A stretch of DNA of 64,000 nucleotides, taken from positions 283,494 to 347,493 of the forward strand of contig CP138194.1 in the NCBI GenBank assembly GCA_033560715.1, given 5' to 3'. How positions within the stretch are numbered: the stretch's first letter is position 1; every line of letters begins with the position of its first letter. This document shows positions 1 through 64,000 of this stretch, one piece after another. Made by a program: the position numbers and the translations under genes. Source of the DNA: Mycoplasmatota bacterium (GTDB taxonomy: Bacteria; Bacillota_I; Bacilli_A; Mycoplasmatales; MT37). The notes beneath the pieces are model-generated. The model saw only the letters and a program-made list of their open reading frames with translations. It ran no database searches and was not told where the DNA came from.

Positions 1-290
1 TTTGCTAATCCATGACTAACTGCTCCAGCTTGACCAGCAATTCCGCCCCCTTTTAATCGAATAATTATGTCATAATTACCGATTGTACGAGTAACATTTA
101 ATGGTTTGTTGATTAAGTTTATAAGAGTTTTGCTTTTAAAATAATTAATTAATTCAATTTGTTGGACTGATTTTTTTGGTTTGTTGGTTATAATTTCAAC
201 CAAAAATTTCCCTAAATTTGATTTATTTTCATTAATTAATAATTTTGCAACCGCTGATTTACGTTTGCCAGTTTGTTGTTGTTTAATCAT
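1..290 (-). CDS. rpsI: 30S ribosomal protein S9 (C-terminus lies beyond the window start)
   Basis: ATG at 288-290 on the - strand. Translation MIKQQQTGKRKSAVAKLLINENKS...IIIRLKGGGIAGQAGAVSHGLAK carries the S9 GGG..GQAGA..HG motif. It lies immediately downstream of rplM, as in the conserved rplM-rpsI pair. Confidence 0.85.
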   Translation of the reverse strand, partial: MIKQQQTGKRKSAVAKLLINENKSNLGKFLVEIITNKPKKSVQQIELINYFKSKTLINLINKPLNVTRTIGNYDIIIRLKGGGIAGQAGAVSHGLA

Positions 291-725
291 TTAATTGATG
301 TTCACTTCCTTTGGTTTTTGGGCAGTATGTTTATGAACATTATTTGCATAAATAAATAAGTGTTTCATTTGTTGACGAGCTAAACGGTTACGGGGAAGCA
401 TTCGTTTTACTGCTAATTTTAATAATTCAGTTGGTTTACGTTGGTGTAATTTTTCCGCAATTTCGGATTTTAAACCACGTGGATATTGAGAATGACGATA
501 ATACTTTTTATCAGTTCATTTTTTACCGGTTAAAACAATATTGGCAGAATTAACGATAATTACATAATCACCACAATCATTGTGAGGAGTAAAAAAAGGT
601 TTATGTTTTCCGCGTAATAAATGCACAATTTTAGTTGCTAAACGACCTAAATGATGTTCATTAGCATCAATAATTAATCATTCTTTTACAATGGCTTCTT
701 TTGCCAACATTTTAGTTTGTTTCAT
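291..725 (-). CDS. rplM: 50S ribosomal protein L13
   Basis: Code-4 translation [60 protein letters not shown]... (144 aa, internal TGA=Trp) has a typical L13 N-terminus. It is absent from the ORF track because TGA splits it. Confidence 0.85.
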
Positions 726-771
726 ATTTATATAATTATAACCCAATTTAATCAGAAAACCACATTCTTTT

Positions 772-1671
772 TTACTTTAATTGAATAATTTGTTCTAATA
801 CAAAAACATCACCCACTGCTTTAATAGCCGAACTGGAATTCAAATACACCATGACAATACCAAAGAAAAGTAAAAAAATTGAAAACTTAATTCAATCACT
901 CATTTTAAACATCGTTTGATGATATTGACTGCGTTTAGCGTATGGATCATAACCACGTGATTCTAAAGCTAATGCCATTTCATCGGCACGTTTGAAAATC
1001 GAAATAAAAAGCGGAATTAATAAACTAATCAAAGATTTAATTTTAACTTTTAAATTTCCGTTATAAAAATCTAATCCCCGTGATGCTTGTGCATCCATAA
1101 TTGAATTTGCTTCTTCGATTAAAGTTGTTACTAAACGAAGTGATAAAGTAATGATCATTGTAAAAATATGAATTGGAAAGCGAACAATTTCTAATGGTTT
1201 TAATAATCATGTTAAAGCGTTTGTTAAATCAATTGTTCGTGTTGTGGTAATTAAAATGATTGTTAACATAATTACCATTGATACACGTAAAGCAAAATAA
1301 AAAGCGTTAATTAAAACGGTTTGACGAAATCATTTCAGTTTTTCACCACTAAAAAATGGATCTTTAATTTGTGTGCCAGCAATGAATTTTTCTTTTGGTA
1401 ATTTAATTAAAACGGAAATAATATTAAAAACTAATAGAAAAAGAAACATAATTAAAAAGATTTTCAGAATAAATAAAAAGATGTTTTTTGGTAATTTTGC
1501 AATTAATATTAAAAGGATTAATATTCCAAATAACCCAAAATAAATGACAAAGCTTTTTTTGATGAAAAAACACACTAAAAACATAATGAAAATAATAAAT
1601 TTAATCCGTGCATCAAGCGCATGAATTAAAGAATCACGTCTGATATAACGTCCAAAAATAAAACTATTCAT
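772..1671 (-). CDS. ecfT: ECF transporter transmembrane (T) component
   Basis: ORF-track fragments 1330..1671 and 892..1158 share one frame and are joined only by TGA codons; a real TAA lies at 772-774. The protein is very hydrophobic, and the start MNSFIFGRYIRRDSLIHALDARIK is EcfT-like. It follows two EcfA ATPase genes. Confidence 0.8.
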
Positions 1672-2554
1672 CGTGGTTTTTATCCTCTGTTTTACCTAAT
1701 TGCTGTGCTAATGTTTCCGAAAAAGTGTGAAATGAACGTCAATTTAAATGGGTTGTATCAACACCAAGTGCATTTAACATGCGAATAAACCGAATTGTAT
1801 CGGGAATTTTTAATTGATATTTTTCACAAATTTGTTGATTTTGAAATAATTTCGATGGTGTTGTGTGTAAAATTTTATGACCTTGATCTAATAATAAAAC
1901 TTCATCAGCTAATGCAAGCACTTCATTCATATTATGACTAACAAAAATAATTGTTTTTTGAAAATTATTTTTTAAATCTAAAATTAAATTTTGGAACTTT
2001 TCTTGACTAAAAACATCTAAGCCGGCGGTTGGTGAATCAAAAATAATGATTTCAGGTTCATAAGCTAAAATACCAGCAAGGGCAATTTTACGTTTTTGTC
2101 CACCAGAAAATTTAAATGGTGATTGATTTAAATTTTTAATGTTTCATCCTAAACTAGAAAAATATTTTTTTGCTTGTGTAAGTGCAACATCTTTATTAAA
2201 CCCAAAATTTAATGGCCCAAAAATTACCTCTTTATGAACATTTTCTTCAAATAATTGTCGTTCGGGATTTTGTGATACAAATCCGACCGTTTTACGTAAT
2301 TTAAGGACGTTAGGAATTTTCCTTTGCAAAGAATTAATGGTCATATCAAAAATTTGCACCGTTCCAGTGGTTGGTTTCAATAATCCGTTTAAATGTTTAC
2401 AAAGCATTGTTTTTCCTGATCCAGAAGGACCAATAATAGCGGTAATTTTTCCAAAACTAAATTCATGATTAATATTCGAAAGTGCTCAAACGTTTTGATT
2501 ATCTGGATGATTAATTTTATAACTTAAATTGGTGACTTTGATAATTTTTGACAT
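1664..2554 (-). CDS. ecfA2: ECF transporter ATPase component A2
   Basis: ATG at 2552-2554 gives MSKIIKVTNLSYKI...ITAIIGPSGSGKTMLCKHL (Walker A). Fragments 2144..2407 and 1739..1930 are in the same frame, joined by TGA. The gene overlaps the ecfA1 stop and the ecfT start. Confidence 0.85.
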
Positions 2555-3375
2555 ATTTCTTCAATTAAATGCTTTTCACTTAAAGTTGGTTTAAATTTAA
2601 CACCTTTTTTTTCAAGTGACTGTAATAAACGATAAAAAAATGGTAATTTTAAACCAAAACATTCTTTTAATAAAACAATTTTTTCGTTTAAAAGTTTTTT
2701 TGCCGAACCAAAATATTTTACATGCCCGTTTTCTAATAATAAAACTTGATCAGCAATTAATAAGCGTTCCACATTATGAGTAATTTCAATTACAGTAATG
2801 TTACGGTGTTTAATTTTCGCAATAATATTATCGATTTCATTTTCGCTTTTTGGATCAACCATACTGGTTGGTTCATCAAAAATAATTATTTTTGGTTCTT
2901 GAATTAAAACTGATGCGATTGCGACTTTTTGTTTATTACCATCAGATAAATTATTAGCTTCTTCATTGAAAATTGTTTCTAAATTAAATTGTTTAACAAT
3001 TGATTTAACTTTTTTTAACATTATATGGGGTGGTATTCGTAAATTTTCTAAACCAAATGCTAAATCATTTTCAACCGTTAAACCAACAAACTGACTTTCA
3101 GGATTTTGAAAAATTAATCCGACTGGTTGTTTTTTGGTTTTTTGGTTAACTGTTTGATCAAACATTTCAATTTTACCATCATAATTATGTTCTAATCCAG
3201 CAATGATTTTTGCTAAAGTCGTTTTTCCAGAACCATTATGACCTAAAATTGTCAAATGTTGATGCGGTAAAATTTTGAAATTAATATTAGTTAAAATGTT
3301 CGGTAATTTTGGTGAGTATTTAAAATTAAGATTTTTAACACTTAAAATAGAATTAATTTTCGCTGTTACTTTCAT
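2524..3375 (-). CDS. ecfA1: ECF transporter ATPase component A1
   Basis: Intact 283-aa ORF with Walker A GHNGSGKTT, signature LSDGNKQK and Walker B IIIFDEPTS. It occupies the conserved rplQ-ecfA-ecfA-ecfT position. Confidence 0.9.
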   Translation of the reverse strand: MKVTAKINSILSVKNLNFKYSPKLPNILTNINFKILPHQHLTILGHNGSGKTTLAKIIAGLEHNYDGKIEMFDQTVNQKTKKQPVGLIFQNPESQFVGLTVENDLAFGLENLRIPPHIMLKKVKSIVKQFNLETIFNEEANNLSDGNKQKVAIASVLIQEPKIIIFDEPTSMVDPKSENEIDNIIAKIKHRNITVIEITHNVERLLIADQVLLLENGHVKYFGSAKKLLNEKIVLLKECFGLKLPFFYRLLQSLEKKGVKFKPTLSEKHLIEEICQKLSKSPI

Positions 3376-3385
3376 TTAGGATGAT

Positions 3386-3748
3386 CTAATTAACCAATTT
3401 TAAAAAATAAGTTGTTGCATTATCACCACGTCGATTTGATAAGATTGCTGACGTTAAATAACCACCAGGACGATTAGCATATTTTTGAGCAAGTGTTTTC
3501 AACTTTGTGATGATAAATTTTTGATCAGGCGTTTTTTGCGATTTACGCACTAAATTTAATGCTTGACGATAAGCACTTAAGGTGTTTTTTTTGGCAAAAG
3601 TGATCAATTGGTCAAATTCTTTTTTAACCGTTTTTTTAAAATCACGTGTCACAATTACTGATTCATGAATCAATAATTCTGTTAATAAATTACGAACTAA
3701 ATTGCGTCGTTTTGCTCGTTTGTGTGCTGTATGATAAATTCTTGCCAT
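3386..3748 (-). CDS. rplQ: 50S ribosomal protein L17
   Basis: 120-aa ORF at the end of the alpha operon after rpoA. Basic, L17-like sequence (RRNLVRNLLTELLIHESVIVT...). Confidence 0.9.
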   Translation of the reverse strand: MARIYHTAHKRAKRRNLVRNLLTELLIHESVIVTRDFKKTVKKEFDQLITFAKKNTLSAYRQALNLVRKSQKTPDQKFIITKLKTLAQKYANRPGGYLTSAILSNRRGDNATTYFLKLVN

Positions 3749-3764
3749 TGGTTTTTAAACTACT

Positions 3765-4730
3765 TTATAAAGTAATATTATATTCTTTTTCTAGTTTTTC
3801 TTCAATCTCTTTTAATGATTTTTGTCCTAAATTTTTAATTTCTAAAATTTGTTTTTTATTTAAATTTTTTAATTGTGAAAGGGTGTGAATATCATGATTG
3901 TGAAGTGCATTAATTGTTCGTTCCGAAAAATCTAGCTCTTGTAATAAAACTTCTTCTTTCACAGGGTTTTTAACTGGTGGTTCTTCGAATTTAAATTCTG
4001 TGTAACCATCATTTAATTCACCTAAATAGTTCAAATGATTTGATAAAATTTTGATCGCTTGACCAAGACATGATTTGGCGTTTATTGCCCCGTTTGTTAA
4101 AATTGATAATTGTAATTTTTCCGTAATTGATTCATCACCAATTCGAATTTCTTTAACTTGAAAATTAACCAAACGAATTGGTGAAAATTGCGAATTAATT
4201 GCCACACAACCAATCGTTGATTCTGATTGCTTTGATAAAATCCGTTGGTTTTCTTCAAAAGTTGCATAACCATTACTTTGACGAATAAAAATCGTTAATT
4301 CAATCGGTTTTTTAATTTCAACAACATTCATTAAAACTAATTCCGGATTAATAATTTTTAATCCTCCAATTACTTCAATATCGCCTGCTTTAACAACTTT
4401 TTGATTTGGATTTATTTTAGTAAAAAGTTTAATAAACGGTTGGTTTTCAAACAAAACGGGATCAGCTTGAAAAATGATTTTTTCAATGTTTAAACCGATT
4501 TTTAAAACATTTTCATGAACACCAGCAATCGTTTGAAATTCTTGTTCAGCGTTTGATAATTTAAAAGCAAAGGCTGCTGTTCCTGGTAAAACGGAAAGTA
4601 AAACACGACGAAGTGAATTACCAAGTGTAGTTCCAAACCCTTGAACTAAAGGTTGAAATTCGAATTCTAAATGATTAGCGTTTTTTTGATCATTTAGTGT
4701 TTTAAATTCTGGTTTAATGAATTGGTACAT
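3765..4730 (-). CDS. rpoA: DNA-directed RNA polymerase subunit alpha
   Basis: 321-aa ORF with the N-terminal-domain motif GFGTTLGNSLRRVLLSVLPG and a C-terminal helix-hairpin-helix region (LDFSERTINALHNHDIHTLSQL). Confidence 0.95.
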   Translation of the reverse strand: MYQFIKPEFKTLNDQKNANHLEFEFQPLVQGFGTTLGNSLRRVLLSVLPGTAAFAFKLSNAEQEFQTIAGVHENVLKIGLNIEKIIFQADPVLFENQPFIKLFTKINPNQKVVKAGDIEVIGGLKIINPELVLMNVVEIKKPIELTIFIRQSNGYATFEENQRILSKQSESTIGCVAINSQFSPIRLVNFQVKEIRIGDESITEKLQLSILTNGAINAKSCLGQAIKILSNHLNYLGELNDGYTEFKFEEPPVKNPVKEEVLLQELDFSERTINALHNHDIHTLSQLKNLNKKQILEIKNLGQKSLKEIEEKLEKEYNITL

Positions 4731-4810
4731 ATATTTATTTTATTTACTCCTTGATGATGATTTTATATTGTATATTTCAAAATAATTTGCGTGAATTAAA
4801 TTAATTACTC

Positions 4811-5218
4811 TTAACCACGCGGTTTTTTAGGTGGACGACAACCGTTGTGCGGAATCGGAGTTTTATCAGTCAATTCAATAATTTGCAGATCGGAAACTTC
4901 TAAGCTTCGTAAAATTGCATTTCGACCGGGACCAATTCCTTTAATATGAACTGCTACTTTTTGCATTTTATAAATTTCAACAAATTTTAAAATTTGTTTC
5001 ATTGCCATTTTAGCAGCGTAAGGGGTTGATTTTTTACTTCCTTTATAACCAACTCTTCCAGCAGATGATTGTTTTAAAACCGCACCATTCATACGATTTA
5101 AACTAATAATCGTATTATTAAAAGTGGCGTGAATACTAATGATTCCAGTTTCGATAACTTCTTTAATTTTTTTTGGTTTTTTGGTTTTTACTGATTTTGT
5201 TGTTTGTTTTGTACTCAT
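4811..5218 (-). CDS. rpsK: 30S ribosomal protein S11
   Basis: 135-aa ORF with IISIHATFNNTIISL and a C-terminal PHNGCRPPKKPRG, both typical of S11. Confidence 0.95.
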   Translation of the reverse strand: MSTKQTTKSVKTKKPKKIKEVIETGIISIHATFNNTIISLNRMNGAVLKQSSAGRVGYKGSKKSTPYAAKMAMKQILKFVEIYKMQKVAVHIKGIGPGRNAILRSLEVSDLQIIELTDKTPIPHNGCRPPKKPRG

Positions 5219-5248
5219 AATTTTATTCCGATTGTTGTTTATTAAACA

Positions 5249-5626
5249 TTATTTTTTACTATCTGGTTTCTTTTTATTTGCGACAGTTTTACGTGGTCCT
5301 TTAACGGTTCGAGCGTTTTTTTGTGTGATTTGCCCGCGAACTGGTAAATGTAAACGATGACGAATTCCACGATAAGAGCCGATTTCTTTTAAACGTTTAA
5401 TATTTATTTGGACACTACGACGGACATCACCTTCTGTGGCGTATTTTTTAATTTCCATTAAAATGGCATTTGCCTGTTTATCAGTCAAATTTTTTGTTCG
5501 CAAATCAAAAGCAATATTTACGGTTGTTAAAATCTTTTTTGCCAAACTAACTCCAATACCGTGAACATACGTTAAAGCAATCACAATTCGTTTGTTTTGA
5601 GGGATATCAACTCCACTAATTCGCAT
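5249..5626 (-). CDS. rpsM: 30S ribosomal protein S13
   Basis: 125-aa ORF starting [25 protein letters not shown], the canonical S13 N-terminus. Confidence 0.95.
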
Positions 5627-5631
5627 TTTTT

Positions 5632-5745
5632 TTAACCTTGGCGTTGTTTATGTTTGCTAATTAAGCATGTGACCGCAACGCGTCCTTTCCTTTTGATGAT
5701 TTTGCATGATTTACAAATTTTTTTAACTGATGTACGAACTTTCAT
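5632..5745 (-). CDS. rpmJ: 50S ribosomal protein L36
   Basis: 37-aa ORF read by eye: [37 protein letters not shown]. It is below the ORF-track size cutoff and lies between infA and rpsM, as expected. Confidence 0.9.
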
Positions 5746-5750
5746 ATTTT

Positions 5751-5981
5751 TTATAAACGGCGAATAATTCTTCCTTTACTATTATCATAAATTGACATTT
5801 CAATTTCTACCATATCACCTTCAAGGACACGAATTGAAAATTTTCGCATTTTTCCACCGATATGAGCATTGATGAAATGTGAGTTTTCTAATTTTACCTG
5901 ATAAACTCCACCACCAATATTTTTGATTATTTTACCTTTAACAATAAAATTGTCACGTTTTTTTGTTTTTCTAATCTGCAT
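5751..5981 (-). CDS. infA: Translation initiation factor IF-1
   Basis: 76-aa ORF with an S1-like fold sequence ([51 protein letters not shown]). Confidence 0.9.
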
Positions 5982-6720
5982 AATTTGTTAAAACTTCTGT
6001 TCCAGTTTCAGTTATCAAAACCATTTTTTCAAAATGACAATTTAATTTTTTATTCACGCTCTTTACAGTTCATCCGTCTTTTGCAACGTAAGTGGTAGGA
6101 GAATCAATTAACACCATTGGTTCAATACATAATACCATTCCAGGCTGCAAAATAAGGTCTGGTTTAGCACGACAAATATTCCAAACTGGTGGAAATTCAT
6201 GTAATTGCTTACCAATTCCATGCCCTGTGTATTGAGCAGTTAAACAATAACCACGCTCAGTGATATACTTCTCTATTATACACCCAATTTGATTAATTTT
6301 CATACCAGGTTTGATTTTTTTGATCACTAAATTTAAACTATTACGAGTTGTATCAATTAATCGCATAATTTCCAAATTTGGTTTTCCAATTGTAAATGAT
6401 AAAGCGGCATCGGCATGTCAATTTTGATAACTACAACCTAAATCAAGACTAATTAAATCACCCGGTTGAAAATGATGAGCTTTTGGAATTCCGTGCACTA
6501 ATTCATCATTGATTGAAACGCATAGAACCGCTGGAAAACCGTGATAATTTAAAAAATTCGGTTTACATCCGGCTGCTAAAATCATTTCGTGAGCAATTTG
6601 ATTTAATTTAACGCCATTCATATTTGGTTGTTGAGCAATTTGACGTAAATGCATTAAAATATTAGCAACAACTGATCCGGCGTGACGCATTTTAGCAATT
6701 TGTGATGGTGTTTTAATCAT
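5971..6720 (-). CDS. map: Methionine aminopeptidase type I
   Basis: Fragments 6418..6720 and 6070..6375 are in one frame joined by TGA and extend to TAG at 5971-5973 (249 aa). The C-terminus ...CHFEKMVLITETGTEVLT is MAP-like. The gene sits in the conserved adk-map-infA position. Confidence 0.9.
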
Positions 6721-7387
6721 TTTTAACCTTCATTTTAAAAACTTGATGAAAATATTTTTGAATCTTAAAAATAGGTTGATTTCCATCAATTATAAAAACT
6801 TTAAAATTATGATCAACTTGATGGGTTTTATATCATTTTATCAATGGTAAAGTTTGCTGACGAAAAACTGAAAAGCGGGTCATAATTTTTGCTTCATCAC
6901 TGCGTTTCACAAGTTTAGTTTGATCTTTATCACAAATATTAGCAATTTTTGGTGGTTGTAATATTTGATGATAAATTTGTTGGCAAGTTGGGCAAATCAA
7001 ACGATTTTCAATTCGTTTTTGACATAATTTTAAATCAAGATCAAAAATGATAATTTGTAAATTTGACAACTTTAATTTGGCCATTTGTAACATTAATAGT
7101 TTATGCTGAGCAAAATTACGCGGAAAACCATCTAAAATAATTGTTGAATTTGATTTTTGATTTTGTAACGTATGATAAACAATATCACTAATTAATTGAT
7201 CATCGATTAATTGACCACTTTTTCAAATTGGTGTTAATTGTTTTTTTAAAGTTTGATCAGTTAAAGCGTATTGTAAAATCGATCCTGTACTTAAATGATA
7301 GTACTGATAAGTTTTTTGTAATCATTGCCCTAGTGTGCCTTTTCCTGAACCGGGCGGACCAATCAAAACAATTAATTGCTTTATCAT
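6713..7387 (-). CDS. adk: Adenylate kinase
   Basis: ATG at 7385-7387 gives MIKQLIVLIGPPGSGKGTLGQW... (P-loop) and is in frame with fragment 6833..7093. The Zn-type LID is CPTCQQIY...CDKDQ. 224 aa. Confidence 0.9.
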
Positions 7388-8721
7388 TGGAATTGCTTTC
7401 CTTTTTGAGTGCGTAAATTAACGTAATACAATTGGGTACGAAAGTTTTTTAATTGTTGTAAAATGGTTTGACCAATCATAATCATAATTAATAAACTGGT
7501 TCCATTAATTATGAATGTGTTTTTTCCTAATTCAGGAAAAACTAACTTCGAAAAAATTAATGAAAAAATTGCTAGAAACGCTAAATAAAACCCACCAAAA
7601 ATACTTAAGCGATTTAAAATCCGATTTAAATATTTTTCGGTTGTTTGGCCTGGTTGAATTCCAATTAAATAAGTACCGTTTTTAGCAAAGTTATTTGCTA
7701 ATGATTCGGTATTAAAAATGATTCGCGCATATAACAAAACAAAAAAAAATGTTAAAATTGCAAAAACGAGAATTCCTGATCAATAATTAAAATTAAAATA
7801 TTGATTAACAAATTTAGTATAATTGCTGTTTGGTTTATTAATTAACGTTGCAACTGATTGAAAAATTGAAATTAATGTCGAACTAAAAATGACTGGAATC
7901 ACACCAGCTGGATTAACTTTGATTGGTAAAAAAGAAATCCGTTGATTATTTAAACGCAATCCAGCACCAGTTTGTTGAATCGGAATTCGACGTTCGGAAT
8001 TATTTAATAAAATAATTAAATAAATTAATAAACCTAAAATTAATAAATAAAACCCAAATCGCACACTATTTAAAACTAAATTTTGTGAATCGACATTATT
8101 AATAAATAAAAGTTTGACCGCTTTTTCAAAATTTTGCGGTAAAGTTAATAAAATACCAGTAAAAATAATAATTGAAGTACCGTGTCCAATGCCTTTTTGA
8201 TTAATTATATGTGCAATTAAAAGCGTTATCATTGAACCAGCAATTAACATTAATGGACATAAAAAATAATAAAAAACTGGATCTTGATAACTATCAATTA
8301 ACGATCAATTAACCTTAATAATTCCGTTGTTTTCCAAAGCTTTAATCGTTCCAAGTGCTTGCATATATCCAAGTGGAATCATAATAATTTTGGTAATTAA
8401 ATTTAATTTTCGTTCCCCTTTTTGACCTTGCATTTGTAAACGTTTAAAAGCGGGAATTAATCCACTACTTAATAATTGCACAATAATTGAAGCAGTAATA
8501 AACGGTGAAATACCAATTGCAAAAAATGATACGCGGTTTAAAACTCCACCACCTAAAATTGAAAGTAAATTTAAAAAACTATTGTTATTAGTGTTAGCAA
8601 AATCTTTTAATTCAATTCCTGGCATTGAAATCAAAGATCCAAGCCGAAAAATAATCAACAAAAAAATTGTAATTAAAACACGCTTAATAATTTGGCGATA
8701 AGTTTTAAAAAATTTAACCAT
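7381..8721 (-). CDS. secY: Preprotein translocase subunit SecY
   Basis: Fragments 8305..8721, 7780..8250 and 7384..7737 share one frame and are joined by TGA (446 aa). Multi-span hydrophobic protein in the spc operon position after rplO. Confidence 0.9.
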
Positions 8722-8726
8722 CTATC

Positions 8727-9209
8727 TTATTTCAATAGCAGTTTTAAGGTCCCTTTACCGTTTATAATTGCTGCTTTAGCGTTTTCTGAGCAACGATGAC
8801 TAACGATATTTAACGGTTGGGTTAAATTAGCAGTTCCTAAAATTTTATATTTTTGATCAATGCTATTAATTAAACCAGCTTCAAATAAAATTTTTGGGGT
8901 AATTTCTAAAACGTTTAATTTGACAATTTTAGCAAGTGAAACCGGATGAAATACTTTACGATTAAAATTTTTAAATCCCCGTTTTGGTAAACGACGATGA
9001 AATGGTGTTTGTCCCCCTTCAAACGCAAAACCAATTTTATGACCTGAACGTGATCGTTGTCCTTTATGTCCACGACCAGAAGTTTTTCCGGTATTAGAAC
9101 CAATTCCACGTCCTAAACGTTTGTTATTTTTACGTTTTGCGGTCGATAAATTATTTAATGAAAAACGGGATTGAAATTTTTCGGGTTTTTTAGTTTTTGT
9201 TTGTGACAT
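8727..9209 (-). CDS. rplO: 50S ribosomal protein L15
   Basis: 160-aa ORF with RLGRGIGSNTGKTSGRGHKGQRSRSG, the L15 glycine-rich motif. Confidence 0.95.
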   Translation of the reverse strand: MSQTKTKKPEKFQSRFSLNNLSTAKRKNNKRLGRGIGSNTGKTSGRGHKGQRSRSGHKIGFAFEGGQTPFHRRLPKRGFKNFNRKVFHPVSLAKIVKLNVLEITPKILFEAGLINSIDQKYKILGTANLTQPLNIVSHRCSENAKAAIINGKGTLKLLLK

Positions 9210-9852
9210 TTGAATTGACTCCTTCTGAGTTATTTGACGGTATTAAACCACGTGCAACTAAAATTGCTTTCGGAGTTCTTAATTGCTTTAAAGCTTTTAA
9301 AGTCGCGCGTAATAAATTCATACGATTGTTTGAAGCAAATGATTTACCAGTAATATTTTTAATTCCTAATAATTCAATGATTGATCGTGCTGCCCCACCA
9401 ATAATTAATCCTGAACCTTTTGAAGCTGGTTTTAACATAATTTTGGAAGCGCAAAATTTTGCGCTAACTGTATGAGTAATTGTATCGTTGATTGATGGAA
9501 TAAAAATCATATTTTTTTCAGCTTGAGCAAACGCTTTGTCACGCGCTAATGAAACTTCGTTCGCTTTTCCAGAACCAATTCCTACTAAACCAGCACGATT
9601 ACCGGCAACCGCAATGGCAAAAAATCGAAAACGGCGTCCACCTTTAGTAACATTAACAACACGTTTCACTTCCACTAGTGTGAAACTAGTATTTGAAGTT
9701 TTTTTAACTTTATTAGAGTTTTTACTTCATAAAATTTTACGTTTTGTTTGTAATTTTTGACGTTCTTCTCATTCTTGACGAGAAGACATGTTTGGTTTTG
9801 AATTTAAATCAGTTGATTTAGTTGTAGTTGATTGATTTTCGGTTTGATTCAT
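9190..9852 (-). CDS. rpsE: 30S ribosomal protein S5 (with about 60-aa N-terminal extension)
   Basis: Core in fragment 9190..9675 (VVNVTKGGRRFRFFAIAVAGN). The frame stays open upstream through TGA codons to ATG at 9850-9852 (MNQTENQSTTTKSTDLNSKPN...). Confidence 0.85.
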
Positions 9853-9870
9853 AAGTTTTCCTTTATGTTA

Positions 9871-10227
9871 TTAAAATTTTATTCCTTTTTGACGCAAAGC
9901 ATTTGCAAATGCAGCAATTTGACCATGATATAAAAATCCAGCACGATCAAAAACGATTGAAATAATTTTTTTACTGATCAATAAATTAGCTAATTCAAAT
10001 CCAATTTGTTGTGCAATTTTAATATTAACGTTTTGACGTTGTAATTTTAAATTCAACGATGAAAACGAAGTGATAGTCTGATGGTTAATATCATCAATGA
10101 TTTGAGCATAAAAATGGCGATTAGAACGAAAAACCGCTAAACGTGGTTTTGCATTTGTTCCAACGATCATTTTACGAATTTTATAGTGACGAATTTTACG
10201 TGCATAAGATTTTGTGTTAGTTTTCAT
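9871..10227 (-). CDS. rplR: 50S ribosomal protein L18
   Basis: 118-aa ORF at the spc operon position; PRLAVFRSNRHFYAQIID is typical of L18. Confidence 0.95.
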   Translation of the reverse strand: MKTNTKSYARKIRHYKIRKMIVGTNAKPRLAVFRSNRHFYAQIIDDINHQTITSFSSLNLKLQRQNVNIKIAQQIGFELANLLISKKIISIVFDRAGFLYHGQIAAFANALRQKGIKF

Positions 10228-10229
10228 AA

Positions 10230-10778
10230 TTATTTTGAAGATGTTTTTCCAACCTTGCGTTTAATTTTTTCGTCAAGATAATGAATTCCCTTTCCTTTAT
10301 ACGGTTCACAAGGACGTAATTTACGTACAATACTAGCAAATAATCCAATCGCTTGTTTGTCAAATCCAAAAATTTTTAAACGATTCGGTTTAGGAAGTTC
10401 TAATTTAATGTTTTCCGGAACTTTTAATTCCACTGGATGTGAATAACCGATGTCTAAAACTAATGTTTGCGGATTTTTGATCGTAAATTTATAACCCAAT
10501 CCTTCAATTAAAAGAATTTTTTCAAATCCTTTAACAACCCCATTTAAAGCGTTATTTAATAGCGCATTAACTGTTCCGTGCATCATTTTAGCTAAACGAG
10601 TTGTTTTTAAAGGAGTTGTTGTAATTTTTTGATCAGCAATTTTAATTGCAATTAATCCAGCAAATTTATATTTTAAACTTCCTAACGGACCAGTAATTTC
10701 TACTAAACGAAAATTGGTTGCAATTTTAACTTCAACATTTTCGGGAATAATTAATGAACGTTTTCCAATTCTTGACAT
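10230..10778 (-). CDS. rplF: 50S ribosomal protein L6
   Basis: 182-aa ORF starting MSRIGKRSLIIPENVEV and containing GYSHPVE. Confidence 0.95.
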   Translation of the reverse strand: MSRIGKRSLIIPENVEVKIATNFRLVEITGPLGSLKYKFAGLIAIKIADQKITTTPLKTTRLAKMMHGTVNALLNNALNGVVKGFEKILLIEGLGYKFTIKNPQTLVLDIGYSHPVELKVPENIKLELPKPNRLKIFGFDKQAIGLFASIVRKLRPCEPYKGKGIHYLDEKIKRKVGKTSSK

Positions 10779-10797
10779 AATAATTACTTTTATATTA

Positions 10798-11196
10798 TTA
10801 TCACACGGATGCGATTAACTTGCCTCCAACATTATTTTTTTTTGCTTCAATTCCAGTCATAATTCCTTTTGAAGTTGAAACGATAACAATCCCTAAATTA
10901 TTGTGAATTTTCGGCATTTTATCTGCCGTTGTATATAATTTTAATCCTGGTTTTGAAATTCGTTGAATATGACGAATAACAGATGTTTTACGATAATATT
11001 TTAATTGAATAACAATTGAATTAAAACGATTTTTATCTAATTTTATTTTTTGAAAATCAGTAATATAACCGGTTTGTTTCAAAACAGTTAAAATCATTCA
11101 TTTTTGGTTTGAATAACTAACAGTACAATTATTTTTTAAAACCATTGTTGCGTTGCGAATTCTCGTAAATAAATCGGCGATTGGATCAGTTAACAT
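10798..11196 (-). CDS. rpsH: 30S ribosomal protein S8
   Basis: ATG at 11194-11196 gives MLTDPIADLFTRIRNATMV... It is joined by TGA to fragment 10801..11097 (132 aa). Confidence 0.9.
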
Positions 11197-11209
11197 ATTT
11201 AAATTTCCT

Positions 11210-11395
11210 CTATCAAGATGCTTTCTTTACACCTGGCAAAATACCACGATGGGCAAAAGTACGAAAACAAATTCGACACAATAAAAATTTTCGTAAAACT
11301 GCATTCGAACGTCCACAAATATTACAACGCGTATAATTACGAGTTGAAAATTGATGTTTTTTCGCTTGTTTCATCCGTAATGCTTTTCGTGCCAT
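11210..11395 (-). CDS. rpsN: 30S ribosomal protein S14 type Z (zinc-binding)
   Basis: The 60-aa fragment plus a terminal TGA=Trp gives ...[38 protein letters not shown], the canonical CxxC..CxxC motif and KKASW end. Confidence 0.95.
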
Positions 11396-11396
11396 A

Positions 11397-11948
11397 TTAA
11401 TTTATCCCCTTTTTCAAAGGAAAGCCGATTTTGCGTAGTAAAGCAATTGCATTCACTTTTGTAGCATTTTTTATAACTAATGTAATATTCATTCCCTTAT
11501 TAATTGTGATTTTGTTGTAATCAATTTCTGGAAAAACAATTTCTTCATTAATTCCAAAATTATAATTACCAAATTTATCAAATGATTTTAAACTTAATCC
11601 GCTAAAATCACGTAATCGTGGTAAAACGACATGAATTAAACGATATAAAAATTCATACATTCGAAAACGACGTAAAGTTACCATACAACCGATTGGCATA
11701 CCAGTTCGAAGTTTAAAAGTTGAAACTGATTTACGTGCTTTAGTAATAACCGGTAATTGACCAGTAATCACTAATAAATCATGTTTAATTTCTTCAATTA
11801 ATTTTTTATTACGAATTAATTCACGATGACTCATACTAATAATAACTTTTTGAATGCAGGGAAGTTGCATCGATGATTTTAATTTTAATTCTTTCATTAA
11901 AACTGGATTGATTGTTTTATTAATCGTTTGGTGAAAAATACTTTTCAT
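11397..11948 (-). CDS. rplE: 50S ribosomal protein L5
   Basis: 183-aa ORF at the spc operon position. Confidence 0.95.
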
Positions 11949-11951
11949 AAA

Positions 11952-12257
11952 TTATGCTAAAATAGCTCCTTTTTTCTTTTCAAAACGAACTTTTTTACCA
12001 GCTTGAAAACGATATCCAACCCGAGTGATGGCTTTTTTTGATTTATCTAATAACATTACGTTTGAAATGTGAATTGGGCGATAAATTTCAGCAATTTTGC
12101 CTTTTGTATCATTTTGGGAAGGTTTAACGTGTTTTTTGAATTTAATTTCTTCAAGGCAAACACGTAATTTTTTCGGAATAACACGGACAATTTGACCTTC
12201 AATATCACGGAATTTACCGGCAATAACACGAACAAAATCACCTTTTTTAATTTTCAT
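11952..12257 (-). CDS. rplX: 50S ribosomal protein L24
   Basis: 101-aa ORF starting [23 protein letters not shown] (KOW motif). Confidence 0.95.
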   Translation of the reverse strand: MKIKKGDFVRVIAGKFRDIEGQIVRVIPKKLRVCLEEIKFKKHVKPSQNDTKGKIAEIYRPIHISNVMLLDKSKKAITRVGYRFQAGKKVRFEKKKGAILA

Positions 12258-12625
12258 TATAAAATCACACTCACTAATGAAATAATTTTTTTAAACCCGC
12301 GGTTTTTTAAATTATTAGTTACTGGACCAAAAATACGAGTTCCACGTGGATCATTATCATTTTTATTAATAATGACAGCGGCGTTTTCCGCAAAACGAAC
12401 AAACGTTCCATCGCCGTTTGAAACACGATTTTTAGTTCGAACGATCACCGCACGAACTAACGTTCCCTTCTTTAAATTCGAAGATGGAATAGCTTTTTTA
12501 ACAGTCGCACGTACAATATCACCAACGCCAGCCGGACCTTTTGGATTCGATAAATTACGAATTACCAATAATTCTTTGGCACCAGTGTTATCAGCTACTT
12601 TTAAACGTGTTTCTTGTCAAATCAT
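12257..12625 (-). CDS. rplN: 50S ribosomal protein L14
   Basis: ATG at 12623-12625 gives [24 protein letters not shown]... It is joined by TGA to fragment 12257..12568 (122 aa). Confidence 0.95.
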
Positions 12626-12626
12626 G

Positions 12627-12917
12627 TTATTTTTCCAAATTATCAACTTTTAAATCATTATTTTTATGATTAAATTTAGTAAAAATTTTTACTAAACGAA
12701 AATGTTTACGTGCTGATAAAGGGCGTGTTGCCATAATTAAAACTTCATCATTTAACGAAGCAGCGGATTTTTCATCGTGAACTAAATATTTTTTTGTATT
12801 AGAAACGGTTTTTTTATAAATCGGATGACTATAAACCCGACGAACTAAAACAGTGATTGTTTTTGCTAATGAATTAGCAATAACTTTGCCGCGTAATTGT
12901 AAACGTTTTTTTCGCAA
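12627..12917 (-). CDS. rpsQ: 30S ribosomal protein S17
   Basis: 96-aa ORF with a TTG start preceded by AAGGAG. The sequence is S17-like (RGKVIANSLAKTITVLV...HDE). A TATAAT box lies upstream in the 12918-13016 spacer. Confidence 0.9.
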   Translation of the reverse strand: MRKKRLQLRGKVIANSLAKTITVLVRRVYSHPIYKKTVSNTKKYLVHDEKSAASLNDEVLIMATRPLSARKHFRLVKIFTKFNHKNNDLKVDNLEK

Positions 12918-12992
12918 TTTGATTTAATCTCCTTATTTTAATAATGATTATTATATTAAAATTTATTAGTGTTATTTTAACATAATTAAATT

Positions 12993-13026
12993 AAAAACAC
13001 ATAAAAAAATAACTTTTTATGTTTTT
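12993..13026 (-). terminator. Putative intrinsic terminator at the lysS stop
   Basis: The - strand RNA reads ACAUAAAAA-GUUAUU-UUUUUAUGU followed by GUUUUUAAUUU. It overlaps the lysS stop codon and precedes the rpsQ promoter-like TATAAT. Confidence 0.4.
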
Positions 13027-14501
13027 GGTTTGCTTGGTTTTAAAGTTGGAAATAAAATAACATCAGTAATTGATTTTTGATTAGTTAATAACATAATCAA
13101 ACGATCAATTCCAACTCCTAAACCACCACTAGGAGGAAAACCGTACGTTAAAGCATTAATGTAATCAAAATCGATTTCATTTGCTTCTTCGTTGCCTTGT
13201 TCGCGTTCTTTAATTTGTTGTTCAAATCGTAATAATTGTTCACGCGGATCATTTAATTCACTAAAAGCATTGGCATATTCACGACAATCAATGAATAATT
13301 CAAATCGTTCAGTATAACCAGCGCGAGTTTGATCAGATCGTGCTAACGGTGAAATTTCAACTGGATATTGGTAAATAAATGTTGGTTGAATTAATTTTGA
13401 TTCAACAAAATTTTCAAAAAAATGATTCAAAATGTGTCCAACTGTTTTTTGATGTGAAGCAAGATCTAAATTATGTTTGGTTGCTAATTGGATTGCTTGG
13501 CGTAAATTGATTTTAGTAAAATCAATTCCCGTGTATTTTTTAACAGCTTCAATCATCGTTAAACGTTGAAAAGGTAATTCAAAATTTAATTTTTGTGATT
13601 GATATTCAATAATTGCAGTCGAAAACATTTCATTTACTAAATGACGAATTAAATTTTCAACTAATTGCATCATTGTTTCCATATTTGCATATGCTTGGTA
13701 AACTTCTAAAGCAGTGAATTCCGGATTGTGTTTAATTGATAAACCTTCATTTCGAAATAAACGTCCCATTTCGTAAACTTTTTCAAACCGACCAACTAAT
13801 AAACGCTTTAAATATAGTTCGGGTGCAACCCGTAAATAAAAATTAGTAAATAAACTATTGTGAAAAGTTTTAAAAGGACGAGCGTTAGCACCACCAAGAA
13901 TGGGATGTAAAATTGGTGTTTCAACTGATAAAAATCCTTTTTGTTGTAAGAACTGATGAATTAATTGCATAATGCGACTACGATTACGAAAATTTTGATA
14001 AACTTGATCGTTCATAATTAAATCTAAATAACGCTGACGATAACGTTGTTCCACATCAGTTAAACTGTGATATTTTTCCGGAAGTGATTGTAAAACTTTG
14101 GTTAATAAAACAAATTCTTTGACAACTAAAGTTAATTCGTTTGTTTTAGTATATTTAAAAAATCCTTGTTTAATTCCAATTAAATCACCACGATCTAAAT
14201 TTAAAATTAACGTTTGATAGCGTTGATCAAAATCAGGATGAATAAAAAGAATTTGCAAGCTAAACGTTGCGTCTTCTAAAACCGCAAAGGTTAATTTTTT
14301 AAACCGTCGTAATTGTTTGATACGGCCGGCAACCGAAGCTTTTAATTGAATTGGAAATGCGGTTGCTTTTAATTTATTTAAATTAGTGTGGGTGGCTTTT
14401 AAAGTTGCTTGACGAATAAAATCAGTTGCAAACGGTTTAAAACCGAGTTTTTCAAGTTTTTCTAACTTGGTTTTTAAATCTGGATGTATTTTCATTATCA
14501 T
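13017..14501 (-). CDS. lysS: Lysine--tRNA ligase (class II)
   Basis: Intact 494-aa ORF with class II motif 2 (GRLFRNEGLSIKHNPEFTALE) and motif 3 (GGLGVGIDRLIMLL). Confidence 0.95.
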   Translation of the reverse strand: MIMKIHPDLKTKLEKLEKLGFKPFATDFIRQATLKATHTNLNKLKATAFPIQLKASVAGRIKQLRRFKKLTFAVLEDATFSLQILFIHPDFDQRYQTLILNLDRGDLIGIKQGFFKYTKTNELTLVVKEFVLLTKVLQSLPEKYHSLTDVEQRYRQRYLDLIMNDQVYQNFRNRSRIMQLIHQFLQQKGFLSVETPILHPILGGANARPFKTFHNSLFTNFYLRVAPELYLKRLLVGRFEKVYEMGRLFRNEGLSIKHNPEFTALEVYQAYANMETMMQLVENLIRHLVNEMFSTAIIEYQSQKLNFELPFQRLTMIEAVKKYTGIDFTKINLRQAIQLATKHNLDLASHQKTVGHILNHFFENFVESKLIQPTFIYQYPVEISPLARSDQTRAGYTERFELFIDCREYANAFSELNDPREQLLRFEQQIKEREQGNEEANEIDFDYINALTYGFPPSGGLGVGIDRLIMLLTNQKSITDVILFPTLKPSKPKT

Positions 14502-16822
14502 TTTAAATCATCAACTTTGGTTGGTGATTTTGAAGATTCGTATTTTTCAATGCGACCATCTTTAATATAAATGACTGAATCAGCAATCTTAGCAAACTCA
14601 GCATTGTGGGTAATTAAAATGATTGTCATCTTATAAATTCGATTGATATCTAATAAAGTTTTTAAAACCGTTTTTGACATTTTTTGATCTAAAGCACCAG
14701 TCGGTTCATCGCAAAATAGTAATTGGGGATGTTTTGAAAGTGCGCGTGCAATTGCAACTCTTTGTTGTTGACCACCAGAAAGTTGGGAAGGATAATTATT
14801 TTTTTGTGAATCGATTTCAAGCGTTTCAAATAGTTCATAAATATCAAAAGGTGGCCTTCCTTTTGGTAATAAATATGCACCAACTTCAACATTTTCTAAC
14901 GCTGTTAAGTTCGGTAATAAATTATAATTTTGAAAAATAAAACTGACATATTTACGACGAAACAGTGTTAAATCATTATTATTTAATAAAGTTAAGTTTT
15001 TACCATTACTAAAAACATCACCTGAATCAGCTTGATCCAAACCAGAAAGAATGTTTAATAAACTTGTTTTTCCTGATCCAGAAGGTCCTAAAATAACAAC
15101 AAAATCATTCCGTTTAATTCGTAAATTAAAATTATAAAATAATCGGTTTACTTTTTGACCAGTAACAAAATATTTACTCATATTTTTCACTTCAATTATG
15201 TATTCGTTAGGAAGAATATCAGCATCCACTAAACCAACCACTTGATTTTTATATAAAATTTTATTTGAATGGTATTTACGCATTTTTTTATATTCATTTT
15301 TGTTGTTTTTAAATGAAATAAAATCATGAATTGGAGGATTATTATTGTCAATGTAGTTTAAATTAATTCGTTCTGATAATTTAGGAATATCATCGGTTTC
15401 AAACTGAATTTTTTTACTTCATAAACTTGTTCACAAACGTTTTAATCAATTTTTTTTATTAAAAGTATCACGCGCTTGGCTTAATTTTTTCGTATTTTTG
15501 TAAACATTATAAGCAGTTTCTAAAATATTAGGAGATAAATTAATCACTTTTTGGACCAATAAATCCTGTAAAATTACACCTTTACGAATCAAAACTTGAT
15601 TATCGTGAGCAACGATTTTTTGATCCAAACCAGGAAAAATAATTTTATATGATAAATTAATTCTGCTTCAACTAAGTAAAATAATTTCATTCTTACGAAT
15701 TCAATCTCGCATTAAATGATAATTGATAATTTGTTTGATTTTAAATCCGGTAAAGCTAATGATTTTAATAATTGTTTGTTCATCAAAATAAAATTTTTTT
15801 GCCAAACCAAGGGTTTTTAAATTAATGTATTTAATTAAATTAGTATCAATTAATTTAAATGGAATATTTGATTTAACAAACTCTTTTAATAAAAAATAAT
15901 TATTAACAAACCATACATTAAACTTTTTTAATAATTTAAATTTATGAAAAACTTTTTCATTCATTTTTTGCATTTGCAATTTGTTATAGTCAATTAATTC
16001 AAATACTTTTTGTGGTTCAAAAAATTTTTTCTTAATTGAAACGGTTTCATTTTTGTAAAAAAAATATTGATTAATTTCGATTGGAATTAAATCATACGAG
16101 AAAAAATCATTTTGTAAAATGTTGTATCAAGATTCTAAAACAACATGATTTTTTTTCAATCACGTATTTAAAAATGTGATTAAAGTTTTTTGCATCGTTT
16201 TGTTGATGAGTTTTGTGACACTTAAATCAGTTGCTTTGATAATTTGTTCAATGTTAAAATCACTGGTTCTGATTTGGTTAATTTGATCATCAATAATCCG
16301 AAAATTTTCATTAAAAAAGGGAATGAATTTATCTGGTTTCATATTTAAACGAATAAATCATTTAAAAAACAGTAAATTTTGTTGTTTTCAATTATGAAGT
16401 TTTAAATTTCCAACTTTAGTATTTAAAGATTGTAAATTAACGTTAAGAATTTTTTTGCATTCATCTAATGTTAAATTAGGATTTTTAGTTAAAATGCGAT
16501 TTTTTTTAATGGAAAAAAGTAATTGATAATTAGGAATATAATCGTTTAAATTAATTTTTAATTGATGTGCTTGCAACAATAAATTTTTAATTTTATTGTG
16601 ATTAGCGATTAATCAATGACGAATTAATTTTTGCTGTGGTGTTAATTGAAAGAAAATTTGAATCCGATTAAACAAATTAAAACATGCTTGGGAAATCGAT
16701 TTGAAATAATTGTGCAAACGTTTTCAAAATGAAAAACGCAAACGAGTGGTTTTTGGTTTTGGATTTGAACTTGGTTTAGTTGTTTTTGAAACCGCGGTTG
16801 GTTTAGTTGTTTTAGTTATCAT
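14495..16822 (-). CDS. ABC-type ATPase (MacB/LolD-like domain) with about 520-aa N-terminal domain of unknown function
   Basis: Fragments 16388..16579, 16160..16342, 15701..15979, 15446..15628 and 14498..15283 are all in one frame and separated only by TGA. I read every junction codon and found no TAA/TAG. ATG at 16820-16822. The C-terminal domain has GPSGSGKTS, LSGGQQQRVAIARAL and LLFCDEPTG. Confidence 0.8.
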
Positions 16823-16850
16823 TATTTAATTTTGAAATGTTAATAAAAGG

Positions 16851-17036
16851 TTATTTTAAATTTTTCATCGCAGTTAAAATACGAGCAATTTGTTTTTTTA
16901 ATTGGGAAACTTTGTAATATTCATTATTATCACCAGTTGCAATTTGAAAACGTAAAGTTAATAATTTGCCACGAACTTGATGTAATTCATTTTTTAAGGA
17001 TTTTAGATCCATTTTTTGATAATTTATTTGACTCAT
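16851..17036 (-). CDS. rpmC: 50S ribosomal protein L29
   Basis: 61-aa ORF (LKNELHQVRGKLLTLRFQIATG) located after rplP. Confidence 0.9.
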   Translation of the reverse strand: MSQINYQKMDLKSLKNELHQVRGKLLTLRFQIATGDNNEYYKVSQLKKQIARILTAMKNLK

Positions 17037-17461
17037 TAAACTAAACTTTCCTCATTTTTCTTCACAAATCGACAACGTAATGGTAATTTATGAATTGCTA
17101 AACGAATTGCTTCTTTACAAAGTGCTTCACTTGCACCACCACCAACTTCAAATAAAATTGTGCCTCGTTTTGCAACGGCAACTCATTTATCGATATTTCC
17201 TTTTCCCGATCCCATTCGCACTTGAATTGGTTTTGATGTTTTGGCAAAATGGGGAAAAATTCGAATTCAAATTTTACCATATTTTTTAATCACTTTATTA
17301 ATTGCAATCCGGGCTGATTCAATTTGATTATTGGTAATTCAATTACCTTCTAATGCTTGTAAACCGTAACTACCAAACACAATTGTTTTAGCGCCTTTGG
17401 CTTTACCTTCATAACTAACGCGATGTGGTTTGCGTCAAGTGGTTTTTTTTGGAATTAACAT
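17036..17461 (-). CDS. rplP: 50S ribosomal protein L16
   Basis: Read by eye with TGA=Trp: [54 protein letters not shown]...[19 protein letters not shown] (141 aa). Its stop overlaps the rpmC ATG (TAATG). Confidence 0.9.
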
Positions 17462-17532
17462 AATATTTTTAGCTCTTTTTGTTTATTTTAACATAAAAAA
17501 AGTTTTGAAAATAACAAAACTCTTTTCCTAAT

Positions 17533-18186
17533 TTATTGTGATGGTGATTTTGTTTGGTCAGAATAAACTCATACTTTAACACCAATTTGACCATAAGTTG
17601 TTAAAGCTTCGGCAAAACCATAATCAATTTTGCAACGAAAAGTTGAAAGTGGTAATTTACCTTCTTTATAACCTTCTTTACGAGCAATATCAGCACCGTT
17701 TAAACGCCCAGAAACTTGGGTTTTAATCCCAAAAGCACCTAAACGTAAAGCGGAACGAATACTGTTTTTTTGCACTTTTTTATAATTTTGACGATTAACT
17801 AATTGGTTTGCAATATCATTTGCAATTAATTGTGCATTGAGAGCTGGTTTTTTTTGTTCGATTAATTCAATGCGAATGATGTATTTACGATTTTTTAATA
17901 AACGTTGAATTTGTTTTTGAATTAATTGTAATTTTTTGCCTTTTTGACCGAGAAAATAACCAATTTTTGATGAATATAAAAAAATTTTAATTTTTGTGTT
18001 TTGACGTTCAATTGCAACTTTCGATAAAACAATGTTCGTTGGTTGGTTTTGGAAAAATTTACGAATTAAATAATCTTCTTTAATTCACAATGCATTTCGA
18101 CGATGATTATTAGCGGTAAATCAACGTGAAATTCAATCCTGATTAATTCCTAAACGAAGAGCGAAGGGGCTAATCTTTTGTCCCAT
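17533..18186 (-). CDS. rpsC: 30S ribosomal protein S3
   Basis: ATG at 18184-18186 gives [23 protein letters not shown]... It is in frame with fragment 17569..17775 (217 aa). Confidence 0.9.
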
Positions 18187-18190
18187 GAAA

Positions 18191-18571
18191 TTATTTTCCT
18201 CCCTCTTGATTAGTTTGAATACCAATTACAATTTTAATTTGTGATGAACGTTTCAAGATCTTAAAAGCACTACCACGACCACGAGGACGTGAACGTTTTA
18301 AAGTTCGTCCCTCATTTACAAATAACGCTTTAATAAATAAAGAATCAAAAGATGCGCTTAAATTATTAACGGCGTTTGCAATCGCTGAAGAAATTAAACG
18401 ACCAACAATTGGAGCTGCTTTTTTAGGTGTATTATTTAAAACCGCTAATGCTTTTTGTGGTTTTAAATCACGCACTAAATCACAAACAAGTCGTACTTTA
18501 CGTGGTGCCATTCGTAAACGATTTAATTGTGCTGTCACTTGGATAGGTTTATTTTTTACGGTTGTCACCAT
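18191..18571 (-). CDS. rplV: 50S ribosomal protein L22
   Basis: ORF 18191..18598. The likely start is the ATG at 18569-18571 ([29 protein letters not shown]), overlapping the rpsS end. Confidence 0.9.
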
Positions 18572-18818
18572 GTCCTCCAAATTTACGGGTTGGCGCAAAT
18601 TCTCCTAATTTGTGACCAACCATTGTTTCAGTAACAAACACTGGAATGTGTTTTTTACCGTTATGAACTGCGAAAGTTAAACCAATAAATTCAGGAAAAA
18701 TTGTCGAACGACGTGATCAAGTTTTAATTACTTGACGTTTTTTACTTGCTTTTGCTTTTTCCACTTTTTTTAATAAAGAAAGTTCGATAAATGGGCCTTT
18801 TTTAATTGATCTACTCAT
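18549..18818 (-). CDS. rpsS: 30S ribosomal protein S19
   Basis: Read by eye: [84 protein letters not shown] (89 aa). Confidence 0.9.
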
Positions 18819-18857
18819 AGTTTATTTTTTTATTTATTATTATACACTTAATTTTGG

Positions 18858-19703
18858 TTATTTCTTACGGCGTCGATGACGTAAAATTAATTTATTTGAA
18901 AATTTTTTCTGATCACGAGTGGAAATACCCATGAATTTTTTGCCTCATTTTGTTCGTGGTGCATCACGACCAATTGGTGATTTACCTTCACCACCACCGT
19001 GGGGATGATCACAACGATTCATAGCAGCGCCACGAACAGTTGGTCTTACGCCACGTCAACGAGTTCTTCCCGCTTTTCCTAATTTTAATAAACGGTAATT
19101 TTCATTTCCGACTTGACCGATTGTTGCTCAACAATTTTTTAATATTTTACGTGTTTCACCAGAAGGTAATTTTAAAATCATGTAACGTTGAGTATCATCT
19201 AAACCAGCAATTTGCGCTCAACTTCCAGCTGAACGAACCATTTTTGCACCTTGGAAAGGACGAAGTTCGATATTATGAACTAAAGTTCCTTCCGGAATTT
19301 TATGTAAGGGTAAAGCGTTACCAATTTTGATATCAGCTTTTTCGCTACTAACAATACGATCATTAATTTCGAGTTTTTTTGGTGTCAGAATATAACGTTT
19401 AATTCCGTTAGGATAAAAAATTAAAGAAATTAAAGCGTTACGATTAGGATCATATTCAATTGTTTTAACAGTTCCAATTAAATTTTTTAAATTTCGTTTA
19501 AAATCAATGACACGATATTTATTACGTGTTCCGCCACCACGATGACGAACCGTGATTTTTCCCTGATTATTACGTCCCGCAAACTTTTTTAATGGTTTTA
19601 ATAAAGTTTTTTCGGGTTTTTTAGTTGTTAATGTCCGACGGTAATCAATTAAAACTGTATTACGTGAACTATTATTTATCGGACGAAGCTTTTTAACTGG
19701 CAT
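18858..19703 (-). CDS. rplB: 50S ribosomal protein L2
   Basis: Fragment 19218..19703 continues through TGA codons to TAA at 18858-18860 (281 aa). The C-terminus reads ...[15 protein letters not shown]. Confidence 0.9.
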
Positions 19704-20128
19704 TATTGTTTTGATTCTCCTTTTGGAACAGAAACAGGATCGATAACGGTGTTTTTAGCAGAAGAACGAAATCTTTCAAAAAATGATCAACCCTTATTAG
19801 TTTTTTCATTTGATTTTGATGAATCATTTTGAGATAAATTATCATCATTTTCTTTCAAAAAATTAAAGTTTTGATTCGGAGCAATTTTAATATAAGCTTT
19901 TTTAATTGCTTTTTTAAATCCGTGGTAACGACCCAAAGATTTTGGTTTACGTTTACGAACCAATAAATTAACACTATCAACTTTTACACCAAACACAATT
20001 TCAAATGCTTTTTTAACATCGGTTTTGGTTGCATTAGGGTGAACAATAAACAAATAAACTTCTTGTTTAAGTAATTGATGACTTTTTTCCGTTAAAAGCG
20101 GTTTAATAAGAATTTGAGTAGCTAACAT
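19703..20128 (-). CDS. rplW: 50S ribosomal protein L23 (with C-terminal extension)
   Basis: Fragment 19787..20128 continues past a TGA to TAA at 19703-19705 (141 aa). The L23 core is followed by an N/S/K-rich tail. Confidence 0.85.
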
Positions 20129-20811
20129 AAAAGTAATCTCTTTTCTAAAAGTGCTAAAACATCAATAGCAATGATTAGTTTATTGGCTTTTAAAAGATCA
20201 AAAACAGTAATTTGATCAATTGATGTCATTTTTAGTTTACCGATATTCTGTCCACTTAATTTAGTATTTTTATCAAATTTTACATCAATTCATAAAATTT
20301 TTTCTTGCATTGGATTCATTTTTCATTCATTGAATTGTTGCATTAAAAGTTTTGTAGCTGGTTTTTTCATTTGAAGCGATTGATTTATTACAAAAATACG
20401 ATTTTCAAGCGCAGCATTTGATAAAATTCCCGCTAAAACTTTTCGATAAATTTTACGGTTGACTTTTTTATGATAATTTTTTTGATTAGTTGGGCCAAAT
20501 GTAACACCACCACCAACTCAAATTGGTGATCGTTTAGAACCGTGACGAGCACGACCAGTTCCTTTTTGTTTTCATGGTTTACGATTACTACCAGAAACTT
20601 CAGCACGATTTTTAGTATGGCTATTAGATAAACGTTTTGCAGCTTGTTCGGCAACTAAAACGCTTTGAACAGTAATACTTTTCACTTCGGTTTTTCAAAA
20701 GTTTTCCTTTAATTCATAGGTATTTTTTGCATCAAACGTTTGATTTTGTTCCAATAATACCGCTGATTTATTTGAAAGGGTTGGTTTTGATAATTGATTT
20801 TCTGAGCTCAT
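20122..20811 (-). CDS. rplD: 50S ribosomal protein L4
   Basis: Read by eye with TGA=Trp from ATG at 20809-20811: ...[32 protein letters not shown]... (229 aa). Confidence 0.9.
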
Positions 20812-20819
20812 AATAAACG

Positions 20820-21497
20820 TTATTTATTTTCCTTTGATTGCGAATTATTAAATAATTGAATTGGTTTTGATTGTTTTGACGGTTGTTTAGCATTACGAAT
20901 TTTAACAAGCGTAGATCGAATCCCTGGAATTGAACCTTTAACAATAATAATATTTTTATCGGAAAGGCAATTCACAATTTGCAAATTACGAACAGTAATT
21001 TGTTGATTTCCCATTCGACCAGGAAGTGGTTGCCCTTTTCAAATTTTATCGGGACGTGAAAGTCCAACTGAACCTGGTGCACGATGGTGCTTAGAACCGT
21101 GACTCATTGGTCCACGACTAAAATTATGGCGTTTAATAACACCTGCTGTTCCTTTACCTTTTGAAATTGCAATTACATCAATCATATCACCTGGTTTAAA
21201 AAGGTTAATTGTTAATTTATCATTCAATTGATAAGTTTGATCAGTACGAATTTCACGTAAATAAGCTCTTTTTGTAAAATTAATTTTCGCTAAATGATTA
21301 GTAAGACTTTTGCTAGCTGATTTTGATGTTGAATCGGCAACTACTTGAATTGCATTGTAACCATCTTTAGCAACTGTTTTCACTTGACTAACAATATTGG
21401 TTTGAACAGTTATATATGTCACAGGAATTATTTCGCCGTTAGTTTGAAATAATTGCCCCATAAATAACTTTCTTCCGAATAACGCTTTATTGATCAT
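20820..21497 (-). CDS. rplC: 50S ribosomal protein L3
   Basis: Fragments 21039..21497 and 20820..21014 are in frame and joined by TGA (225 aa). Contains KGKGTAGVIKRHNF. Confidence 0.9.
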
Positions 21498-21533
21498 AAT
21501 TAAATACTGTTTTTTCTGTTCTTTTCTTTGTTT

Positions 21534-21845
21534 TTAATCACTTTTTTTAACAATTAAATTAACACTACTTGGTAATTGCATGGTTCTTAATGAATCCATG
21601 GTTTTTGAATTGGGCTTGATTAGCAAAAGTCGTTTGTGAGTTGAGCGTTGAAATTGTTCACGAGAATCCTTGTGACGAAATACTCCTCTCAAAACGGTAA
21701 AAATTTCTTTTTTGGTGGGTAAAGGAATTGGTCCATAAACCTTTGATCCTAATGAGCGAGCAATAACAATAATTTTTTTAATGGTTTCATCAACATTTTT
21801 GTGCTCATAACCAGAAATAATAATTTTAATTTTTTGATCGTTCAT
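21534..21845 (-). CDS. rpsJ: 30S ribosomal protein S10
   Basis: ORF 21534..21908. The conserved S10 sequence starts at the internal ATG at 21843-21845 (MNDQKIKIIISGYEHKNVDETIKKI..., 103 aa). Confidence 0.9.
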   Translation of the reverse strand: MNDQKIKIIISGYEHKNVDETIKKIIVIARSLGSKVYGPIPLPTKKEIFTVLRGVFRHKDSREQFQRSTHKRLLLIKPNSKTMDSLRTMQLPSSVNLIVKKSD

Positions 21846-21938
21846 AATTGATTTTTTTAATATAAAAAAACTAATTTTTAGGATTAGAAATTTTAGTTTA
21901 CTTTTCAATATATACTAACACAAAAAGGAAATTTTTAC

Positions 21939-21969
21939 AAAAAAAAATCCCACTAAATTAATAGTGGGA
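21939..21969 (-). terminator. Rho-independent terminator after the Cys-rich micro-ORF
   Basis: The - strand RNA forms an 8-bp stem, UCCCACUA-UUAAUU-UAGUGGGA (21948-21969), followed by nine U (21939-21947). Confidence 0.7.
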
Positions 21970-22017
21970 ATGACAATAAAACTAATCTAGCTATATATCT
22001 TTTTTCAAAAAATATAA

Positions 22018-22116
22018 CTATTTGCAATTAGCTGAATTTGAACAGTTACAACTGTTACAACTGCAATTACAACAGCAACAATTGTTTTTTTGTGAGCAAG
22101 AACAATTACAATCCAT
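22018..22116 (-). CDS. Cysteine-rich 32-aa peptide (metallothionein-like composition)
   Basis: GGAGGA lies 7 nt upstream of the ATG at 22114-22116. Translation is MDCNCSCSQKNNCCCCNCSCNSCNCSNSANCK, ending in TAG (12 Cys of 32). An in-frame upstream ATG at 22129-22131 would add MEDRV. A terminator follows about 50 nt downstream. The ORF is below the ORF-track size cutoff. Confidence 0.55.
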   Translation of the reverse strand: MDCNCSCSQKNNCCCCNCSCNSCNCSNSANCK

Positions 22117-22430
22117 AACTCTATCCTCCATGTGGAAATTTAAATGTATAAATTTGATAAACCACAACAGTTATATTTTAACATATTAATGCTTGATTTT
22201 TAAAATAAATTTTCGTCAAAACAAACAAAAACGTTTTCATCAATTATATGGTTTTTTATTTAAAATAACCGGTGGTGTTTGTGATTGTTTTTTAGCGTGG
22301 GCTTTAACTTCTAATTTACCAATTTTTTTAATTAATAATAAATCAAGATGTGGTTTTTTAAGTGAATTTGTCATAATATAAAGTATATTATAAATTAATT
22401 TCCGCTAATCTGAATTAAACTAATTAAAGT

Positions 22431-24032
22431 ATGAATAAAGAAATTCTTATTAAATTATCAAAAACTCCCAACAAAATTGGTTGTTATCTTTTAAAAAATC
22501 GTGAAAATGAGGTTATTTACATTGGAAAATCAATTAACATTGCCAAGCGAATAAAAACGCATCTTTTTCGGCCACAAAACCGTAGCGCTTTAGCGATGGC
22601 AAAACAAACAACGAATTGAGATTTTTTTTTAACTAATATTGAAAAAGAAGCGTTTATTCTTGAACAAAATCTAATTAAAAAATATTTGCCGCGTTATAAT
22701 GTTATTTTAAAAGATGATCGAAGATATCCTTATATTTATATTAGTAGTAAAAATAAAAATCCGCGTTATTATTTAATTTATTTGCCAAAAAAAATGGTTG
22801 GTGATTTTTACGGACCGTTTCCAGATCAATACAGTGGAAAACAATTATTAAATTTATTAGAAAATTTATTTCCATTAAAAAAATGTCGTTTAGAAAAAGA
22901 AAATAAACCTTGTATTTATTATCAAATTGGACAGTGTTTAGGTGGATGTTGAAAAAAAATTCCCCTTGAAGTCTATCAAAAACAATTAAAAAACATTAAG
23001 AAATTTTTTCAAGGTAAAATTGCATTTGCAACGAAAAATTTAAATCAAAAAATTAAAATTGCAAGTGCTAATATGCAATTTGAACAAGCCGGAAGATGAA
23101 AGAAAACACGTGATAATTTGATTAATTTTGTCGGCAAACAAATTGTCGAATTTAATGATTATCTTAATCGTGATTTTATTCAATATTATCAAATTAATGA
23201 TCACATTTTAATTCAAGTTTTTTTTTATCGTGTCGGTAAACTACAAATGCAAACCCATTTTTGAACTAAATTGTACAACGACAATTGTAACGAAACGATC
23301 GAAAATTATTTACAATCAATGTATTTAAATCATATTTTACCGAATGAACTTATTATTAATCGTGATTTAAAATTAACTAATTTTCAAAATTTACATCCAC
23401 AATTAAAAATTGTCACACCGCAACGTGGTAAAAAATTGCATATTTTACAATTAATGTTTGAAAATTGTCAATCAAAAATTCAAAATTATTTGCATCAATC
23501 ACCAAAAAGTCAACAAAAAACGATTGCTTTACAAGCTTTAAAAGCGATGATTAAATTAAAAAAATTAAATACAATCGATTTTATCGATTTATCATATTTA
23601 AATAAAGACAATTTAGTGATTGGGGTTGTGAATCGATTTTTAAACGGATGAGAAATTAAAAATCAACATCGTTATTTTATTTGAAAAGATAATCAAAATT
23701 GAAGCGAAAAAGAATTTTTTGCCGAAATTGTAACTAAAACTTACGAAAAAATTGAAAATCAACCCGATTTGTTATTAGTTGATGGTGGATTTTTGCAATT
23801 AAAAGGAACAAAAAACGCTTTAAAAGATAAATTATATCGGTTTGAAATTTGTGGTTTGATTAAAAATGATAAACATGAAACAAAATCTTTATTATTATCA
23901 AATCATCAAAAAAAATCTTTACCTGCTGGAAGTGATTTATTAATGTTTTTACGTTATTTACAAGAATGTGGACATTTAAATGCGATTCGTTATTTTAAAA
24001 AATTAAAAGTGAAAACCGATTTAACTAAATAA
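22431..24032 (+). CDS. uvrC: Excinuclease ABC subunit C
   Basis: Fragments 22431.., 22686.., 23271.. and 23769..24032 are all in one frame joined by TGA (533 aa). The N-terminal GIY-YIG domain reads GCYLLKNRENEVIYIGKSINIAKRIKTH. Confidence 0.9.
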
Positions 24033-24477
24033 TTTTATTCGTTTTTGGTGGCGAATTGCATTTGAAAATGCAGTAGTTAAAAACATTAATATCGCTTTTT
24101 TAACAGTTCGAAAATGCAATAAGCGCGCTCCAAAGGTAATTACGTTTGCATTATTATGTTCACGTGCTAATTTTAAACCTGATCAATCGGTTTGACAAAA
24201 TCGATACGCTCTTCAAAAACGAAAACGGTTTGCTACCATTGCAACACCAATACCAGAACCACAAATTAAAATGCTAAAATCGGCATTGGTAATTTGAAAT
24301 TGTTTGGAAGCTTTCTTAATTACTTGTGGATAATCAACTGGTTTTGTTGTTTTAATCGGAATATCAATGATTGTGATCGGAATAGTTTTTAATCATTTAA
24401 TTAATTGGTTTTTTAAAGTTAAACCAGCCAAATCACAAGCAATTACAATTTTTAAATGTTTTAAAGTTACAAGTGAA

Positions 24478-24500
<23 letters not shown>
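24021..24500 (-). CDS. rpiB: Ribose-5-phosphate isomerase B (RpiB/LacAB family)
   Basis: Read by eye: ...LKIVIACDLAGLTLKNQLIKWLK...ILICGSGIGVAMVANRF...ANVITFGARL. Stop at 24021-23, overlapping the uvrC 3' end. The start is uncertain. The in-frame ATG at 24498-24500 lies inside the rpoC 3' end. There is no ATG/GTG/TTG next to the conserved KIVIACD. Confidence 0.7.
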
Positions 24501-28224
<3,724 letters not shown>

Positions 28225-31200
28225 TTATTGTGGTTCCTTATTTGTGAAATCGTTTTTATTGATGTTAATAATTTCTGTATTCAAACATAATCCTTTCATT
28301 TCGGCCATTAAAACGTTAAATGATTCTGGAAAGTTCTCAAAATAAAAGTTTTTAATTTTACCGTTAATAATATTGTTGTAAATTCGGTTACGTCCAATAA
28401 TATCATCGGATTTAATTGTTAATAATTCACGTAAATTGTGGGCAGCGCCGTATGATTCTAATGCTCAAACTTCCATTTCTCCAAAACGTTGACCACCATT
28501 TTGAGCTTTACCTTTTAATGGTTGTTGTGTAATTAATGTATAAGGTCCAACGTTACGAGCGTGAATTTTGGTATTAACCATGTGTGATAATTTTAGATAA
28601 TATAAAATTCCGACCGCTACTTTTTGATCAAAAGGTAATCCGGTTTCACCATCATATAAAAATTCTTTACCTGATAAATCGACATTCGCTTCTTGCATAA
28701 TTGCTTTTAAATCTTGTTTGCTTGCACCATTGAAAATTGGTGTGGCAATTTTAACATTTAATTTATGTGCCGCATAACCAAAATGCATTTCTAATAATTG
28801 TCCAACGTTCATTCGGGATGGAACACCAAGCGGATTAATTAAGATATCAACTGGAGTTCCGTCAGCTAAAAATGGCATACTATTTTCCGGTAAAATTTGG
28901 GAAATAACCCCTTTATTACCGTGACGAGAAGCAATTTTATCACCAACTTGAATCGGAATTTTACGGGCAACAAAAACTTTGATAATTTCAATTACATCAC
29001 TATTTAACGTAATATCATAATCAACACTTGAATAACGTTGTACACGTTGTACAATTCCATAATCACCGGTTGCAACTGTTAATGAACTATTTTCAACGTT
29101 TTGTTCACGACCACGAAATAGTTGATTTAATAAACGATCTTCCGGAGTGATTTGACCTTTATCACGTGGTGTTACTTTTCCAACTAAAATGTCGCCAGGC
29201 AAAATTTCACTTCCAACCACAACAATCCCGTTTTCATCAAGTAAACGACGAGCATTTTGGCTAGTATTAGGAATTTCGGTCGTAAATTCTTCATCACCTA
29301 ATTTAGTTCTTAAACGGCGAATTTCATATTCATAAACGTGAACTGAACTGAGAACATTTTCTCGTACTAAACGTTCACTAATAATTAATGCGTCTTCGTA
29401 ATTGTAACCTTTTCAAGTTGTAAAAGCAACTAATAAGTTTTTCCCAATTGCTAATTCACCGTTATCAATTGCAGCACCATCAGCAATAATTTGTTGTTTG
29501 GCAATTTGATCACCAATTTTTACTAAAGATGAATGATATAAAGCGGTTTTTTGATTCGAAGGTAAAAAATTATCAAGATAATACACATCAGTTTCGGCAT
29601 TTTCATTTAAAATTTCGATTTTTTGACTATCAGCATAAGTTACTTTTCCGGCATTACGCGCAACAATTGCAAATCCAGAATCACGTGCCACAATGTGTTC
29701 AGTTCCGGTTGCAACAATTGGTGAATCAGGTTGAATTAAAGGCACCGCTTGTTTTTGCATGTTTGCTCCCATTAATGCTCGGTTGGCATCGTTATTTTCT
29801 AAAAATGGAATCGAAGCAGTTGGAGCAGAAAACATTTGTTCGGTTGAATAACCAATGTATTCAACTTTATTACGCGGTACAGAAGTTAAGTTATCATTAA
29901 AGTAAATAATAACGTATTCATTAATTAATTGACCTTGATCATCAAATTTTGTTGTTGCTGGTGCAATTAAAGCGTGTTTTTCATCAAGTGCTGATAAATA
30001 CACGATTTTATTTGTCAAACGTCCGTTAATTACTTGTCGATACGGTGTTTCAATAAAACCAAATTTATTAATTCGTGCATTAAAAGCTAAATTGGTAATT
30101 AATCCAATGTTTGGTCCTTCAGGAGTTTCGATCGGACAAATTTTTCCAAGAAATGATGAATGAATATCACGAATTTTCGAAGATGCACTTTCACGTTTCA
30201 AACCACTTTCACCTAAAATGGTAATACGACGTTTATTTGATAATTCCGTTAATGGATTAGTTTGATCTAAAAATTGACTTAATTGCGAAGTATTAAAGAA
30301 ATCTTTAACGGTTCCAGAAATGAAATTTAAATTAATTAAATTGACGATTTTATCTTCATTATTATTAAATGAATTAATTGTTAAATCATTTAATTTACGA
30401 ATTAAATCGTTACGAGTTTTATTCAAACCAGTTTGAAAACGATTAATTAATAATTGACATAAAGTTTTAACGTATCGATTGCTCAAACTATCGATATCAT
30501 CAAGTTGCCCAGCACCAATTGATAAATTTAAAGTGTAAGCAACAATCACAACCAAATCAACAACTGTTAATGTTTCAGATTGACATTGTGAATCAACACC
30601 GATTAAATTAATCACTTTTTTTTGATCGTAATTATCTTCATAAACTTGCACAGTTTGAAATAAATTGTGGCTTTTAATTAGTTTTTTATCAAATTTTAAC
30701 GCTACTAAATGATTACGGTCTTCATTAAAGAATTTCGTTAAAATGTGATAGTATTCTTTCGTAATTAATGTGCCTTTTTTAATTACTAATTTTTGGGTTT
30801 TTTCATCGATTAAATCAGTTGCTAAAACACGATCAAACAATAAATCAACAATTGAAAGTTTACGATTAATTTTATAACGACCAATTTGTCCTAAATGAAA
30901 CTTCCGATCGGTAAAAAATTGATCTAAAATTGTTTGTAATTTTTCTTGAAAATCTAATCCTTTATTAGGATTAAATAGTTTTGAATAAACGTTTTCAACT
31001 GTTTTAACAATTTCGCTTTCGTAACGATAATGCTGATAAGAACCAACAATCACTTCGTGATGATTTAAAAGATCTAAAATAACTTTTTTTTCTAATCCTA
31101 AAATTGTGAAAAGATTACTGATTAAAACGTTATTTGATTTTTGTTTATTAAGAATAATTTCAAAAATCGGTAATGCTTTTTGATTCGTTTCACTAGTCAA

Positions 31201-31965
31201 TTTTTTATAACTAATATGACGAATAACACAATCCATTCATGTTCCAAAATTAGGAATAATTTCGGATTTGAACACTTTATTTAATTGACTAATTGATTCA
31301 GCAAAGTAAACTCCTGGTGCTCTTACCAATTGCATTACAATTACTTTTTCATTTCCGTTAATTAAAAATGAACCTTTATGAGAAATGTATGGATATTCGC
31401 CAAAGAAAACATTTTCACGTTTTTTAAGATTTAAATCTAAATATCAGTATTCTGCTTTTTGTTTTTTGATTGTAACTGTTACTAATAATTTGTTTTTATA
31501 AAGTTTTTTTTCGTCCGTAAAACTGTAAACATTATTGTTTTGCGCAATTAAAACTGGTTGGGTGAAATTTAAACGTTGTTTTAATCATAAATTTAGAACT
31601 TTTACCGGATCGTTTTTTAAACGTTCCGCAATTTTTCCGGCGGGAATTTCAATATCTGATTTTTGAATTTTAAGTAATAAATCTAAATTAATTGAAAACG
31701 TATATGAACCCAATTCATTTTTAACAGTTTGATAAGTTTTACGTGGTTTACCAATATCAAGTTTTTTTAAAACAATTTGGTGTTTTTTATCAGTTGCATA
31801 AACTGGAAAGTAAGACTCAAAAAGTTTTGGTAATGCAGTATTTAAAAAATAATTAAAATCTTCTTCAACAAAACGATTTAAATTGATTTTTAACGACGAA
31901 AGATCATTTTTATTATAATTACGCCGCTTTGCGTTCTTACCAAAAGATGTTATTTTGAAAGTCAT
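28225..31965 (-). CDS. rpoB: DNA-directed RNA polymerase subunit beta
   Basis: Fragments 31585..31965, 29413..31236 and 28465..29220 are in one frame (1246 aa). Contains [19 protein letters not shown]. The TAA abuts the rpoC ATG. Confidence 0.95.
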
Positions 31966-32031
31966 GTTTTATATATAAATGAAAATAAGAATTTTTATTT
32001 TATCACTCTTTTTTAATTTTGTGGTTTTTAT

Positions 32032-33621
32032 TTATTTTTGATGATTTAAACACTTATTAATAAAGGTTAAAAATAAAGGGTTAGGGTTTAATGGTCAAGA
32101 AGTTCATTCAGGATGAAATTGGACAGCTACAAAAAAAGGATGATTTTTGAGTTCTAAAATAACCGGAATATTTTGATCGTCACGACCACTGAAAACCAGA
32201 TTATTTTTGATAAAATCAGTTTCAAAAAGATTATTATACTGAAAACGATTTCGAAATCGACCAAATACAGTTGAAGATTGAAAAATTTTTGCTGTTAAAG
32301 TGTTTGGTGTTAATGAAATTTTCTGGACACCAATATTGATATTTTTCATATTTGGATCAAACCAATCAATAATTGGAAATGCTGTTTTAGGATCAAATTC
32401 AGTTGAATTTGCATTCATTTTTTTTAAAACATTACGTGCTAATTCAATTAAAACGAGTTGAAATCCTAAACAAATTCCTAACAACGGAATTTTATTTTTG
32501 CGTGCGTATTCAATTGCAATCATTTTGCCTTCAGTTCCACGTTTTCCAAAACCACCCGGAATCAGAATACCATCGTAACCATTTAATCGTTGTGAAACGT
32601 TTGCAACTGTTAATTCTAATGGATTTATTTCATCGTATACAAAGGCAATTTTATGATAATTGCAAGCAATTAAAAGTGCATGATAAAGCGAAAGATATGA
32701 TTGACGAAAATTAGGATATTTATTAACAATCGCGATTTTAATTGGTTGATTAGTTTTGGCAATTTCAAAATTTTTCGTAATTGTTAATCAACTGTCAGGA
32801 TTTTGATGGTCTTTCAAATTTAAACGTTTACATAAACTATTAAATAGTCCAGATGCTTTAATTGTTTTTGGAATTAAATAAATGTTTTGATCAGGAATTT
32901 GTACTGTTTGATTAGAATCAAGAAAAGTTAGTTTTTGAAATTTGGCCATGATTTCATCGGGAATTATACGATCGCAACGCGCAAAAACAAAATCAGGTTC
33001 AATTGCGTGTTCACGCAATTCTTGAATTGAATGTTGTGCTGCTTTAGTTTTAAATTCTTCAACATGACTTAAAAACGTAATGTAAGTTAAATACGTAAAT
33101 GCGACTTTTTGAACCCCGTATTTACGTTGCATTTGTTTTGCGGCAGTTAAAAAAACCCGAATATCATTATTCGTTACTGTCCCACCAAGTTCGATAATAA
33201 AAATATCAGTAGTTGGATTATCGATGAATAATTTTTCATAACGATCTTTAATTTCAGCAACAACTTGATAAAAATCAATTGTTTTCCCAAGAAACTTGCC
33301 AAGTCGTTCTTTTTTTAGTAATTCTGAATAAATTTGTCCACCGGTAATCAATGATTGACGAGTTAAATTTTGATTTAAAAATCGTTCATAATGCCCTAAA
33401 TCAAGATCAGTTTCTAATCCATCATTAGTAACAAATACTTCACCGTGTTCATTGGGATTTAAAAATCCCGGATCAATATTTAAATAGCTATCATTTTTTT
33501 GAATAATGACGGTGTTATTGTTCTCTTTAAAAAGTTTTCCTAATGAAGCGGCAACTAAACCTTTTCCAATTCCTGAAAAAATACCACCAATAACAAAAAT
33601 AAAACGTTGATTAGATTTCAT
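32032..33621 (-). CDS. pyrG: CTP synthase
   Basis: Fragments 32788..33621 and 32104..32523 are in one frame (529 aa). N-terminus FIFVIGGIFSGIGKG. The glutamine amidotransferase domain has GICLGFQL and FHPE. Confidence 0.95.
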
Positions 33622-33709
33622 ATATTTAATAACTTTTATTTAAAAGAATTAAAAACAATTCACTTTATTAATCGATATCAATAAAATAATTGATTAATAA
33701 ACAAATTAA

Positions 33710-33735
33710 GCACATAAAATGTGCCTAATTTTTTT
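33710..33735. terminator. GCACAT-AAA-ATGTGC hairpin flanked by T-runs on both strands
   Basis: 6-bp GC-containing stem at 33710-33724. On the + strand it is followed by 7 T (33729-33735). On the - strand it is followed by UUAAUUUGUUUAUU. It lies between the tracrRNA candidate and the pyrG start, about 90-110 nt upstream of the pyrG ATG. Confidence 0.4.
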
Positions 33736-33737
33736 AT

Positions 33738-33862
33738 TAAAATAATTTGGGGCTTTTGGGATCCCCAACCCTACAGGTTACTACGAAATGTAGACCTTTA
33801 TCTTATTACTTTAGAAAAAAAGTTAAAACTTCTTTTCTAGTTACCGAATATAATTATATCAT
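33738..33862 (-). ncRNA. Candidate tracrRNA (anti-repeat interrupted by a hairpin)
   Basis: + strand blocks ATCTTATTAC (33800-09) and TAGTTACCGAATATAAT (33838-54) match repeat nt 1-8 and 10-25. On the - strand they are therefore complementary to + strand pre-crRNA. Downstream on the - strand are AAAGGUCUACAUUUCGUAG and a GC-rich hairpin UUGGGG..CCCCAA (33747-68) plus AUUAUUUU. Confidence 0.55.
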
Positions 33863-33909
33863 CAAAAATGATTTTAAAAATATAAAATTAAAATAAATAA
33901 AAATCAAAA

Positions 33910-34806
33910 ATGAGTTGAAAAACAATTGTTGTTCGAATTAGTGATTATCTGTTCTTAAAAAACGGACAATTACATTTTAAACAAGAAAACCAAACCACAG
34001 CGTTTCCAATTAAAGATATTAATTGTATTATCATTGAAAAAACGAATACAAATTTATCTGTCCCTTTATTAAATGCATTAATAAAAGCTAATGTTTATGT
34101 CATTTTTTGTAATGAAAAACATGATCCAAACGGTGTTATTTTACCGTTTCATAATCATTTTCAACCACTAAAGATTTTAAATTATCAACTTGAAATGGGA
34201 AAAAACTTAAAAAAACAAATATGAACAAAATTAATTGAAACAAAGATTCAAAATCAAATTGCCGTTTGTAAAATGTTGAAAATTAATCCCGAAAACATTG
34301 AAAAACAACAAACATTATTGAAAAAATTAATTTTCAATGATCCACAAAATTATGAAGGTATTACAGCGCATTTATTTTTTAAAGCTTTATACGGTAGTAG
34401 TTTTGTTAGACACACTGATGATGGGATTAATTCCGCTTTAAATTATGGTTATAAAATTATTGTTTCAGCAATTTCTCGAACAATTGTAAAGTACGGATTA
34501 TTAAATTATTTGGGAATTCATCACGTTGGTAAAACTAATCAATTTAATTTAGCATATGATTTAATTGAACCGTTTCGACCATTAGTTGATTATTTTGTTA
34601 GTTCGATGGGTGAAGAAATTGACGATTGTTTAATTTATAATCAACGCCTAAAATTAATTAATATTTTAAATTTTAAGGTCCTAATTAAAAATCAACAACA
34701 TACTGTTATAAATGCAATCGAAATAATGATAAATCACTTTGTTCAAACAATTAAAAATAATGATTTTAATACTTTTGTTGTTCCAAAGTTAATTTTTGAA
34801 AATTAA
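33910..34806 (+). CDS. cas1: CRISPR-associated endonuclease Cas1 (type II)
   Basis: ATG at 33910 gives MSWKTIVVRISDYLFLKNGQLHFKQEN... (type II Cas1 N-terminus, W encoded by TGA). It is in frame with fragment 34273..34806 (298 aa). Followed by cas2. Confidence 0.9.
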
Positions 34807-34850
34807 AACGAGTTTTTGTTAAAATAAATTTAAGAATAGAAGATGATTCA

Positions 34851-35180
34851 ATGAATTCAAGAATTAGAATGATGCGAATTCTTTTAATGTATGATTTACC
34901 AAGTACAACTGTCAAAGCACAGAAAATTTATAATGTTTTTCACAGTTTTTTATTAAAAAATGGTTTTTATATGATTCAAGAATCAATTTATTGTTGTTTT
35001 GCCAAAAGTTATATGACAGCAAAATTAGTTATTAAAAAAGTACAAAAAAATAGTCCGAAAATTGGTGATGTTCGTTGTTTAGTTATCACGGAAAAACAAT
35101 ATCAAGAAATGCATTTTTTTGCTGGTAAACGCAGTTATCAAGAAATGCTTTTTAATCCTGATCCAATTTTAGAAATTTAA
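34851..35180 (+). CDS. cas2: CRISPR-associated endoribonuclease Cas2
   Basis: 109-aa ORF. MRILLMYDLPSTTVKAQKIYNVFHSFLLKNGFYMIQESIY matches the Cas2 ferredoxin-fold N-terminus pattern (LhhYDh...R..F...L...GF..hQ.SVY). Confidence 0.9.
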   Translation: MNSRIRMMRILLMYDLPSTTVKAQKIYNVFHSFLLKNGFYMIQESIYCCFAKSYMTAKLVIKKVQKNSPKIGDVRCLVITEKQYQEMHFFAGKRSYQEMLFNPDPILEI

Positions 35181-35185
35181 TTATT

Positions 35186-36364
35186 ATGAAAACAATTGAA
35201 ATTACTAATCTTCGCTTTGAACGGCAAAAAATTACCTTTGAAGATCGTTTGGCAATCTTAACTGGTCATAATCGATCAGGAAAAACATTAATTTTAGAAC
35301 AAATTGCTGATGCTTTAAAAGAAGGTAGTAATCATGTTTTAATTGATCAACAACCGGTTCAAAGAGGTCAGTTTCAAGTTGCTTATTTATCAAGCGAAAC
35401 ACGATTAAAAGATGAAATCAAATTAACCAAAACAAGTTCGTTTCGTAATCATTTAATTTCCAAAATTAATCATTTATTAATTAATGATCAAAATTATCAA
35501 CAACTTAGTTCGCAAATTGATCAATTAGCAAATAAAATTGAAGAATTAACTAATTTAGCATTAAATCCACACGCTAATGCTTTTACGAATCAAAATATTA
35601 AATTAAAATTTGATACTTCAAAATTTAGTTTGGAAAAAATTGTTGATAAATTATTAAACATAGATTTGATTAATCAAATTAATCAAAATTCACTCGATGA
35701 AAAAAGTTTTAATAGCTTTTTATTAAGAATGGTCGTTTTTAATGTTTTATTGGCAGGTTTAAATTTTACCGATTTACAAAGACCGATTGTGATTTTAATT
35801 GATGATCCAGCAGCGTTTGCAAATTATCAAACTCTTACTGAATTTGCGTTCGAATTAAGAAAGTTATTAAAATTTGAAAATCTTTACATTTGTATTGCAA
35901 CTAGTAATGCTGATTTTGTACAGCAAATGAATTGTAAAATTAGTGCAATTCATTACATTAAAAATCGTCAAATTATTGATTTTAAAAATTATCAAACTAT
36001 TATTGAAAAAGCTATTACCATTTTTAGTTTTTGAAAAAGTACTGACCATCAAAATTGACAGGCATATCAAATTGCATTGAAACCAATTCTTGAAATTGCA
36101 GATTTAGAACGCGAATTTACATTGTTTTGACAAAGTGAATTTTTAAATTGATTTAAAATGTTATTTGCTAATCAAATTACCTTTATTAATGAAAGTGAAT
36201 TAATTAAATTTGATTCGGCTAGTGAAAAATTTAATTTAATTTCACGCTCAAATTATAAAAATCAAATTATATTATTTTGTTTTGCAAAAGCGTTTGAAAT
36301 TAAAACGGTTTTTAGTGAAAAAAATCAACAAAAATATCAAAAAATTAACTTTTTATGAAGTTAG
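35186..36364 (+). CDS. csn2: Csn2-position protein, 392 aa, P-loop NTPase with intact Walker A and B
   Basis: Fragments 35186..36034 and 36158..36358 are in one frame joined by TGA, with TAG at 36362-64. It is the fourth gene after cas1-cas2 and directly before the leader, which is the II-A csn2 slot. Walker A is GHNRSGKT (aa 27-34) and Walker B is IVILIDD (aa 201-207). Confidence 0.7.
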
Positions 36365-36386
36365 TTTTTTCAAAAACATGAATTTT

Positions 36387-36420
36387 TTGCAATAAAATCT
36401 AAATTTATTGCAACTTTTTT
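36387..36420 (+). terminator. Rho-independent terminator after csn2
   Basis: 10-bp stem TTGCAATAAA-ATCTAAA-TTTATTGCAA followed by C and six T. Confidence 0.6.
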
Positions 36421-36469
36421 GAAAAAAGAATTTTAAAAAAAATGATAAATGATTATTTTTTTTGTTCGG

Positions 36470-36498
36470 TTAGAACGAATAAATTAAAAATTTATAAT
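36470..36498 (+). promoter_or_regulatory. Putative leader promoter for the CRISPR array
   Basis: TTAGAA (36470-75), a 17-nt spacer, then TATAAT (36493-98), about 30 nt upstream of the first repeat. A second TATAAT lies at 36521-26. Confidence 0.45.
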
Positions 36499-36527
36499 AC
36501 TTTTTTGGCATGTGTTTTGTTATAATG

Positions 36528-39500
36528 GTCTTATTCAGTTACCAAATTTAATAGAATAAATACTTTTAATAATCTGTTTTGAACCCCCCTGTTAGTCTTA
36601 TTCAGTTACCAAATTTAATAGAATAAATACAACTTTTAATAATCTAAGTCGTGTCCTTTGAGTCTTATTCAGTTACCAAATTTAATAGAATAAATACCTA
36701 CAAACGAATTAAAGGCAAAGGTAATTAGTCTTATTCAGTTACCAAATTTAATAGAATAAATACTTTGTGTTATAAGTGGTAATACATTTGGGTGTCTTAT
36801 TCAGTTACCAAATTTAATAGAATAAATACTATTCATTGTTAAATTCCTTTTGTTTATAAGTCTTATTCAGTTACCAAATTTAATAGAATAAATACGCTTT
36901 TTGTTCGGTTGGTAATTTATCAGTGGTCTTATTCAGTTACCAAATTTAATAGAATAAATACATAATTGAGATTGAAGTGCTTTAACTAATAGTCTTATTC
37001 AGTTACCAAATTTAATAGAATAAATACCATTATTAGCGTCAAGTGGTTTATCATTTTGTCTTATTCAGTTACCAAATTTAATAGAATAAATACTTATTGT
37101 TCTGATAATTGCAAACAAGAACACGTCTTATTCAGTTACCAAATTTAATAGAATAAATACGGCCCCATCAAACGACATTATTTAGTCATAGTCTTATTCA
37201 GTTACCAAATTTAATAGAATAAATACACTTGTTTTATGCCACTGGCGATAGAAATAGTCTTATTCAGTTACCAAATTTAATAGAATAAATACTGGTAGCG
37301 TTGCGAATACACAATTCCAACCGTCTTATTCAGTTACCAAATTTAATAGAATAAATACCTGGCGTTTCATACCCATCTGGTATTCCAGGTCTTATTCAGT
37401 TACCAAATTTAATAGAATAAATACAATGAAAAACAATTAAAAAAAGCTATTCAGGTCTTATTCAGTTACCAAATTTAATAGAATAAATACTCAAAGACAC
37501 GCCATTAGCAAAAATCATTCGTCTTATTCAGTTACCAAATTTAATAGAATAAATACAACGATCGGTGCTGCTGTTGGTGGGTTTATGTCTTATTCAGTTA
37601 CCAAATTTAATAGAATAAATACAATTTCTGTGTTTTCTTTATTTTTTTTGTCGTCTTATTCAGTTACCAAATTTAATAGAATAAATACTAAATAGCATTG
37701 TTACGAATATCTGCTACTGTCTTATTCAGTTACCAAATTTAATAGAATAAATACTAAGCGGCAAGGTGATTGTGCCCAAAACCTGTCTTATTCAGTTACC
37801 AAATTTAATAGAATAAATACTTAAATATCGCAAGGAAGATTTAGAGAGAGGTCTTATTCAGTTACCAAATTTAATAGAATAAATACTTCGTTATTACTTT
37901 CTAATGCTGGTGCTGGGTCTTATTCAGTTACCAAATTTAATAGAATAAATACAAAGTGAAATATTTTTTGAAAAAATAATTGGTCTTATTCAGTTACCAA
38001 ATTTAATAGAATAAATACAGAAGTTATTAACAAGCGAAGAATGAGATGGTCTTATTCAGTTACCAAATTTAATAGAATAAATACAATGACGAAAAACTAC
38101 TATATAGAGAAAGCGTCTTATTCAGTTACCAAATTTAATAGAATAAATACTTAACCGCATTAGGTGTTGGTAAATTACCGGGTCTTATTCAGTTACCAAA
38201 TTTAATAGAATAAATACTTTATTCCTTCAAACTAATATAATTATATTGTCTTATTCAGTTACCAAATTTAATAGAATAAATACTTAGAAGGGTATTTAAT
38301 AACCGCTTTTGTTGTCTTATTCAGTTACCAAATTTAATAGAATAAATACGTAATTCCAGTCATATCACTTGATAAGATTGTCTTATTCAGTTACCAAATT
38401 TAATAGAATAAATACTTGATTATTTTTACCATAGCGCTCCCTTGAGTCTTATTCAGTTACCAAATTTAATAGAATAAATACTTTGTAGCTACACATAAAA
38501 CGAAGCAACAGGTCTTATTCAGTTACCAAATTTAATAGAATAAATACCAATCAGCACGCAATCGTTGAAAAAAACAAGTCTTATTCAGTTACCAAATTTA
38601 ATAGAATAAATACGGGGAAAAAAGGGACTCCAATGACCTATCTGTCTTATTCAGTTACCAAATTTAATAGAATAAATACAATAACTACCACCGCCCGCCC
38701 GAGCGTTATGTCTTATTCAGTTACCAAATTTAATAGAATAAATACATTATTTTTTGTTTTTGAACTCGAAAAATAGTCTTATTCAGTTACCAAATTTAAT
38801 AGAATAAATACGTGTTATTTGTTAATCATTTGCTGATTGCTGTCTTATTCAGTTACCAAATTTAATAGAATAAATACGTTGTAGTGGCCTTAGTCGCTAG
38901 TTTATTAGTCTTATTCAGTTACCAAATTTAATAGAATAAATACTTAGTGTGTTAATCTTTGCTTTATTAGTAGGTCTTATTCAGTTACCAAATTTAATAG
39001 AATAAATACAGCAATTAAGTTTAAGGCGTCTAATCAATCGTCTTATTCAGTTACCAAATTTAATAGAATAAATACTAATAGCAAAGCAAGTTAGAAAGAT
39101 ACAAGGTCTTATTCAGTTACCAAATTTAATAGAATAAATACACATTTAATTATAACTATAAAGAATTATCGGTCTTATTCAGTTACCAAATTTAATAGAA
39201 TAAATACTTAATCATCGTTGATTAAATACTTTTTGCTGTCTTATTCAGTTACCAAATTTAATAGAATAAATACAGAAATATATTATTATGAACAACAACA
39301 ATAGTCTTATTCAGTTACCAAATTTAATAGAATAAATACTTATTATTGTTGTTGTTGGTGTTGGTGTTGGTCTTATTCAGTTACCAAATTTAATAGAATA
39401 AATACGTAATTCCAGTCATATCACTTGATAAGATTGTCTTATTCAGTTACCAAATTTAATAGAATAAATACAAAACTTCCCTATGTTTAATAACCTTCTT

Positions 39501-42500
39501 CGTCTTATTCAGTTACCAAATTTAATAGAATAAATACAAAATTAAAAATGAAGTTAAAGAAAAAAAAGTCTTATTCAGTTACCAAATTTAATAGAATAAA
39601 TACAACTTTTTGAACTTGAAAACGGGAATGTAGGTCTTATTCAGTTACCAAATTTAATAGAATAAATACAAAATAATAAATTTAAAGAATTATTAGAAAG
39701 TCTTATTCAGTTACCAAATTTAATAGAATAAATACTTGTTAAGGGAGTAAATTAAAATAATGGGTGGTCTTATTCAGTTACCAAATTTAATAGAATAAAT
39801 ACACATAAAAAGTCGCCAGTCTAGACAATGGGGTCTTATTCAGTTACCAAATTTAATAGAATAAATACAATGTAATTATGGAGATTACCCAGCATGTTGT
39901 CTTATTCAGTTACCAAATTTAATAGAATAAATACCGTTTGTTTGTTTCTCTGTATTGTTGATTAGTCTTATTCAGTTACCAAATTTAATAGAATAAATAC
40001 AATTGCACCATAAGTATCATCATAATTTACGTCTTATTCAGTTACCAAATTTAATAGAATAAATACTTGACGTTAATTGTGAAAAATGTAACCAATGTCT
40101 TATTCAGTTACCAAATTTAATAGAATAAATACCGATTATTGCGTTAAATGCGGAGCGTGTCCGTCTTATTCAGTTACCAAATTTAATAGAATAAATACTT
40201 GTCGGTGCACCTTCAATTCTTCCTTTTGTCTTATTCAGTTACCAAATTTAATAGAATAAATACCAGTATCATTTAGCGCTTGCTTAGTTAATGGTCTTAT
40301 TCAGTTACCAAATTTAATAGAATAAATACTTTCAATTCACGCAACGAACCAAAAGAAGAGTCTTATTCAGTTACCAAATTTAATAGAATAAATACTCTCT
40401 AATTGTTTTCTAAATTCCATCTCGGGTCTTATTCAGTTACCAAATTTAATAGAATAAATACATTTCAGGGATGTAGTAAAGAATACTTAATGTCTTATTC
40501 AGTTACCAAATTTAATAGAATAAATACTTAACATTGAAGAAGCTAACTCGTCTAATGGTCTTATTCAGTTACCAAATTTAATAGAATAAATACTTTCCTC
40601 CTTCTTACAACAATAATCGCCGTGTCTTATTCAGTTACCAAATTTAATAGAATAAATACATGATGAAGTGTTGTTAAAATATGGTTTCAGTCTTATTCAG
40701 TTACCAAATTTAATAGAATAAATACTTAAATAACAATAATCAACCGCAAGCAGCAAGTCTTATTCAGTTACCAAATTTAATAGAATAAATACAAAAGAAG
40801 TGAGAGCTACATAGATAAAATAGTCTTATTCAGTTACCAAATTTAATAGAATAAATACCAAAACACCCCCTAACGCCTCTCGCCCGCCGTCTTATTCAGT
40901 TACCAAATTTAATAGAATAAATACTTTGCGACAATGAAGAAGAACTTAAGGCGGGTCTTATTCAGTTACCAAATTTAATAGAATAAATACTTTGAGTTGG
41001 GTGTTTAGTAATAGAAGGGTGTCTTATTCAGTTACCAAATTTAATAGAATAAATACTTTGCGATAACAACGAACAATTAACGGCGGGTCTTATTCAGTTA
41101 CCAAATTTAATAGAATAAATACTATTCTAACCCCCCCGTCCCCCTTAACATAGTCTTATTCAGTTACCAAATTTAATAGAATAAATACTCTAAACATCGA
41201 GACGTGAACATATAACACTGTCTTATTCAGTTACCAAATTTAATAGAATAAATACCGTTAAAGTATTTATTACCACCAGCTAATAGTCTTATTCAGTTAC
41301 CAAATTTAATAGAATAAATACAGCGAACAAAATAATTAAGGAAACTGTAGAGTCTTATTCAGTTACCAAATTTAATAGAATAAATACGTATTCAGTGATT
41401 CATTGATTATCTAAAAAGTCTTATTCAGTTACCAAATTTAATAGAATAAATACGCTTTGTTTTTTTTGATCGGAGCAATTTTAGTCTTATTCAGTTACCA
41501 AATTTAATAGAATAAATACAATAATATACCATAATAAAACTTCTTTATCGTCTTATTCAGTTACCAAATTTAATAGAATAAATACTCTAAGTTAATTATT
41601 CCGGCCGGGTAAGTTGTCTTATTCAGTTACCAAATTTAATAGAATAAATACGTAATTAACTTTTTTAGCAAATTTTCCGATGTCTTATTCAGTTACCAAA
41701 TTTAATAGAATAAATACAAAAATTCTGCATCGTTATTTTGAGTTGTCGTCTTATTCAGTTACCAAATTTAATAGAATAAATACTTTTAACATTACCAAAC
41801 ATAAACTGGACAAGTCTTATTCAGTTACCAAATTTAATAGAATAAATACTACCTGATGGTAATACAAAATTAGATGTTTGTCTTATTCAGTTACCAAATT
41901 TAATAGAATAAATACAAAATTCGATAAAACAGGAGATGTTAGCTAGTCTTATTCAGTTACCAAATTTAATAGAATAAATACAAAGCGCTTGGTCTTCAAA
42001 GTCCTGATACTGTCTTATTCAGTTACCAAATTTAATAGAATAAATACAAAATCTAATGGGATATATAATTTTTGATAAGGTCTTATTCAGTTACCAAATT
42101 TAATAGAATAAATACGATGATTATATAAATGAACTGGTTCCGCATGTCTTATTCAGTTACCAAATTTAATAGAATAAATACCCTCCGTCTAAATTATAAG
42201 TCATTCCAATAGTCTTATTCAGTTACCAAATTTAATAGAATAAATACGAAAGCAAATAGTGATTACACAACTCATATCGTCTTATTCAGTTACCAAATTT
42301 AATAGAATAAATACCCTTAACCACCATTTTAGTCATATAGCTCAGTCTTATTCAGTTACCAAATTTAATAGAATAAATACAAACATTAACCGATTGCGAC
42401 CTGTTATCAGGTCTTATTCAGTTACCAAATTTAATAGAATAAATACTTTATAAAGAAATTGAAAAAATTAAAAAAGGTCTTATTCAGTTACCAAATTTAA

Positions 42501-45500
42501 TAGAATAAATACCAGTCGTTTTAGAGATAAAAAGTACATCGTGTCTTATTCAGTTACCAAATTTAATAGAATAAATACTAAACTACTCCGTTAGTAAAGA
42601 TGTTTTAAGGTCTTATTCAGTTACCAAATTTAATAGAATAAATACTTTAGAATATTTAATTACTAATAAAATACTGTCTTATTCAGTTACCAAATTTAAT
42701 AGAATAAATACTTGGGAAAATAAAACTCGCATTTACTTATGGTCTTATTCAGTTACCAAATTTAATAGAATAAATACTTTCCACTTTCTCACATGATTGG
42801 GTTATAAGGTCTTATTCAGTTACCAAATTTAATAGAATAAATACTTAAAAAAATGAAAATGGTGAAAAAATAAAGTCTTATTCAGTTACCAAATTTAATA
42901 GAATAAATACTGTAAAAGAATACTACGATACACCATTCCTGTCTTATTCAGTTACCAAATTTAATAGAATAAATACAACAAAAAAAGGATGAATATGTCA
43001 CTTTTAGTCTTATTCAGTTACCAAATTTAATAGAATAAATACGCCGACGAGAGACGCCACGCTCAGGACTGGGTCTTATTCAGTTACCAAATTTAATAGA
43101 ATAAATACACGCTTAACGAGCAAGTAATTGGTTACCAAGTCTTATTCAGTTACCAAATTTAATAGAATAAATACCAAGGAAACACTGGACCAACTGGAAT
43201 AGCGGGTCTTATTCAGTTACCAAATTTAATAGAATAAATACAAAAGATATTAACTAGTGAAGAATGAGACAAGTCTTATTCAGTTACCAAATTTAATAGA
43301 ATAAATACTGAAGTTTCTAAACCAGTATTTAATAACACGTCTTATTCAGTTACCAAATTTAATAGAATAAATACTTTCTAAAAGTAATATATTTATTGCT
43401 GATAGTCTTATTCAGTTACCAAATTTAATAGAATAAATACCATTTTTGAATTTTCTAAATCTAATTCTTTGTCTTATTCAGTTACCAAATTTAATAGAAT
43501 AAATACCATCTTTACTAACGCCTTAGTTTAACGATTGTCTTATTCAGTTACCAAATTTAATAGAATAAATACGACCTTTATCGGGAGGATTAGGATCATG
43601 AGGTCTTATTCAGTTACCAAATTTAATAGAATAAATACTAATTAGTAGCTTGATTACTAATTTGGAGTGTCTTATTCAGTTACCAAATTTAATAGAATAA
43701 ATACGCTTTGGATCTTTAATGTTTGAATACCCGAGTCTTATTCAGTTACCAAATTTAATAGAATAAATACCAATATAAAAGATATCAACATTAGAAAGTT
43801 GTCTTATTCAGTTACCAAATTTAATAGAATAAATACTAATTAACATTTTATTACTATCATAAAAGAGTCTTATTCAGTTACCAAATTTAATAGAATAAAT
43901 ACGTTGGAAGTTGCTCCACAGGAGACGAAATGGTCTTATTCAGTTACCAAATTTAATAGAATAAATACAAAATGACAAACCGCTTGACGCTAATAATGGT
44001 CTTATTCAGTTACCAAATTTAATAGAATAAATACCCAATATTCATTTCTTCGAGTTTGAACTGTGTCTTATTCAGTTACCAAATTTAATAGAATAAATAC
44101 GGCGTTAATTTTTTATATATACATATGGAAGTCTTATTCAGTTACCAAATTTAATAGAATAAATACTTAATTCTAACCCATGAGCACCAAAAACAGGTCT
44201 TATTCAGTTACCAAATTTAATAGAATAAATACACGACATTGCTTATTCGCGACCAATAACATGTCTTATTCAGTTACCAAATTTAATAGAATAAATACTG
44301 TTGCTCCTGTTTGACGGCATTCGCAATATGTCTTATTCAGTTACCAAATTTAATAGAATAAATACTTGCGATAACAACGAACAATTAACGGCGGAGTCTT
44401 ATTCAGTTACCAAATTTAATAGAATAAATACCAGTTGGTCCAGTTGGTCCAGTGTTTCCTTGTCTTATTCAGTTACCAAATTTAATAGAATAAATACTTT
44501 CTAAAAGTAATATATTTATTGCTGATAGTCTTATTCAGTTACCAAATTTAATAGAATAAATACCTTTTTTCTGCCGCTTCAATTTTTTGTTCTGTCTTAT
44601 TCAGTTACCAAATTTAATAGAATAAATACACTTATTTTGTTAATCACTTTGTTTATGTTGTCTTATTCAGTTACCAAATTTAATAGAATAAATACTTTTA
44701 TCTCTTTGTGAATTCGTAAATTCACGTCTTATTCAGTTACCAAATTTAATAGAATAAATACAATGATGAAAGAAAGAATGAGATAAATATAGTCTTATTC
44801 AGTTACCAAATTTAATAGAATAAATACTTTAACTTTAATATTAAAAATGGTTTTATGGTCTTATTCAGTTACCAAATTTAATAGAATAAATACTAATAAA
44901 ACAATCAATATTGAACTGGTCACGTCTTATTCAGTTACCAAATTTAATAGAATAAATACTTAATAATTTTTTATATATTTAATATCGCAGTCTTATTCAG
45001 TTACCAAATTTAATAGAATAAATACAACGCCTTAATGAACCATACACGAATTATTGTCTTATTCAGTTACCAAATTTAATAGAATAAATACTTGTCTCAT
45101 CAAGTTTTAAAACTTTTACCAGTCTTATTCAGTTACCAAATTTAATAGAATAAATACATTTAATAGCGTTTGTTATTCGTGTTGCGTGTCTTATTCAGTT
45201 ACCAAATTTAATAGAATAAATACATAGAGTGCGTGGAAATAGTCATTAAAAGGGTCTTATTCAGTTACCAAATTTAATAGAATAAATACATAACATTAAA
45301 TTAAATGTTGTTTGAATTAGTCTTATTCAGTTACCAAATTTAATAGAATAAATACCAAAATTTACTAAAATCTATTCATCAACAAGTCTTATTCAGTTAC
45401 CAAATTTAATAGAATAAATACCAAAAATTCTAAATTTGAAAACAAATATTGGTCTTATTCAGTTACCAAATTTAATAGAATAAATACTTGTTGCTACATT

Positions 45501-48500
45501 TACTAATTATAATGATAGTCTTATTCAGTTACCAAATTTAATAGAATAAATACCATTGGGGAACTATATACCAAGAAAAAGTAGTCTTATTCAGTTACCA
45601 AATTTAATAGAATAAATACTTTTAGTTCCTTGAACAAATAATTGAACTCGTCTTATTCAGTTACCAAATTTAATAGAATAAATACAGGCGTTTGTTCGTT
45701 TAGATAATGATAATTGTCTTATTCAGTTACCAAATTTAATAGAATAAATACTTTAGCTCAAGCCGTTAAATCACCGTGTTTGTCTTATTCAGTTACCAAA
45801 TTTAATAGAATAAATACATTGTTTGTTCTCAAAATTTATTAGTTTCAGTCTTATTCAGTTACCAAATTTAATAGAATAAATACACCATATTAAATTTAAA
45901 AATGCATATTTGGGTCTTATTCAGTTACCAAATTTAATAGAATAAATACTTAATTATAATAATTTTCATATAAATAAATGTCTTATTCAGTTACCAAATT
46001 TAATAGAATAAATACGAATATCGCCAGTGTCTAATCGCTCTACAAGTCTTATTCAGTTACCAAATTTAATAGAATAAATACATATTATAGCTAACATCAA
46101 CTTTTTTTATAGTCTTATTCAGTTACCAAATTTAATAGAATAAATACATTAGTTTTCAGTTCTTTTAGATAAACTCAGTCTTATTCAGTTACCAAATTTA
46201 ATAGAATAAATACTTTTTATTTAATGAATATCCACATTCACTGGTCTTATTCAGTTACCAAATTTAATAGAATAAATACAATACAAATTCAGTATAAATA
46301 CAAATTGAAGTCTTATTCAGTTACCAAATTTAATAGAATAAATACTGCAAACAAATTTTAGTTGTTAATGTTAAAGTCTTATTCAGTTACCAAATTTAAT
46401 AGAATAAATACAGGTAAAGATAATGGTTAATTTTGTGCGTCGTCTTATTCAGTTACCAAATTTAATAGAATAAATACTTAAACCATATATTAAACAAGCA
46501 GCACCAAGTCTTATTCAGTTACCAAATTTAATAGAATAAATACATAATAATAATAATAATAGTAAAAATTATTGGAGTCTTATTCAGTTACCAAATTTAA
46601 TAGAATAAATACTGATTCCTGTCGTGTTATTTGAAACTCCAAGTCTTATTCAGTTACCAAATTTAATAGAATAAATACTGGTCCGCTCAAATTGTCGCCG
46701 CAATTTGTGTCTTATTCAGTTACCAAATTTAATAGAATAAATACCAAAATATACCCCACCAAAACGTAATTGGTGTCTTATTCAGTTACCAAATTTAATA
46801 GAATAAATACGTATCGTGTCCCACTCACAGCGTCTATTTCGTCTTATTCAGTTACCAAATTTAATAGAATAAATACTTTCTTTTAATACTGGTTGTTCGT
46901 TTTGCAGTCTTATTCAGTTACCAAATTTAATAGAATAAATACTGGAAAACAAAAAAGCAAATAAAATAATTGGTCTTATTCAGTTACCAAATTTAATAGA
47001 ATAAATACATAGATAGCGTGGAAATAAGCCTTAAAGGGGTCTTATTCAGTTACCAAATTTAATAGAATAAATACATAATTATCAAAGCACAGACAGAGAA
47101 TGTAGTCTTATTCAGTTACCAAATTTAATAGAATAAATACATAGCGGTTAATCCAACCAACAAACGAGCCGTCTTATTCAGTTACCAAATTTAATAGAAT
47201 AAATACATGCTTTTATTGTTTTGTGCGGTGGGAGAGGTCTTATTCAGTTACCAAATTTAATAGAATAAATACTAAAAAAACCAGCCTGGACATTTCAAAG
47301 TAGTCTTATTCAGTTACCAAATTTAATAGAATAAATACTTAATTGATTTTTTGATTCAAAAAGAAGGGGTCTTATTCAGTTACCAAATTTAATAGAATAA
47401 ATACGTAATTAACTTTTTTTGCAAATTTTCCTAAGTCTTATTCAGTTACCAAATTTAATAGAATAAATACCTTCTTTTAATGCTTCTTCGATTAATTCGT
47501 GTCTTATTCAGTTACCAAATTTAATAGAATAAATACTCGCTCGTCTCTTTCAATTGCTCCACTGTTGTCTTATTCAGTTACCAAATTTAATAGAATAAAT
47601 ACTTAAAGTGAATCATATATTCACTAATATTAGTCTTATTCAGTTACCAAATTTAATAGAATAAATACAACTGGTTAAATTACCCCAGAACCCCCTTTGT
47701 CTTATTCAGTTACCAAATTTAATAGAATAAATACTTAAATATAGTAATGTAATTGATTTAGAAAGTCTTATTCAGTTACCAAATTTAATAGAATAAATAC
47801 GAATATCTCCCGTATCTAATCTTTCGACAAGGTCTTATTCAGTTACCAAATTTAATAGAATAAATACTAGTAAAATATTAAGTAAAGCGTGAAGCAAGTC
47901 TTATTCAGTTACCAAATTTAATAGAATAAATACTCTCCTAATACAGCTCACATTGTTAGATGTCTTATTCAGTTACCAAATTTAATAGAATAAATACAAT
48001 ATTCGTTTGTTCCAAAAACAACAGGCTGTCTTATTCAGTTACCAAATTTAATAGAATAAATACATAAAGTCTTTCATAGTTTTTATCTCCTTTGTCTTAT
48101 TCAGTTACCAAATTTAATAGAATAAATACGAATATCTCCCGTATCTAATCTTTCGACTAGTCTTATTCAGTTACCAAATTTAATAGAATAAATACCAAAT
48201 TTTGTCTTTTGAAGTGAAATATACAGTCTTATTCAGTTACCAAATTTAATAGAATAAATACTCCATTTATTAAATCAGTCGAACACTGATAGTCTTATTC
48301 AGTTACCAAATTTAATAGAATAAATACAAGTTTGAATAATCAAGATTAAACGAACAAGTCTTATTCAGTTACCAAATTTAATAGAATAAATACCAGCTGC
48401 GGAAATAGTCGAGTGCGTCAATTGTCTTATTCAGTTACCAAATTTAATAGAATAAATACTTCTAATTCAAGGTTTAACTCCTTTACTGAGTCTTATTCAG

Positions 48501-49778
48501 TTACCAAATTTAATAGAATAAATACACCTTAAAAAAGCAAACGAAGCAAAAAGTGTCTTATTCAGTTACCAAATTTAATAGAATAAATACATTTTGGCAT
48601 CTAACAACATCGTCAAAATGGTCTTATTCAGTTACCAAATTTAATAGAATAAATACATTATTACAACCGCTTTAATCAATCATTAGGTCTTATTCAGTTA
48701 CCAAATTTAATAGAATAAATACGAAAAACAGCAACGAAACAAACGAAATTGCGTCTTATTCAGTTACCAAATTTAATAGAATAAATACAAAAAATATTAA
48801 CTAGTGAAGAATGAGATGGTCTTATTCAGTTACCAAATTTAATAGAATAAATACGAGTTTATAACCGCTTGACAGTCCGCCAAAGTCTTATTCAGTTACC
48901 AAATTTAATAGAATAAATACTATTTTAGTATCAAATTGAAGTCCGACGGAGTCTTATTCAGTTACCAAATTTAATAGAATAAATACTGTTTGCGGACAAG
49001 TTTGTTAATTACTTAGGTCTTATTCAGTTACCAAATTTAATAGAATAAATACTCGAATTACTCGAAGAACTAAGTCCTTATCGTCTTATTCAGTTACCAA
49101 ATTTAATAGAATAAATACCGCTAAAAGTCGCCAGTCTAGATAAGTAGGGTCTTATTCAGTTACCAAATTTAATAGAATAAATACTTTTTAGCAGGTTGTG
49201 CTGTTCGTTTTGTTGTCTTATTCAGTTACCAAATTTAATAGAATAAATACAGAAGGTATATTACGACCTTCTTTTAATGTGTCTTATTCAGTTACCAAAT
49301 TTAATAGAATAAATACGAATTAAAACTTAAACAATTAAAATTAGAGGTCTTATTCAGTTACCAAATTTAATAGAATAAATACAAGCAACTGAAATTTTTA
49401 TGGCCCGTGGTGGTCTTATTCAGTTACCAAATTTAATAGAATAAATACACTAAATTAAGCAAGTTAATCGGCGTTAGTCGTCTTATTCAGTTACCAAATT
49501 TAATAGAATAAATACAACCAAATTATCCTTTACCAAAACATATATGTCTTATTCAGTTACCAAATTTAATAGAATAAATACGAAATTCTTCTGCTTTAGT
49601 GGGTTCAACAAGTCTTATTCAGTTACCAAATTTAATAGAATAAATACATTTAAATAAAAAGTCATACGGACATGTTAGTCTTATTCAGTTACCAAATTTA
49701 ATAGAATAAATACTATCAGTTGCTATTTCTACTTCGTCTTGTAGTCTTATTCAGTTACCAAATTTAATAAATAAATAC
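36528..49778 (+). CRISPR. Type II-A CRISPR array, about 201 repeats of 36 nt and about 200 spacers
   Basis: The repeat is GTCTTATTCAGTTACCAAATTTAATAGAATAAATAC. The first copy is at 36528-36563. The period is 66 nt (spacers 29-33 nt, mostly 30). Every repeat I read is identical except the last (49744-49778), which lacks the G of AATAGAAT. (49744-36528)/66 = 200.2. Polarity is set by the csn2-side leader and the degenerate distal repeat. Confidence 0.97.
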
Positions 49779-49797
49779 TTTAATATAATTTATTTCG

Positions 49798-50958
49798 TTA
49801 TCTGGAAAAAATTATCACCATTATTATTACTACTACTACAATGTAAAAAAAGTTTTGTATGACAACTTTGTTTTTTCTTGTTTTGTGTTTTTTGTTATAA
49901 CACTCTTTACAAAAAAGAGTATTGGTTAATGGTCTTATTCCAAATTTTAATAATTCGCTTTTTGGAAATGTATTAAAACATTCGTTGCATTTTCCTGTTC
50001 TTAATTTTAAGCGTTTTTGTCCTTTAGATTCTAAAATATTAATTAAAACTTCTTGTCGTTGTGATTGTAAATTTATTTCATATTTAATTGTTTGTATCAT
50101 TTTTAATTTTTCTGTTAATTGATCTTTGGTGATTGGTTTCAATTTATCTAACTGTTCTTCCATTTGTTTAACTTTGATCTTTGAATTGTTTAATTTTTTG
50201 GTGAAAAATGGTATTGTTTTTGAAATAATATTACTACAATATCGTTCATATATGTTGTGTTTATTATATTCTGTTGTTAATACTTTACTATCTTGCATAT
50301 TCATTCAATTATCAAAGTCTTTTATTTGTCAATAAATTCATTCGTTCATTACTTCGTTGTTTTTTAAAGCGTTAATAATTGTTTCTTTTCTCTGTTGTGA
50401 TTTTTTTATTTTTTGTTTTTCTACTTTCTTTATTAAAAGTTCGTCTTTTGAATAACGAATATATCTCATATATTTGAATTCATAATTGAATATTCCATTA
50501 AATCCTTGCCTTTCAGAGTTGTATTTGGTTATATATGTTTGTTCTTTTTCTTCAATTGTGAAAATATCTAAATTTTTATAATTAGGAATAAATTCTAAAA
50601 TTTCAAACTTAACATTTTCCAAACTTAAATTAAACTCTATTAATTTCATAAATAATTTTTGATAAAAAGCATAATTAGCACTAACCGAATTGAATTTAAT
50701 AAAATTAATTAAATAATTTGTAAAATTTTTATATTCGCCCGTATCTTTAATCAAACGTTTATCGTTATTTAATGTCGCATTAATTAATGTTTTATGTTTG
50801 CTTAATCTAGCATAAATATTAACACTTATACCAATATACGATTGTTGATTTTGTGTTTTGGGATTGGTTATGAAAATTCTATAAATTCCGCTGGATTTTA
50901 ATTTGGTCTTTGTATCTTTATCTAAATTATGTAATTCAATTAAATTAAATGTATTCAT
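49798..50958 (-). CDS. I-TevI-like GIY-YIG homing endonuclease with C-terminal CxxC..CxxC zinc ribbon and hydrophobic tail
   Basis: ORF-track fragments 50338..50958 and 49798..50304 are in one frame joined by three TGA codons (386 aa). GIY at aa 24-26, YIG at aa 41-43, and ARLSKH. FEILEFIPNYKNLDIFTIEEKEQTYITKYNSERQGFNGI resembles the I-TevI catalytic-core end. Also has CNEC..x19..CKEC. Confidence 0.8.
49932..49955 (+). repeat. Decayed CRISPR repeat beyond the trailer, inside the GIY-YIG ORF
   Basis: GTCTTATTC-CAAATTTTAATA matches GTCTTATTC[AGTTAC]CAAATTT-AATA, that is 20 ordered matches with a 6-nt deletion and a 1-nt insertion. The reading is confirmed by ORF-track protein 49922..50122 (..NGLIPNFNN..). 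Confidence 0.6.
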
Positions 50959-51097
50959 TTTTTGATTTTTCTTTTTCTGTAAAACTAATTTTAATTTTAT
51001 GTTTAAAAAGTGAAAAAATAATATTTCATGAATTAATTGCTAAAAAAAATTAAATATTACCATAAACATACTTTAAAAAGTTAATGAAATTAGGTAA

Positions 51098-51126
51098 TAA
51101 TTGCATTATTAAATTGCTGAATTTAA
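51098..51126 (-). repeat. Weak repeat-like segment in inverted orientation at the cas9 stop
   Basis: The - strand reads GATTAAATTCAG-CAATTTAATAATGCAAT against repeat ..TTATTCAGTTACCAAATTTAATAGAAT. Matches are ATTCAG plus ATTTAATA. The sequence is AT-rich, so this could be chance. Confidence 0.3.
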
Positions 51127-51127
51127 T

Positions 51128-54100
51128 CTAGATAACTTTACCTAATAAATCGACCTCTATTAATGATCATTTATTTTTGAAAAGATTAGAAACGCTATCA
51201 ACAGAATTATTAAAATTAAAAATTTTTTGTGTTTTGTCAGTCGATTTTGTAAGAGAATTAACTGATAAGTAAGCTTTTTTTTCATCTTTTCTGGAAAAAA
51301 AGCATTTCACAATATATTTGCCGTTTTTTTTAAGATTTTTATTATAAATTTTATTGTCGTAGTATTTAATTAATTTATTATGAAGTAATATTTTGGAATA
51401 ATCTTGAAATAAATTTTTGTTTTTTTTGGCATCATAAATAGAAATTCATTCATATTGATTTTTTTGTTGATTGCTGGAATCTAATTTTTGTAAAGGTGTT
51501 TTTAAGCCATAAAAACGTTTAATTTCAATAATATTACCAACTTTACCATCAACATTACCTGATGTTATAAATGGTTTAGATTTATTTTTTGGATCTTTTC
51601 AATTACAAAACTCAATTATTCAATTATTAAAATAATCATTACTAAAATAAATGTTATTTATTTGGTTTTTGGCATCTGTGTAAGTAATTTTATTATTTCG
51701 CAATCATAAGCGAAATAGTTTATTTTTTGATTTTTCTAAAATAGTTTTTTTTGGATTCGGTAATCCATTCAAAACAAAACCTAAATTTTCACTACTTGAA
51801 ATTTGACCACGGACTTTGTAACGCACCATTCGTGAAATGTGTGGATAATGCAAATCAATATTAGTAGTATCTAAATCTTTGGTTGCAATTTTTCATTCTT
51901 CTTCATTTAAAACATTAACATATTTTGGTAATTTACGACTCCCATTACAGTTTTGACATGCTAAATTTAGAATTTTTTTAGTTTCGGTATCAAAACACTT
52001 ACAATCAAGAATTTCTAATTCGACTGGAATACGCTTTTCTAATTGGTTTTGAAAATCATCAATGTATAAATTATTAACAAATTGATTTTTCCGATCAGCT
52101 AAATAAATTCTTTCCATGTATTCGTTAACATTGTAAAAACGTTTTTTTTGATCGTTTTTCGAAGCTGTTTTTAACGTTTTAATTTTATTTTTAATACTTT
52201 CCATAAACGCATTTTTATTTGCTAAAGCATTTGTTAATTTAGTTGGATTTCCTTCTGATTCAAATCGGTCAATTGCGGTTTTTAAATCTTTTAATTTAAT
52301 TAAATCAACTGCTAATTCAATATCCATTTTCTTTTTAAATTGACATAAAATACTTGCATCAATTGCATGATGGAATGGAGAAATATCACGTACTTTTTGA
52401 TCTAATCCTCAAGCAGAAGACGCTAATCATTTACGACGTAAACGTGATATCACTTGACCAACAACCGCAAAAACATTCGTTTTGATTTGGTGATTTTTAA
52501 ATTCTGATAATAAATAATTGTGAATGTATTTTGAAATGTAACGAGTGTCATTTAAATTACGACTAGCAAAGCCTTCGACTGCTTCTTCGACCGTTTTTGC
52601 TAATAAATAATTCGTTTTCGTTTTACCTAAATAATTTTCTAATTTATGAATTCGCATTGTAAATGTTTTTCAATTATTTTTTAAATATTGATACGGAATT
52701 TGTTGACCTTTTTGCTGATTTTCTTCAGTTAAAACCAAAACTTTATTATTTCGACTATCATCAGCACTTCAACTACGAGGAATAATATGATCGATTTCAA
52801 CCATTTTATCGACTGGATTAATATCTTTTAAATCAATTGTTTTTCCAGAATAAATGCATTGTTTGTTTTGTTGTTCTCAAAGTAAATAAGCTAAAATCGT
52901 TTTTTGATTTTGAGGAATATTGTTTTCTGCAAGTTTTTGAATTATTGCAATTTTTTTCTTTAAGTTTTTATCTTGTGCTTGTTCAATTTTATTACGATCT
53001 TTGGCTGATTTATAAATATCACGTCCAACTTCAACAGCAATGTTTTCAAATTGAGTGTATTTTTTATGTAATGCTTTTAAAATTAGTCGGGTTTGATTAA
53101 TTGCTCGAAATACAACTGGATTTGATGTCATTTCTAAATCAGTAAATTTAGCAAATAGTTTTTTTGAATTGCTATTTTTTTTAAATCGGGTTTGAATAAC
53201 TTCGTCTTGTTGTTTAACTTTTTCAGCTTGAAAATCAGCAAAATTAATTCCTTTTAAATACGCTTGAATGGCTTCTTTCATAAATTGGAAAGATACATTG
53301 GCAGGAGAAGTGACTAACTTTGGTGATAAAAATTGATTCATTGTTTTTGCATCAAATTTAATTTGAAATTTATTTAATAAATTTTCAATTGCTTTTTTAC
53401 GACGATGCGGCGTTATTCAACGACTAGTAAATGATCCAATTTGAGAAATTAAATTCTTTTCTCATTGATCAATGTTTTTTTCATTAATAGTAATTTTAGT
53501 TAAAAAGGGTTTTAAAGTTGAAGTTTCTCAACATGTTTTAAAAAAACTTGGGCGTTTTAATTCTAAACCACTTGATTTTTCACTTTGTCAAATTTTAATT
53601 TTTTTTGAATCGAGCAAATCTTTGTTACCATGAATTTTTCAAGCTGCACTTGCTTGAATGGCAATTTGAATTAACTTAATTGCTGCACGACGATCTTTTC
53701 AATCACTAGTTAACATTTGTTGTAAAACAGATTGTTTTTCAGTTGGAGTTAAAATTAATTTATGATTAGCTAAAATATTTCAAATCTTTGATAATTCATT
53801 AACATAATAGAAAACAGTAAATAAAATTGAAGCTTTCGTTCCACGATTTTCGGTTGGATAAAAATGACATTTTCCAGTCATATCTCAAAAAATACCAAAA
53901 TTTGAACAGTGTTTGTTTTTGCATTTGTGAAGTTGATTTTGATATGAATCAGGTGAATCAATCATTACTTTAGTACAATCATTACATTTCGCTCCCATTT
54001 CAAAATCACGACTTTGAAAAATAATTTTAATGATTTTTTCGCAATTTTCATTTGTTAATTCTTTCGGATAATATTGTTTTTGTTTTGATAAAATTGTTTT

Positions 54101-54916
54101 TGCTTCGTTTTGATAATCTTGGCGATCAAATAAATGACGAAAATTAATTCGTTTTGATAATTCATCACGTTGTTTTTTATCAATAACACTATTAACATCA
54201 ATATATTTTTTATATTGATCAGATTTAGATTTTTTATAAACTAATTTTGAACTATTTTTTGTAAATAAAATTCGGGTTGTTTTTGATGCTGATAAATGAA
54301 ATTGTGAATCTTGAATAACTGCTTTTGCAATTGATTGGTATTTTTTAATTAATTCCGAAGCTTTATTAGCTGAATCAGTTAATTTGGTTGTTTTCGCTTT
54401 TGTTGTTTTATCGTCTTTGCTTTGATTTTCATCATTTTCCAAACTAAACTTATCAGCATAACCACGTTTTTTGGCATAATTAATTAAAACGACATACAAT
54501 TCGTCTTTACTTAATTTATAATCTAATCCCTTTGCTTTTAAAACATACGGATTAAAATAACCGGATTCAGTTGTTCATTGATTGTTTTGAAACACAATTT
54601 TATTAGTTACTTTAAATTGGGTTTGAAAATTATCAATAAACGCTTGTTTATCAAATAAATTAATTTGATTAAGATGGCGTTTTAACATTTCTAAACGATG
54701 GAAACGTCGACGAATTAAACGTCGCGTTGAACGAAATTCACGGCGTTTAGTTGCTAAAGAAGTTTTTGTTTTACTTTCTTCAGCCACATCAAATAAACGC
54801 ACACCAAAATCATGCAAAGTGTGTTTGCCGGTTGTAACATCTTCGGCCATTACTGCTCAACCAACCGAGCTAATTCCTAGATCTAATCCAAGATAATATT
54901 TTAAATTTTTTGTCAT
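51128..54916 (-). CDS. cas9: CRISPR-associated endonuclease Cas9 (type II-A), 1262 aa
   Basis: AAAGAGG SD then ATG at 54914-16: [22 protein letters not shown] (RuvC-I). Fragments 54575..54850, 53885..54499, 52877..53341, 52427..52657 and 51893..52327 share one frame. HNH is [20 protein letters not shown], followed by NDTRYISKY and HHAIDASI (RuvC-III). I translated every codon from 51892 to the TAG at 51128-30 and found no TAA/TAG. Confidence 0.92.
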
Positions 54917-54936
54917 ATAAAAACCTCTTTAAATCA

Positions 54937-54968
54937 CTAAATTAAGGTTTAATTTAGTTTTATTTTTT
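54937..54968. terminator. AT-only hairpin between argS and cas9 with a T-run on the + strand
   Basis: CTAAATTAA-GGT-TTAATTTAG (9 bp) followed on the + strand by TTTTATTTTTT. On the - strand it sits between the argS stop and the cas9 SD. Confidence 0.35.
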
Positions 54969-55015
54969 AATAATAAATTTATTTTAACAGAATTAATAAT
55001 TGAACTAAAAATAAT

Positions 55016-56665
55016 TTACATCTTTTCCGGTGTTGAGATTTTAAACAAATTAAAAATATTAACAAACACTTGACAAAATGCTTTTGTCAAAGCAAGACGT
55101 TGGATTTTTAAATCGTTATCAATTGCGCTGTTAATTCGATTATTTTCGTAAAAACCATTAAAAGTACGACATAAATATTGCACATATTCAATTAAAACAT
55201 ACGGCTCAAAGTTTTGGGCCGCTTTTTGAATATGATTCGTAAAATCATTCAGACTCAAAATTAATTTTTGTTCGGTTAAAGTATCAAGTAAATGATATTG
55301 ATCAAGTAATAAATTTGATTTAATTAAATGTTTGTGTTTGATAATTAATTGACACGCTCTTGCATAAGCGTACTGACAATAAAATAACGGATTTTTCAGC
55401 GTGCGTTGTTTAATTAAATCTAAATTAAACGTAAATTTATTGTTGCGTTTTGATGAAAGTAACATAAATTTCATAAAATCATTGCCAACTTCTTTTAATA
55501 AATCATGAATGTAAAATGCTGTTCCTTGTCGTTTTGACATTTTTAAAGTTTCTTTTCCGCGTACAATTTTAACCATTTGCATTAAATTAACGTAGTAATT
55601 TTCAGCTGGATAATTTAAAACTTTTAAAGCTTTTTGAATCTTTAAATAATGGGCATGATGATCAGCACCTCATAAATCGATACAGTAGTCAAATTTGCGG
55701 TCGAATTTATCTGCGTGATACATTAAATCACCAAAAAAATAGGTTGCTTCACCATTACTTTTAATCAATACAAAATCATTTTCACCATCAATTTTAAATC
55801 ATAAAGCACCATCTTTTTTATAAAGCAAATCTTTTAATTTTAATTTATGTAAAAAACGTTTTTCATAATTATTAGTAAACAATTCAGATTCTTTAAATCA
55901 ACGATCAAAACGAATATTAAGTGATTCGCAAAGAGCTTTAATTTTTGGTAAAAAAAACTGTTTTCCAAACGTCATAAAAGTTGTTTGTAACGTTTTATTT
56001 TTGAAAAAATCTTTTTGTAAATATCGTGTATCAACATTTGTCACTAATTGTTTTGCCGCTTGATCAATTTCAGCATTGACGTAAATTTCATCATCTTGAT
56101 GTGCAATTGGTTGTTTTAATTGTTTACAATAAGCGTAATAAATACTTTTTGCTAAATTATAAATTTGTTTACCTTGATCATTAATGTAAAATTCACGGTA
56201 AACTTTGTAATTAACAAATTCTAAAATGTTTGAAATCGCCATTCCTAAAATCGCATTACGGGCATGACCAATATGCAAATAACCAGTCGGATTAGCGGAA
56301 ATTCATTCATAATTTACCGTTTTTTGTTGCCCTAAATCAATTCTTCCAAAATTAGCACCATTTTTGAGAATGTTATTAATGATCGAATTGCGAAAATCAA
56401 TTGTAAATTTAAAATTTAAATAACCATCTTGATATTTAACTGATGTTAAATTGTGGTTAGCAAAATTAATTTGTTTGATAATTCGTTTGGCAATTACTGC
56501 TGGTTGTTTTTTAGTTTGTGAAGCAATTATCATTACCAAATTACTACAAACATCAGTTTGATGAATTGATTTTAAATCAATTCAAACTAAAAATTTGCTG
56601 GGAATTTGATACTTTAATTGTTGACAAGTTTCAATCAAAATTTGATGGGTTTTTTGAACTAGCAT
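55016..56665 (-). CDS. argS: Arginine--tRNA ligase
   Basis: Fragments 56303..56539, 55898..56278 and 55016..55582 are in one frame from ATG at 56663-65 (549 aa). HIGH motif [11 protein letters not shown] and KMSKS-like MSKRQG. Confidence 0.9.
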
Positions 56666-56689
56666 TTTATTTTATATAATCAAAGTATT

Positions 56690-57652
56690 TTAATAAGTAT
56701 TACTTGAAGTTTTATCGCTATAAATAATTGTTCCTTTACGTCCAAGAATGGCTTCGAGTGAATCATTTAAGTGAGCAATAATTGCTTGTTTAGTTGGATT
56801 TTTTGAAACGAAATCCATTGCAGCTTGAATTTTTGGCAACATTGATCCTGGTGAAAATTGATTATCATCAATGTGTTTTTGCAACTCTTTTAAACTAACA
56901 CGATATAAATTTTGTTCATTTGGTTGATTGTAATTAATACTTACATATTCAACCGCTGTTAAGATAATAAATTTATCAGCAATAATTAATGATGCTAATT
57001 TTGCTGAAGCATTATCTTTGTCAATTACACCGGCAATTGGTTTTAATTCAAAATCATCACGGAAAACTGGAATTCCACCACCACCACACGCAATTACGAT
57101 GTTGTTTTGATTTAATAATTCATTAATAACTGATTTTTCAACAATATCAATTGGTTTCGGTGAAGGAACAAAACGTCTTCAACCACGACCAGCATCTTCT
57201 TTAACCACTCAGTTTTTGACTGCTGCTAAACGTTTTGCTTCTGCTTCGGTGTAAAAATTACCGATTGGTTTGGTTGGATTACGAAACGCCGGATCAGAAC
57301 GATGAACTTCAACGTGTGAAACAACACTGATTGCATTAATGTGATGTAAATTACGCCGCGCTAATTCGTTCATAATAGCGTTTTGTAAATGAAATCCAAT
57401 GTATCCTTGGCTCATTGCGGTTGCTTCTGGTAAATCCAAATTAGGAATTTTGCCGTTGGTTTTTTGATTCGCTTCGCTAAAAGCTAAATTAATCATTCCA
57501 ACTTGCGGACCGTTACCGTGACAAATTAAAACACGATGCCCGTTAACAACCAAATTAACAATTGATTGAGCGGTTTTTTTAACTGCTTGTTTTTGTTCGT
57601 TAGGCGTATTTCCTAGTGCATTTCCGCCCAATGCAATAATGATTTTTTCCAT
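56690..57652 (-). CDS. arcC: Carbamate kinase
   Basis: Fragments 57209..57652 and 56690..56884 are in frame (320 aa). N-terminus MEKIIIALGGNALG...ICHGNGPQVG. Confidence 0.9.
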
Positions 57653-57758
57653 TTTTTTTATATAATTATCTCCTTTTATATTCTAATAAAAATTTAAAAA
57701 CCAATCACAAAGTTGATTAATTTTTAAATTTAATTATTGAATTTAAACTTTTAATTCT

Positions 57759-57791
57759 AAAATAGGAGAGATTTAACACCTCTCCTATTTT
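57759..57791 (-). terminator. Perfect 12-bp hairpin between the transporter gene and arcC
   Basis: AAAATAGGAGAG-ATTTAACAC-CTCTCCTATTTT. The stem ends in a U-run on either strand. Only - strand genes flank it. Confidence 0.5.
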
Positions 57792-57827
57792 ATATCGATA
57801 TTTTAGTTTTTCGTTGTTAACTTAAAA

Positions 57828-59528
57828 CTAGAAAATTTTTCCGTCGGTAATTGCTCCACCGATTACAATCATCACAATTCCAGCAACAAATGCTAATCCT
57901 AAGAAGGATCCAATTGATTTAAAGAAACGTGAGAATGAAATTTTCGTAATTCCGATCGCACCAACAACAACAGCGTAAGTTGGTACAAACATGTTTGCAA
58001 ATCCGGCTCCCATTGCATAAGCAGTAACTGTACCACTTAAAGCTGCTGGAGCGGCAGACGCAACTGATGTTCCAAGTACTGGGAAAGCAGCGTTTGCTAA
58101 TCCAGAAGTTGATGGAATTAAGAATGTTAATGGAATGAATAAGAAGTAAGAAATTAACGGAATAACAATATTCTGTTGCGTTTTAATACCTTTTAATATG
58201 TTTCCTAATTTTTCCGAAAAGTAAGTTTGCATTCCGGTTTTTGCCATAATTACCGAAATACCACGTGAAATTCCCACGGCAAAAGCAACACTAATCATGT
58301 CTTTTGCACCAATGTTAATTCCTTCCATTATTTCAGTTTCACTATTACGGTTAATAATTGCAATTGTAATACCAGAAATTAAAAACAAACTAATAATTGC
58401 AATTCAATATCATTGTCCTCATACAAAAGCATCACCACCAAAACTATTTAAAACATCATTATTATAAAATCACATCGTTGCTTTTTTAGATGAAAAATTA
58501 TCAAAATTAAATTTTGCAATTTTTCCAATATTAACTGTTGGATCATCGTAATATTTGTAATATGGTACTGTTTTTGAATCCATTATTTTATCTCATTGCA
58601 TCATTCCTAATACCATAATAATAAATGTAATGAGGAATAATACAGAAGTGATAATACGACGTTTTGTCAAAGTTGGCAATTGTGCGTCAGCCATTCCAAA
58701 TTCTTTTTTGTGAATTTCAAACATATCAGCAAATTTCGCTTTACTTTGATTTAACTTCACTTTAAATGCGTATGTCATCACAAAGAAAGCTGTCATTAAT
58801 GATAATACTCCTCAAGTAATTCATCTTCAAGCAACACCATCGTTAGTAGCTCCATCGATTATAGCCTTAATTTCAGAAGATGCATTCTTTGCTCCATCTT
58901 TCATAACACTATTGGCAGCTAAAACAGAGAAAGGATTAATCGTTGAGGCCATTACTCCAATTCCGGCTCCAGCAAACACAATTAAAAATCCAGTTCACAT
59001 ATCAAAACCAGCAGCAATTGTTAATGGAATAATAATTGCATAAAAAGCTAATGATTCTTCGGCCATTCCATAACTAGTTCCACAGAATGCAAAAAACATT
59101 ACTAATGGAAAAATTAATCAAGTATGACGGAAAAATTCGCCAATTGTTGATAAGTAGTATCGAATACCAGATTTATGTGAATGATCATTTAAAGTAGTTC
59201 CTTTTAATTTCAAACCTAAACGACCCATTACTGCTTCTAAAGCTTGTGATTTAACAACAAAATAAATAAAAGCTCCTAGCACAAATAGGAATATGATGAT
59301 TCAAATCCCATTTTTCATTCCAGCGATTGGTGCCGCAATTCATGATAATATTCCAGCTCCAAGAATTGGTTTGGTTACTCCTTTTGAGTCAGTATAAGTT
59401 ACACCACTATATGCTAAAACAAGTGAAACAACACCCATTAGAACAATAATAGCAAACAACAGGGTAAAAACGTGTGGCATCCGAAAACGCGATCAAAAGT
59501 TTTTCCCTTTTAAACTATTCATATTCAT
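57828..59528 (-). CDS. YfcC/DcuC-family membrane transporter in the arc cluster (putative arginine/ornithine exchanger)
   Basis: Fragments 58593..58796 and 57828..58388 plus upstream sequence form one frame from ATG at 59526-28 (566 aa). Many hydrophobic spans. Located between arcB and arcC. Confidence 0.7.
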
Positions 59529-59554
59529 AGTTTTCTCCTTTTTTTGTATTTTTT

Positions 59555-60550
59555 TTAGTTTCCAATCGTAGCGACCATAATTGCTTTAATTGTGTGCAAA
59601 CGGTTTTCAGCTTCTTGAAAAACGACTGAATGTTTTGATTCAAACACTTCATCACTTACTTCCATTTCGGTGATGCCAAATTTTTCGGCAATTTTTTTTC
59701 CAACTTCAGTTTCAGTATTGTGGAAAGCTGGTAAACAATGTAAGAAAATTACATCGTCTGCCGCTTGGCGTAAAACTTCCATTGTTACTCGATATGGCGA
59801 AAGTAATTGAATTCGTTCTTCTCAAACTGCTTCGGGTTCACCCATTGATACTCAAACATCAGTGTAAATTACATCTAAGTTTTTTGCACCTTCCATAACA
59901 TTATCAGTGATTGTCAATGATCCGCCACTGGTTGCAGCAAAAGCTTGACATTGATTAATTAATGTATCACTTGGTCATAATGAACGTGGAGCAATTAAAA
60001 CGAAATCCATTCCCATTTTTGTTGCACCAATCATTAACGAATTAGCAACATTGTTGCGTCCGTCGCCAAAGTATCCGAAACGGATGTTTTTAAGTCGTTT
60101 TTTGTGTTCTAAAATCGTCAAAAAATCCGCTAAAACTTGCGTTGGATGATATTTGTCAGTTAATCCGTTTCAAACCGGCACATTTGCATGATCAGCTAAT
60201 TCTTGGCAAATTTCTTGACTGTATCCACGGAATTGAATTCCGTCAAACATACGCCCAAGTACTCGTGCTGAATCAGCAGCTGATTCTTTTTTCGCAAATT
60301 GTGATCCTTGTGGACCTAAATACGTAACGTGCATACCTTGATCAGCAGCACCAATTTCAAAAGAACAACGCGTTCGAGTTGAATCTTTTTGGAATAATAA
60401 ACAAACATTTTTTCCTGTCAGTTTTTTAACCTCTGTTCCTGCGTATTTAGCAGCTTTTAAATCTCTTGATAAATCAAGTAGATAAGTGATTTCTTCGGGT
60501 GTGAAGTCTAATAAAGTTAAAAAACTTCGCCCACGTAAATTAAATGGCAT
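59555..60550 (-). CDS. arcB: Ornithine carbamoyltransferase (catabolic context)
   Basis: Fragments 60170..60550 and 59555..59782 are in frame (331 aa). Contains STRTRCSFE and HCLPAF motifs. Confidence 0.92.
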
Positions 60551-60554
60551 AATC

Positions 60555-61742
60555 TTATAGATCCTCTCTTATTAATGGCATACTCATGCAACGTGGACCA
60601 CCACGGCCGCGTGATAATTCAGATGAAGGGATTTCGTGAACTTCAATTCCTTGGTCACGTAACAATTTATTTGTAACGTGATTACGAGAATAAGAAATAA
60701 CTTTTCCGGGGGAAATTGTTAAAACATTTGTTCCGTCATTTCATTGTTCACGACCAGCCGCAATTGGTGAATTTCCACCACATTGAATTAATGTTACTGG
60801 TTTACCAACCGCATCGGATAAAAATTCTTTTAAATTTTGTTTGATTTCAACTGTTCCGTTGTGATCAATTTTAAGAATTTTGAAAGCATTCATATCATTA
60901 AAAATAGTTGGATGAACAATAAATTTATCGTAATCAATATTTGTAAAGACAGTATCAAGGTGCATAAATGCCCGTTTTTCAGGTAATTTTAGTACATAAA
61001 CTGTTTCATATCCGCTTTGTGGATCATTAATAATAGTTTTTGATAAATGTTCAATCGCTGGTAATTTTGTGCGTTCAGAACAACCAATAATCAATGCTTT
61101 GTGATTCAAAACCAAAATATCTCCACCTTCTAAAGTGTGAGGATTATTACGTTTGTAAAAATAAGACATGTGCCCAGCAAAATCTGGATGATTACGAAAT
61201 ACTAAATCAGAAAATAATGTTTCACGATTTCGAGTAACTGATGCCATACGATTAATAGTAGCACCACGACCAATTGTTGCAAGTGGATCACGTTGGAATA
61301 AAGTATTTGGAAGTGGATCGATAACAAATGGATATTGATCGATTGGTTCAACTCCTAATTCAATTGTTTCTAATCCGGCAATCATTACATTTACCATTGC
61401 TTGATTAGATAATGAAAGTAAATAAGCCTTTAATTTCGGCTCGTGAGTTGAGTGGACTTTCGCTTCATAAATAAAATCATTTACAAATTTAGCTTTTAAA
61501 TGGGGTAATTTATCAAGCGTTTCAGCAACTAAATTTTCGATAAATACGGTTTCAACACCATTTTCTTGTAAAACTTTCACAAAATAATCGTGTTCTTGAC
61601 GAGCAACTTTTAAATATGGAATATCGTCAAACAATAAACGTTCTAATAAATCTGGTGTTAAATTCTCAATTTCTTTACCAGGCCTGTGTAATAGGACTTT
61701 TTTTAATTTTCCGATTTCGGAAAAAACATTAATACCTTTCAT
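60555..61742 (-). CDS. arcA: Arginine deiminase
   Basis: Fragment 60741..61742 continues through TGA to TAA at 60555-57 (395 aa). The C-terminal catalytic region reads [12 protein letters not shown]. Confidence 0.92.
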
Positions 61743-62000
61743 AAATTTATCTCCTTTTTTTTGAAAAATCGAATAATAAAAAATAATATTTAATAATGAA
61801 AAAAGACAATTTTTATTATTAAAAGCGTTTTATTTTATAAATATTTTTAAATATCAAATACAAAGAATCATTATTTATTAAAATAAATGATTTTACATAA
61901 CTATGTATTGACTATCAAACATACAATATAAATAATATCATTTTTTTTTAATTTTTTACAAAAAATGTTCAATATCGATAAATAAATAAAATATTTAACA

Positions 62001-62903
62001 TTAACAAGATTGAATGTATTTTCAAATTTTTTGTTGTTTTTGATACATTTTTTGAAAAATATCTTGAAATTTTTTAATTTCTTCCTTGGTAAAAATTGGT
62101 GCAATTGGTAAAACACCTAAATAATTAATTTGACTTGGATGTCCAATAACACAATTATTCATCAAAACACCTAAATTCAATTGTAATGGTCGTGGTTGGT
62201 TTAATTGTAAAATAATTTTATAAATAATACTACTAATTCCATAATAAGTTGCATTTTTGCCATCAATAATTTTTTGCGGAATTGTAATGATTTTATTTTT
62301 ATATTCATCATAATTAATGGTTTGATTTGCAAATAAATCATTTGAAATCGTCGAAATCAAAACATTAACACCGTGTTCACCGTAAACAACTAAATTGTGT
62401 TTTTTAGATGGAAATTTTTGCGCTAATAATTTTTTAAAACGCACGGTATCAATACTAGTTCCCGTTCCAATAATTTTATGACTTGGTAGTTTGGATAAAC
62501 GATGTACTAAATAAGTCATTTGATCAACCGGATTAGTAACAACAATTAAAAAACCTTGAAATTTAGTTTGATTGATTTTATCAATGATTTGTCGAACGAT
62601 TTGTGCGTTTTTTTGTGCTAAATCATCGCGACTTTGTCCAGGATTTTGTTTATAACCGGCAGTGATAATAATAGCATCAGCATTATTACAATCGTTTCAA
62701 TTTGCAACATCAACTTTTCCAATATAATTTTGAAATGTAGCTTGATCTTGTAAATCTAAAACTTGGGCAATTAAACGTTTTTGGTTTGGATCAAAAAGTA
62801 AAATTGATGTTGAATAATTATTATTAATTAAAATTGATGCCAATGTAGCACCAACATTACCAGCACCAAAAATGATAATTTTATTAAAAAATTTTTTAAA
62901 CAT
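62001..62903 (-). CDS. ldh: L-lactate dehydrogenase
   Basis: Fragments 62697..62903 and 62022..62519 are in frame (300 aa). Contains IIIFGAGNVGAT (NAD binding), ITAGYKQNPGQSR, TNPVD, IGTGTSIDTVRF and GEHG. Confidence 0.85.
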
Positions 62904-63612
62904 TTTTACCTATTAAGCTTCATTTTAATATTTGATCTCAATTTAAACTTGCTTTACCAACAATAAATCCGTCAATATGTGGTAATTTTGCATAATTAAA
63001 TGGATTAACTCCACCACCATATAGAACCGCAATTTGATGATTAAAAATAACTTTTGCAAATCTTTTGATAAAAAGAATTGTTCGCATAATTAATTGTGAA
63101 TTTTTAAACAATAATGTGTTTTGGTCGTGCAAAAATAATGGTTCAAAAATTAAAACAAGGTTTTTTGGATTTAAAATACGTGATTTTAAAGCAATTATTT
63201 CCCGCATTAAAATTTTACTATTAATATTAAAACTTGCATTAAAATTAACAAATTTTCCTAAACAAAAAAAGATTTTTTTATGAAAACGATTAGCTAAATC
63301 AATCAATTGATTGATTTCAAATGATGAATTATTAATCTCAAAATGATTTAGTAAAACGCCTTTTAAATGGTTATTTTCAAATCCGATTTTAACCGCTTGT
63401 AAATAGACTGAAAATGATAGTTTATTAAAATTTTGCGCGATAATTTTAAATTGATGATGTGGCTTAAAAAAACTTCATAATTCGTGATTACAAAGTAAGA
63501 AAAAATTTCAAAATGTTTGATTTTGGAACGGATCGAATTTAGTAATTGAATTTGCTAAATTTAAATCAGTTTTATGCTTTCAATTAAATAATAAAAATTT
63601 ATTGTTACTCAT
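62896..63612 (-). CDS. tpiA: Triosephosphate isomerase (divergent)
   Basis: From ATG at 63610-12: MSNNKFLLFNWKHK..., in frame with fragment 62938..63306 (238 aa). NWK, NHFE, FEP, LYGGGV and DGFIVGKASL are all present, but the loop-6 WAIGTG motif is replaced. Confidence 0.7.
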
Positions 63613-63676
63613 AACTGAATAATTTAATTTTATCTTAAAAAAATCATAAAGAAAAACATTCCATTAAAATTGACCA

Positions 63677-64000
63677 TTAATTAATTTTTGAATTAACGAA
63701 AAAAACTAAAAATCGATAAATTTGACTTACATAACCAAATTCATTATCGTATCAAATTCCAATTTGAAGTAAATTACCATTTTTAACTGTTAATTTAGGA
63801 TCAAAAATGGCGGCTGCTGAATTTCCAACAATGTCAATTGCTGATAAATTACTGTTATTAACCTGAAAAGAAGCGGTTTGAAGTTGTGATAATTGATGAT
63901 GAAAAGTTGTAAGCTCAATTGGAGTTTGTAAAATTAAATTAAGTTGTAAAAGTGATCCAATCGAAACAGGAACTCTTAATGCATTAATCGCGATTTTTAA
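63677..64000 (-). CDS. gap: Glyceraldehyde-3-phosphate dehydrogenase (C-terminal part; 5' end beyond the window)
   Basis: The - strand translation ends ...SAAAIFDPKLTV..LLQIGIWYDNEFGYVSQIYRFL (WYDNE.GY motif), with TAA at 63677-79. Confidence 0.85.

Follow-up and report, generated by a model that had tools for sequence, protein, structure and literature searches.

A type II-A CRISPR-Cas locus with its array converging on a separate cas9: an inherited layout in a Mollicute lineage

[quoted passage not shown] Within the 64-kb window (the whole stretch of DNA that was analysed) the adaptation genes and a long array occupy the plus strand, and cas9 stands alone on the minus strand beyond the array trailer, which raises the question of whether this split arose recently in this genome, was produced by the assembler, or is the inherited order of a lineage. 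Our analysis indicates that this is very probably an intact and probably active type II-A system with the lineage-inherited order tracrRNA< cas1>cas2>csn2>leader-array> <(GIY-YIG gene)<cas9, predicted to form at least three transcription units and derived from an old rearrangement rather than a recent one. Gene content, array polarity and conservation across genomes, which carry this reading, were established by sequence comparison.

The host is a mycoplasma-like bacterium with a tiny genome. Genes were read with genetic code 4 (table 4, TGA = Trp), under which they are intact, in contrast to a fragmented list of standard-code open reading frames (Table 1). These reading frames, combined with mapping of the array, confirm the split described in the initial annotation, with cas1-cas2-csn2 and the array on the plus strand and cas9, followed outward by argS, on the minus strand. 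The distance from pyrG to cas1, given earlier as about 290 nt, measures 288 nt, and 99 nt separate the argS stop from the cas9 ATG (earlier, about 100 nt). The placement of cas9 1.35 kb past the last repeat also holds (1348 nt to the cas9 stop), but the supposed gap contains a gene of 386 codons, orf386, which had been missed. Elsewhere in the window no second cas9 or cas9 remnant was found, leaving one cas9 in total. In three relatives (L009, L010, L017) pyrG likewise adjoins cas1, and argS adjoins cas9 in three relatives also.

Table 1. Features of the locus and its flanks, in window coordinates.
Feature	Position	Strand	Basis
pyrG (CTP synthase), left flank	32032-33621	-	table-4 ORF
predicted tracrRNA	33698-33862	-	anti-repeat, terminator-like site, conserved tail
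cas1 (type II)	33910-34806	+	TIGR03639 7.5e-84; PF01867
cas2	34851-35180	+	TIGR01573 3.6e-19
csn2, 392 aa, Mollicute-type long variant	35186-36364	+	PADLOC PDLC01597 7e-43
leader	36365-36527	+	TGnTATAATG at 36518-36527 abuts repeat 1
CRISPR array: 201 repeats of GTCTTATTCAGTTACCAAATTTAATAGAATAAATAC (36 nt), 200 spacers	36528-49779	+	
orf386, 386 codons	49798-50958	-	Pfam GIY-YIG 0.0034; TIGR04104 2e-4
cas9, 1262 codons, intact	51128-54916	-	TIGR01865 1.7e-144; HNH_4; RuvC_III; invariant catalytic residues
cas9 3' part, ~residues 1047-1262, C-terminal, presumed PAM-interacting domain	51128-51775	-	
argS-cas9 spacer	54917-55015	-	TGTTAAAAT at 54989 to 54981; SD AAAGAGG
argS, right flank	55016-56665	-	table-4 ORF
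arcC, arcD, arcB, arcA	beyond argS	-	

The cas genes and the array expected of a type II-A system are all present. Cas9 is a RuvC-like and HNH effector (TIGR01865, PF13395, PF18541) whose catalytic positions D12, H710, N733, H849/H850 and D853 show no variation across an alignment of 13 Cas9 sequences, in agreement with the earlier description of 1262 codons with intact RuvC and HNH motifs; its best named matches are from Spiroplasma. A type II cas1 and a cas2 were identified by their own models (TIGR03639 and TIGR01573), and the csn2 product supplies the subtype signature through a near full-length match (residues 3-374) to the PADLOC model 'Csn2, CAS-II-A'. The Csn2 models of Pfam and NCBIfam gave no match to this 392-aa protein, which retains an intact Walker A (GHNRSGKT) and a Walker B-like ILIDDP, shows a weak ABC/RecF/PtuA-like resemblance at its N-terminus, and yielded only 11 homologues, every one in the loci of relatives. 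Its invisibility to these models fits the Mycoplasma-specific fourth gene that a passage of PMC3737331 attributes to Mycoplasma II-A loci. The array lies beside the cas genes and consists of 36-nt repeats, 200 of them identical and only the last (49744-49779) degenerate, with spacers that measure 30 nt in 180 of 200 cases; a search for spacer targets found none.

The tracrRNA candidate was placed between pyrG and cas1, as the initial annotation had it, but on the minus strand, pointing away from cas1. In predicted order it comprises a first anti-repeat part, a 34-nt inserted hairpin, a second anti-repeat part (AAUAAGAU) and a nexus-like stem, followed by a GGGG/CCCC hairpin and then, at 33703-33731, a terminator hairpin; a terminator-like site was detected on the minus strand, and on the plus strand, 33826-33850 resembles the CRISPR repeat in sense orientation. 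Three species keep the tail and terminator, 10 predicted pairs having both partners substituted, and the pyrG-cas1 intergenic region is 100% identical in a conspecific strain. Rfam returned no match for the candidate, and a duplex-energy scan did not make it stand out. In two relatives (L013, L014) the predicted tracrRNA is found 5' of cas9 on the cas9 strand, and its anti-repeat likewise points to crRNA transcription in the direction of cas9. Four features support reading the array on the plus strand, toward cas9: the TGnTATAATG at the leader-repeat junction, which is conserved at the leader end in four species, the degenerate state of the repeat nearest cas9 and, in the candidate tracrRNA, both the anti-repeat orientation and the terminator. 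Their agreement upholds the earlier proposal that pre-crRNA transcription is directed head-on into cas9. Between the array and orf386 or cas9 no intrinsic terminator was found.

From this arrangement we infer at least three units. A minus-strand tracrRNA would end at its own terminator before pyrG; a plus-strand adaptation operon would be followed by the pre-crRNA, starting at the -10 box immediately next to repeat 1; and a minus-strand cas9 would use the promoter-like box and SD of its own that lie between argS and cas9, with orf386 following in this strain. The pre-crRNA and the cas9 mRNA would then converge, which may have a regulatory effect. Co-transcription of cas9 with cas1-cas2-csn2 is impossible because they lie on opposite strands, and the earlier claims that cas9 is transcriptionally uncoupled from these genes and has its own SD both stand. 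The extended -10-like TGTTAAAAT occurs within the argS-cas9 spacer and also 5' of cas2 (~34816-34825), the latter being the best promoter-like site of the region, where promoter-like matches are no commoner than in shuffled AT-rich sequence. A conserved TAnAAT hexamer within the repeat could in principle serve as a repeat-embedded -10 box, by analogy with the II-C systems of Neisseria meningitidis and Campylobacter jejuni. That the system is active is suggested by the integrity of its genes and by the complete difference in spacers between two conspecific strains.

The full cas1-to-cas9 layout recurs in three independently assembled relatives: a conspecific strain (L001+L017; Cas9 86% identical), in which the order is kept, argS is 99% identical and 9 nt part the trailer from the cas9 stop; a second genome (L002+L010; Cas9 47%, Cas1 70%), in which the order is kept and pyrG and argS are again the flanking genes; and a third (L004+L011; Cas9 41%), in which the order is kept but the chromosomal surroundings differ. 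In five more relatives (L006, L007, L013, L014, L016; Cas9 33-36%) cas9 faces an opposite-strand array within the sequence covered. L013 reads cas9> ... <csn2<cas2, and for the other four, in which the cas9 side was seen, array orientation was taken from repeat similarity and, in L007, L014 and L016 but not in L006, from degenerate cas9-proximal repeats. The layout is inherited in the lineage, though it is not universal, since OZ239770.1 (cas9>orphan inverted repeat, cas2>csn2>array> <cas1) and OZ026450.1 (cas9>leader-array> <csn2<cas2<cas1) carry different module inversions; a more distant non-Mollicute relative (L008; Cas9 30%) is colinear. Comparison of these loci suggests that the layout is likely the product of an old inversion or relocation dating to the root of this Mollicute Cas9 clade, and that some branches then underwent further module inversions.

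This distribution bears on the reading favoured by the initial annotation, a recent event specific to this genome, being either an in-place inversion of the ~16-kb tracr-cas1-cas2-csn2-array block or a relocation of cas9. Such an event would agree with the orientation of pyrG, argS and the arc genes, which do share the minus strand of cas9 as had been stated, and OZ239770.1 shows that large inversions occur inside the locus. However, the order persists with its flanks in the conspecific strain and at 47% Cas9 identity, in another context at 41%, and as a cas9 facing its array at 33-36%, and no inverted repeats flank the block, so we regard a recent event as very improbable. A synteny comparison had been proposed earlier, with a layout common to related genomes named as the sign of a lineage trait, and this is largely what the comparison returned. 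Misorientation of the block by the assembler, also raised earlier, has a near-negligible probability: assembly is difficult where an array is long and its repeats identical, and the L002/L010 contig is indeed broken inside its array, but independently assembled relatives give the same layout, and cas9 opposes the array in five samples (ERZ25067906, ERZ25067901, ERZ25071792, ERZ25067557, ERZ25073755), four of which have contigs marked circular. Moreover, the junctions are unique sequence, and a spurious inversion through the repeats is impossible because all array repeats share one orientation.

Site-specific inversions are common in mycoplasmas, and the observed layout could be one state of invertible modules that still switch, whether phase-variable or recombination-prone. 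The three arrangements in the clade (that of the window, OZ239770.1 and OZ026450.1) are compatible with this, as is the presence of the 13-nt TAGTTTTTTGTTA plus GGTGAT, in inverted orientation, at both breakpoints of OZ239770.1. Yet the differences lie between species and not within a population, no recombinase gene is found beside the locus and no flanking inverted repeats in the window, and the 13-mer overlaps the promoter-like TGTTAAAAT motif and may be conserved for other reasons; ongoing switching is improbable. An old, inherited rearrangement remains the reading that we adopt.

The product of orf386, the gene between cas9 and the trailer, combines a divergent GIY-YIG nuclease domain with a coiled region, a zinc ribbon of the CxxC...CxxC type and, at its C-terminus, a TM helix. 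Among 1.84 billion representatives 19 homologues were found, and 4 of the 10 that were scanned passed the Pfam GIY-YIG cut-off. It is absent from the conspecific strain, OZ239770.1 carries a frameshifted relic, and we conclude that it is an accessory or mobile insertion.

Further comparison with the conspecific strain shows flanking genes that are 99.3-99.9% identical and 97-100% identity everywhere outside the block. The two strains share 0 of ~200 spacers, their terminal repeats differ, and their Cas9 proteins are 98.5% identical up to residue 1040 and ~30% in the PAM-interacting (PI) domain, with no DNA homology in the corresponding 3' part of cas9. It is only the convergent layout that makes the variable parts (PI domain, presence of orf386, spacers) contiguous. 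Because this layout puts the PI-domain end of cas9 beside the trailer, PAM specificity and the spacer set that was selected under it might be replaceable together as a contiguous cassette, with the conserved cas9 core and the identical repeats or leader as homology arms and the polymorphic, homing-endonuclease-like GIY-YIG gene at the junction perhaps promoting exchange. We consider this idea unlikely; the two strains fit it in that PI domain, spacers, terminal repeats and orf386 all differ inside the block.

As posed, the question matters little, since the split is characteristic of the lineage and was already on record for mycoplasmas. What is added is scope, namely that an array-in-the-middle, convergent-cas9 design has been stably inherited over a deep Mollicute Cas9 branch (identity down to ~33%), with extremely tight packing, the trailer repeat being 9-57 nt away from the cas9 stop in six genomes. 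That further module inversions are tolerated argues that the interference and adaptation modules of II-A systems work well as separate transcription units. Such loci offer natural material for examining how converging pre-crRNA and cas9 transcripts terminate, and they allow one to ask whether the linkage of PI domain and array makes PAM specificity and spacers more likely to turn over together.

Compared with Streptococcus pyogenes SF370 (tracrRNA< cas9>cas1>cas2>csn2>leader-array>), the locus has the same components, counting the candidate tracrRNA, which is divergent from the first cas gene, as well as a leader between csn2 and the array, co-directional adaptation genes and array, 30-nt spacers and 36-nt repeats. 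It differs in that cas9 is not first in the operon but sits past the trailer, on the opposite strand, in that its Csn2 is a long P-loop variant undetected by the Pfam and NCBIfam Csn2 models, and in that the candidate anti-repeat is interrupted by a hairpin. An array and cas9 transcribed in opposite directions are shared with the II-C systems of N. meningitidis and C. jejuni, which in contrast lack csn2 and keep cas9-cas1-cas2 in one operon, whereas here only cas9 opposes the array (PMC3737331). Closer parallels are found among Mollicutes. As described in a section of PMC8725752, Mycoplasma salivarium ATCC 29803 / ATCC 23064 (csn2, cas2, cas1; array; cas9; tracrRNA) also places the array of a II-A system between adaptation genes and cas9, although there cas1 adjoins the array and the tracrRNA follows cas9; in the present locus the array is bordered by csn2 and the leader, and the candidate tracrRNA neighbours cas1. 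With published Mycoplasma II-A loci in general the locus shares a code-4 Mollicute host, cas9, cas1, cas2 and a Mycoplasma-type fourth gene, and 36-nt repeats; in gene order, as far as passages of these papers describe it, it shares an array that parts cas9 from the adaptation genes, together with a shifted position of the (here, candidate) tracrRNA. Its 201 repeats exceed the 3-105 given in part of PMC8725752. Reoriented cas9 genes, or arrays between csn2 and cas9, appear in passages of PMC3737331, PMC6882279 and PMC8725752, including 'some inversions' in five Mycoplasma strains (PMC6882279) and, in PMC8725752, the loci of M. hyosynoviae 232 and M. arthritidis 158L3_1, whose arrays separate cas9 from csn2. 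The array here likewise lies between csn2 and cas9, and the locus is a fresh example of this published Mollicute layout variant, not a fresh rearrangement or an error.

The locus region carries intact genes under genetic code 4, and calling with this table replaced standard-code ORF calls in which every gene in the window was fragmented. As predicted from these calls, all components are intact, with cas1-cas2-csn2, the leader and the array shown to form one co-directional block and cas9 to lie on the opposite strand. The split, convergent type II-A locus described in the initial annotation was confirmed with two corrections. Its distances were all correct, the window holds only one cas9 and a search of the window for a cas9 remnant found none; the 1.35 kb separating the last repeat from cas9 is occupied by orf386, a gene encoding a GIY-YIG domain, and the tracrRNA candidate lies on the minus strand. 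The Cas9 catalytic residues showed no variation in an alignment of 13 sequences. The identity of the 392-aa protein was less immediate, as it has no match to Pfam or NCBIfam Csn2 models, its N-terminus carries a P-loop of ABC/RecF/PtuA-like character, and a PDB profile search returned weak P-loop matches only. Its assignment as a predicted Csn2 is decided by the PADLOC model, which covers nearly the full length of the protein and which, together with Chylinski et al. (PMC3737331), upholds the type II-A label.

Predicted features of the CRISPR-Cas locus and its flanks, in window coordinates
Feature	Position	Strand	Evidence or remark
rpoC, rpoB, pyrG	pyrG 32032-33621	-	table-4 ORFs
cas1	33910-34806	+	TIGR03639 7.5e-84
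cas2	34851-35180	+	TIGR01573 3.6e-19
csn2, 392 aa	35186-36364	+	PADLOC 'Csn2, CAS-II-A' 7e-43
CRISPR array	36528-49779		201 repeats
orf386, 386 codons	49798-50958	-	GIY-YIG domain
cas9	51128-54916	-	TIGR01865 1.7e-144, HNH_4, RuvC_III
argS	55016-56665	-	followed by arcC, arcD, arcB, arcA, all (-)

The initial annotation had read this arrangement as an in-place inversion of a block of about 16 kb or as a relocation of cas9. To place it among related loci, relatives were found through homologues of Cas9, Cas1 and Csn2, yielding metagenome genomes that are mostly circular and 0.40-0.68 Mb in size. A conspecific strain (strain B; L001 and L017), with flanking genes 99.3-99.9% identical to those of the window, has the same order, pyrG< tracr< cas1>cas2>csn2>array> <cas9<argS, and its degenerate trailer repeat begins 9 nt past the cas9 stop. 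Both order and flanks are also as in the window in L002 and L010 (Cas9 47%, Cas1 70%), and the order recurs in a different chromosomal context in L004 and L011 (Cas9 41%). Among loci with 33-36% Cas9 identity (L006, L014, L016 and L007, a Spiroplasma MAG), an array in opposite orientation follows cas9 by 18-57 nt, with degenerate cas9-proximal repeats in L007, L014 and L016, while L013 reads cas9> ... <csn2<cas2. The more distant non-Mollicute relative L008 (Cas9 30%) is colinear. In all these genomes, and in the two described next, cas9 stands apart from the complete cas1-cas2-csn2 operon; where a genome was recovered on both sides, its array is internal to the locus and does not form its end. 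A recent inversion or cas9 relocation in the window genome is not supported, since related genomes largely share the layout; a search for inverted repeats flanking the window block gave low-complexity matches only. An assembly artefact is excluded because independent assemblies agree.

Two relatives carry other module inversions. OZ239770.1 reads argS>cas9>[orphan inverted repeat]cas2>csn2>leader-array>[orf386 relic] <cas1 tracr>pyrG>, an order that, judged from its sequence, is the window layout with a second inversion of the cas2-csn2-array block that left cas1 behind. At both of its breakpoints (L003 13706-13816 and L009 10890-11900) TAGTTTTTTGTTA and GGTGAT occur in inverted orientation; the orphan inverted repeat lies next to the cas9 stop, cas1 is alone on the other strand, and the assembly has ~8x coverage. 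A third arrangement, cas9>leader-array> <csn2<cas2<cas1, was found in a Spiroplasma endosymbiont (OZ026450.1; L015 13393-16382), where the leader ends in ATTTGAG and the degenerate repeat of an 11-repeat array faces the csn2 3' end.

Four independent sequence features agree that the leader is at the csn2 end and that the array would be transcribed toward cas9. The array end nearest cas9 holds the degenerate repeat, and the leader end TGnTATAATG, which abuts repeat 1, is kept in four species with otherwise different leaders. In the pyrG-cas1 spacer, a repeat-like sequence occurs in sense orientation on the + strand, which places a tracr anti-repeat on the minus strand, where a candidate anti-repeat precedes a conserved tail and a U-tract hairpin. 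In the more distant L013 and L014, the tracrRNA is directly upstream of cas9 and on the same strand, and its anti-repeat again demands a crRNA read toward cas9. Agreement among several features matters because the degenerate-repeat rule breaks down in some II-C systems (Chylinski et al., PMC3737331).

The tracrRNA candidate rests on cross-species conservation, not on the sliding RNA-duplex anti-repeat scan, which was dominated by chance AT-rich matches and did not rank it; nor did any Rfam tracrRNA family match within 33-37 kb. In L011/L012 the tatD-cas1 region gave no alignment with the window tracr region, and no tracrRNA was located for that genome. The predicted anti-repeat is split by a hairpin of ~30 nt in the window (33780-33862, minus strand), L009 (9840-9912) and L010 (9860-9935), and the hairpin differs in sequence among these three species with its pairing maintained, which implies a predicted three-way junction in the crRNA:tracrRNA duplex in place of the usual bulge. 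The tracr tail region also contains a 17-nt exact copy of the repeat 3' half (TTTTTAATAGAATAAAA) in L009 (9778-9795) and L010 (~9850), with a degenerate copy in the window (33733-33752); possible readings are a further anti-repeat segment, a remnant of how the tracrRNA arose, or a common -10-like element (TAGAAT) directed toward cas1.

All repeats of the window array are 36 nt long, and 200 are identical, the sole degenerate one being the last, cas9-proximal repeat; 180 of the 200 spacers are 30 nt long. Both the window array and that of strain B (232 repeats) exceed the 3-105 repeats published for cultured mycoplasmas (PMC8725752). The whole CRISPR-Cas locus (33700-54916, ~21 kb) makes up ~5% of the 414,516-bp genome contig. 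Arrays in relatives of 0.40-0.46 Mb span 12.5-15 kb, and possibly ~28 kb in L004/L011, judged from the two ends of that array. A TAnAAT hexamer in the repeat 3' half (positions 25-30, e.g. 36552-36557), ~7 nt ahead of each spacer, is kept in all six related repeat families compared. By analogy with Neisseria and Campylobacter II-C systems, promoters embedded in the repeats would be conceivable in arrays this long (13-28 kb); the hexamer could also be kept just by tracr or Cas1-Cas2 constraints.

When 8 kb of the array was compared with phage genomes by BLAST, a single 27-nt chance match resulted, and two IMG/VR pattern scans with sequence common to spacers of both strains gave nothing or 19-nt chance matches only; no spacer target, and hence no PAM, was found. 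Two pairs of spacers in the window array are reverse complements (37023-37062 with 43964-44003, and 43175-43210 with 44427-44462), and hence derive from the same protospacer acquired from both strands, and two further observations are that two spacers are exactly duplicated within the array and that GC skew on the + strand is persistently negative there (about -0.10 to -0.15 over 40000-50000), with different values in the flanks, which suggests a strand or composition bias among acquired spacers.

Since promoter scans returned promoter-like matches no more commonly than in shuffled sequence, we infer the transcription units, using promoter matches solely where the motif is conserved across species. 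The 99-nt argS-cas9 spacer contains an SD for cas9 (AAAGAGG) and an extended -10-like element, TGTTAAAAT, and a 17-mer nearly identical to the latter region occurs upstream of cas2. The locus would comprise three units, namely the tracrRNA, cas1-cas2-csn2 with the pre-crRNA, and cas9, here with orf386; the pre-crRNA is predicted to start about 7 nt inside repeat 1. Cas9 would be expressed independently of the adaptation operon, and the pre-crRNA and cas9 mRNA would converge. A search for intrinsic terminators between the array and orf386/cas9 detected none, and in relatives the trailer-to-cas9 gap is 9-57 nt, so that the transcripts would have to end at the trailer or else overlap. The uncoupling of cas9 from the adaptation genes and the head-on geometry are the parts of the earlier interpretation that hold, as opposed to the recent inversion, relocation or artefact.

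Differences between the window and strain B form one contiguous block. Starting in the right flank, DNA identity stays at ~98% as far as cas9 codon ~1047, beyond which it is lost; Cas9 residues 1-1040 are 98.5% identical, while residues 1041-1262, which include the presumed PAM-interacting (PI) domain, are ~30% identical and match no other known relative more closely (window 51128-51775, the cas9 3' end, vs L001 13141-13684). Within this block orf386 is present in the window only, the degenerate terminal repeats differ, and none of the 200 window spacers is shared with the 231 of strain B, trailer-end ones included; for a few, the two strains have overlapping, offset spacers from the same protospacers (e.g. 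B120 and W165, 25 nt, offset 2). Left of the array identity resumes, at 97% in the leader, 98.7% in csn2, ~99.3% in cas2 and cas1 and 100% in the tracr region. Natural PI-domain swapping has already been published (bioRxiv 10.1101/2021.05.01.442224). Because the layout is convergent, the PI-coding end of cas9 adjoins the array; that the two turn over as one cassette is an improbable, though imaginable, extension. Elsewhere, the arcD-like transporter gene (57828-59528) is 89% identical to that of strain B, with its neighbours arcC, arcB and arcA at 99.6-99.9%, and is a second hot spot where divergence or recombination is locally concentrated.

The orf386 family is very rare: 19 homologues of its N-terminal domain occur in a set of 1.84 billion representatives, and 4 of the 10 scanned passed the Pfam GIY-YIG cut-off, identifying the domain as a putative divergent GIY-YIG nuclease domain, after which come a zinc ribbon and then a TM helix. 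No match to orf386 turned up in a phage collection (tblastn) or the PDB, and it belongs to no PHROG family. Its presence in the window but not in strain B, and its survival as a frameshifted relic next to the trailer of OZ239770.1 (L009 11137-11801), suggest a selfish or accessory gene and not a core component.

In Mollicutes the usual order is cas9, tracrRNA, cas1, cas2, array, with 'some inversions' noted in five strains (Ipoutcha et al. 2019, PMC6882279), and M. salivarium has yet another order (PMC8725752). Given these reports, the architecture found here is already documented: it is a little-discussed variant matched by published descriptions, to which the window adds a member from an uncultured lineage.

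What the first reader, a model, noticed from the sequence alone, without database searches (positions are those of the whole stretch)
33738..33862. Candidate tracrRNA whose anti-repeat is interrupted by its own 9-bp hairpin
The + strand reads ATCTTATTAC (33800-09), then GAAAAAAAG-TTAAAA-CTTCTTTTC (33814-37), then TAGTTACCGAATATAAT (33838-54). The repeat is GTCTTATTC-AGTTACCAAATTTAAT. Block 1 matches repeat nt 2-8, and nt 1 would pair as G:U. Block 2 matches nt 10-16, 18-20 and 22-25. A - strand RNA would therefore pair with both halves of the crRNA repeat. However, a 24-nt insert between the two halves folds into GAAAAGAAG/CUUUUUUUC. Its single G:U pair exists only in the - strand RNA; the + strand would have an A-C mismatch, which supports - strand transcription. 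The duplex would be a three-way junction rather than the usual bulged helix. Downstream on the - strand come AAAGGUCUACAUUUCGUAG, at the position of a nexus, and then the GC-rich hairpin UUGGGG-AUCCCAAAAG-CCCCAA plus AUUAUUUU. That hairpin is very conspicuous in this AT-rich DNA. The gene is divergent from cas1, which is the usual tracrRNA/cas9 relationship, except that cas9 is missing from this side.
Basis: partly seen in the sequence, partly recalled or inferred. Interest (0 to 1): 0.7.

Follow-up and report, generated by a model that had tools for sequence, protein, structure and literature searches.

The report
Cas9 tracrRNA with hairpin-split anti-repeat
This is very probably the genuine helper RNA (tracrRNA) of a Cas9 system in a tiny-genome marine mycoplasma, and the stretch that pairs with the CRISPR repeat is interrupted by a hairpin of its own, a guide-RNA shape I did not find described for Cas9.

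Summary
The window comes from a mollicute (28% GC, TGA read as Trp) with a rearranged type II-A locus: pyrG, the candidate RNA on the minus strand, then cas1-cas2-csn2, a leader, a 201-repeat array, and an inverted cas9.

Inside the window alone the two-block match is only weakly beyond chance. The core blocks occur in 4% of shuffles, and the site ranks about 10th of 3060 by binding energy.

Three other lineages (Cas1 70-75% identical, Cas9 43-48%) carry the same gene at the same place. They share a conserved extended -10 box, a short upper-stem strand, an inserted hairpin of 9-13 bp with unrelated sequence, an 8-bp lower-stem strand, an AA-GGC nexus, a G/C-rich 3' domain and a terminator.

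- Repeat and anti-repeat changes are compensatory at three pairs, and the nexus at one.
- The hairpins are stable only as minus-strand RNA.
- Co-folding favours the three-way junction by 9 kcal/mol over a contiguous alternative.

Caveats: the distal half of "block 2" overlaps the predicted promoter and may not be transcribed, and expression is untested.

Verdict: a real tracrRNA and a new variant of a known kind. Interest 0.6.

The parts
33853..33861 (-). Predicted extended -10 promoter TGATATAAT (TG at 33861-33860, TATAAT at 33858-33853). It predicts a start near 33847-33845.
   Evidence: The same TGnTAnAAT box sits 7 nt before GGUAAC in L003 and L004 and 9 nt before GGCGA in L001, while the bases in between differ. 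The array leader uses the same kind of box. The function is inferred.
33838..33854 (-). The core GGUAACU (33845-33839) pairs with repeat nt 10-16. The distal part (33846-33854) pairs with nt 18-20 and 22-25 but overlaps the promoter region.
   Evidence: Pair table. The core covaries with the repeat in L001: repeat UUACC becomes UCGCC and tracr GGUAA becomes GGCGA.
33812..33839 (-). Inserted hairpin at the position of the tracr-side bulge. The core is GAAAAGAAG/CUUUUUUUC (33837-33814), extendable to 12 bp, with loop UUUA.
   Evidence: -10.7 kcal/mol, z = -6.3 against shuffles, + strand version -6.9. Hairpins of unrelated sequence occupy the same position in L001, L003 and L004, with 2-5 G:U pairs that work only on the minus strand. 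The sequence is unique in the window.
33800..33809 (-). It forms 8 bp with repeat nt 1-8, and C9 can pair with the 5' G across a 1-nt bulge.
   Evidence: L001 has GAAAUAAAAC opposite the repeat GUUUUAUU, so C3:G has become U3:A, a compensatory change.
33775..33799 (-). AA(A) junction plus nexus stem-loop AGGU-CUAC-AUUUC-GUAG-UA-ACCU.
   Evidence: The relatives have AA-GGC..GCC (L003, L004) or AA-CGC..GCG (L001), a compensatory change. This matches the 'AA junction, nexus starts GGC' rule for mollicute and type II-A tracrRNAs (PMC6882279).
33749..33771 (-). G/C-rich 3' domain GGG-UU-GGGG-AU-CCC-AAAAG-CCCC. It could be a hairpin or a small pseudoknot.
   Evidence: The motif GGG-N2-3-GGGG-A(A)U-CCC-N5-13-CCCC is present in all four lineages and in none of the other fetched loci L001-L012. 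There is no covariation, so the exact fold is open.
33732..33748 (-). A/U-rich tail AAAUUAUUUUAAUAAAA. It is a degenerate copy of a block that in the relatives is an exact 16-18 nt complement of the 3' half of the repeat.
   Evidence: Duplex energy is -14.5 to -16.3 kcal/mol in L001, L003 and L004 but only -5.1 in the window.
33703..33731 (-). Intrinsic terminator hairpin (AAAUUAGGCACAU-UUU-AUGUGCUUAAUUU), followed by a U-rich run.
   Evidence: Terminator scan. GCACAU..AUGUGC followed by U7 is conserved in L001, L003 and L004.
36518..36526 (+). Leader promoter TGTTATAAT, ending 1 nt before the first repeat. It sets the reading direction of the array.
   Evidence: Read directly. TGnTATAATG is conserved at the same place in L004, L005, L012 and L013.
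36528..49779 (+). CRISPR array of 201 repeats of 36 nt. The last repeat (49744-49779) carries a 1-nt deletion.
33910..36364 (+). cas1 (33910-34806), cas2 (34851-35180) and csn2 (35186-36364, 392 aa).
   Evidence: Code-4 ORFs. Pfam Cas1 and Cas2. PADLOC Csn2 E = 7e-43 over the full length.
51128..54916 (-). cas9, 1262 aa.
   Evidence: HNH_4 and RuvC_III domains. Its homologues are Cas9 proteins of mollicutes.

Best explanation
The minus-strand RNA from about 33846 (or about 33872 for a longer form) to about 33703 is the tracrRNA of this type II-A system. Its sequence GUAAUAAGAU pairs with the first 8-9 nt of each CRISPR repeat and forms the lower stem. The usual AA junction and nexus follow directly. 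Its 5' part, GGUAACU, pairs with repeat nt 10-16 and forms the upper stem. If a longer transcript exists, the upstream bases extend this pairing to nt 25. The roughly 28 nt between the two strands fold on themselves into a 9-12 bp hairpin. The repeat:anti-repeat module is therefore a three-way junction, with the extra helix emerging where other Cas9 guides have a small tracr-side bulge. Cas9 (51128-54916) would bind this junction, the nexus and the G/C-rich 3' domain. What is shown: the sequence anatomy, the conservation, the covariation, the strand and the thermodynamic preference. What is inferred: transcription, the exact ends of the RNA, Cas9 binding, RNase III processing and how the extra helix is accommodated.
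For: Locus context. cas1, cas2, csn2, cas9 and a 201-repeat array read from the csn2 side are all present. The candidate is the intergenic element next to cas1.

Conservation. The same gene lies between pyrG and cas1 in L001, L003 and L004 (Cas1 70-75% and Cas9 43-48% identical to the window), and it is identical in three strains of the window's species.

Covariation with the repeat. C3:G becomes U3:A in the lower stem, and U13:A and A14:U become C13:G and G14:C in the upper stem of L001. The first pair of the nexus changes from G-C to C-G.

The insert. All four lineages have a hairpin at the same place with unrelated sequences. The energies are -6.8 to -13.8 kcal/mol (z = -2.1 to -6.3). There are 1-5 G:U pairs each, so the + strand versions are much weaker, down to -1.3. 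RNAalifold recovers part of this hairpin from a sequence-only alignment, and 4 of the 32 predicted pairs carry two-sided changes.

Thermodynamics. The three-way junction is the co-fold minimum in the window, L003 and L004. In the window it beats the contiguous alternative by 9 kcal/mol, -41.5 against -32.5.

Transcription signals. A conserved extended -10 box lies upstream and a conserved intrinsic terminator downstream.

Rivals inside the window. The contiguous anti-repeat-like sites found in the energy scans that I examined all lie inside ORFs, and the best one, inside cas9, is absent from a strain with the same repeat.
Against: There are no expression data. In the window alone the pairing is only marginally beyond chance. 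The pairing is weak in absolute terms: the lower stem is about -6 kcal/mol and net binding is about -12 to -13. Only four independent lineages are available, so the covariation counts are small. In L001 the free tracrRNA prefers to pair block 1 with its own tail. There is no match to any Rfam family. Only a 64-kb window of the genome could be searched for a better anti-repeat.
Confidence: 0.8

Rival explanations
1. It is the tracrRNA, but the primary transcript starts at the GG of GGUAAC. The upper stem is then only about 7 bp. The distal half of the reader's block 2 is promoter DNA, and its resemblance to the repeat is a by-product of A/T richness or of descent from a repeat. The intramolecular hairpin supplies most of the helical mass that a long upper stem supplies in other systems.
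For: The extended -10 box TGnTAnAAT lies at a fixed 7 nt from GGUAAC in the window, L003 and L004, and 9 nt from GGCGA in L001, while the intervening bases differ. The array leader promoter is of the same kind. In L003 and L004 complementarity beyond nt 16 is poor. The short form still co-folds into the junction, at -38.3 kcal/mol with net binding -12.1.
Against: The window keeps 14 of 16 pairs up to repeat nt 25, more than a promoter needs. A second promoter-like site (TTGATT-17-TATATT, 33907-33879) could give a longer form, as is known for the two tracrRNA promoters of S. pyogenes (my own knowledge). The start site is a prediction only.
Confidence: 0.45
2. It is the tracrRNA, but the functional duplex is contiguous. 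The repeat 5' end pairs with the 5' arm of the 'hairpin' (GAAAAGA, directly after GGUAACU), the hairpin does not form in the complex, and GUAAUAAGAU is a spare copy.
For: RNAduplex finds this contiguous pairing in the window, at -15.4 kcal/mol with repeat nt 2-9 against GAAAAGA.
Against: It is 9 kcal/mol worse than the junction once the whole RNA is folded. It would place about 40 nt between the duplex and the nexus. In L003 and L004 the 5' arm of the insert shows no evident complementarity to the repeat (read from the sequences; not tested with RNAduplex), whereas GUAAUAAGAU followed by AA and the nexus is conserved.
Confidence: 0.05
3. It is a decayed remnant of CRISPR repeats or of an old tracrRNA with no present function, and the working tracrRNA lies outside the window.
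For: The blocks resemble a degenerate repeat. The in-window statistics are weak. The genome outside the window could not be searched.
Against: The element is conserved in four lineages whose flanking intergenic DNA shows little similarity in a two-sequence alignment. It shows compensatory changes that track each lineage's own repeat, a conserved promoter, nexus and terminator, and hairpins maintained through complete sequence turnover.
Confidence: 0.05
4. It is a + strand element, such as a structured 5' leader of the cas1 operon, or a minus-strand leader or attenuator of pyrG, and its match to the repeat is incidental.
For: It lies between pyrG and cas1. A -10-like box on the + strand (TAAAAT in the window, TAGAAT in the relatives) sits in the tail and points toward cas1 (read). 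pyrG follows on the minus strand.
Against: The G:U pairs make the hairpins and terminator work on the minus strand only. The anti-repeat blocks covary with the repeat. A terminator separates the element from pyrG. No Rfam leader family matches.
Confidence: 0.04

Closest known systems
Type II-A tracrRNA (S. pyogenes; predicted tracrRNAs of Mycoplasma and Spiroplasma, Ipoutcha et al. 2019, PMC6882279)
   Same: It is encoded beside the cas genes and transcribed from its own promoter. It has a lower stem against the repeat 5' end, an interruption, then an upper stem. An AA junction is followed by a nexus that starts GG(C), then 3' hairpin(s) and an intrinsic terminator. Its G+C content is higher than that of the genome.
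   Different: The interruption is a 28-38 nt segment that forms its own 9-13 bp helix, not a bulge of a few nucleotides. [quoted passage not shown] The upper stem may be as short as 6-8 bp. cas9 is not adjacent: it lies 17 kb away across the array. No Rfam family matches this RNA.
Outgroup mollicute locus L007 (CP022929.1; Cas1 52% and Cas9 29% identical)
   Same: The gene set is the same (cas9, cas1, cas2, long csn2) and the repeat is related (GTCTTATTTATTTG...).
   Different: Its tracrRNA candidate just downstream of cas9 forms a contiguous 29-bp duplex with the repeat. This suggests the hairpin insertion arose within the clade of the window.
Cas12 tracrRNAs with discontinuous repeat:anti-repeat pairing (Cas12b, f, g, l pseudoknots; Cas12e, k triple helix; summarised in PMC11246509)
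   Same: The repeat is contacted by separate segments of the tracrRNA, which gives a multi-helix module rather than one stem.
   Different: The effector family and the RNA fold are unrelated. This is an analogy only.
Engineered sgRNAs with inserted aptamer hairpins (MS2 loops in the tetraloop and stem-loop 2; my own knowledge, not checked here)
   Same: An extra protruding helix is tolerated in a Cas9 guide scaffold.
   Different: Those insertions are artificial and sit at helix tips. Here the helix is natural and sits at the bulge between the lower and upper stems, a region reported to be functionally critical (Briner et al. 2014, my own knowledge).

Membership tests
tracrRNA of type II CRISPR-Cas | Encoded in or next to a type II cas locus, outside the array | tested here: met
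   It lies 48 nt upstream of cas1 and divergent from it. cas2, csn2, the array and cas9 are in the same locus.
tracrRNA of type II CRISPR-Cas | Anti-repeat complementary to the 5' part of the repeat, on the strand that pairs with the crRNA | tested here: met
   Repeat nt 1-8 and nt 10-16 (up to 25) pair with two minus-strand blocks. The array is read on the + strand: the leader promoter is conserved and the degenerate repeat is the last one.
tracrRNA of type II CRISPR-Cas | Anti-repeat forms one continuous stem with at most a small bulge | tested here: not met
   A hairpin-forming insert of 28 nt separates the two strands (30-38 nt in the relatives). This is the point of difference. It describes the usual form and is not a functional requirement.
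tracrRNA of type II CRISPR-Cas | Anti-repeat covaries with the repeat among relatives | tested here: met
   Three two-sided compensatory pairs distinguish L001 from the other lineages.
tracrRNA of type II CRISPR-Cas | AA junction and nexus stem-loop directly after the lower stem, then 3' hairpin(s) and an intrinsic terminator | tested here: met
   AAA-AGGU..ACCU in the window, AA-GGC..GCC or AA-CGC..GCG in the relatives. A conserved G/C-rich domain follows. The terminator is at 33731-33703.
tracrRNA of type II CRISPR-Cas | Transcribed, bound by Cas9, required for crRNA maturation and interference | not testable with these tools
   No transcriptome or biochemistry is available. Only a predicted promoter and terminator support it.
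tracrRNA of type II CRISPR-Cas | Match to an Rfam tracrRNA covariance model | tested here: not met
   No Rfam family reaches its gathering score in the window. No CRISPR-related family appears even at E <= 10 in 33600-33950. Any Rfam tracrRNA model is, to my knowledge, built on Streptococcus-type sequences, so this is weak negative evidence.
Type II-A CRISPR-Cas system | cas9, cas1, cas2 and csn2 together with an array of 36-nt repeats | tested here: met
   Pfam HNH_4 and RuvC_III, Cas1 and Cas2. PADLOC Csn2 E = 7e-43. 36-nt repeats with 30-nt spacers. The gene order is rearranged: cas9 is inverted beyond the array.

The most novel reading that the evidence does not exclude
The tracrRNA of this clade may be a three-segment, partly permuted anti-repeat that clamps the whole 36-nt repeat. 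The 5' end would pair with repeat nt 10-16, the middle with nt 1-9, and a conserved 3' tail with nt 17-34. With the inserted hairpin this would build a multi-helix junction around each repeat. In L001, L003 and L004 the tail duplex (17-18 bp, -14.5 to -16.3 kcal/mol) is by far the strongest contact and is the only one long enough to be a classical RNase III substrate. The processing duplex would then be supplied by the 3' end of the tracrRNA rather than the 5' end. This layout is what antisense transcription of a repeat-spacer-repeat unit would produce. In the window's lineage the tail has decayed, and complementarity at the 5' end is longest.
Probability: 0.2. Interest if true: 0.8.

Novelty: new variant of a known kind. 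Interest (0 to 1): 0.6.

Why it matters
The bulge between the lower and upper stems is regarded as one of the most constrained parts of a Cas9 guide. A natural lineage that keeps a whole helix there, across four lineages and complete sequence turnover, shows that this Cas9 tolerates or uses a three-way junction at that position.

- It adds a guide-RNA class to the catalogue used to design sgRNAs for new Cas9 orthologues.
- It points to a natural insertion site for aptamers or other cargo.
- It explains why standard tracrRNA finders, which look for one contiguous anti-repeat near cas9, would miss the tracrRNA in these genomes.

These organisms appear to belong to the recently described marine Oceanoplasmataceae-like mollicutes, which have genomes of about 0.4 Mb and very large CRISPR arrays. 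The tracrRNA is not mentioned in the paper that describes them (PMC11535214). The family assignment is my inference and was not tested phylogenetically.

Tried and rejected
(1) Rfam, at gathering thresholds on the whole window and at E <= 10 on 33600-33950, gave only chance miRNA-like hits on the terminator hairpin.

(2) DNA-level local alignment of the repeat against the window did not separate the candidate from background: score 26 against 24-26.

(3) RNAduplex and co-fold scans put several sites inside ORFs above the candidate. The best is in cas9 mRNA at 51566-51625 (-18.6 kcal/mol). It is absent from strain L010, which has the same repeat, and from the cas9 genes of the other lineages, so I rejected it as chance. 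A site in arcB at 60311-60400 (-23.3 kcal/mol in RNAduplex) dropped out of the top hits once self-structure was taken into account.

(4) I looked for the tracrRNA of the next clade out (L005, L006, L011; Cas1 63%). No convincing anti-repeat or GGGGAUCCC domain turned up in the 44 kb fetched, so the state of the nearest outgroup is unknown.

(5) The JGI metagenome scan with Cas1 peptides found nothing. The scan with the conserved 3'-domain pattern gave 28 hits, 27 of them in GC-rich DNA (47-72% GC) and one in a 31% GC contig (L043); none carries the tracrRNA's flanking features, so all look like chance matches.

(6) The hairpin insert is not a repeated or mobile element. It is unique in the window.

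(7) I did not attempt a Cas9 structure prediction, because the protein exceeds the 1200-aa limit. The Cas9 alignment showed no large insertion private to the split-anti-repeat clade.

(8) I did not build a covariance model. Four sequences with unalignable inserts and no further DNA to search made it uninformative.

Full report
**Observation.** The window is 28% G+C, and its long ORFs are intact only when TGA is read as Trp, so it comes from a mollicute.

**The locus**, read with code 4, is:
- pyrG at 32032-33621 (-)
- the candidate at 33702-33864 (-)
- cas1 at 33910-34806 (+), cas2 at 34851-35180 (+), and a 392-aa csn2 at 35186-36364 (+)
- a 163-bp leader
- a CRISPR array at 36528-49779
- a 386-aa ORF at 49798-50958 (-)
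- cas9 at 51128-54916 (-)
- argS, followed by the arginine deiminase pathway genes

These assignments rest. The array has 201 repeats of GTCTTATTCAGTTACCAAATTTAATAGAATAAATAC. Two hundred are identical, and only the last one (49744) is degenerate.

**Direction of the array.** The leader ends in TGTTATAATG one base before the first repeat. The same extended -10 box is at that place in four other loci, including the one where the array is inverted relative to cas1. The array is therefore read on the + strand, and a tracrRNA must carry the complement of the repeat 5' part. That places it on the minus strand at the candidate site.

**Is it more than chance?** Inside the window, only weakly.
- A wobble-tolerant two-block pattern is as frequent in shuffles as in the window.
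- The Watson-Crick cores (GGTAAC, up to 60 nt, AATAAGAY) occur once, and in 4.3% of shuffles.
- By net co-folding energy the site ranks about 10th of 3060 windows.
- The better-scoring sites that I examined lie in ORFs. The best, inside cas9, is not kept in a strain with the same repeat.
- The hairpin itself is significant (z = -6.3), and the insert is unique in the window.

**Relatives.** Cas1 and Cas9 searches and contig look-ups gave a graded series of genomes.
- Three strains of the same species have an identical candidate apart from a 1-nt insertion in the tail of one strain (L013-L015).
- Three further lineages keep the order pyrG, candidate, cas1. These are L001 (a 399-kb Mycoplasmatales MAG), L003 (a jellyfish metagenome) and L004 (a 412-kb contig). 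Their Cas1 is 70-75% and their Cas9 43-48% identical to the window.

All four lineages show the same anatomy on the minus strand:
1. an extended -10 box, TGnTAnAAT
2. 7-9 nt downstream, GGUAAC (GGCGA in L001)
3. an insert of about 30-38 nt
4. G-N-AAUAAGAU (G-A-AAUAAAAC in L001)
5. AA(A)
6. a stem-loop that starts GGC, CGC or AGGU
7. (C)GAAGGG-N-GGGGA(A)UCCC-N-CCCC (GUAGGG in the window)
8. an A/U-rich tail
9. GCACAU..AUGUGC, followed by a U-rich run (U7 in the three relatives)

**Covariation.** L001 has the repeat GUUUUAUUCAGUCGCC, where the others have GUCUUAUUCAGUUACC. Its tracrRNA changes in step: G to A opposite repeat nt 3, and AA-U to GC-G opposite nt 13-14. That makes three two-sided compensatory pairs. 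The first pair of the nexus switches from G-C to C-G in L001.

**The inserts.** They have no sequence in common, yet each folds into a hairpin:

| Lineage | Paired bases | Energy (kcal/mol) | z against shuffles | + strand version (kcal/mol) |
|---|---|---|---|---|
| Window | 12 | -10.7 | -6.3 | -6.9 |
| L001 | 10 | -6.8 | -2.1 | -4.5 |
| L003 | 13 | -13.8 | -3.8 | -2.6 |
| L004 | 12 | -11.5 | -4.7 | -1.3 |

They contain 1, 2, 5 and 3 G:U pairs respectively, which is why the + strand versions are weaker. This fixes the strand and shows selection on the structure rather than the sequence. RNAalifold on a plain MAFFT alignment still recovers part of the hairpin and the terminator, and 4 of the 32 predicted pairs carry two-sided changes.

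**Structure of the complex.**
- Co-folding the repeat with each tracrRNA gives the three-way junction as the minimum in the window, L003 and L004.
- In L001 the free tracrRNA prefers to pair block 1 with its own tail.
- In the window an alternative exists in which the repeat 5' end pairs contiguously with the 5' arm of the insert. It costs 9 kcal/mol more once the whole RNA is folded, it would separate the duplex from the nexus, and I see no comparable complementarity in the inserts of L003 and L004.
- The hairpin therefore sits exactly where canonical guides have the tracr-side bulge.

**Ends of the RNA.** The conserved extended -10 box (33861-33853) predicts a start near 33846, at the GG of GGUAAC. 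This is the same spacing as in L003 and L004. A weaker promoter-like site further upstream (33907-33879) could give a longer form that includes all of block 2. At the 3' end, the G/C-rich domain followed by a U-rich run may terminate some transcripts. A clearer terminator lies at 33731-33703. These points are inferences.

**Comparison with what is known.** Mollicute tracrRNAs have been described with a lower stem, a bulge (or none), an upper stem, an AA junction, a nexus that often starts GGC, and a terminator (PMC6882279). Surveys of Cas9 guides report variation in stem lengths, bulges and spacing (PMC7606464). Cas9 duplexes are summarised as a simple 25-40 bp stem with a small bulge, in contrast to the discontinuous duplexes of Cas12 (PMC11246509). 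Even the unusual Cas9d guide has a plain P1 duplex (PMC12339737). Full-text searches for split, bipartite or interrupted anti-repeats found nothing relevant. A more distant relative, L007, has a canonical contiguous 29-bp duplex, which suggests the insertion is derived. The organisms resemble the recently described Oceanoplasmataceae: marine invertebrate hosts, genomes of about 0.4 Mb, an arginine pathway and very large arrays. The paper that describes that family does not mention a tracrRNA (PMC11535214).

**The tail.** After the G/C-rich domain, L001, L003 and L004 carry UUAUUCUAUUAAAAA. This is an exact 16-18 nt complement of the 3' half of the repeat, at -14.5 to -16.3 kcal/mol (z = -5 to -9). 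In the window it is degenerate, at -5.1. Possible readings are:
- a third anti-repeat segment
- a relic of an origin by antisense transcription of a repeat-spacer-repeat unit
- a linker contacted by Cas9
- on the + strand, a -10 box (TAGAAT or TAAAAT) pointing at cas1

The few substitutions available do not covary with the repeat, so I leave this open.

**Verdict.** This is very probably the tracrRNA (0.8), with a conserved hairpin that splits the anti-repeat. It is a new variant of a known kind, and it is untested experimentally.

Noticed in passing
window 33732-33748; L001 7775-7795, L003 and L004 about 9795-9822 (minus strand): The tail after the G/C-rich domain of the tracrRNA is an exact 16-18 nt complement of the 3' half of the CRISPR repeat in three relatives (-14.5 to -16.3 kcal/mol). 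In the window it is degenerate (-5.1). It also contains a -10-like box on the + strand (TAGAAT or TAAAAT) pointing toward cas1.
   Followed up: partly
window 33910-54916; L001 and L012 (the same genome): The locus is rearranged. In the window cas9 is inverted on the far side of the array. In the L001/L012 genome the order is cas9-cas2-csn2-array, with cas1 and the tracrRNA inverted at the far end, so cas1 is separated from cas2. pyrG and argS flank the locus in both genomes.
   Followed up: partly
window 51128-51800 (C-terminal roughly 200 aa of Cas9), compared with P0121/L010: A strain whose tracrRNA region is identical (L013) and whose repeat is the same has a Cas9 that is 86% identical overall. 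It is nearly identical over the first roughly 1050 aa and strongly divergent in the C-terminal (PAM-interacting) part, which in the window looks more like that of the L001 lineage. This suggests a swap of the PAM-interacting domain by recombination.
   Followed up: no
window 36528-49779: The array has 201 repeats (13.25 kb), 200 of them identical. That is about 3% of the genome, taking the roughly 420-kb size of the related strain's genome (L010/L013). Each repeat carries a -10-like TAGAAT box 6 nt from its 3' end (TAAAAT or TAAGAT in the related repeats of L005, L007, L008 and L009). This raises the possibility of repeat-internal promoters, as in type II-C systems of Neisseria and Campylobacter.
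   Followed up: no
window 49798-50958 (-): A 386-aa ORF lies between the array and cas9. It has a weak N-terminal GIY-YIG match, a C-terminal CxxC..CxxC zinc-finger match and a hydrophobic tail. It is absent from the closely related strain L010, where the array directly follows cas9.
   Followed up: partly
window 33749-33771 and the homologous sites in L001, L003 and L004: The conserved motif GGG-N2-3-GGGG-A(A)U-CCC-N5-13-CCCC allows two mutually crossing helices, that is, an H-type pseudoknot. It also contains a palindromic GGATCC. Nothing varies in it, so there is no covariation to test.
   Followed up: no
L014 6717-8305: In one strain of the same species a DNA methylase gene and a ThaI-like restriction enzyme gene follow csn2, where the other strains have the leader and the array.
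   Followed up: no
window 35186-36364: The csn2 product is a long form (392 aa) with an apparently intact Walker A motif (GHNRSGKT). It gives weak RecF, ABC and PtuA-like ATPase matches alongside a full-length PADLOC Csn2 match.
   Followed up: partly
L008 4592-4661 and L009 4634-4703 (minus strand, inside dnaN): In two outgroup loci the best repeat-complementary site falls at a similar position inside dnaN mRNA. This is probably a chance effect of a shared A/T-rich coding segment.
   Followed up: no

What the first reader, a model, noticed from the sequence alone, without database searches (positions are those of the whole stretch)
49798..50958. I-TevI-like GIY-YIG homing-endonuclease gene wedged between the array trailer and cas9
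With TGA=Trp, the two ORF-track pieces fuse into a 386-aa protein. It has an N-terminal GIY-YIG catalytic domain (SGIYRIF..x13..SYIGIS, ARLSKH). The segment FEILEFIPNYKNLDIFTIEEKEQTYITKYNSERQGFNGI parallels the end of the I-TevI core. A K/E-rich linker follows, then a CNEC-x19-CKEC zinc ribbon and a terminal run FFYIVVVVIIMVIIF. Free-standing GIY-YIG endonucleases are selfish mobile genes typical of phages. This one stops 20 nt from the last CRISPR repeat. The sequence between its two CxxC pairs is encoded across a decayed CRISPR repeat (49932-55). Three readings are possible. The element may have inserted into the distal array. It may mark the breakpoint of the rearrangement that separated cas9. 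Or it may have been domesticated next to cas9. A nuclease homing to a CRISPR trailer would be new.
Basis: partly seen in the sequence, partly recalled or inferred. Interest (0 to 1): 0.7.

Follow-up and report, generated by a model that had tools for sequence, protein, structure and literature searches.

The report
Mobile GIY-YIG nuclease gene beside CRISPR array
A real, intact I-TevI-like nuclease gene sits between cas9 and the far end of a 201-repeat CRISPR array in a mycoplasma-like genome; it is missing at this spot from a 98%-identical sister strain, relatives of it sit at CRISPR array ends in two other genomes and in a small phage, and the supposed "decayed CRISPR repeat" inside it is a chance resemblance.

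Summary
With TGA=Trp, 49798-50958 (-) is one 386-aa ORF. It has an I-TevI-type GIY-YIG domain (Y26, Y41, R51, H55, E139, N154; AlphaFold model best matches I-TevI 1LN0). A helical linker, a CxxC-x22-CxxC zinc ribbon and a hydrophobic C-terminal helix follow. The ORF ends 19 nt from the last repeat of a 201-repeat type II-A array.

It belongs to a tiny family restricted to Mollicutes (19 hits among 1.8 billion proteins). One member is in a 12-kb phi29/P1-like phage. A 98%-identical sister strain (L009) lacks the gene here: its cas9 stop abuts the terminal repeat. Its Cas9 C-terminal 220 aa are only 30% identical, and no spacer is shared. One L009 spacer matches a family member (P0002) at 29/30 nt.

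I read X as strain-variable, phage- or MGE-derived homing-endonuclease-type cargo. It probably arrived by recombination that also swapped the Cas9 PAM-interacting domain.

The "decayed repeat" is not significant and encodes a strongly conserved peptide. The cas9/array inversion is shared by the X-less strain.

One thing is unexpected. Three family members (window, G2, L007) abut type II-A array ends, in different orientations. That leaves open a real association with CRISPR arrays.

The parts
49798..50958 (-). ORF X: 386-aa GIY-YIG endonuclease gene (code 4), stop TAA at 49798-49800
   Evidence: Ortholog of 388 aa on L001. dN/dS 0.49.
50491..50892 (-). GIY-YIG catalytic domain (aa 23-156) with a helical insert at about aa 56-115. 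Catalytic or structural residues are Y26, Y41, R51, H55, E139, N154.
   Evidence: Pfam 18.1 bits alone, but 14/20 family members hit. Family profile vs PDB gives I-TevI at E 1e-3. Invariant columns. AF2 pLDDT 87.7 and Foldseek 1LN0 probability 1.00.
50305..50340 (-). Three in-frame TGA (Trp) codons (aa 207, 210, 218) inside the family-conserved W-rich motif NEWIYWQIKDFDNW. These split the ORF under table 11.
49900..49989 (-). CxxC-x22-CxxC zinc ribbon (aa 324-353)
   Evidence: TIGR04104 E 2e-4, below cut-off. Conserved in the L001 ortholog with omega 0.135. A similar CxxC...CxxC tail is in P0017.
49807..49866 (-). C-terminal hydrophobic helix (aa 365-384), a predicted membrane anchor
   Evidence: Kyte-Doolittle 19-residue mean of 2.93 in X and 3.36 in L001. 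Residues change but stay hydrophobic.
49932..49955 (+). The 'decayed repeat': a chance repeat-like stretch that encodes ELLKFGIRP on the minus strand
49744..49778 (+). Terminal, 1-nt-deleted CRISPR repeat (trailer end), 19 nt from the X stop codon
36527..49778 (+). Type II-A CRISPR array: 201 repeats of GTCTTATTCAGTTACCAAATTTAATAGAATAAATAC. The leader promoter TGTTATAAT abuts the first repeat.
   Evidence: The same promoter-repeat junction is seen in G2 and L007.
50959..51127 (.). 169-nt spacer between cas9 and X, 14.8% GC
51128..51780 (-). Strain-variable 3' end of cas9 (last ~220 aa, the PAM-interacting region). About 50-60% nt and 30% aa identity to L009, against 98% upstream.
51128..54916 (-). 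cas9 (1262 aa, code 4)
33910..36364 (+). cas1 (33910-34806), cas2 (34851-35180) and a csn2-like P-loop gene (35186-36364), upstream of the leader
33700..33860 (-). Structured RNA between cas1 and pyrG with promoter, 24-nt anti-repeat-like 5' end and terminator. It is the best tracrRNA candidate, or alternatively a pyrG leader.

Best explanation
X is an intact, strain-variable, free-standing GIY-YIG endonuclease gene of the I-TevI type. It belongs to a small family carried by Mollicutes and their phages.

Inferred mechanism, by analogy with I-TevI and the T4 Seg proteins:
- The N-terminal GIY-YIG domain cuts DNA.
- A long helical linker tethers it to a C-terminal zinc ribbon that helps position it on a specific site.
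- Unlike I-TevI, the protein ends in a hydrophobic helix that probably anchors it to the membrane.

The gene is not part of the CRISPR-Cas machinery. It is cargo in a ~2-kb variable segment (49779-51780). That segment was exchanged by recombination, with one crossover inside cas9 just upstream of the PAM-interacting domain and the other in or beyond the array. As a result the nuclease gene and an alternative Cas9 C-terminus travel together, which resembles the co-conversion seen with homing endonuclease genes.

Shown:
- ORF, fold and catalytic residues
- family membership
- phage-borne relative
- presence/absence polymorphism
- cas9 breakpoint
- spacer hit

Inferred:
- nuclease activity
- target site
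- mode of transfer
- membrane anchoring
For: - One ORF under code 4, with all six I-TevI catalytic or structural residues.
- AF2 model pLDDT 87.7; the top PDB match is I-TevI 1LN0, probability 1.00, TM 0.75.
- Only 19 relatives among 1.84 billion representatives, all with Mollicute-style code-4 genes.
- P0006 lies in a 12.3-kb linear contig encoding a protein-primed-type DNA polymerase, terminase and tail protein.
- L009 is 97.85% identical over 12.2 kb up to cas9 nt ~3100. Identity then falls to ~50-60%, and the cas9 stop is followed within ~10 nt by the terminal repeat. tblastn finds no family member in the ~24 kb of L009 that was fetched.
- Cas9 aa 1-1040 are 98.5% identical to L009's, but aa 1041-1262 only 30.5%.
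- X (22.0% GC) and the swapped cas9 end (21.6%) are both AT-richer than the conserved flank (27%).
- 0 of 149 exact-flanked L009 spacers (150 in the fuzzy parse) are shared with the window's ~200.
- An L009 spacer matches the P0002 gene at 29/30 nt, E 1e-9.
- Other family members sit in unrelated contexts: between an ABC transporter gene and lepA in Hepatoplasma, in an RM/helicase island, and next to TPR-like repeat genes.
- dN/dS of 0.49 against a 67%-identical ortholog shows the gene is maintained, but loosely, as is typical of selfish nucleases.
Against: - No cleavage or mobility data exist, and no target site is identified.
- A C-terminal membrane anchor is not a feature of known homing endonucleases.
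- Three of about eight informative chromosomal contexts abut a type II-A array (window trailer, G2 trailer, L007 leader). That is more than random insertion into a 400-600-gene genome predicts and hints at a specific link.
- Some relatives are embedded in defence-gene modules (L003).
- The second recombination breakpoint was not seen. Loss of X from L009 rather than gain by the window strain is therefore equally possible.
- The rest of the L009 genome was not examined, so X may exist elsewhere in it.
Confidence: 0.6

Rival explanations
1. X is a domesticated defence or CRISPR-accessory nuclease. In this reading the GIY-YIG family has been recruited as a membrane-tethered DNase that works in defence islands, here alongside type II-A CRISPR-Cas. 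It might degrade incoming DNA at the membrane or supply prespacer substrates.
For: - Three family members directly flank type II-A arrays in three genomes.
- L003 carries two paralogs, each followed by a type III Res-like helicase and a PD-Lambda-5_A-like protein.
- The Hepatoplasma copy is two genes from GmrSD.
- X aa 17-57 weakly hits the candidate defence family PDC-S14, E 2.2e-6.
- The zinc ribbon is under strong purifying selection and the hydrophobic tail is conserved.
- Precedent: phage ICP1 carries the homing-endonuclease-derived nuclease Odn in place of its CRISPR-Cas system (PMC8263062; seen here only as a title and abstract fragment, with the details from my own knowledge).
Against: - X is absent from this locus in the 98%-identical strain, whose array is equally large and has fully turned over. 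CRISPR function therefore does not need X.
- Its position and orientation relative to the array differ in all three cases: 3' end at the trailer, 5' end at the trailer, and beyond the leader.
- The G2 copy is frameshifted.
- A family member is itself a CRISPR target.
- Overall dN/dS is 0.49.
Confidence: 0.22
2. X is an array-seeking selfish or anti-CRISPR nuclease. In this reading the family recognises sequence at the edges of type II-A arrays (repeat plus flank) or exploits breaks there, so it homes to array ends. Phage-borne copies might attack host arrays.
For: - The gene lies within 19-27 nt of the terminal repeat in two genomes, and 263 nt beyond the leader-proximal repeat in a third.
- The three copies are only 36-41% identical and differently oriented, which suggests independent arrivals.
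- There is a phage-borne relative.
- The exact 10-mer GGTCTTATTC, shared with the repeat, is unique outside the array.
Against: - The window keeps 200 perfect repeats beside an apparently intact nuclease gene, so the repeat itself is unlikely to be the target.
- No repeat-like sequence flanks the phage, Hepatoplasma, L003 or L005 copies.
- Array ends are among the few permissive sites in such compact genomes, which may explain the clustering.
- The sample is small: three of about eight contexts, two of them from syntenic genomes.
Confidence: 0.12
3. The 3' part of the ORF, or the repeat-like stretch in it, is really a CRISPR element: either a decayed array unit or the tracrRNA anti-repeat. The long ORF would then be partly read-through.
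For: - The minus-strand RNA of 49900-49962 can pair with the repeat at -14.1 kcal/mol. That is close to the -15.4 of the best tracrRNA candidate.
- It lies 154 nt from the array end.
Against: - The score is within the range of shuffles.
- The zinc ribbon and tail are conserved as protein in L001, with omega 0.135 and dS 1.23.
- A zinc-ribbon tail also occurs in the distant paralog P0017.
- The fold z-score is only -2.1, with no terminator.
- L009 has the same repeat and a 98.5%-identical Cas9 body but lacks this sequence.
Confidence: 0.03

Closest known systems
I-TevI (phage T4 td intron GIY-YIG homing endonuclease; PDB 1LN0/1MK0)
   Same: - It is the best sequence-profile and structural match for the catalytic domain.
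- The motif order is the same: GIY, YIG, R, H, then FE.ILE..., E, and N in G(F/Y)N.
- The logic is modular: catalytic domain, long linker, zinc-binding element.
   Different: - X has a ~50-residue helical insert in the catalytic domain.
- Its linker is much longer and looks like a coiled coil.
- No detectable helix-turn-helix DNA-binding domain was found.
- It has a C-terminal membrane-type helix.
- It is free-standing rather than intron-encoded.
- Identity is only 19%.
Free-standing GIY-YIG homing endonucleases of T-even phages (SegA-G)
   Same: - They are free-standing genes between conserved genes.
- They show presence/absence polymorphism between close relatives.
- They are accompanied by replacement (co-conversion) of adjacent gene sequence. 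Here that is the cas9 3' end (the general behaviour of Seg proteins is from established knowledge, and the review PMC2988022 was listed but not read).
   Different: - The copy here is chromosomal, in a Mollicute, and next to a CRISPR array.
- No sequence similarity to Seg proteins was detected in the INPHARED phages.
- Homing has not been demonstrated.
Odn of Vibrio phage ICP1 (T5orf172/GIY-YIG-related nuclease that replaces the phage's CRISPR-Cas locus; PMC8263062)
   Same: It is a homing-endonuclease-type nuclease occupying a CRISPR-Cas locus, and so a precedent for domestication of such genes for defence. I saw only the title and start of the abstract; the details are from my own knowledge.
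   Different: - Odn substitutes for CRISPR-Cas in a phage, whereas X coexists with a complete type II-A system in a bacterium.
- No homology between them was tested or shown.
GIY-YIG genes of unknown function already noted in reduced Mollicute genomes (Hepatoplasmataceae, PMC10928387; gene U2 of Ca. Oceanoplasma callogorgiae, PMC11535214)
   Same: - The Hepatoplasma crinochetorum protein CRX36916.1, annotated 'GIY-YIG catalytic domain protein', is in the cluster of family member P0007.
- These papers report up to three such genes per genome and high expression of one.
   Different: - Neither paper links these genes to CRISPR arrays or phages, or describes the zinc-ribbon/membrane tail.
- Whether U2 belongs to this family was not tested.

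Membership tests
GIY-YIG nuclease superfamily (I-TevI-like catalytic domain, Pfam PF01541) | GIY and YIG motifs about 10-15 residues apart on adjacent beta-strands | tested here: met
   GIY 24-26 and YIG 41-43. Y26, Y41 and G43 are invariant in the family. The model has strands at 24-31 and 38-45.
GIY-YIG nuclease superfamily (I-TevI-like catalytic domain, Pfam PF01541) | Conserved Arg (I-TevI R27), catalytic Glu (E75) and Asn (N90) | tested here: met
   R51/H55 align to R27/H31, E139 to E75 and N154 to N90 in the profile-PDB alignment. E139 and N154 are invariant.
GIY-YIG nuclease superfamily (I-TevI-like catalytic domain, Pfam PF01541) | Score above Pfam's gathering threshold | tested here: not met
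   X alone scores 18.1 bits against 22.6. At family level, 14/20 members match at E<=0.1, the best at 2.2e-6.
GIY-YIG nuclease superfamily (I-TevI-like catalytic domain, Pfam PF01541) | GIY-YIG alpha/beta fold | tested here: met
   AF2 pLDDT 87.7, pTM 0.83. Foldseek top hit is 1LN0 I-TevI, probability 1.00, TM(target) 0.75, rmsd 3.5 A.
GIY-YIG nuclease superfamily (I-TevI-like catalytic domain, Pfam PF01541) | Mg-dependent DNA cleavage | not testable with these tools
   Needs biochemistry.
Free-standing homing endonuclease gene (mobile) | Presence/absence polymorphism at one locus between close relatives | tested here: met
   The window has X. L009 (97.85% nt identity over 12.2 kb) has the cas9 stop followed directly by the terminal repeat.
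Free-standing homing endonuclease gene (mobile) | Relatives carried by phages or other mobile elements | tested here: met
   P0006 is in phage contig L008. The P0002 gene is the target of an L009 spacer. There was no hit in INPHARED, PLSDB or IMG/VR.
Free-standing homing endonuclease gene (mobile) | Co-conversion of flanking sequence with the gene | tested here: inconclusive
   A sharp identity drop inside cas9 (98% to ~55%) is contiguous with X. This is compatible with co-conversion, but also with ordinary recombination or with loss in L009.
Free-standing homing endonuclease gene (mobile) | Site-specific cleavage of the gene-less allele near the insertion site | not testable with these tools
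   The candidate substrate is the L009 cas9-3'/terminal-repeat junction.
CRISPR-associated (cas or accessory) gene | Consistent co-occurrence and conserved position with cas genes or arrays across genomes | tested here: inconclusive
   Adjacent to arrays in the window, G2 (L013) and L007, but at different ends and in different orientations. Absent next to the arrays of L009 and L011/L012. Elsewhere in L003, L005, L006 and L008.
TIGR04104 cxxc_20_cxxc zinc-finger/membrane family | Score above NCBIfam cut-off | tested here: not met
   21.7 bits against 45, E 2e-4, over aa 323-383. This is a resemblance in layout only (zinc ribbon followed by a hydrophobic helix).
CRISPR repeat relic or tracrRNA anti-repeat (for 49932-49955) | Similarity or complementarity to the repeat beyond chance, and conservation as nucleic acid | tested here: not met
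   16.0 bits, reached by 26% of shuffles. There are synonymous differences in the ortholog and omega is 0.135. The sequence is absent from L009, which has the same repeat and Cas9 body.

The most novel reading that the evidence does not exclude
A family of GIY-YIG nucleases restricted to Mollicutes and their phages is specifically drawn to the ends of type II-A CRISPR arrays. It may recognise array-edge sequence or exploit breaks and recombination at repeats. Its movements would then drive exchange of neighbouring CRISPR-Cas modules, here the Cas9 PAM-interacting domain and array segments. In that case selfish nucleases would reshuffle CRISPR specificity between strains, while CRISPR in turn targets them.
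Probability: 0.15. Interest if true: 0.8.

Novelty: new variant of a known kind. Interest (0 to 1): 0.55.

Why it matters
Free-standing GIY-YIG homing endonucleases are well known in phages, so the gene class is not new. Four things are new here.

- The family was previously undescribed and is tiny. Some members add a zinc ribbon and a membrane-type tail to an I-TevI-like core.
- Members recur at the ends of type II-A arrays in three reduced Mollicute genomes.
- In two near-identical strains, presence of the nuclease gene coincides with a complete swap of the Cas9 PAM-interacting domain and a complete turnover of spacers.
- The strain lacking the gene carries a spacer against a relative of it.

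Together these give a concrete, testable case of conflict and gene flow between selfish nucleases and CRISPR-Cas. They also suggest a natural route by which Cas9 PAM specificity is exchanged. If the association is only due to permissive insertion sites, the finding is an ordinary accessory gene.

Tried and rejected
- Word-indexed protein search with the full 386 aa found nothing. It probably failed because of the low-complexity linker. The exhaustive search with the N-terminal 206 aa succeeded.
- Single-sequence AlphaFold was useless (pLDDT 47). The run using the family alignment worked.
- phmmer of X against PDB found nothing. PHROGs gave nothing meaningful.
- The search for related loci with Cas9 failed, probably because every chosen peptide pattern contained Trp, which this genome encodes as TGA.
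- Later scans of GTDB genomes, IMG/VR and JGI metagenomes with family alignments or members found no relatives.
- tblastn against INPHARED phages and PLSDB plasmids found nothing.
- Rfam found nothing at gathering threshold or in E-value mode. There are no tRNAs on L001 or L002.
- I considered that the repeat-like stretch in X is the tracrRNA anti-repeat and rejected it (see the rival explanations).
- I considered that a nexus-like GGTTAGTCCG downstream of the L001 ortholog marks a tracrRNA. This could not be supported.
- I tried to derive the window, L009 and G2 layouts from one another by single inversions. The positions of cas1, cas2, csn2 and the array fit two successive inversions, but the orientations of the nuclease genes do not. 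The copies in the window and G2 therefore look like separate arrivals.
- The tracrRNA location remains unresolved. The cas1-pyrG RNA has a promoter, a terminator, z = -6 and a repeat-matched 5' end in two genomes, but it may instead be a pyrG leader.
- The 264-aa and 103-aa ORFs that occupy the equivalent cas9-to-trailer position in L011 have no Pfam hit. The 264-aa ORF, the only one of the two scanned, has no PHROG hit either.
Full report
**Setting.** The window is AT-rich (22-33% GC), and long genes only appear when TGA is read as Trp. It is therefore a Mollicute-type genome. The locus reads as follows:
- rpoC, rpoB and pyrG on the minus strand (pyrG 32032-33621)
- cas1 (33910-34806, +), cas2 (34851-35180, +) and a 392-aa P-loop csn2-like gene (35186-36364, +)
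- a CRISPR array of 201 repeats of 36 nt with period 66 (36527-49778)
- ORF X (49798-50958, -), cas9 (51128-54916, -; 1262 aa) and argS (-)

An extended -10 promoter (TGTTATAAT) abuts the first repeat at 36.5 kb, and the last repeat at 49744-49778 has a 1-nt deletion. The array is therefore transcribed on the plus strand, and X sits at its trailer, convergent with it.

**The observation.**
- Under table 4, 49798-50958 (-) is one 386-aa ORF with three in-frame TGA codons (aa 207, 210, 218) and no TAA/TAG.
- Two spacings need correcting. GIY to YIG is 14 residues, and the two CxxC pairs are 22 residues apart.
- The stop codon is 19 nt from the terminal repeat.

**Is it a GIY-YIG nuclease?** X alone is below Pfam's threshold (18.1 against 22.6 bits) and has no direct PDB hit. 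An exhaustive HMMER search of 1.84 billion representative proteins with the N-terminal 206 aa found only 19 relatives.
- In the aligned family, Y26, Y41, G43, S45, K101, E139, I143, G152 and N154 are invariant. G24, R27, S40, H55 and E119 are nearly so.
- 14 of 20 members hit Pfam GIY-YIG, the best at 2.2e-6.
- The family profile's best PDB match is the I-TevI catalytic domain. The alignment pairs Y26/Y41/R51/H55/E139/N154 with I-TevI Y6/Y17/R27/H31/E75/N90.
- With the family alignment, AlphaFold gives pLDDT 87.7 and pTM 0.83. Foldseek's top hit is I-TevI 1LN0 at probability 1.00 and TM 0.75. The GIY-YIG restriction enzyme PD-T4-3 follows far behind.

The catalytic-domain assignment and the comparison with I-TevI are sound.

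**The rest of the protein.** A 1364-nt Logan contig (L001) carries a full-length 388-aa ortholog. It is 75% identical over the N-terminal domain and about 67% overall.
- It keeps the W-rich motif, the helical linker, the CxxC...CxxC ribbon and a hydrophobic tail.
- Codon-level comparison gives dN/dS of 0.49 overall. The zinc ribbon gives 0.135 at dS 1.23.
- The tail changes residues but stays strongly hydrophobic, with Kyte-Doolittle 19-mer means of 2.9 and 3.4.
- A distant paralog (P0017) also ends in CxxC-x24-CxxC.
- The weak TIGR04104 hit reflects the same layout of a zinc ribbon followed by a hydrophobic helix.

The C-terminal part is therefore genuine protein. A membrane-type anchor is unusual for a homing endonuclease.

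**The 'decayed repeat'.** GGTCTTATTC followed by CCAAATTTTAATA at 49931-49952 does resemble the repeat with 6 nt missing, and the 10-mer is unique outside the array. The evidence against a real relic is stronger.
- A composition-aware local alignment score (16.0 bits) is reached by 26% of dinucleotide shuffles of X and by 20% of real tiles of the window (a simpler scoring is).
- The stretch encodes ELLKFGIRP within the fully conserved ELLKFGIRPLTNTLFCKECY block, and the ortholog shows synonymous differences there.
- As an RNA it folds weakly (z = -2.1) and has no terminator.
- L009 lacks this sequence even though it has the same repeat and a 98.5%-identical Cas9 body.

I treat the resemblance as chance.

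A better tracrRNA candidate lies between cas1 and pyrG (33860 to about 33700, minus strand).
- It has a TGATATAAT promoter, a 24-nt anti-repeat-like 5' end, strong structure (z = -6.0) and a terminator.
- The homologous region in G2 carries a 5' end matched to its own, different repeat. Cognate duplexes give -15.4 and -18.5 kcal/mol, against -5.0 and -8.4 for the crossed pairs.
- It could instead be a pyrG leader, so I leave this unresolved.

**Where relatives live.**
- P0006 is inside a 12.3-kb linear contig with a DNA polymerase (PHROG 3e-65), terminase and tail protein. This is a phi29/P1-like phage.
- P0023 is the Hepatoplasma crinochetorum 'GIY-YIG catalytic domain protein'. It lies between an ABC transporter gene and lepA, two genes from GmrSD.
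- L003 has two 70%-identical paralogs. Each precedes a type III Res-like helicase and a PD-Lambda-5_A-like protein, near methyltransferases and an IS1595 fragment.
- P0011 follows large genes made of repeated 102-nt units.
- P0003 (L007, GCA_947330515.1) lies 263 nt beyond the leader-proximal repeat of a type II-A array of about 45 repeats whose other end abuts cas9-cas1.
- In the 399-kb genome G2 (L010 and L013 are from one contig), a frameshifted copy (P0018 + P0004) starts 27 nt after the last repeat of an array of about 178 repeats. It is followed by an inverted cas1 and pyrG.

Counting the window, three of about eight informative chromosomal contexts are immediately next to a type II-A array. 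They differ in end or orientation, and their identities to X are only about 36-41%. This is more than uniform random insertion predicts. However, array ends are among the few permissive sites in such compact genomes, the sample is small, and two of the genomes are syntenic.

**The sister strain.** Cas9 homolog P0028 (86% identity) lies on L009, a circular 420,644-bp contig.
- L009:953-13141 matches window 64000-51776 at 97.85% identity over 12.2 kb.
- Along cas9, identity is 97-100% up to nt 3000 and 91% in nt 3001-3150. It is then about 50-60% to the end.
- At protein level, aa 1-1040 are 98.5% identical and aa 1041-1262 are 30.5% identical. That is no closer than to Cas9s of other species.
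- In L009 the cas9 stop is followed after about 10 nt by a degenerate terminal repeat and then the array. No family member is detected by code-4 tblastn in the fetched ~24 kb.
- The repeats are identical in the two strains, but none of the 149-150 L009 spacers seen is shared with the window's ~200.
- X (22.0% GC), the swapped cas9 end (21.6%) and the spacer between them (14.8%) are AT-richer than the conserved cas9 body (27.3%).

The unit of difference is thus a ~2-kb segment (49779-51780) plus the array content, with a sharp crossover inside cas9 just before the PAM-interacting region. I cannot tell gain in the window strain from loss in L009, and the second breakpoint is outside the data I could fetch.

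**A spacer against the family.** One L009 spacer (ATATTATTAAATGAATATATAGCATTACAA, L009:19872) matches L004:995-1024 at 29/30 nt. This lies inside the P0002 gene, at aa 286-295. P0002 is the second-closest relative of X, at 46% identity (E 1e-9). No spacer matches X itself. The strain lacking X has therefore met, and been immunised against, an element carrying a relative of X.

**The rearrangement.**
- G2 has argS-cas9-(solitary inverted repeat)-cas2-csn2-array in one direction.
- The window and L009 have the tracr?-cas1-cas2-csn2-array block inverted relative to cas9.
- According to Ipoutcha et al. (PMC6882279), the usual Mollicute order is cas9, tracrRNA, cas1, cas2, array, and inversions occur in several species.
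- Because X-less L009 shares the inverted layout, X does not mark or explain that inversion.
- X does coincide with a more recent recombination breakpoint in cas9.

**Interpretation.** The best reading (about 0.6) is a phage- or MGE-derived, homing-endonuclease-type selfish gene. It resides in the hypervariable cas9-trailer junction and is exchanged together with the Cas9 C-terminal domain.

The rivals are these:
- a domesticated, membrane-tethered defence or CRISPR-accessory nuclease (about 0.22)
- an array-seeking or anti-CRISPR nuclease (about 0.12)
- a CRISPR relic or tracrRNA element with read-through translation (about 0.03)

The literature I could search notes unexplained GIY-YIG genes in Hepatoplasmataceae and in Ca. 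Oceanoplasma. It does not report any link to CRISPR arrays, and I found no report of a homing endonuclease targeting array ends.

**Verdict.** This is a real gene of a known kind in a new, rare family, with two unusual features: a membrane tail, and recurrent adjacency to type II-A arrays. It comes with a striking strain comparison. I score interest at 0.55.

Noticed in passing
window 36527-49778: The type II-A array has 201 repeats and 200 spacers. Its relatives are similarly large: at least 151 repeats in L009 and about 178 in G2. A 2024 paper cites 107 spacers as the second-highest count among Mollicutes, so these arrays appear to exceed the published Mollicute counts cited there.
   Followed up: partly
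window 51128-51780 (cas9 aa ~1041-1262) vs L009:13141-13684: Two strains with 98% identical flanks and a 98.5%-identical Cas9 body have C-terminal (PAM-interacting) regions only 30% identical. This is a natural domain swap with a sharp breakpoint.
   Followed up: yes
L009:19872-19901 and L004:995-1024: A spacer of the X-less sister strain matches the coding sequence of family member P0002 at 29/30 nt.
   Followed up: yes
window 33700-33860 (-); L013:11548-11841 (+): A highly structured RNA (z = -6) lies between cas1 and pyrG, with promoter and terminator. Its 5' end is complementary to the local CRISPR repeat in both genomes. It could be the tracrRNA or a pyrG leader/attenuator.
   Followed up: partly
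L010:13722-13757: In G2 a solitary inverted copy of the repeat (31/36 nt, duplex -47 kcal/mol) sits 16 nt after the cas9 stop, where cas1 would normally be. cas1 itself is inverted, beyond the array. This suggests repeat-mediated inversions, or that this copy is the tracrRNA anti-repeat.
   Followed up: partly
L003:5139-9907 and 10001-15663: A three-gene module is duplicated: GIY-YIG family member, then a type III Res-like helicase with a C-terminal hydrophobic tail, then a ~635-aa PD-Lambda-5_A-like protein. It sits beside methyltransferases and an IS1595 fragment and may be an undescribed defence system.
   Followed up: partly
L011:13681-14776 (also L012): In a more distant genome with the same convergent cas9/array layout, two unknown ORFs (264 aa and 103 aa, no Pfam hit; the 264-aa ORF also has no PHROG hit) occupy the cas9-to-trailer position that X occupies in the window.
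   Followed up: partly
window 35186-36364; L010:14155-15336; L011:21224-22450: The gene in the csn2 position is a ~392-408-aa protein with only weak ABC/RecF-type P-loop hits and no Csn2 family hit. It is conserved across these loci.
   Followed up: no
L008 (12.3-kb linear contig, ENA ERZ25067557): This is an apparently complete phi29/P1-like Mollicute phage that uses code 4. It has no relatives in INPHARED or IMG/VR by the searches run.
   Followed up: partly
L001:1252-1364: Downstream of the X ortholog is a less AT-rich stretch containing GGTTAGTCCG, reminiscent of a tracrRNA nexus. There is no Rfam or tRNA hit and no similarity to the other loci.
   Followed up: partly
window 49779-50958 (+ strand): No terminator-like site lies between the array trailer and X. 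Pre-crRNA read-through would therefore be antisense to the 3' end of X.
   Followed up: no
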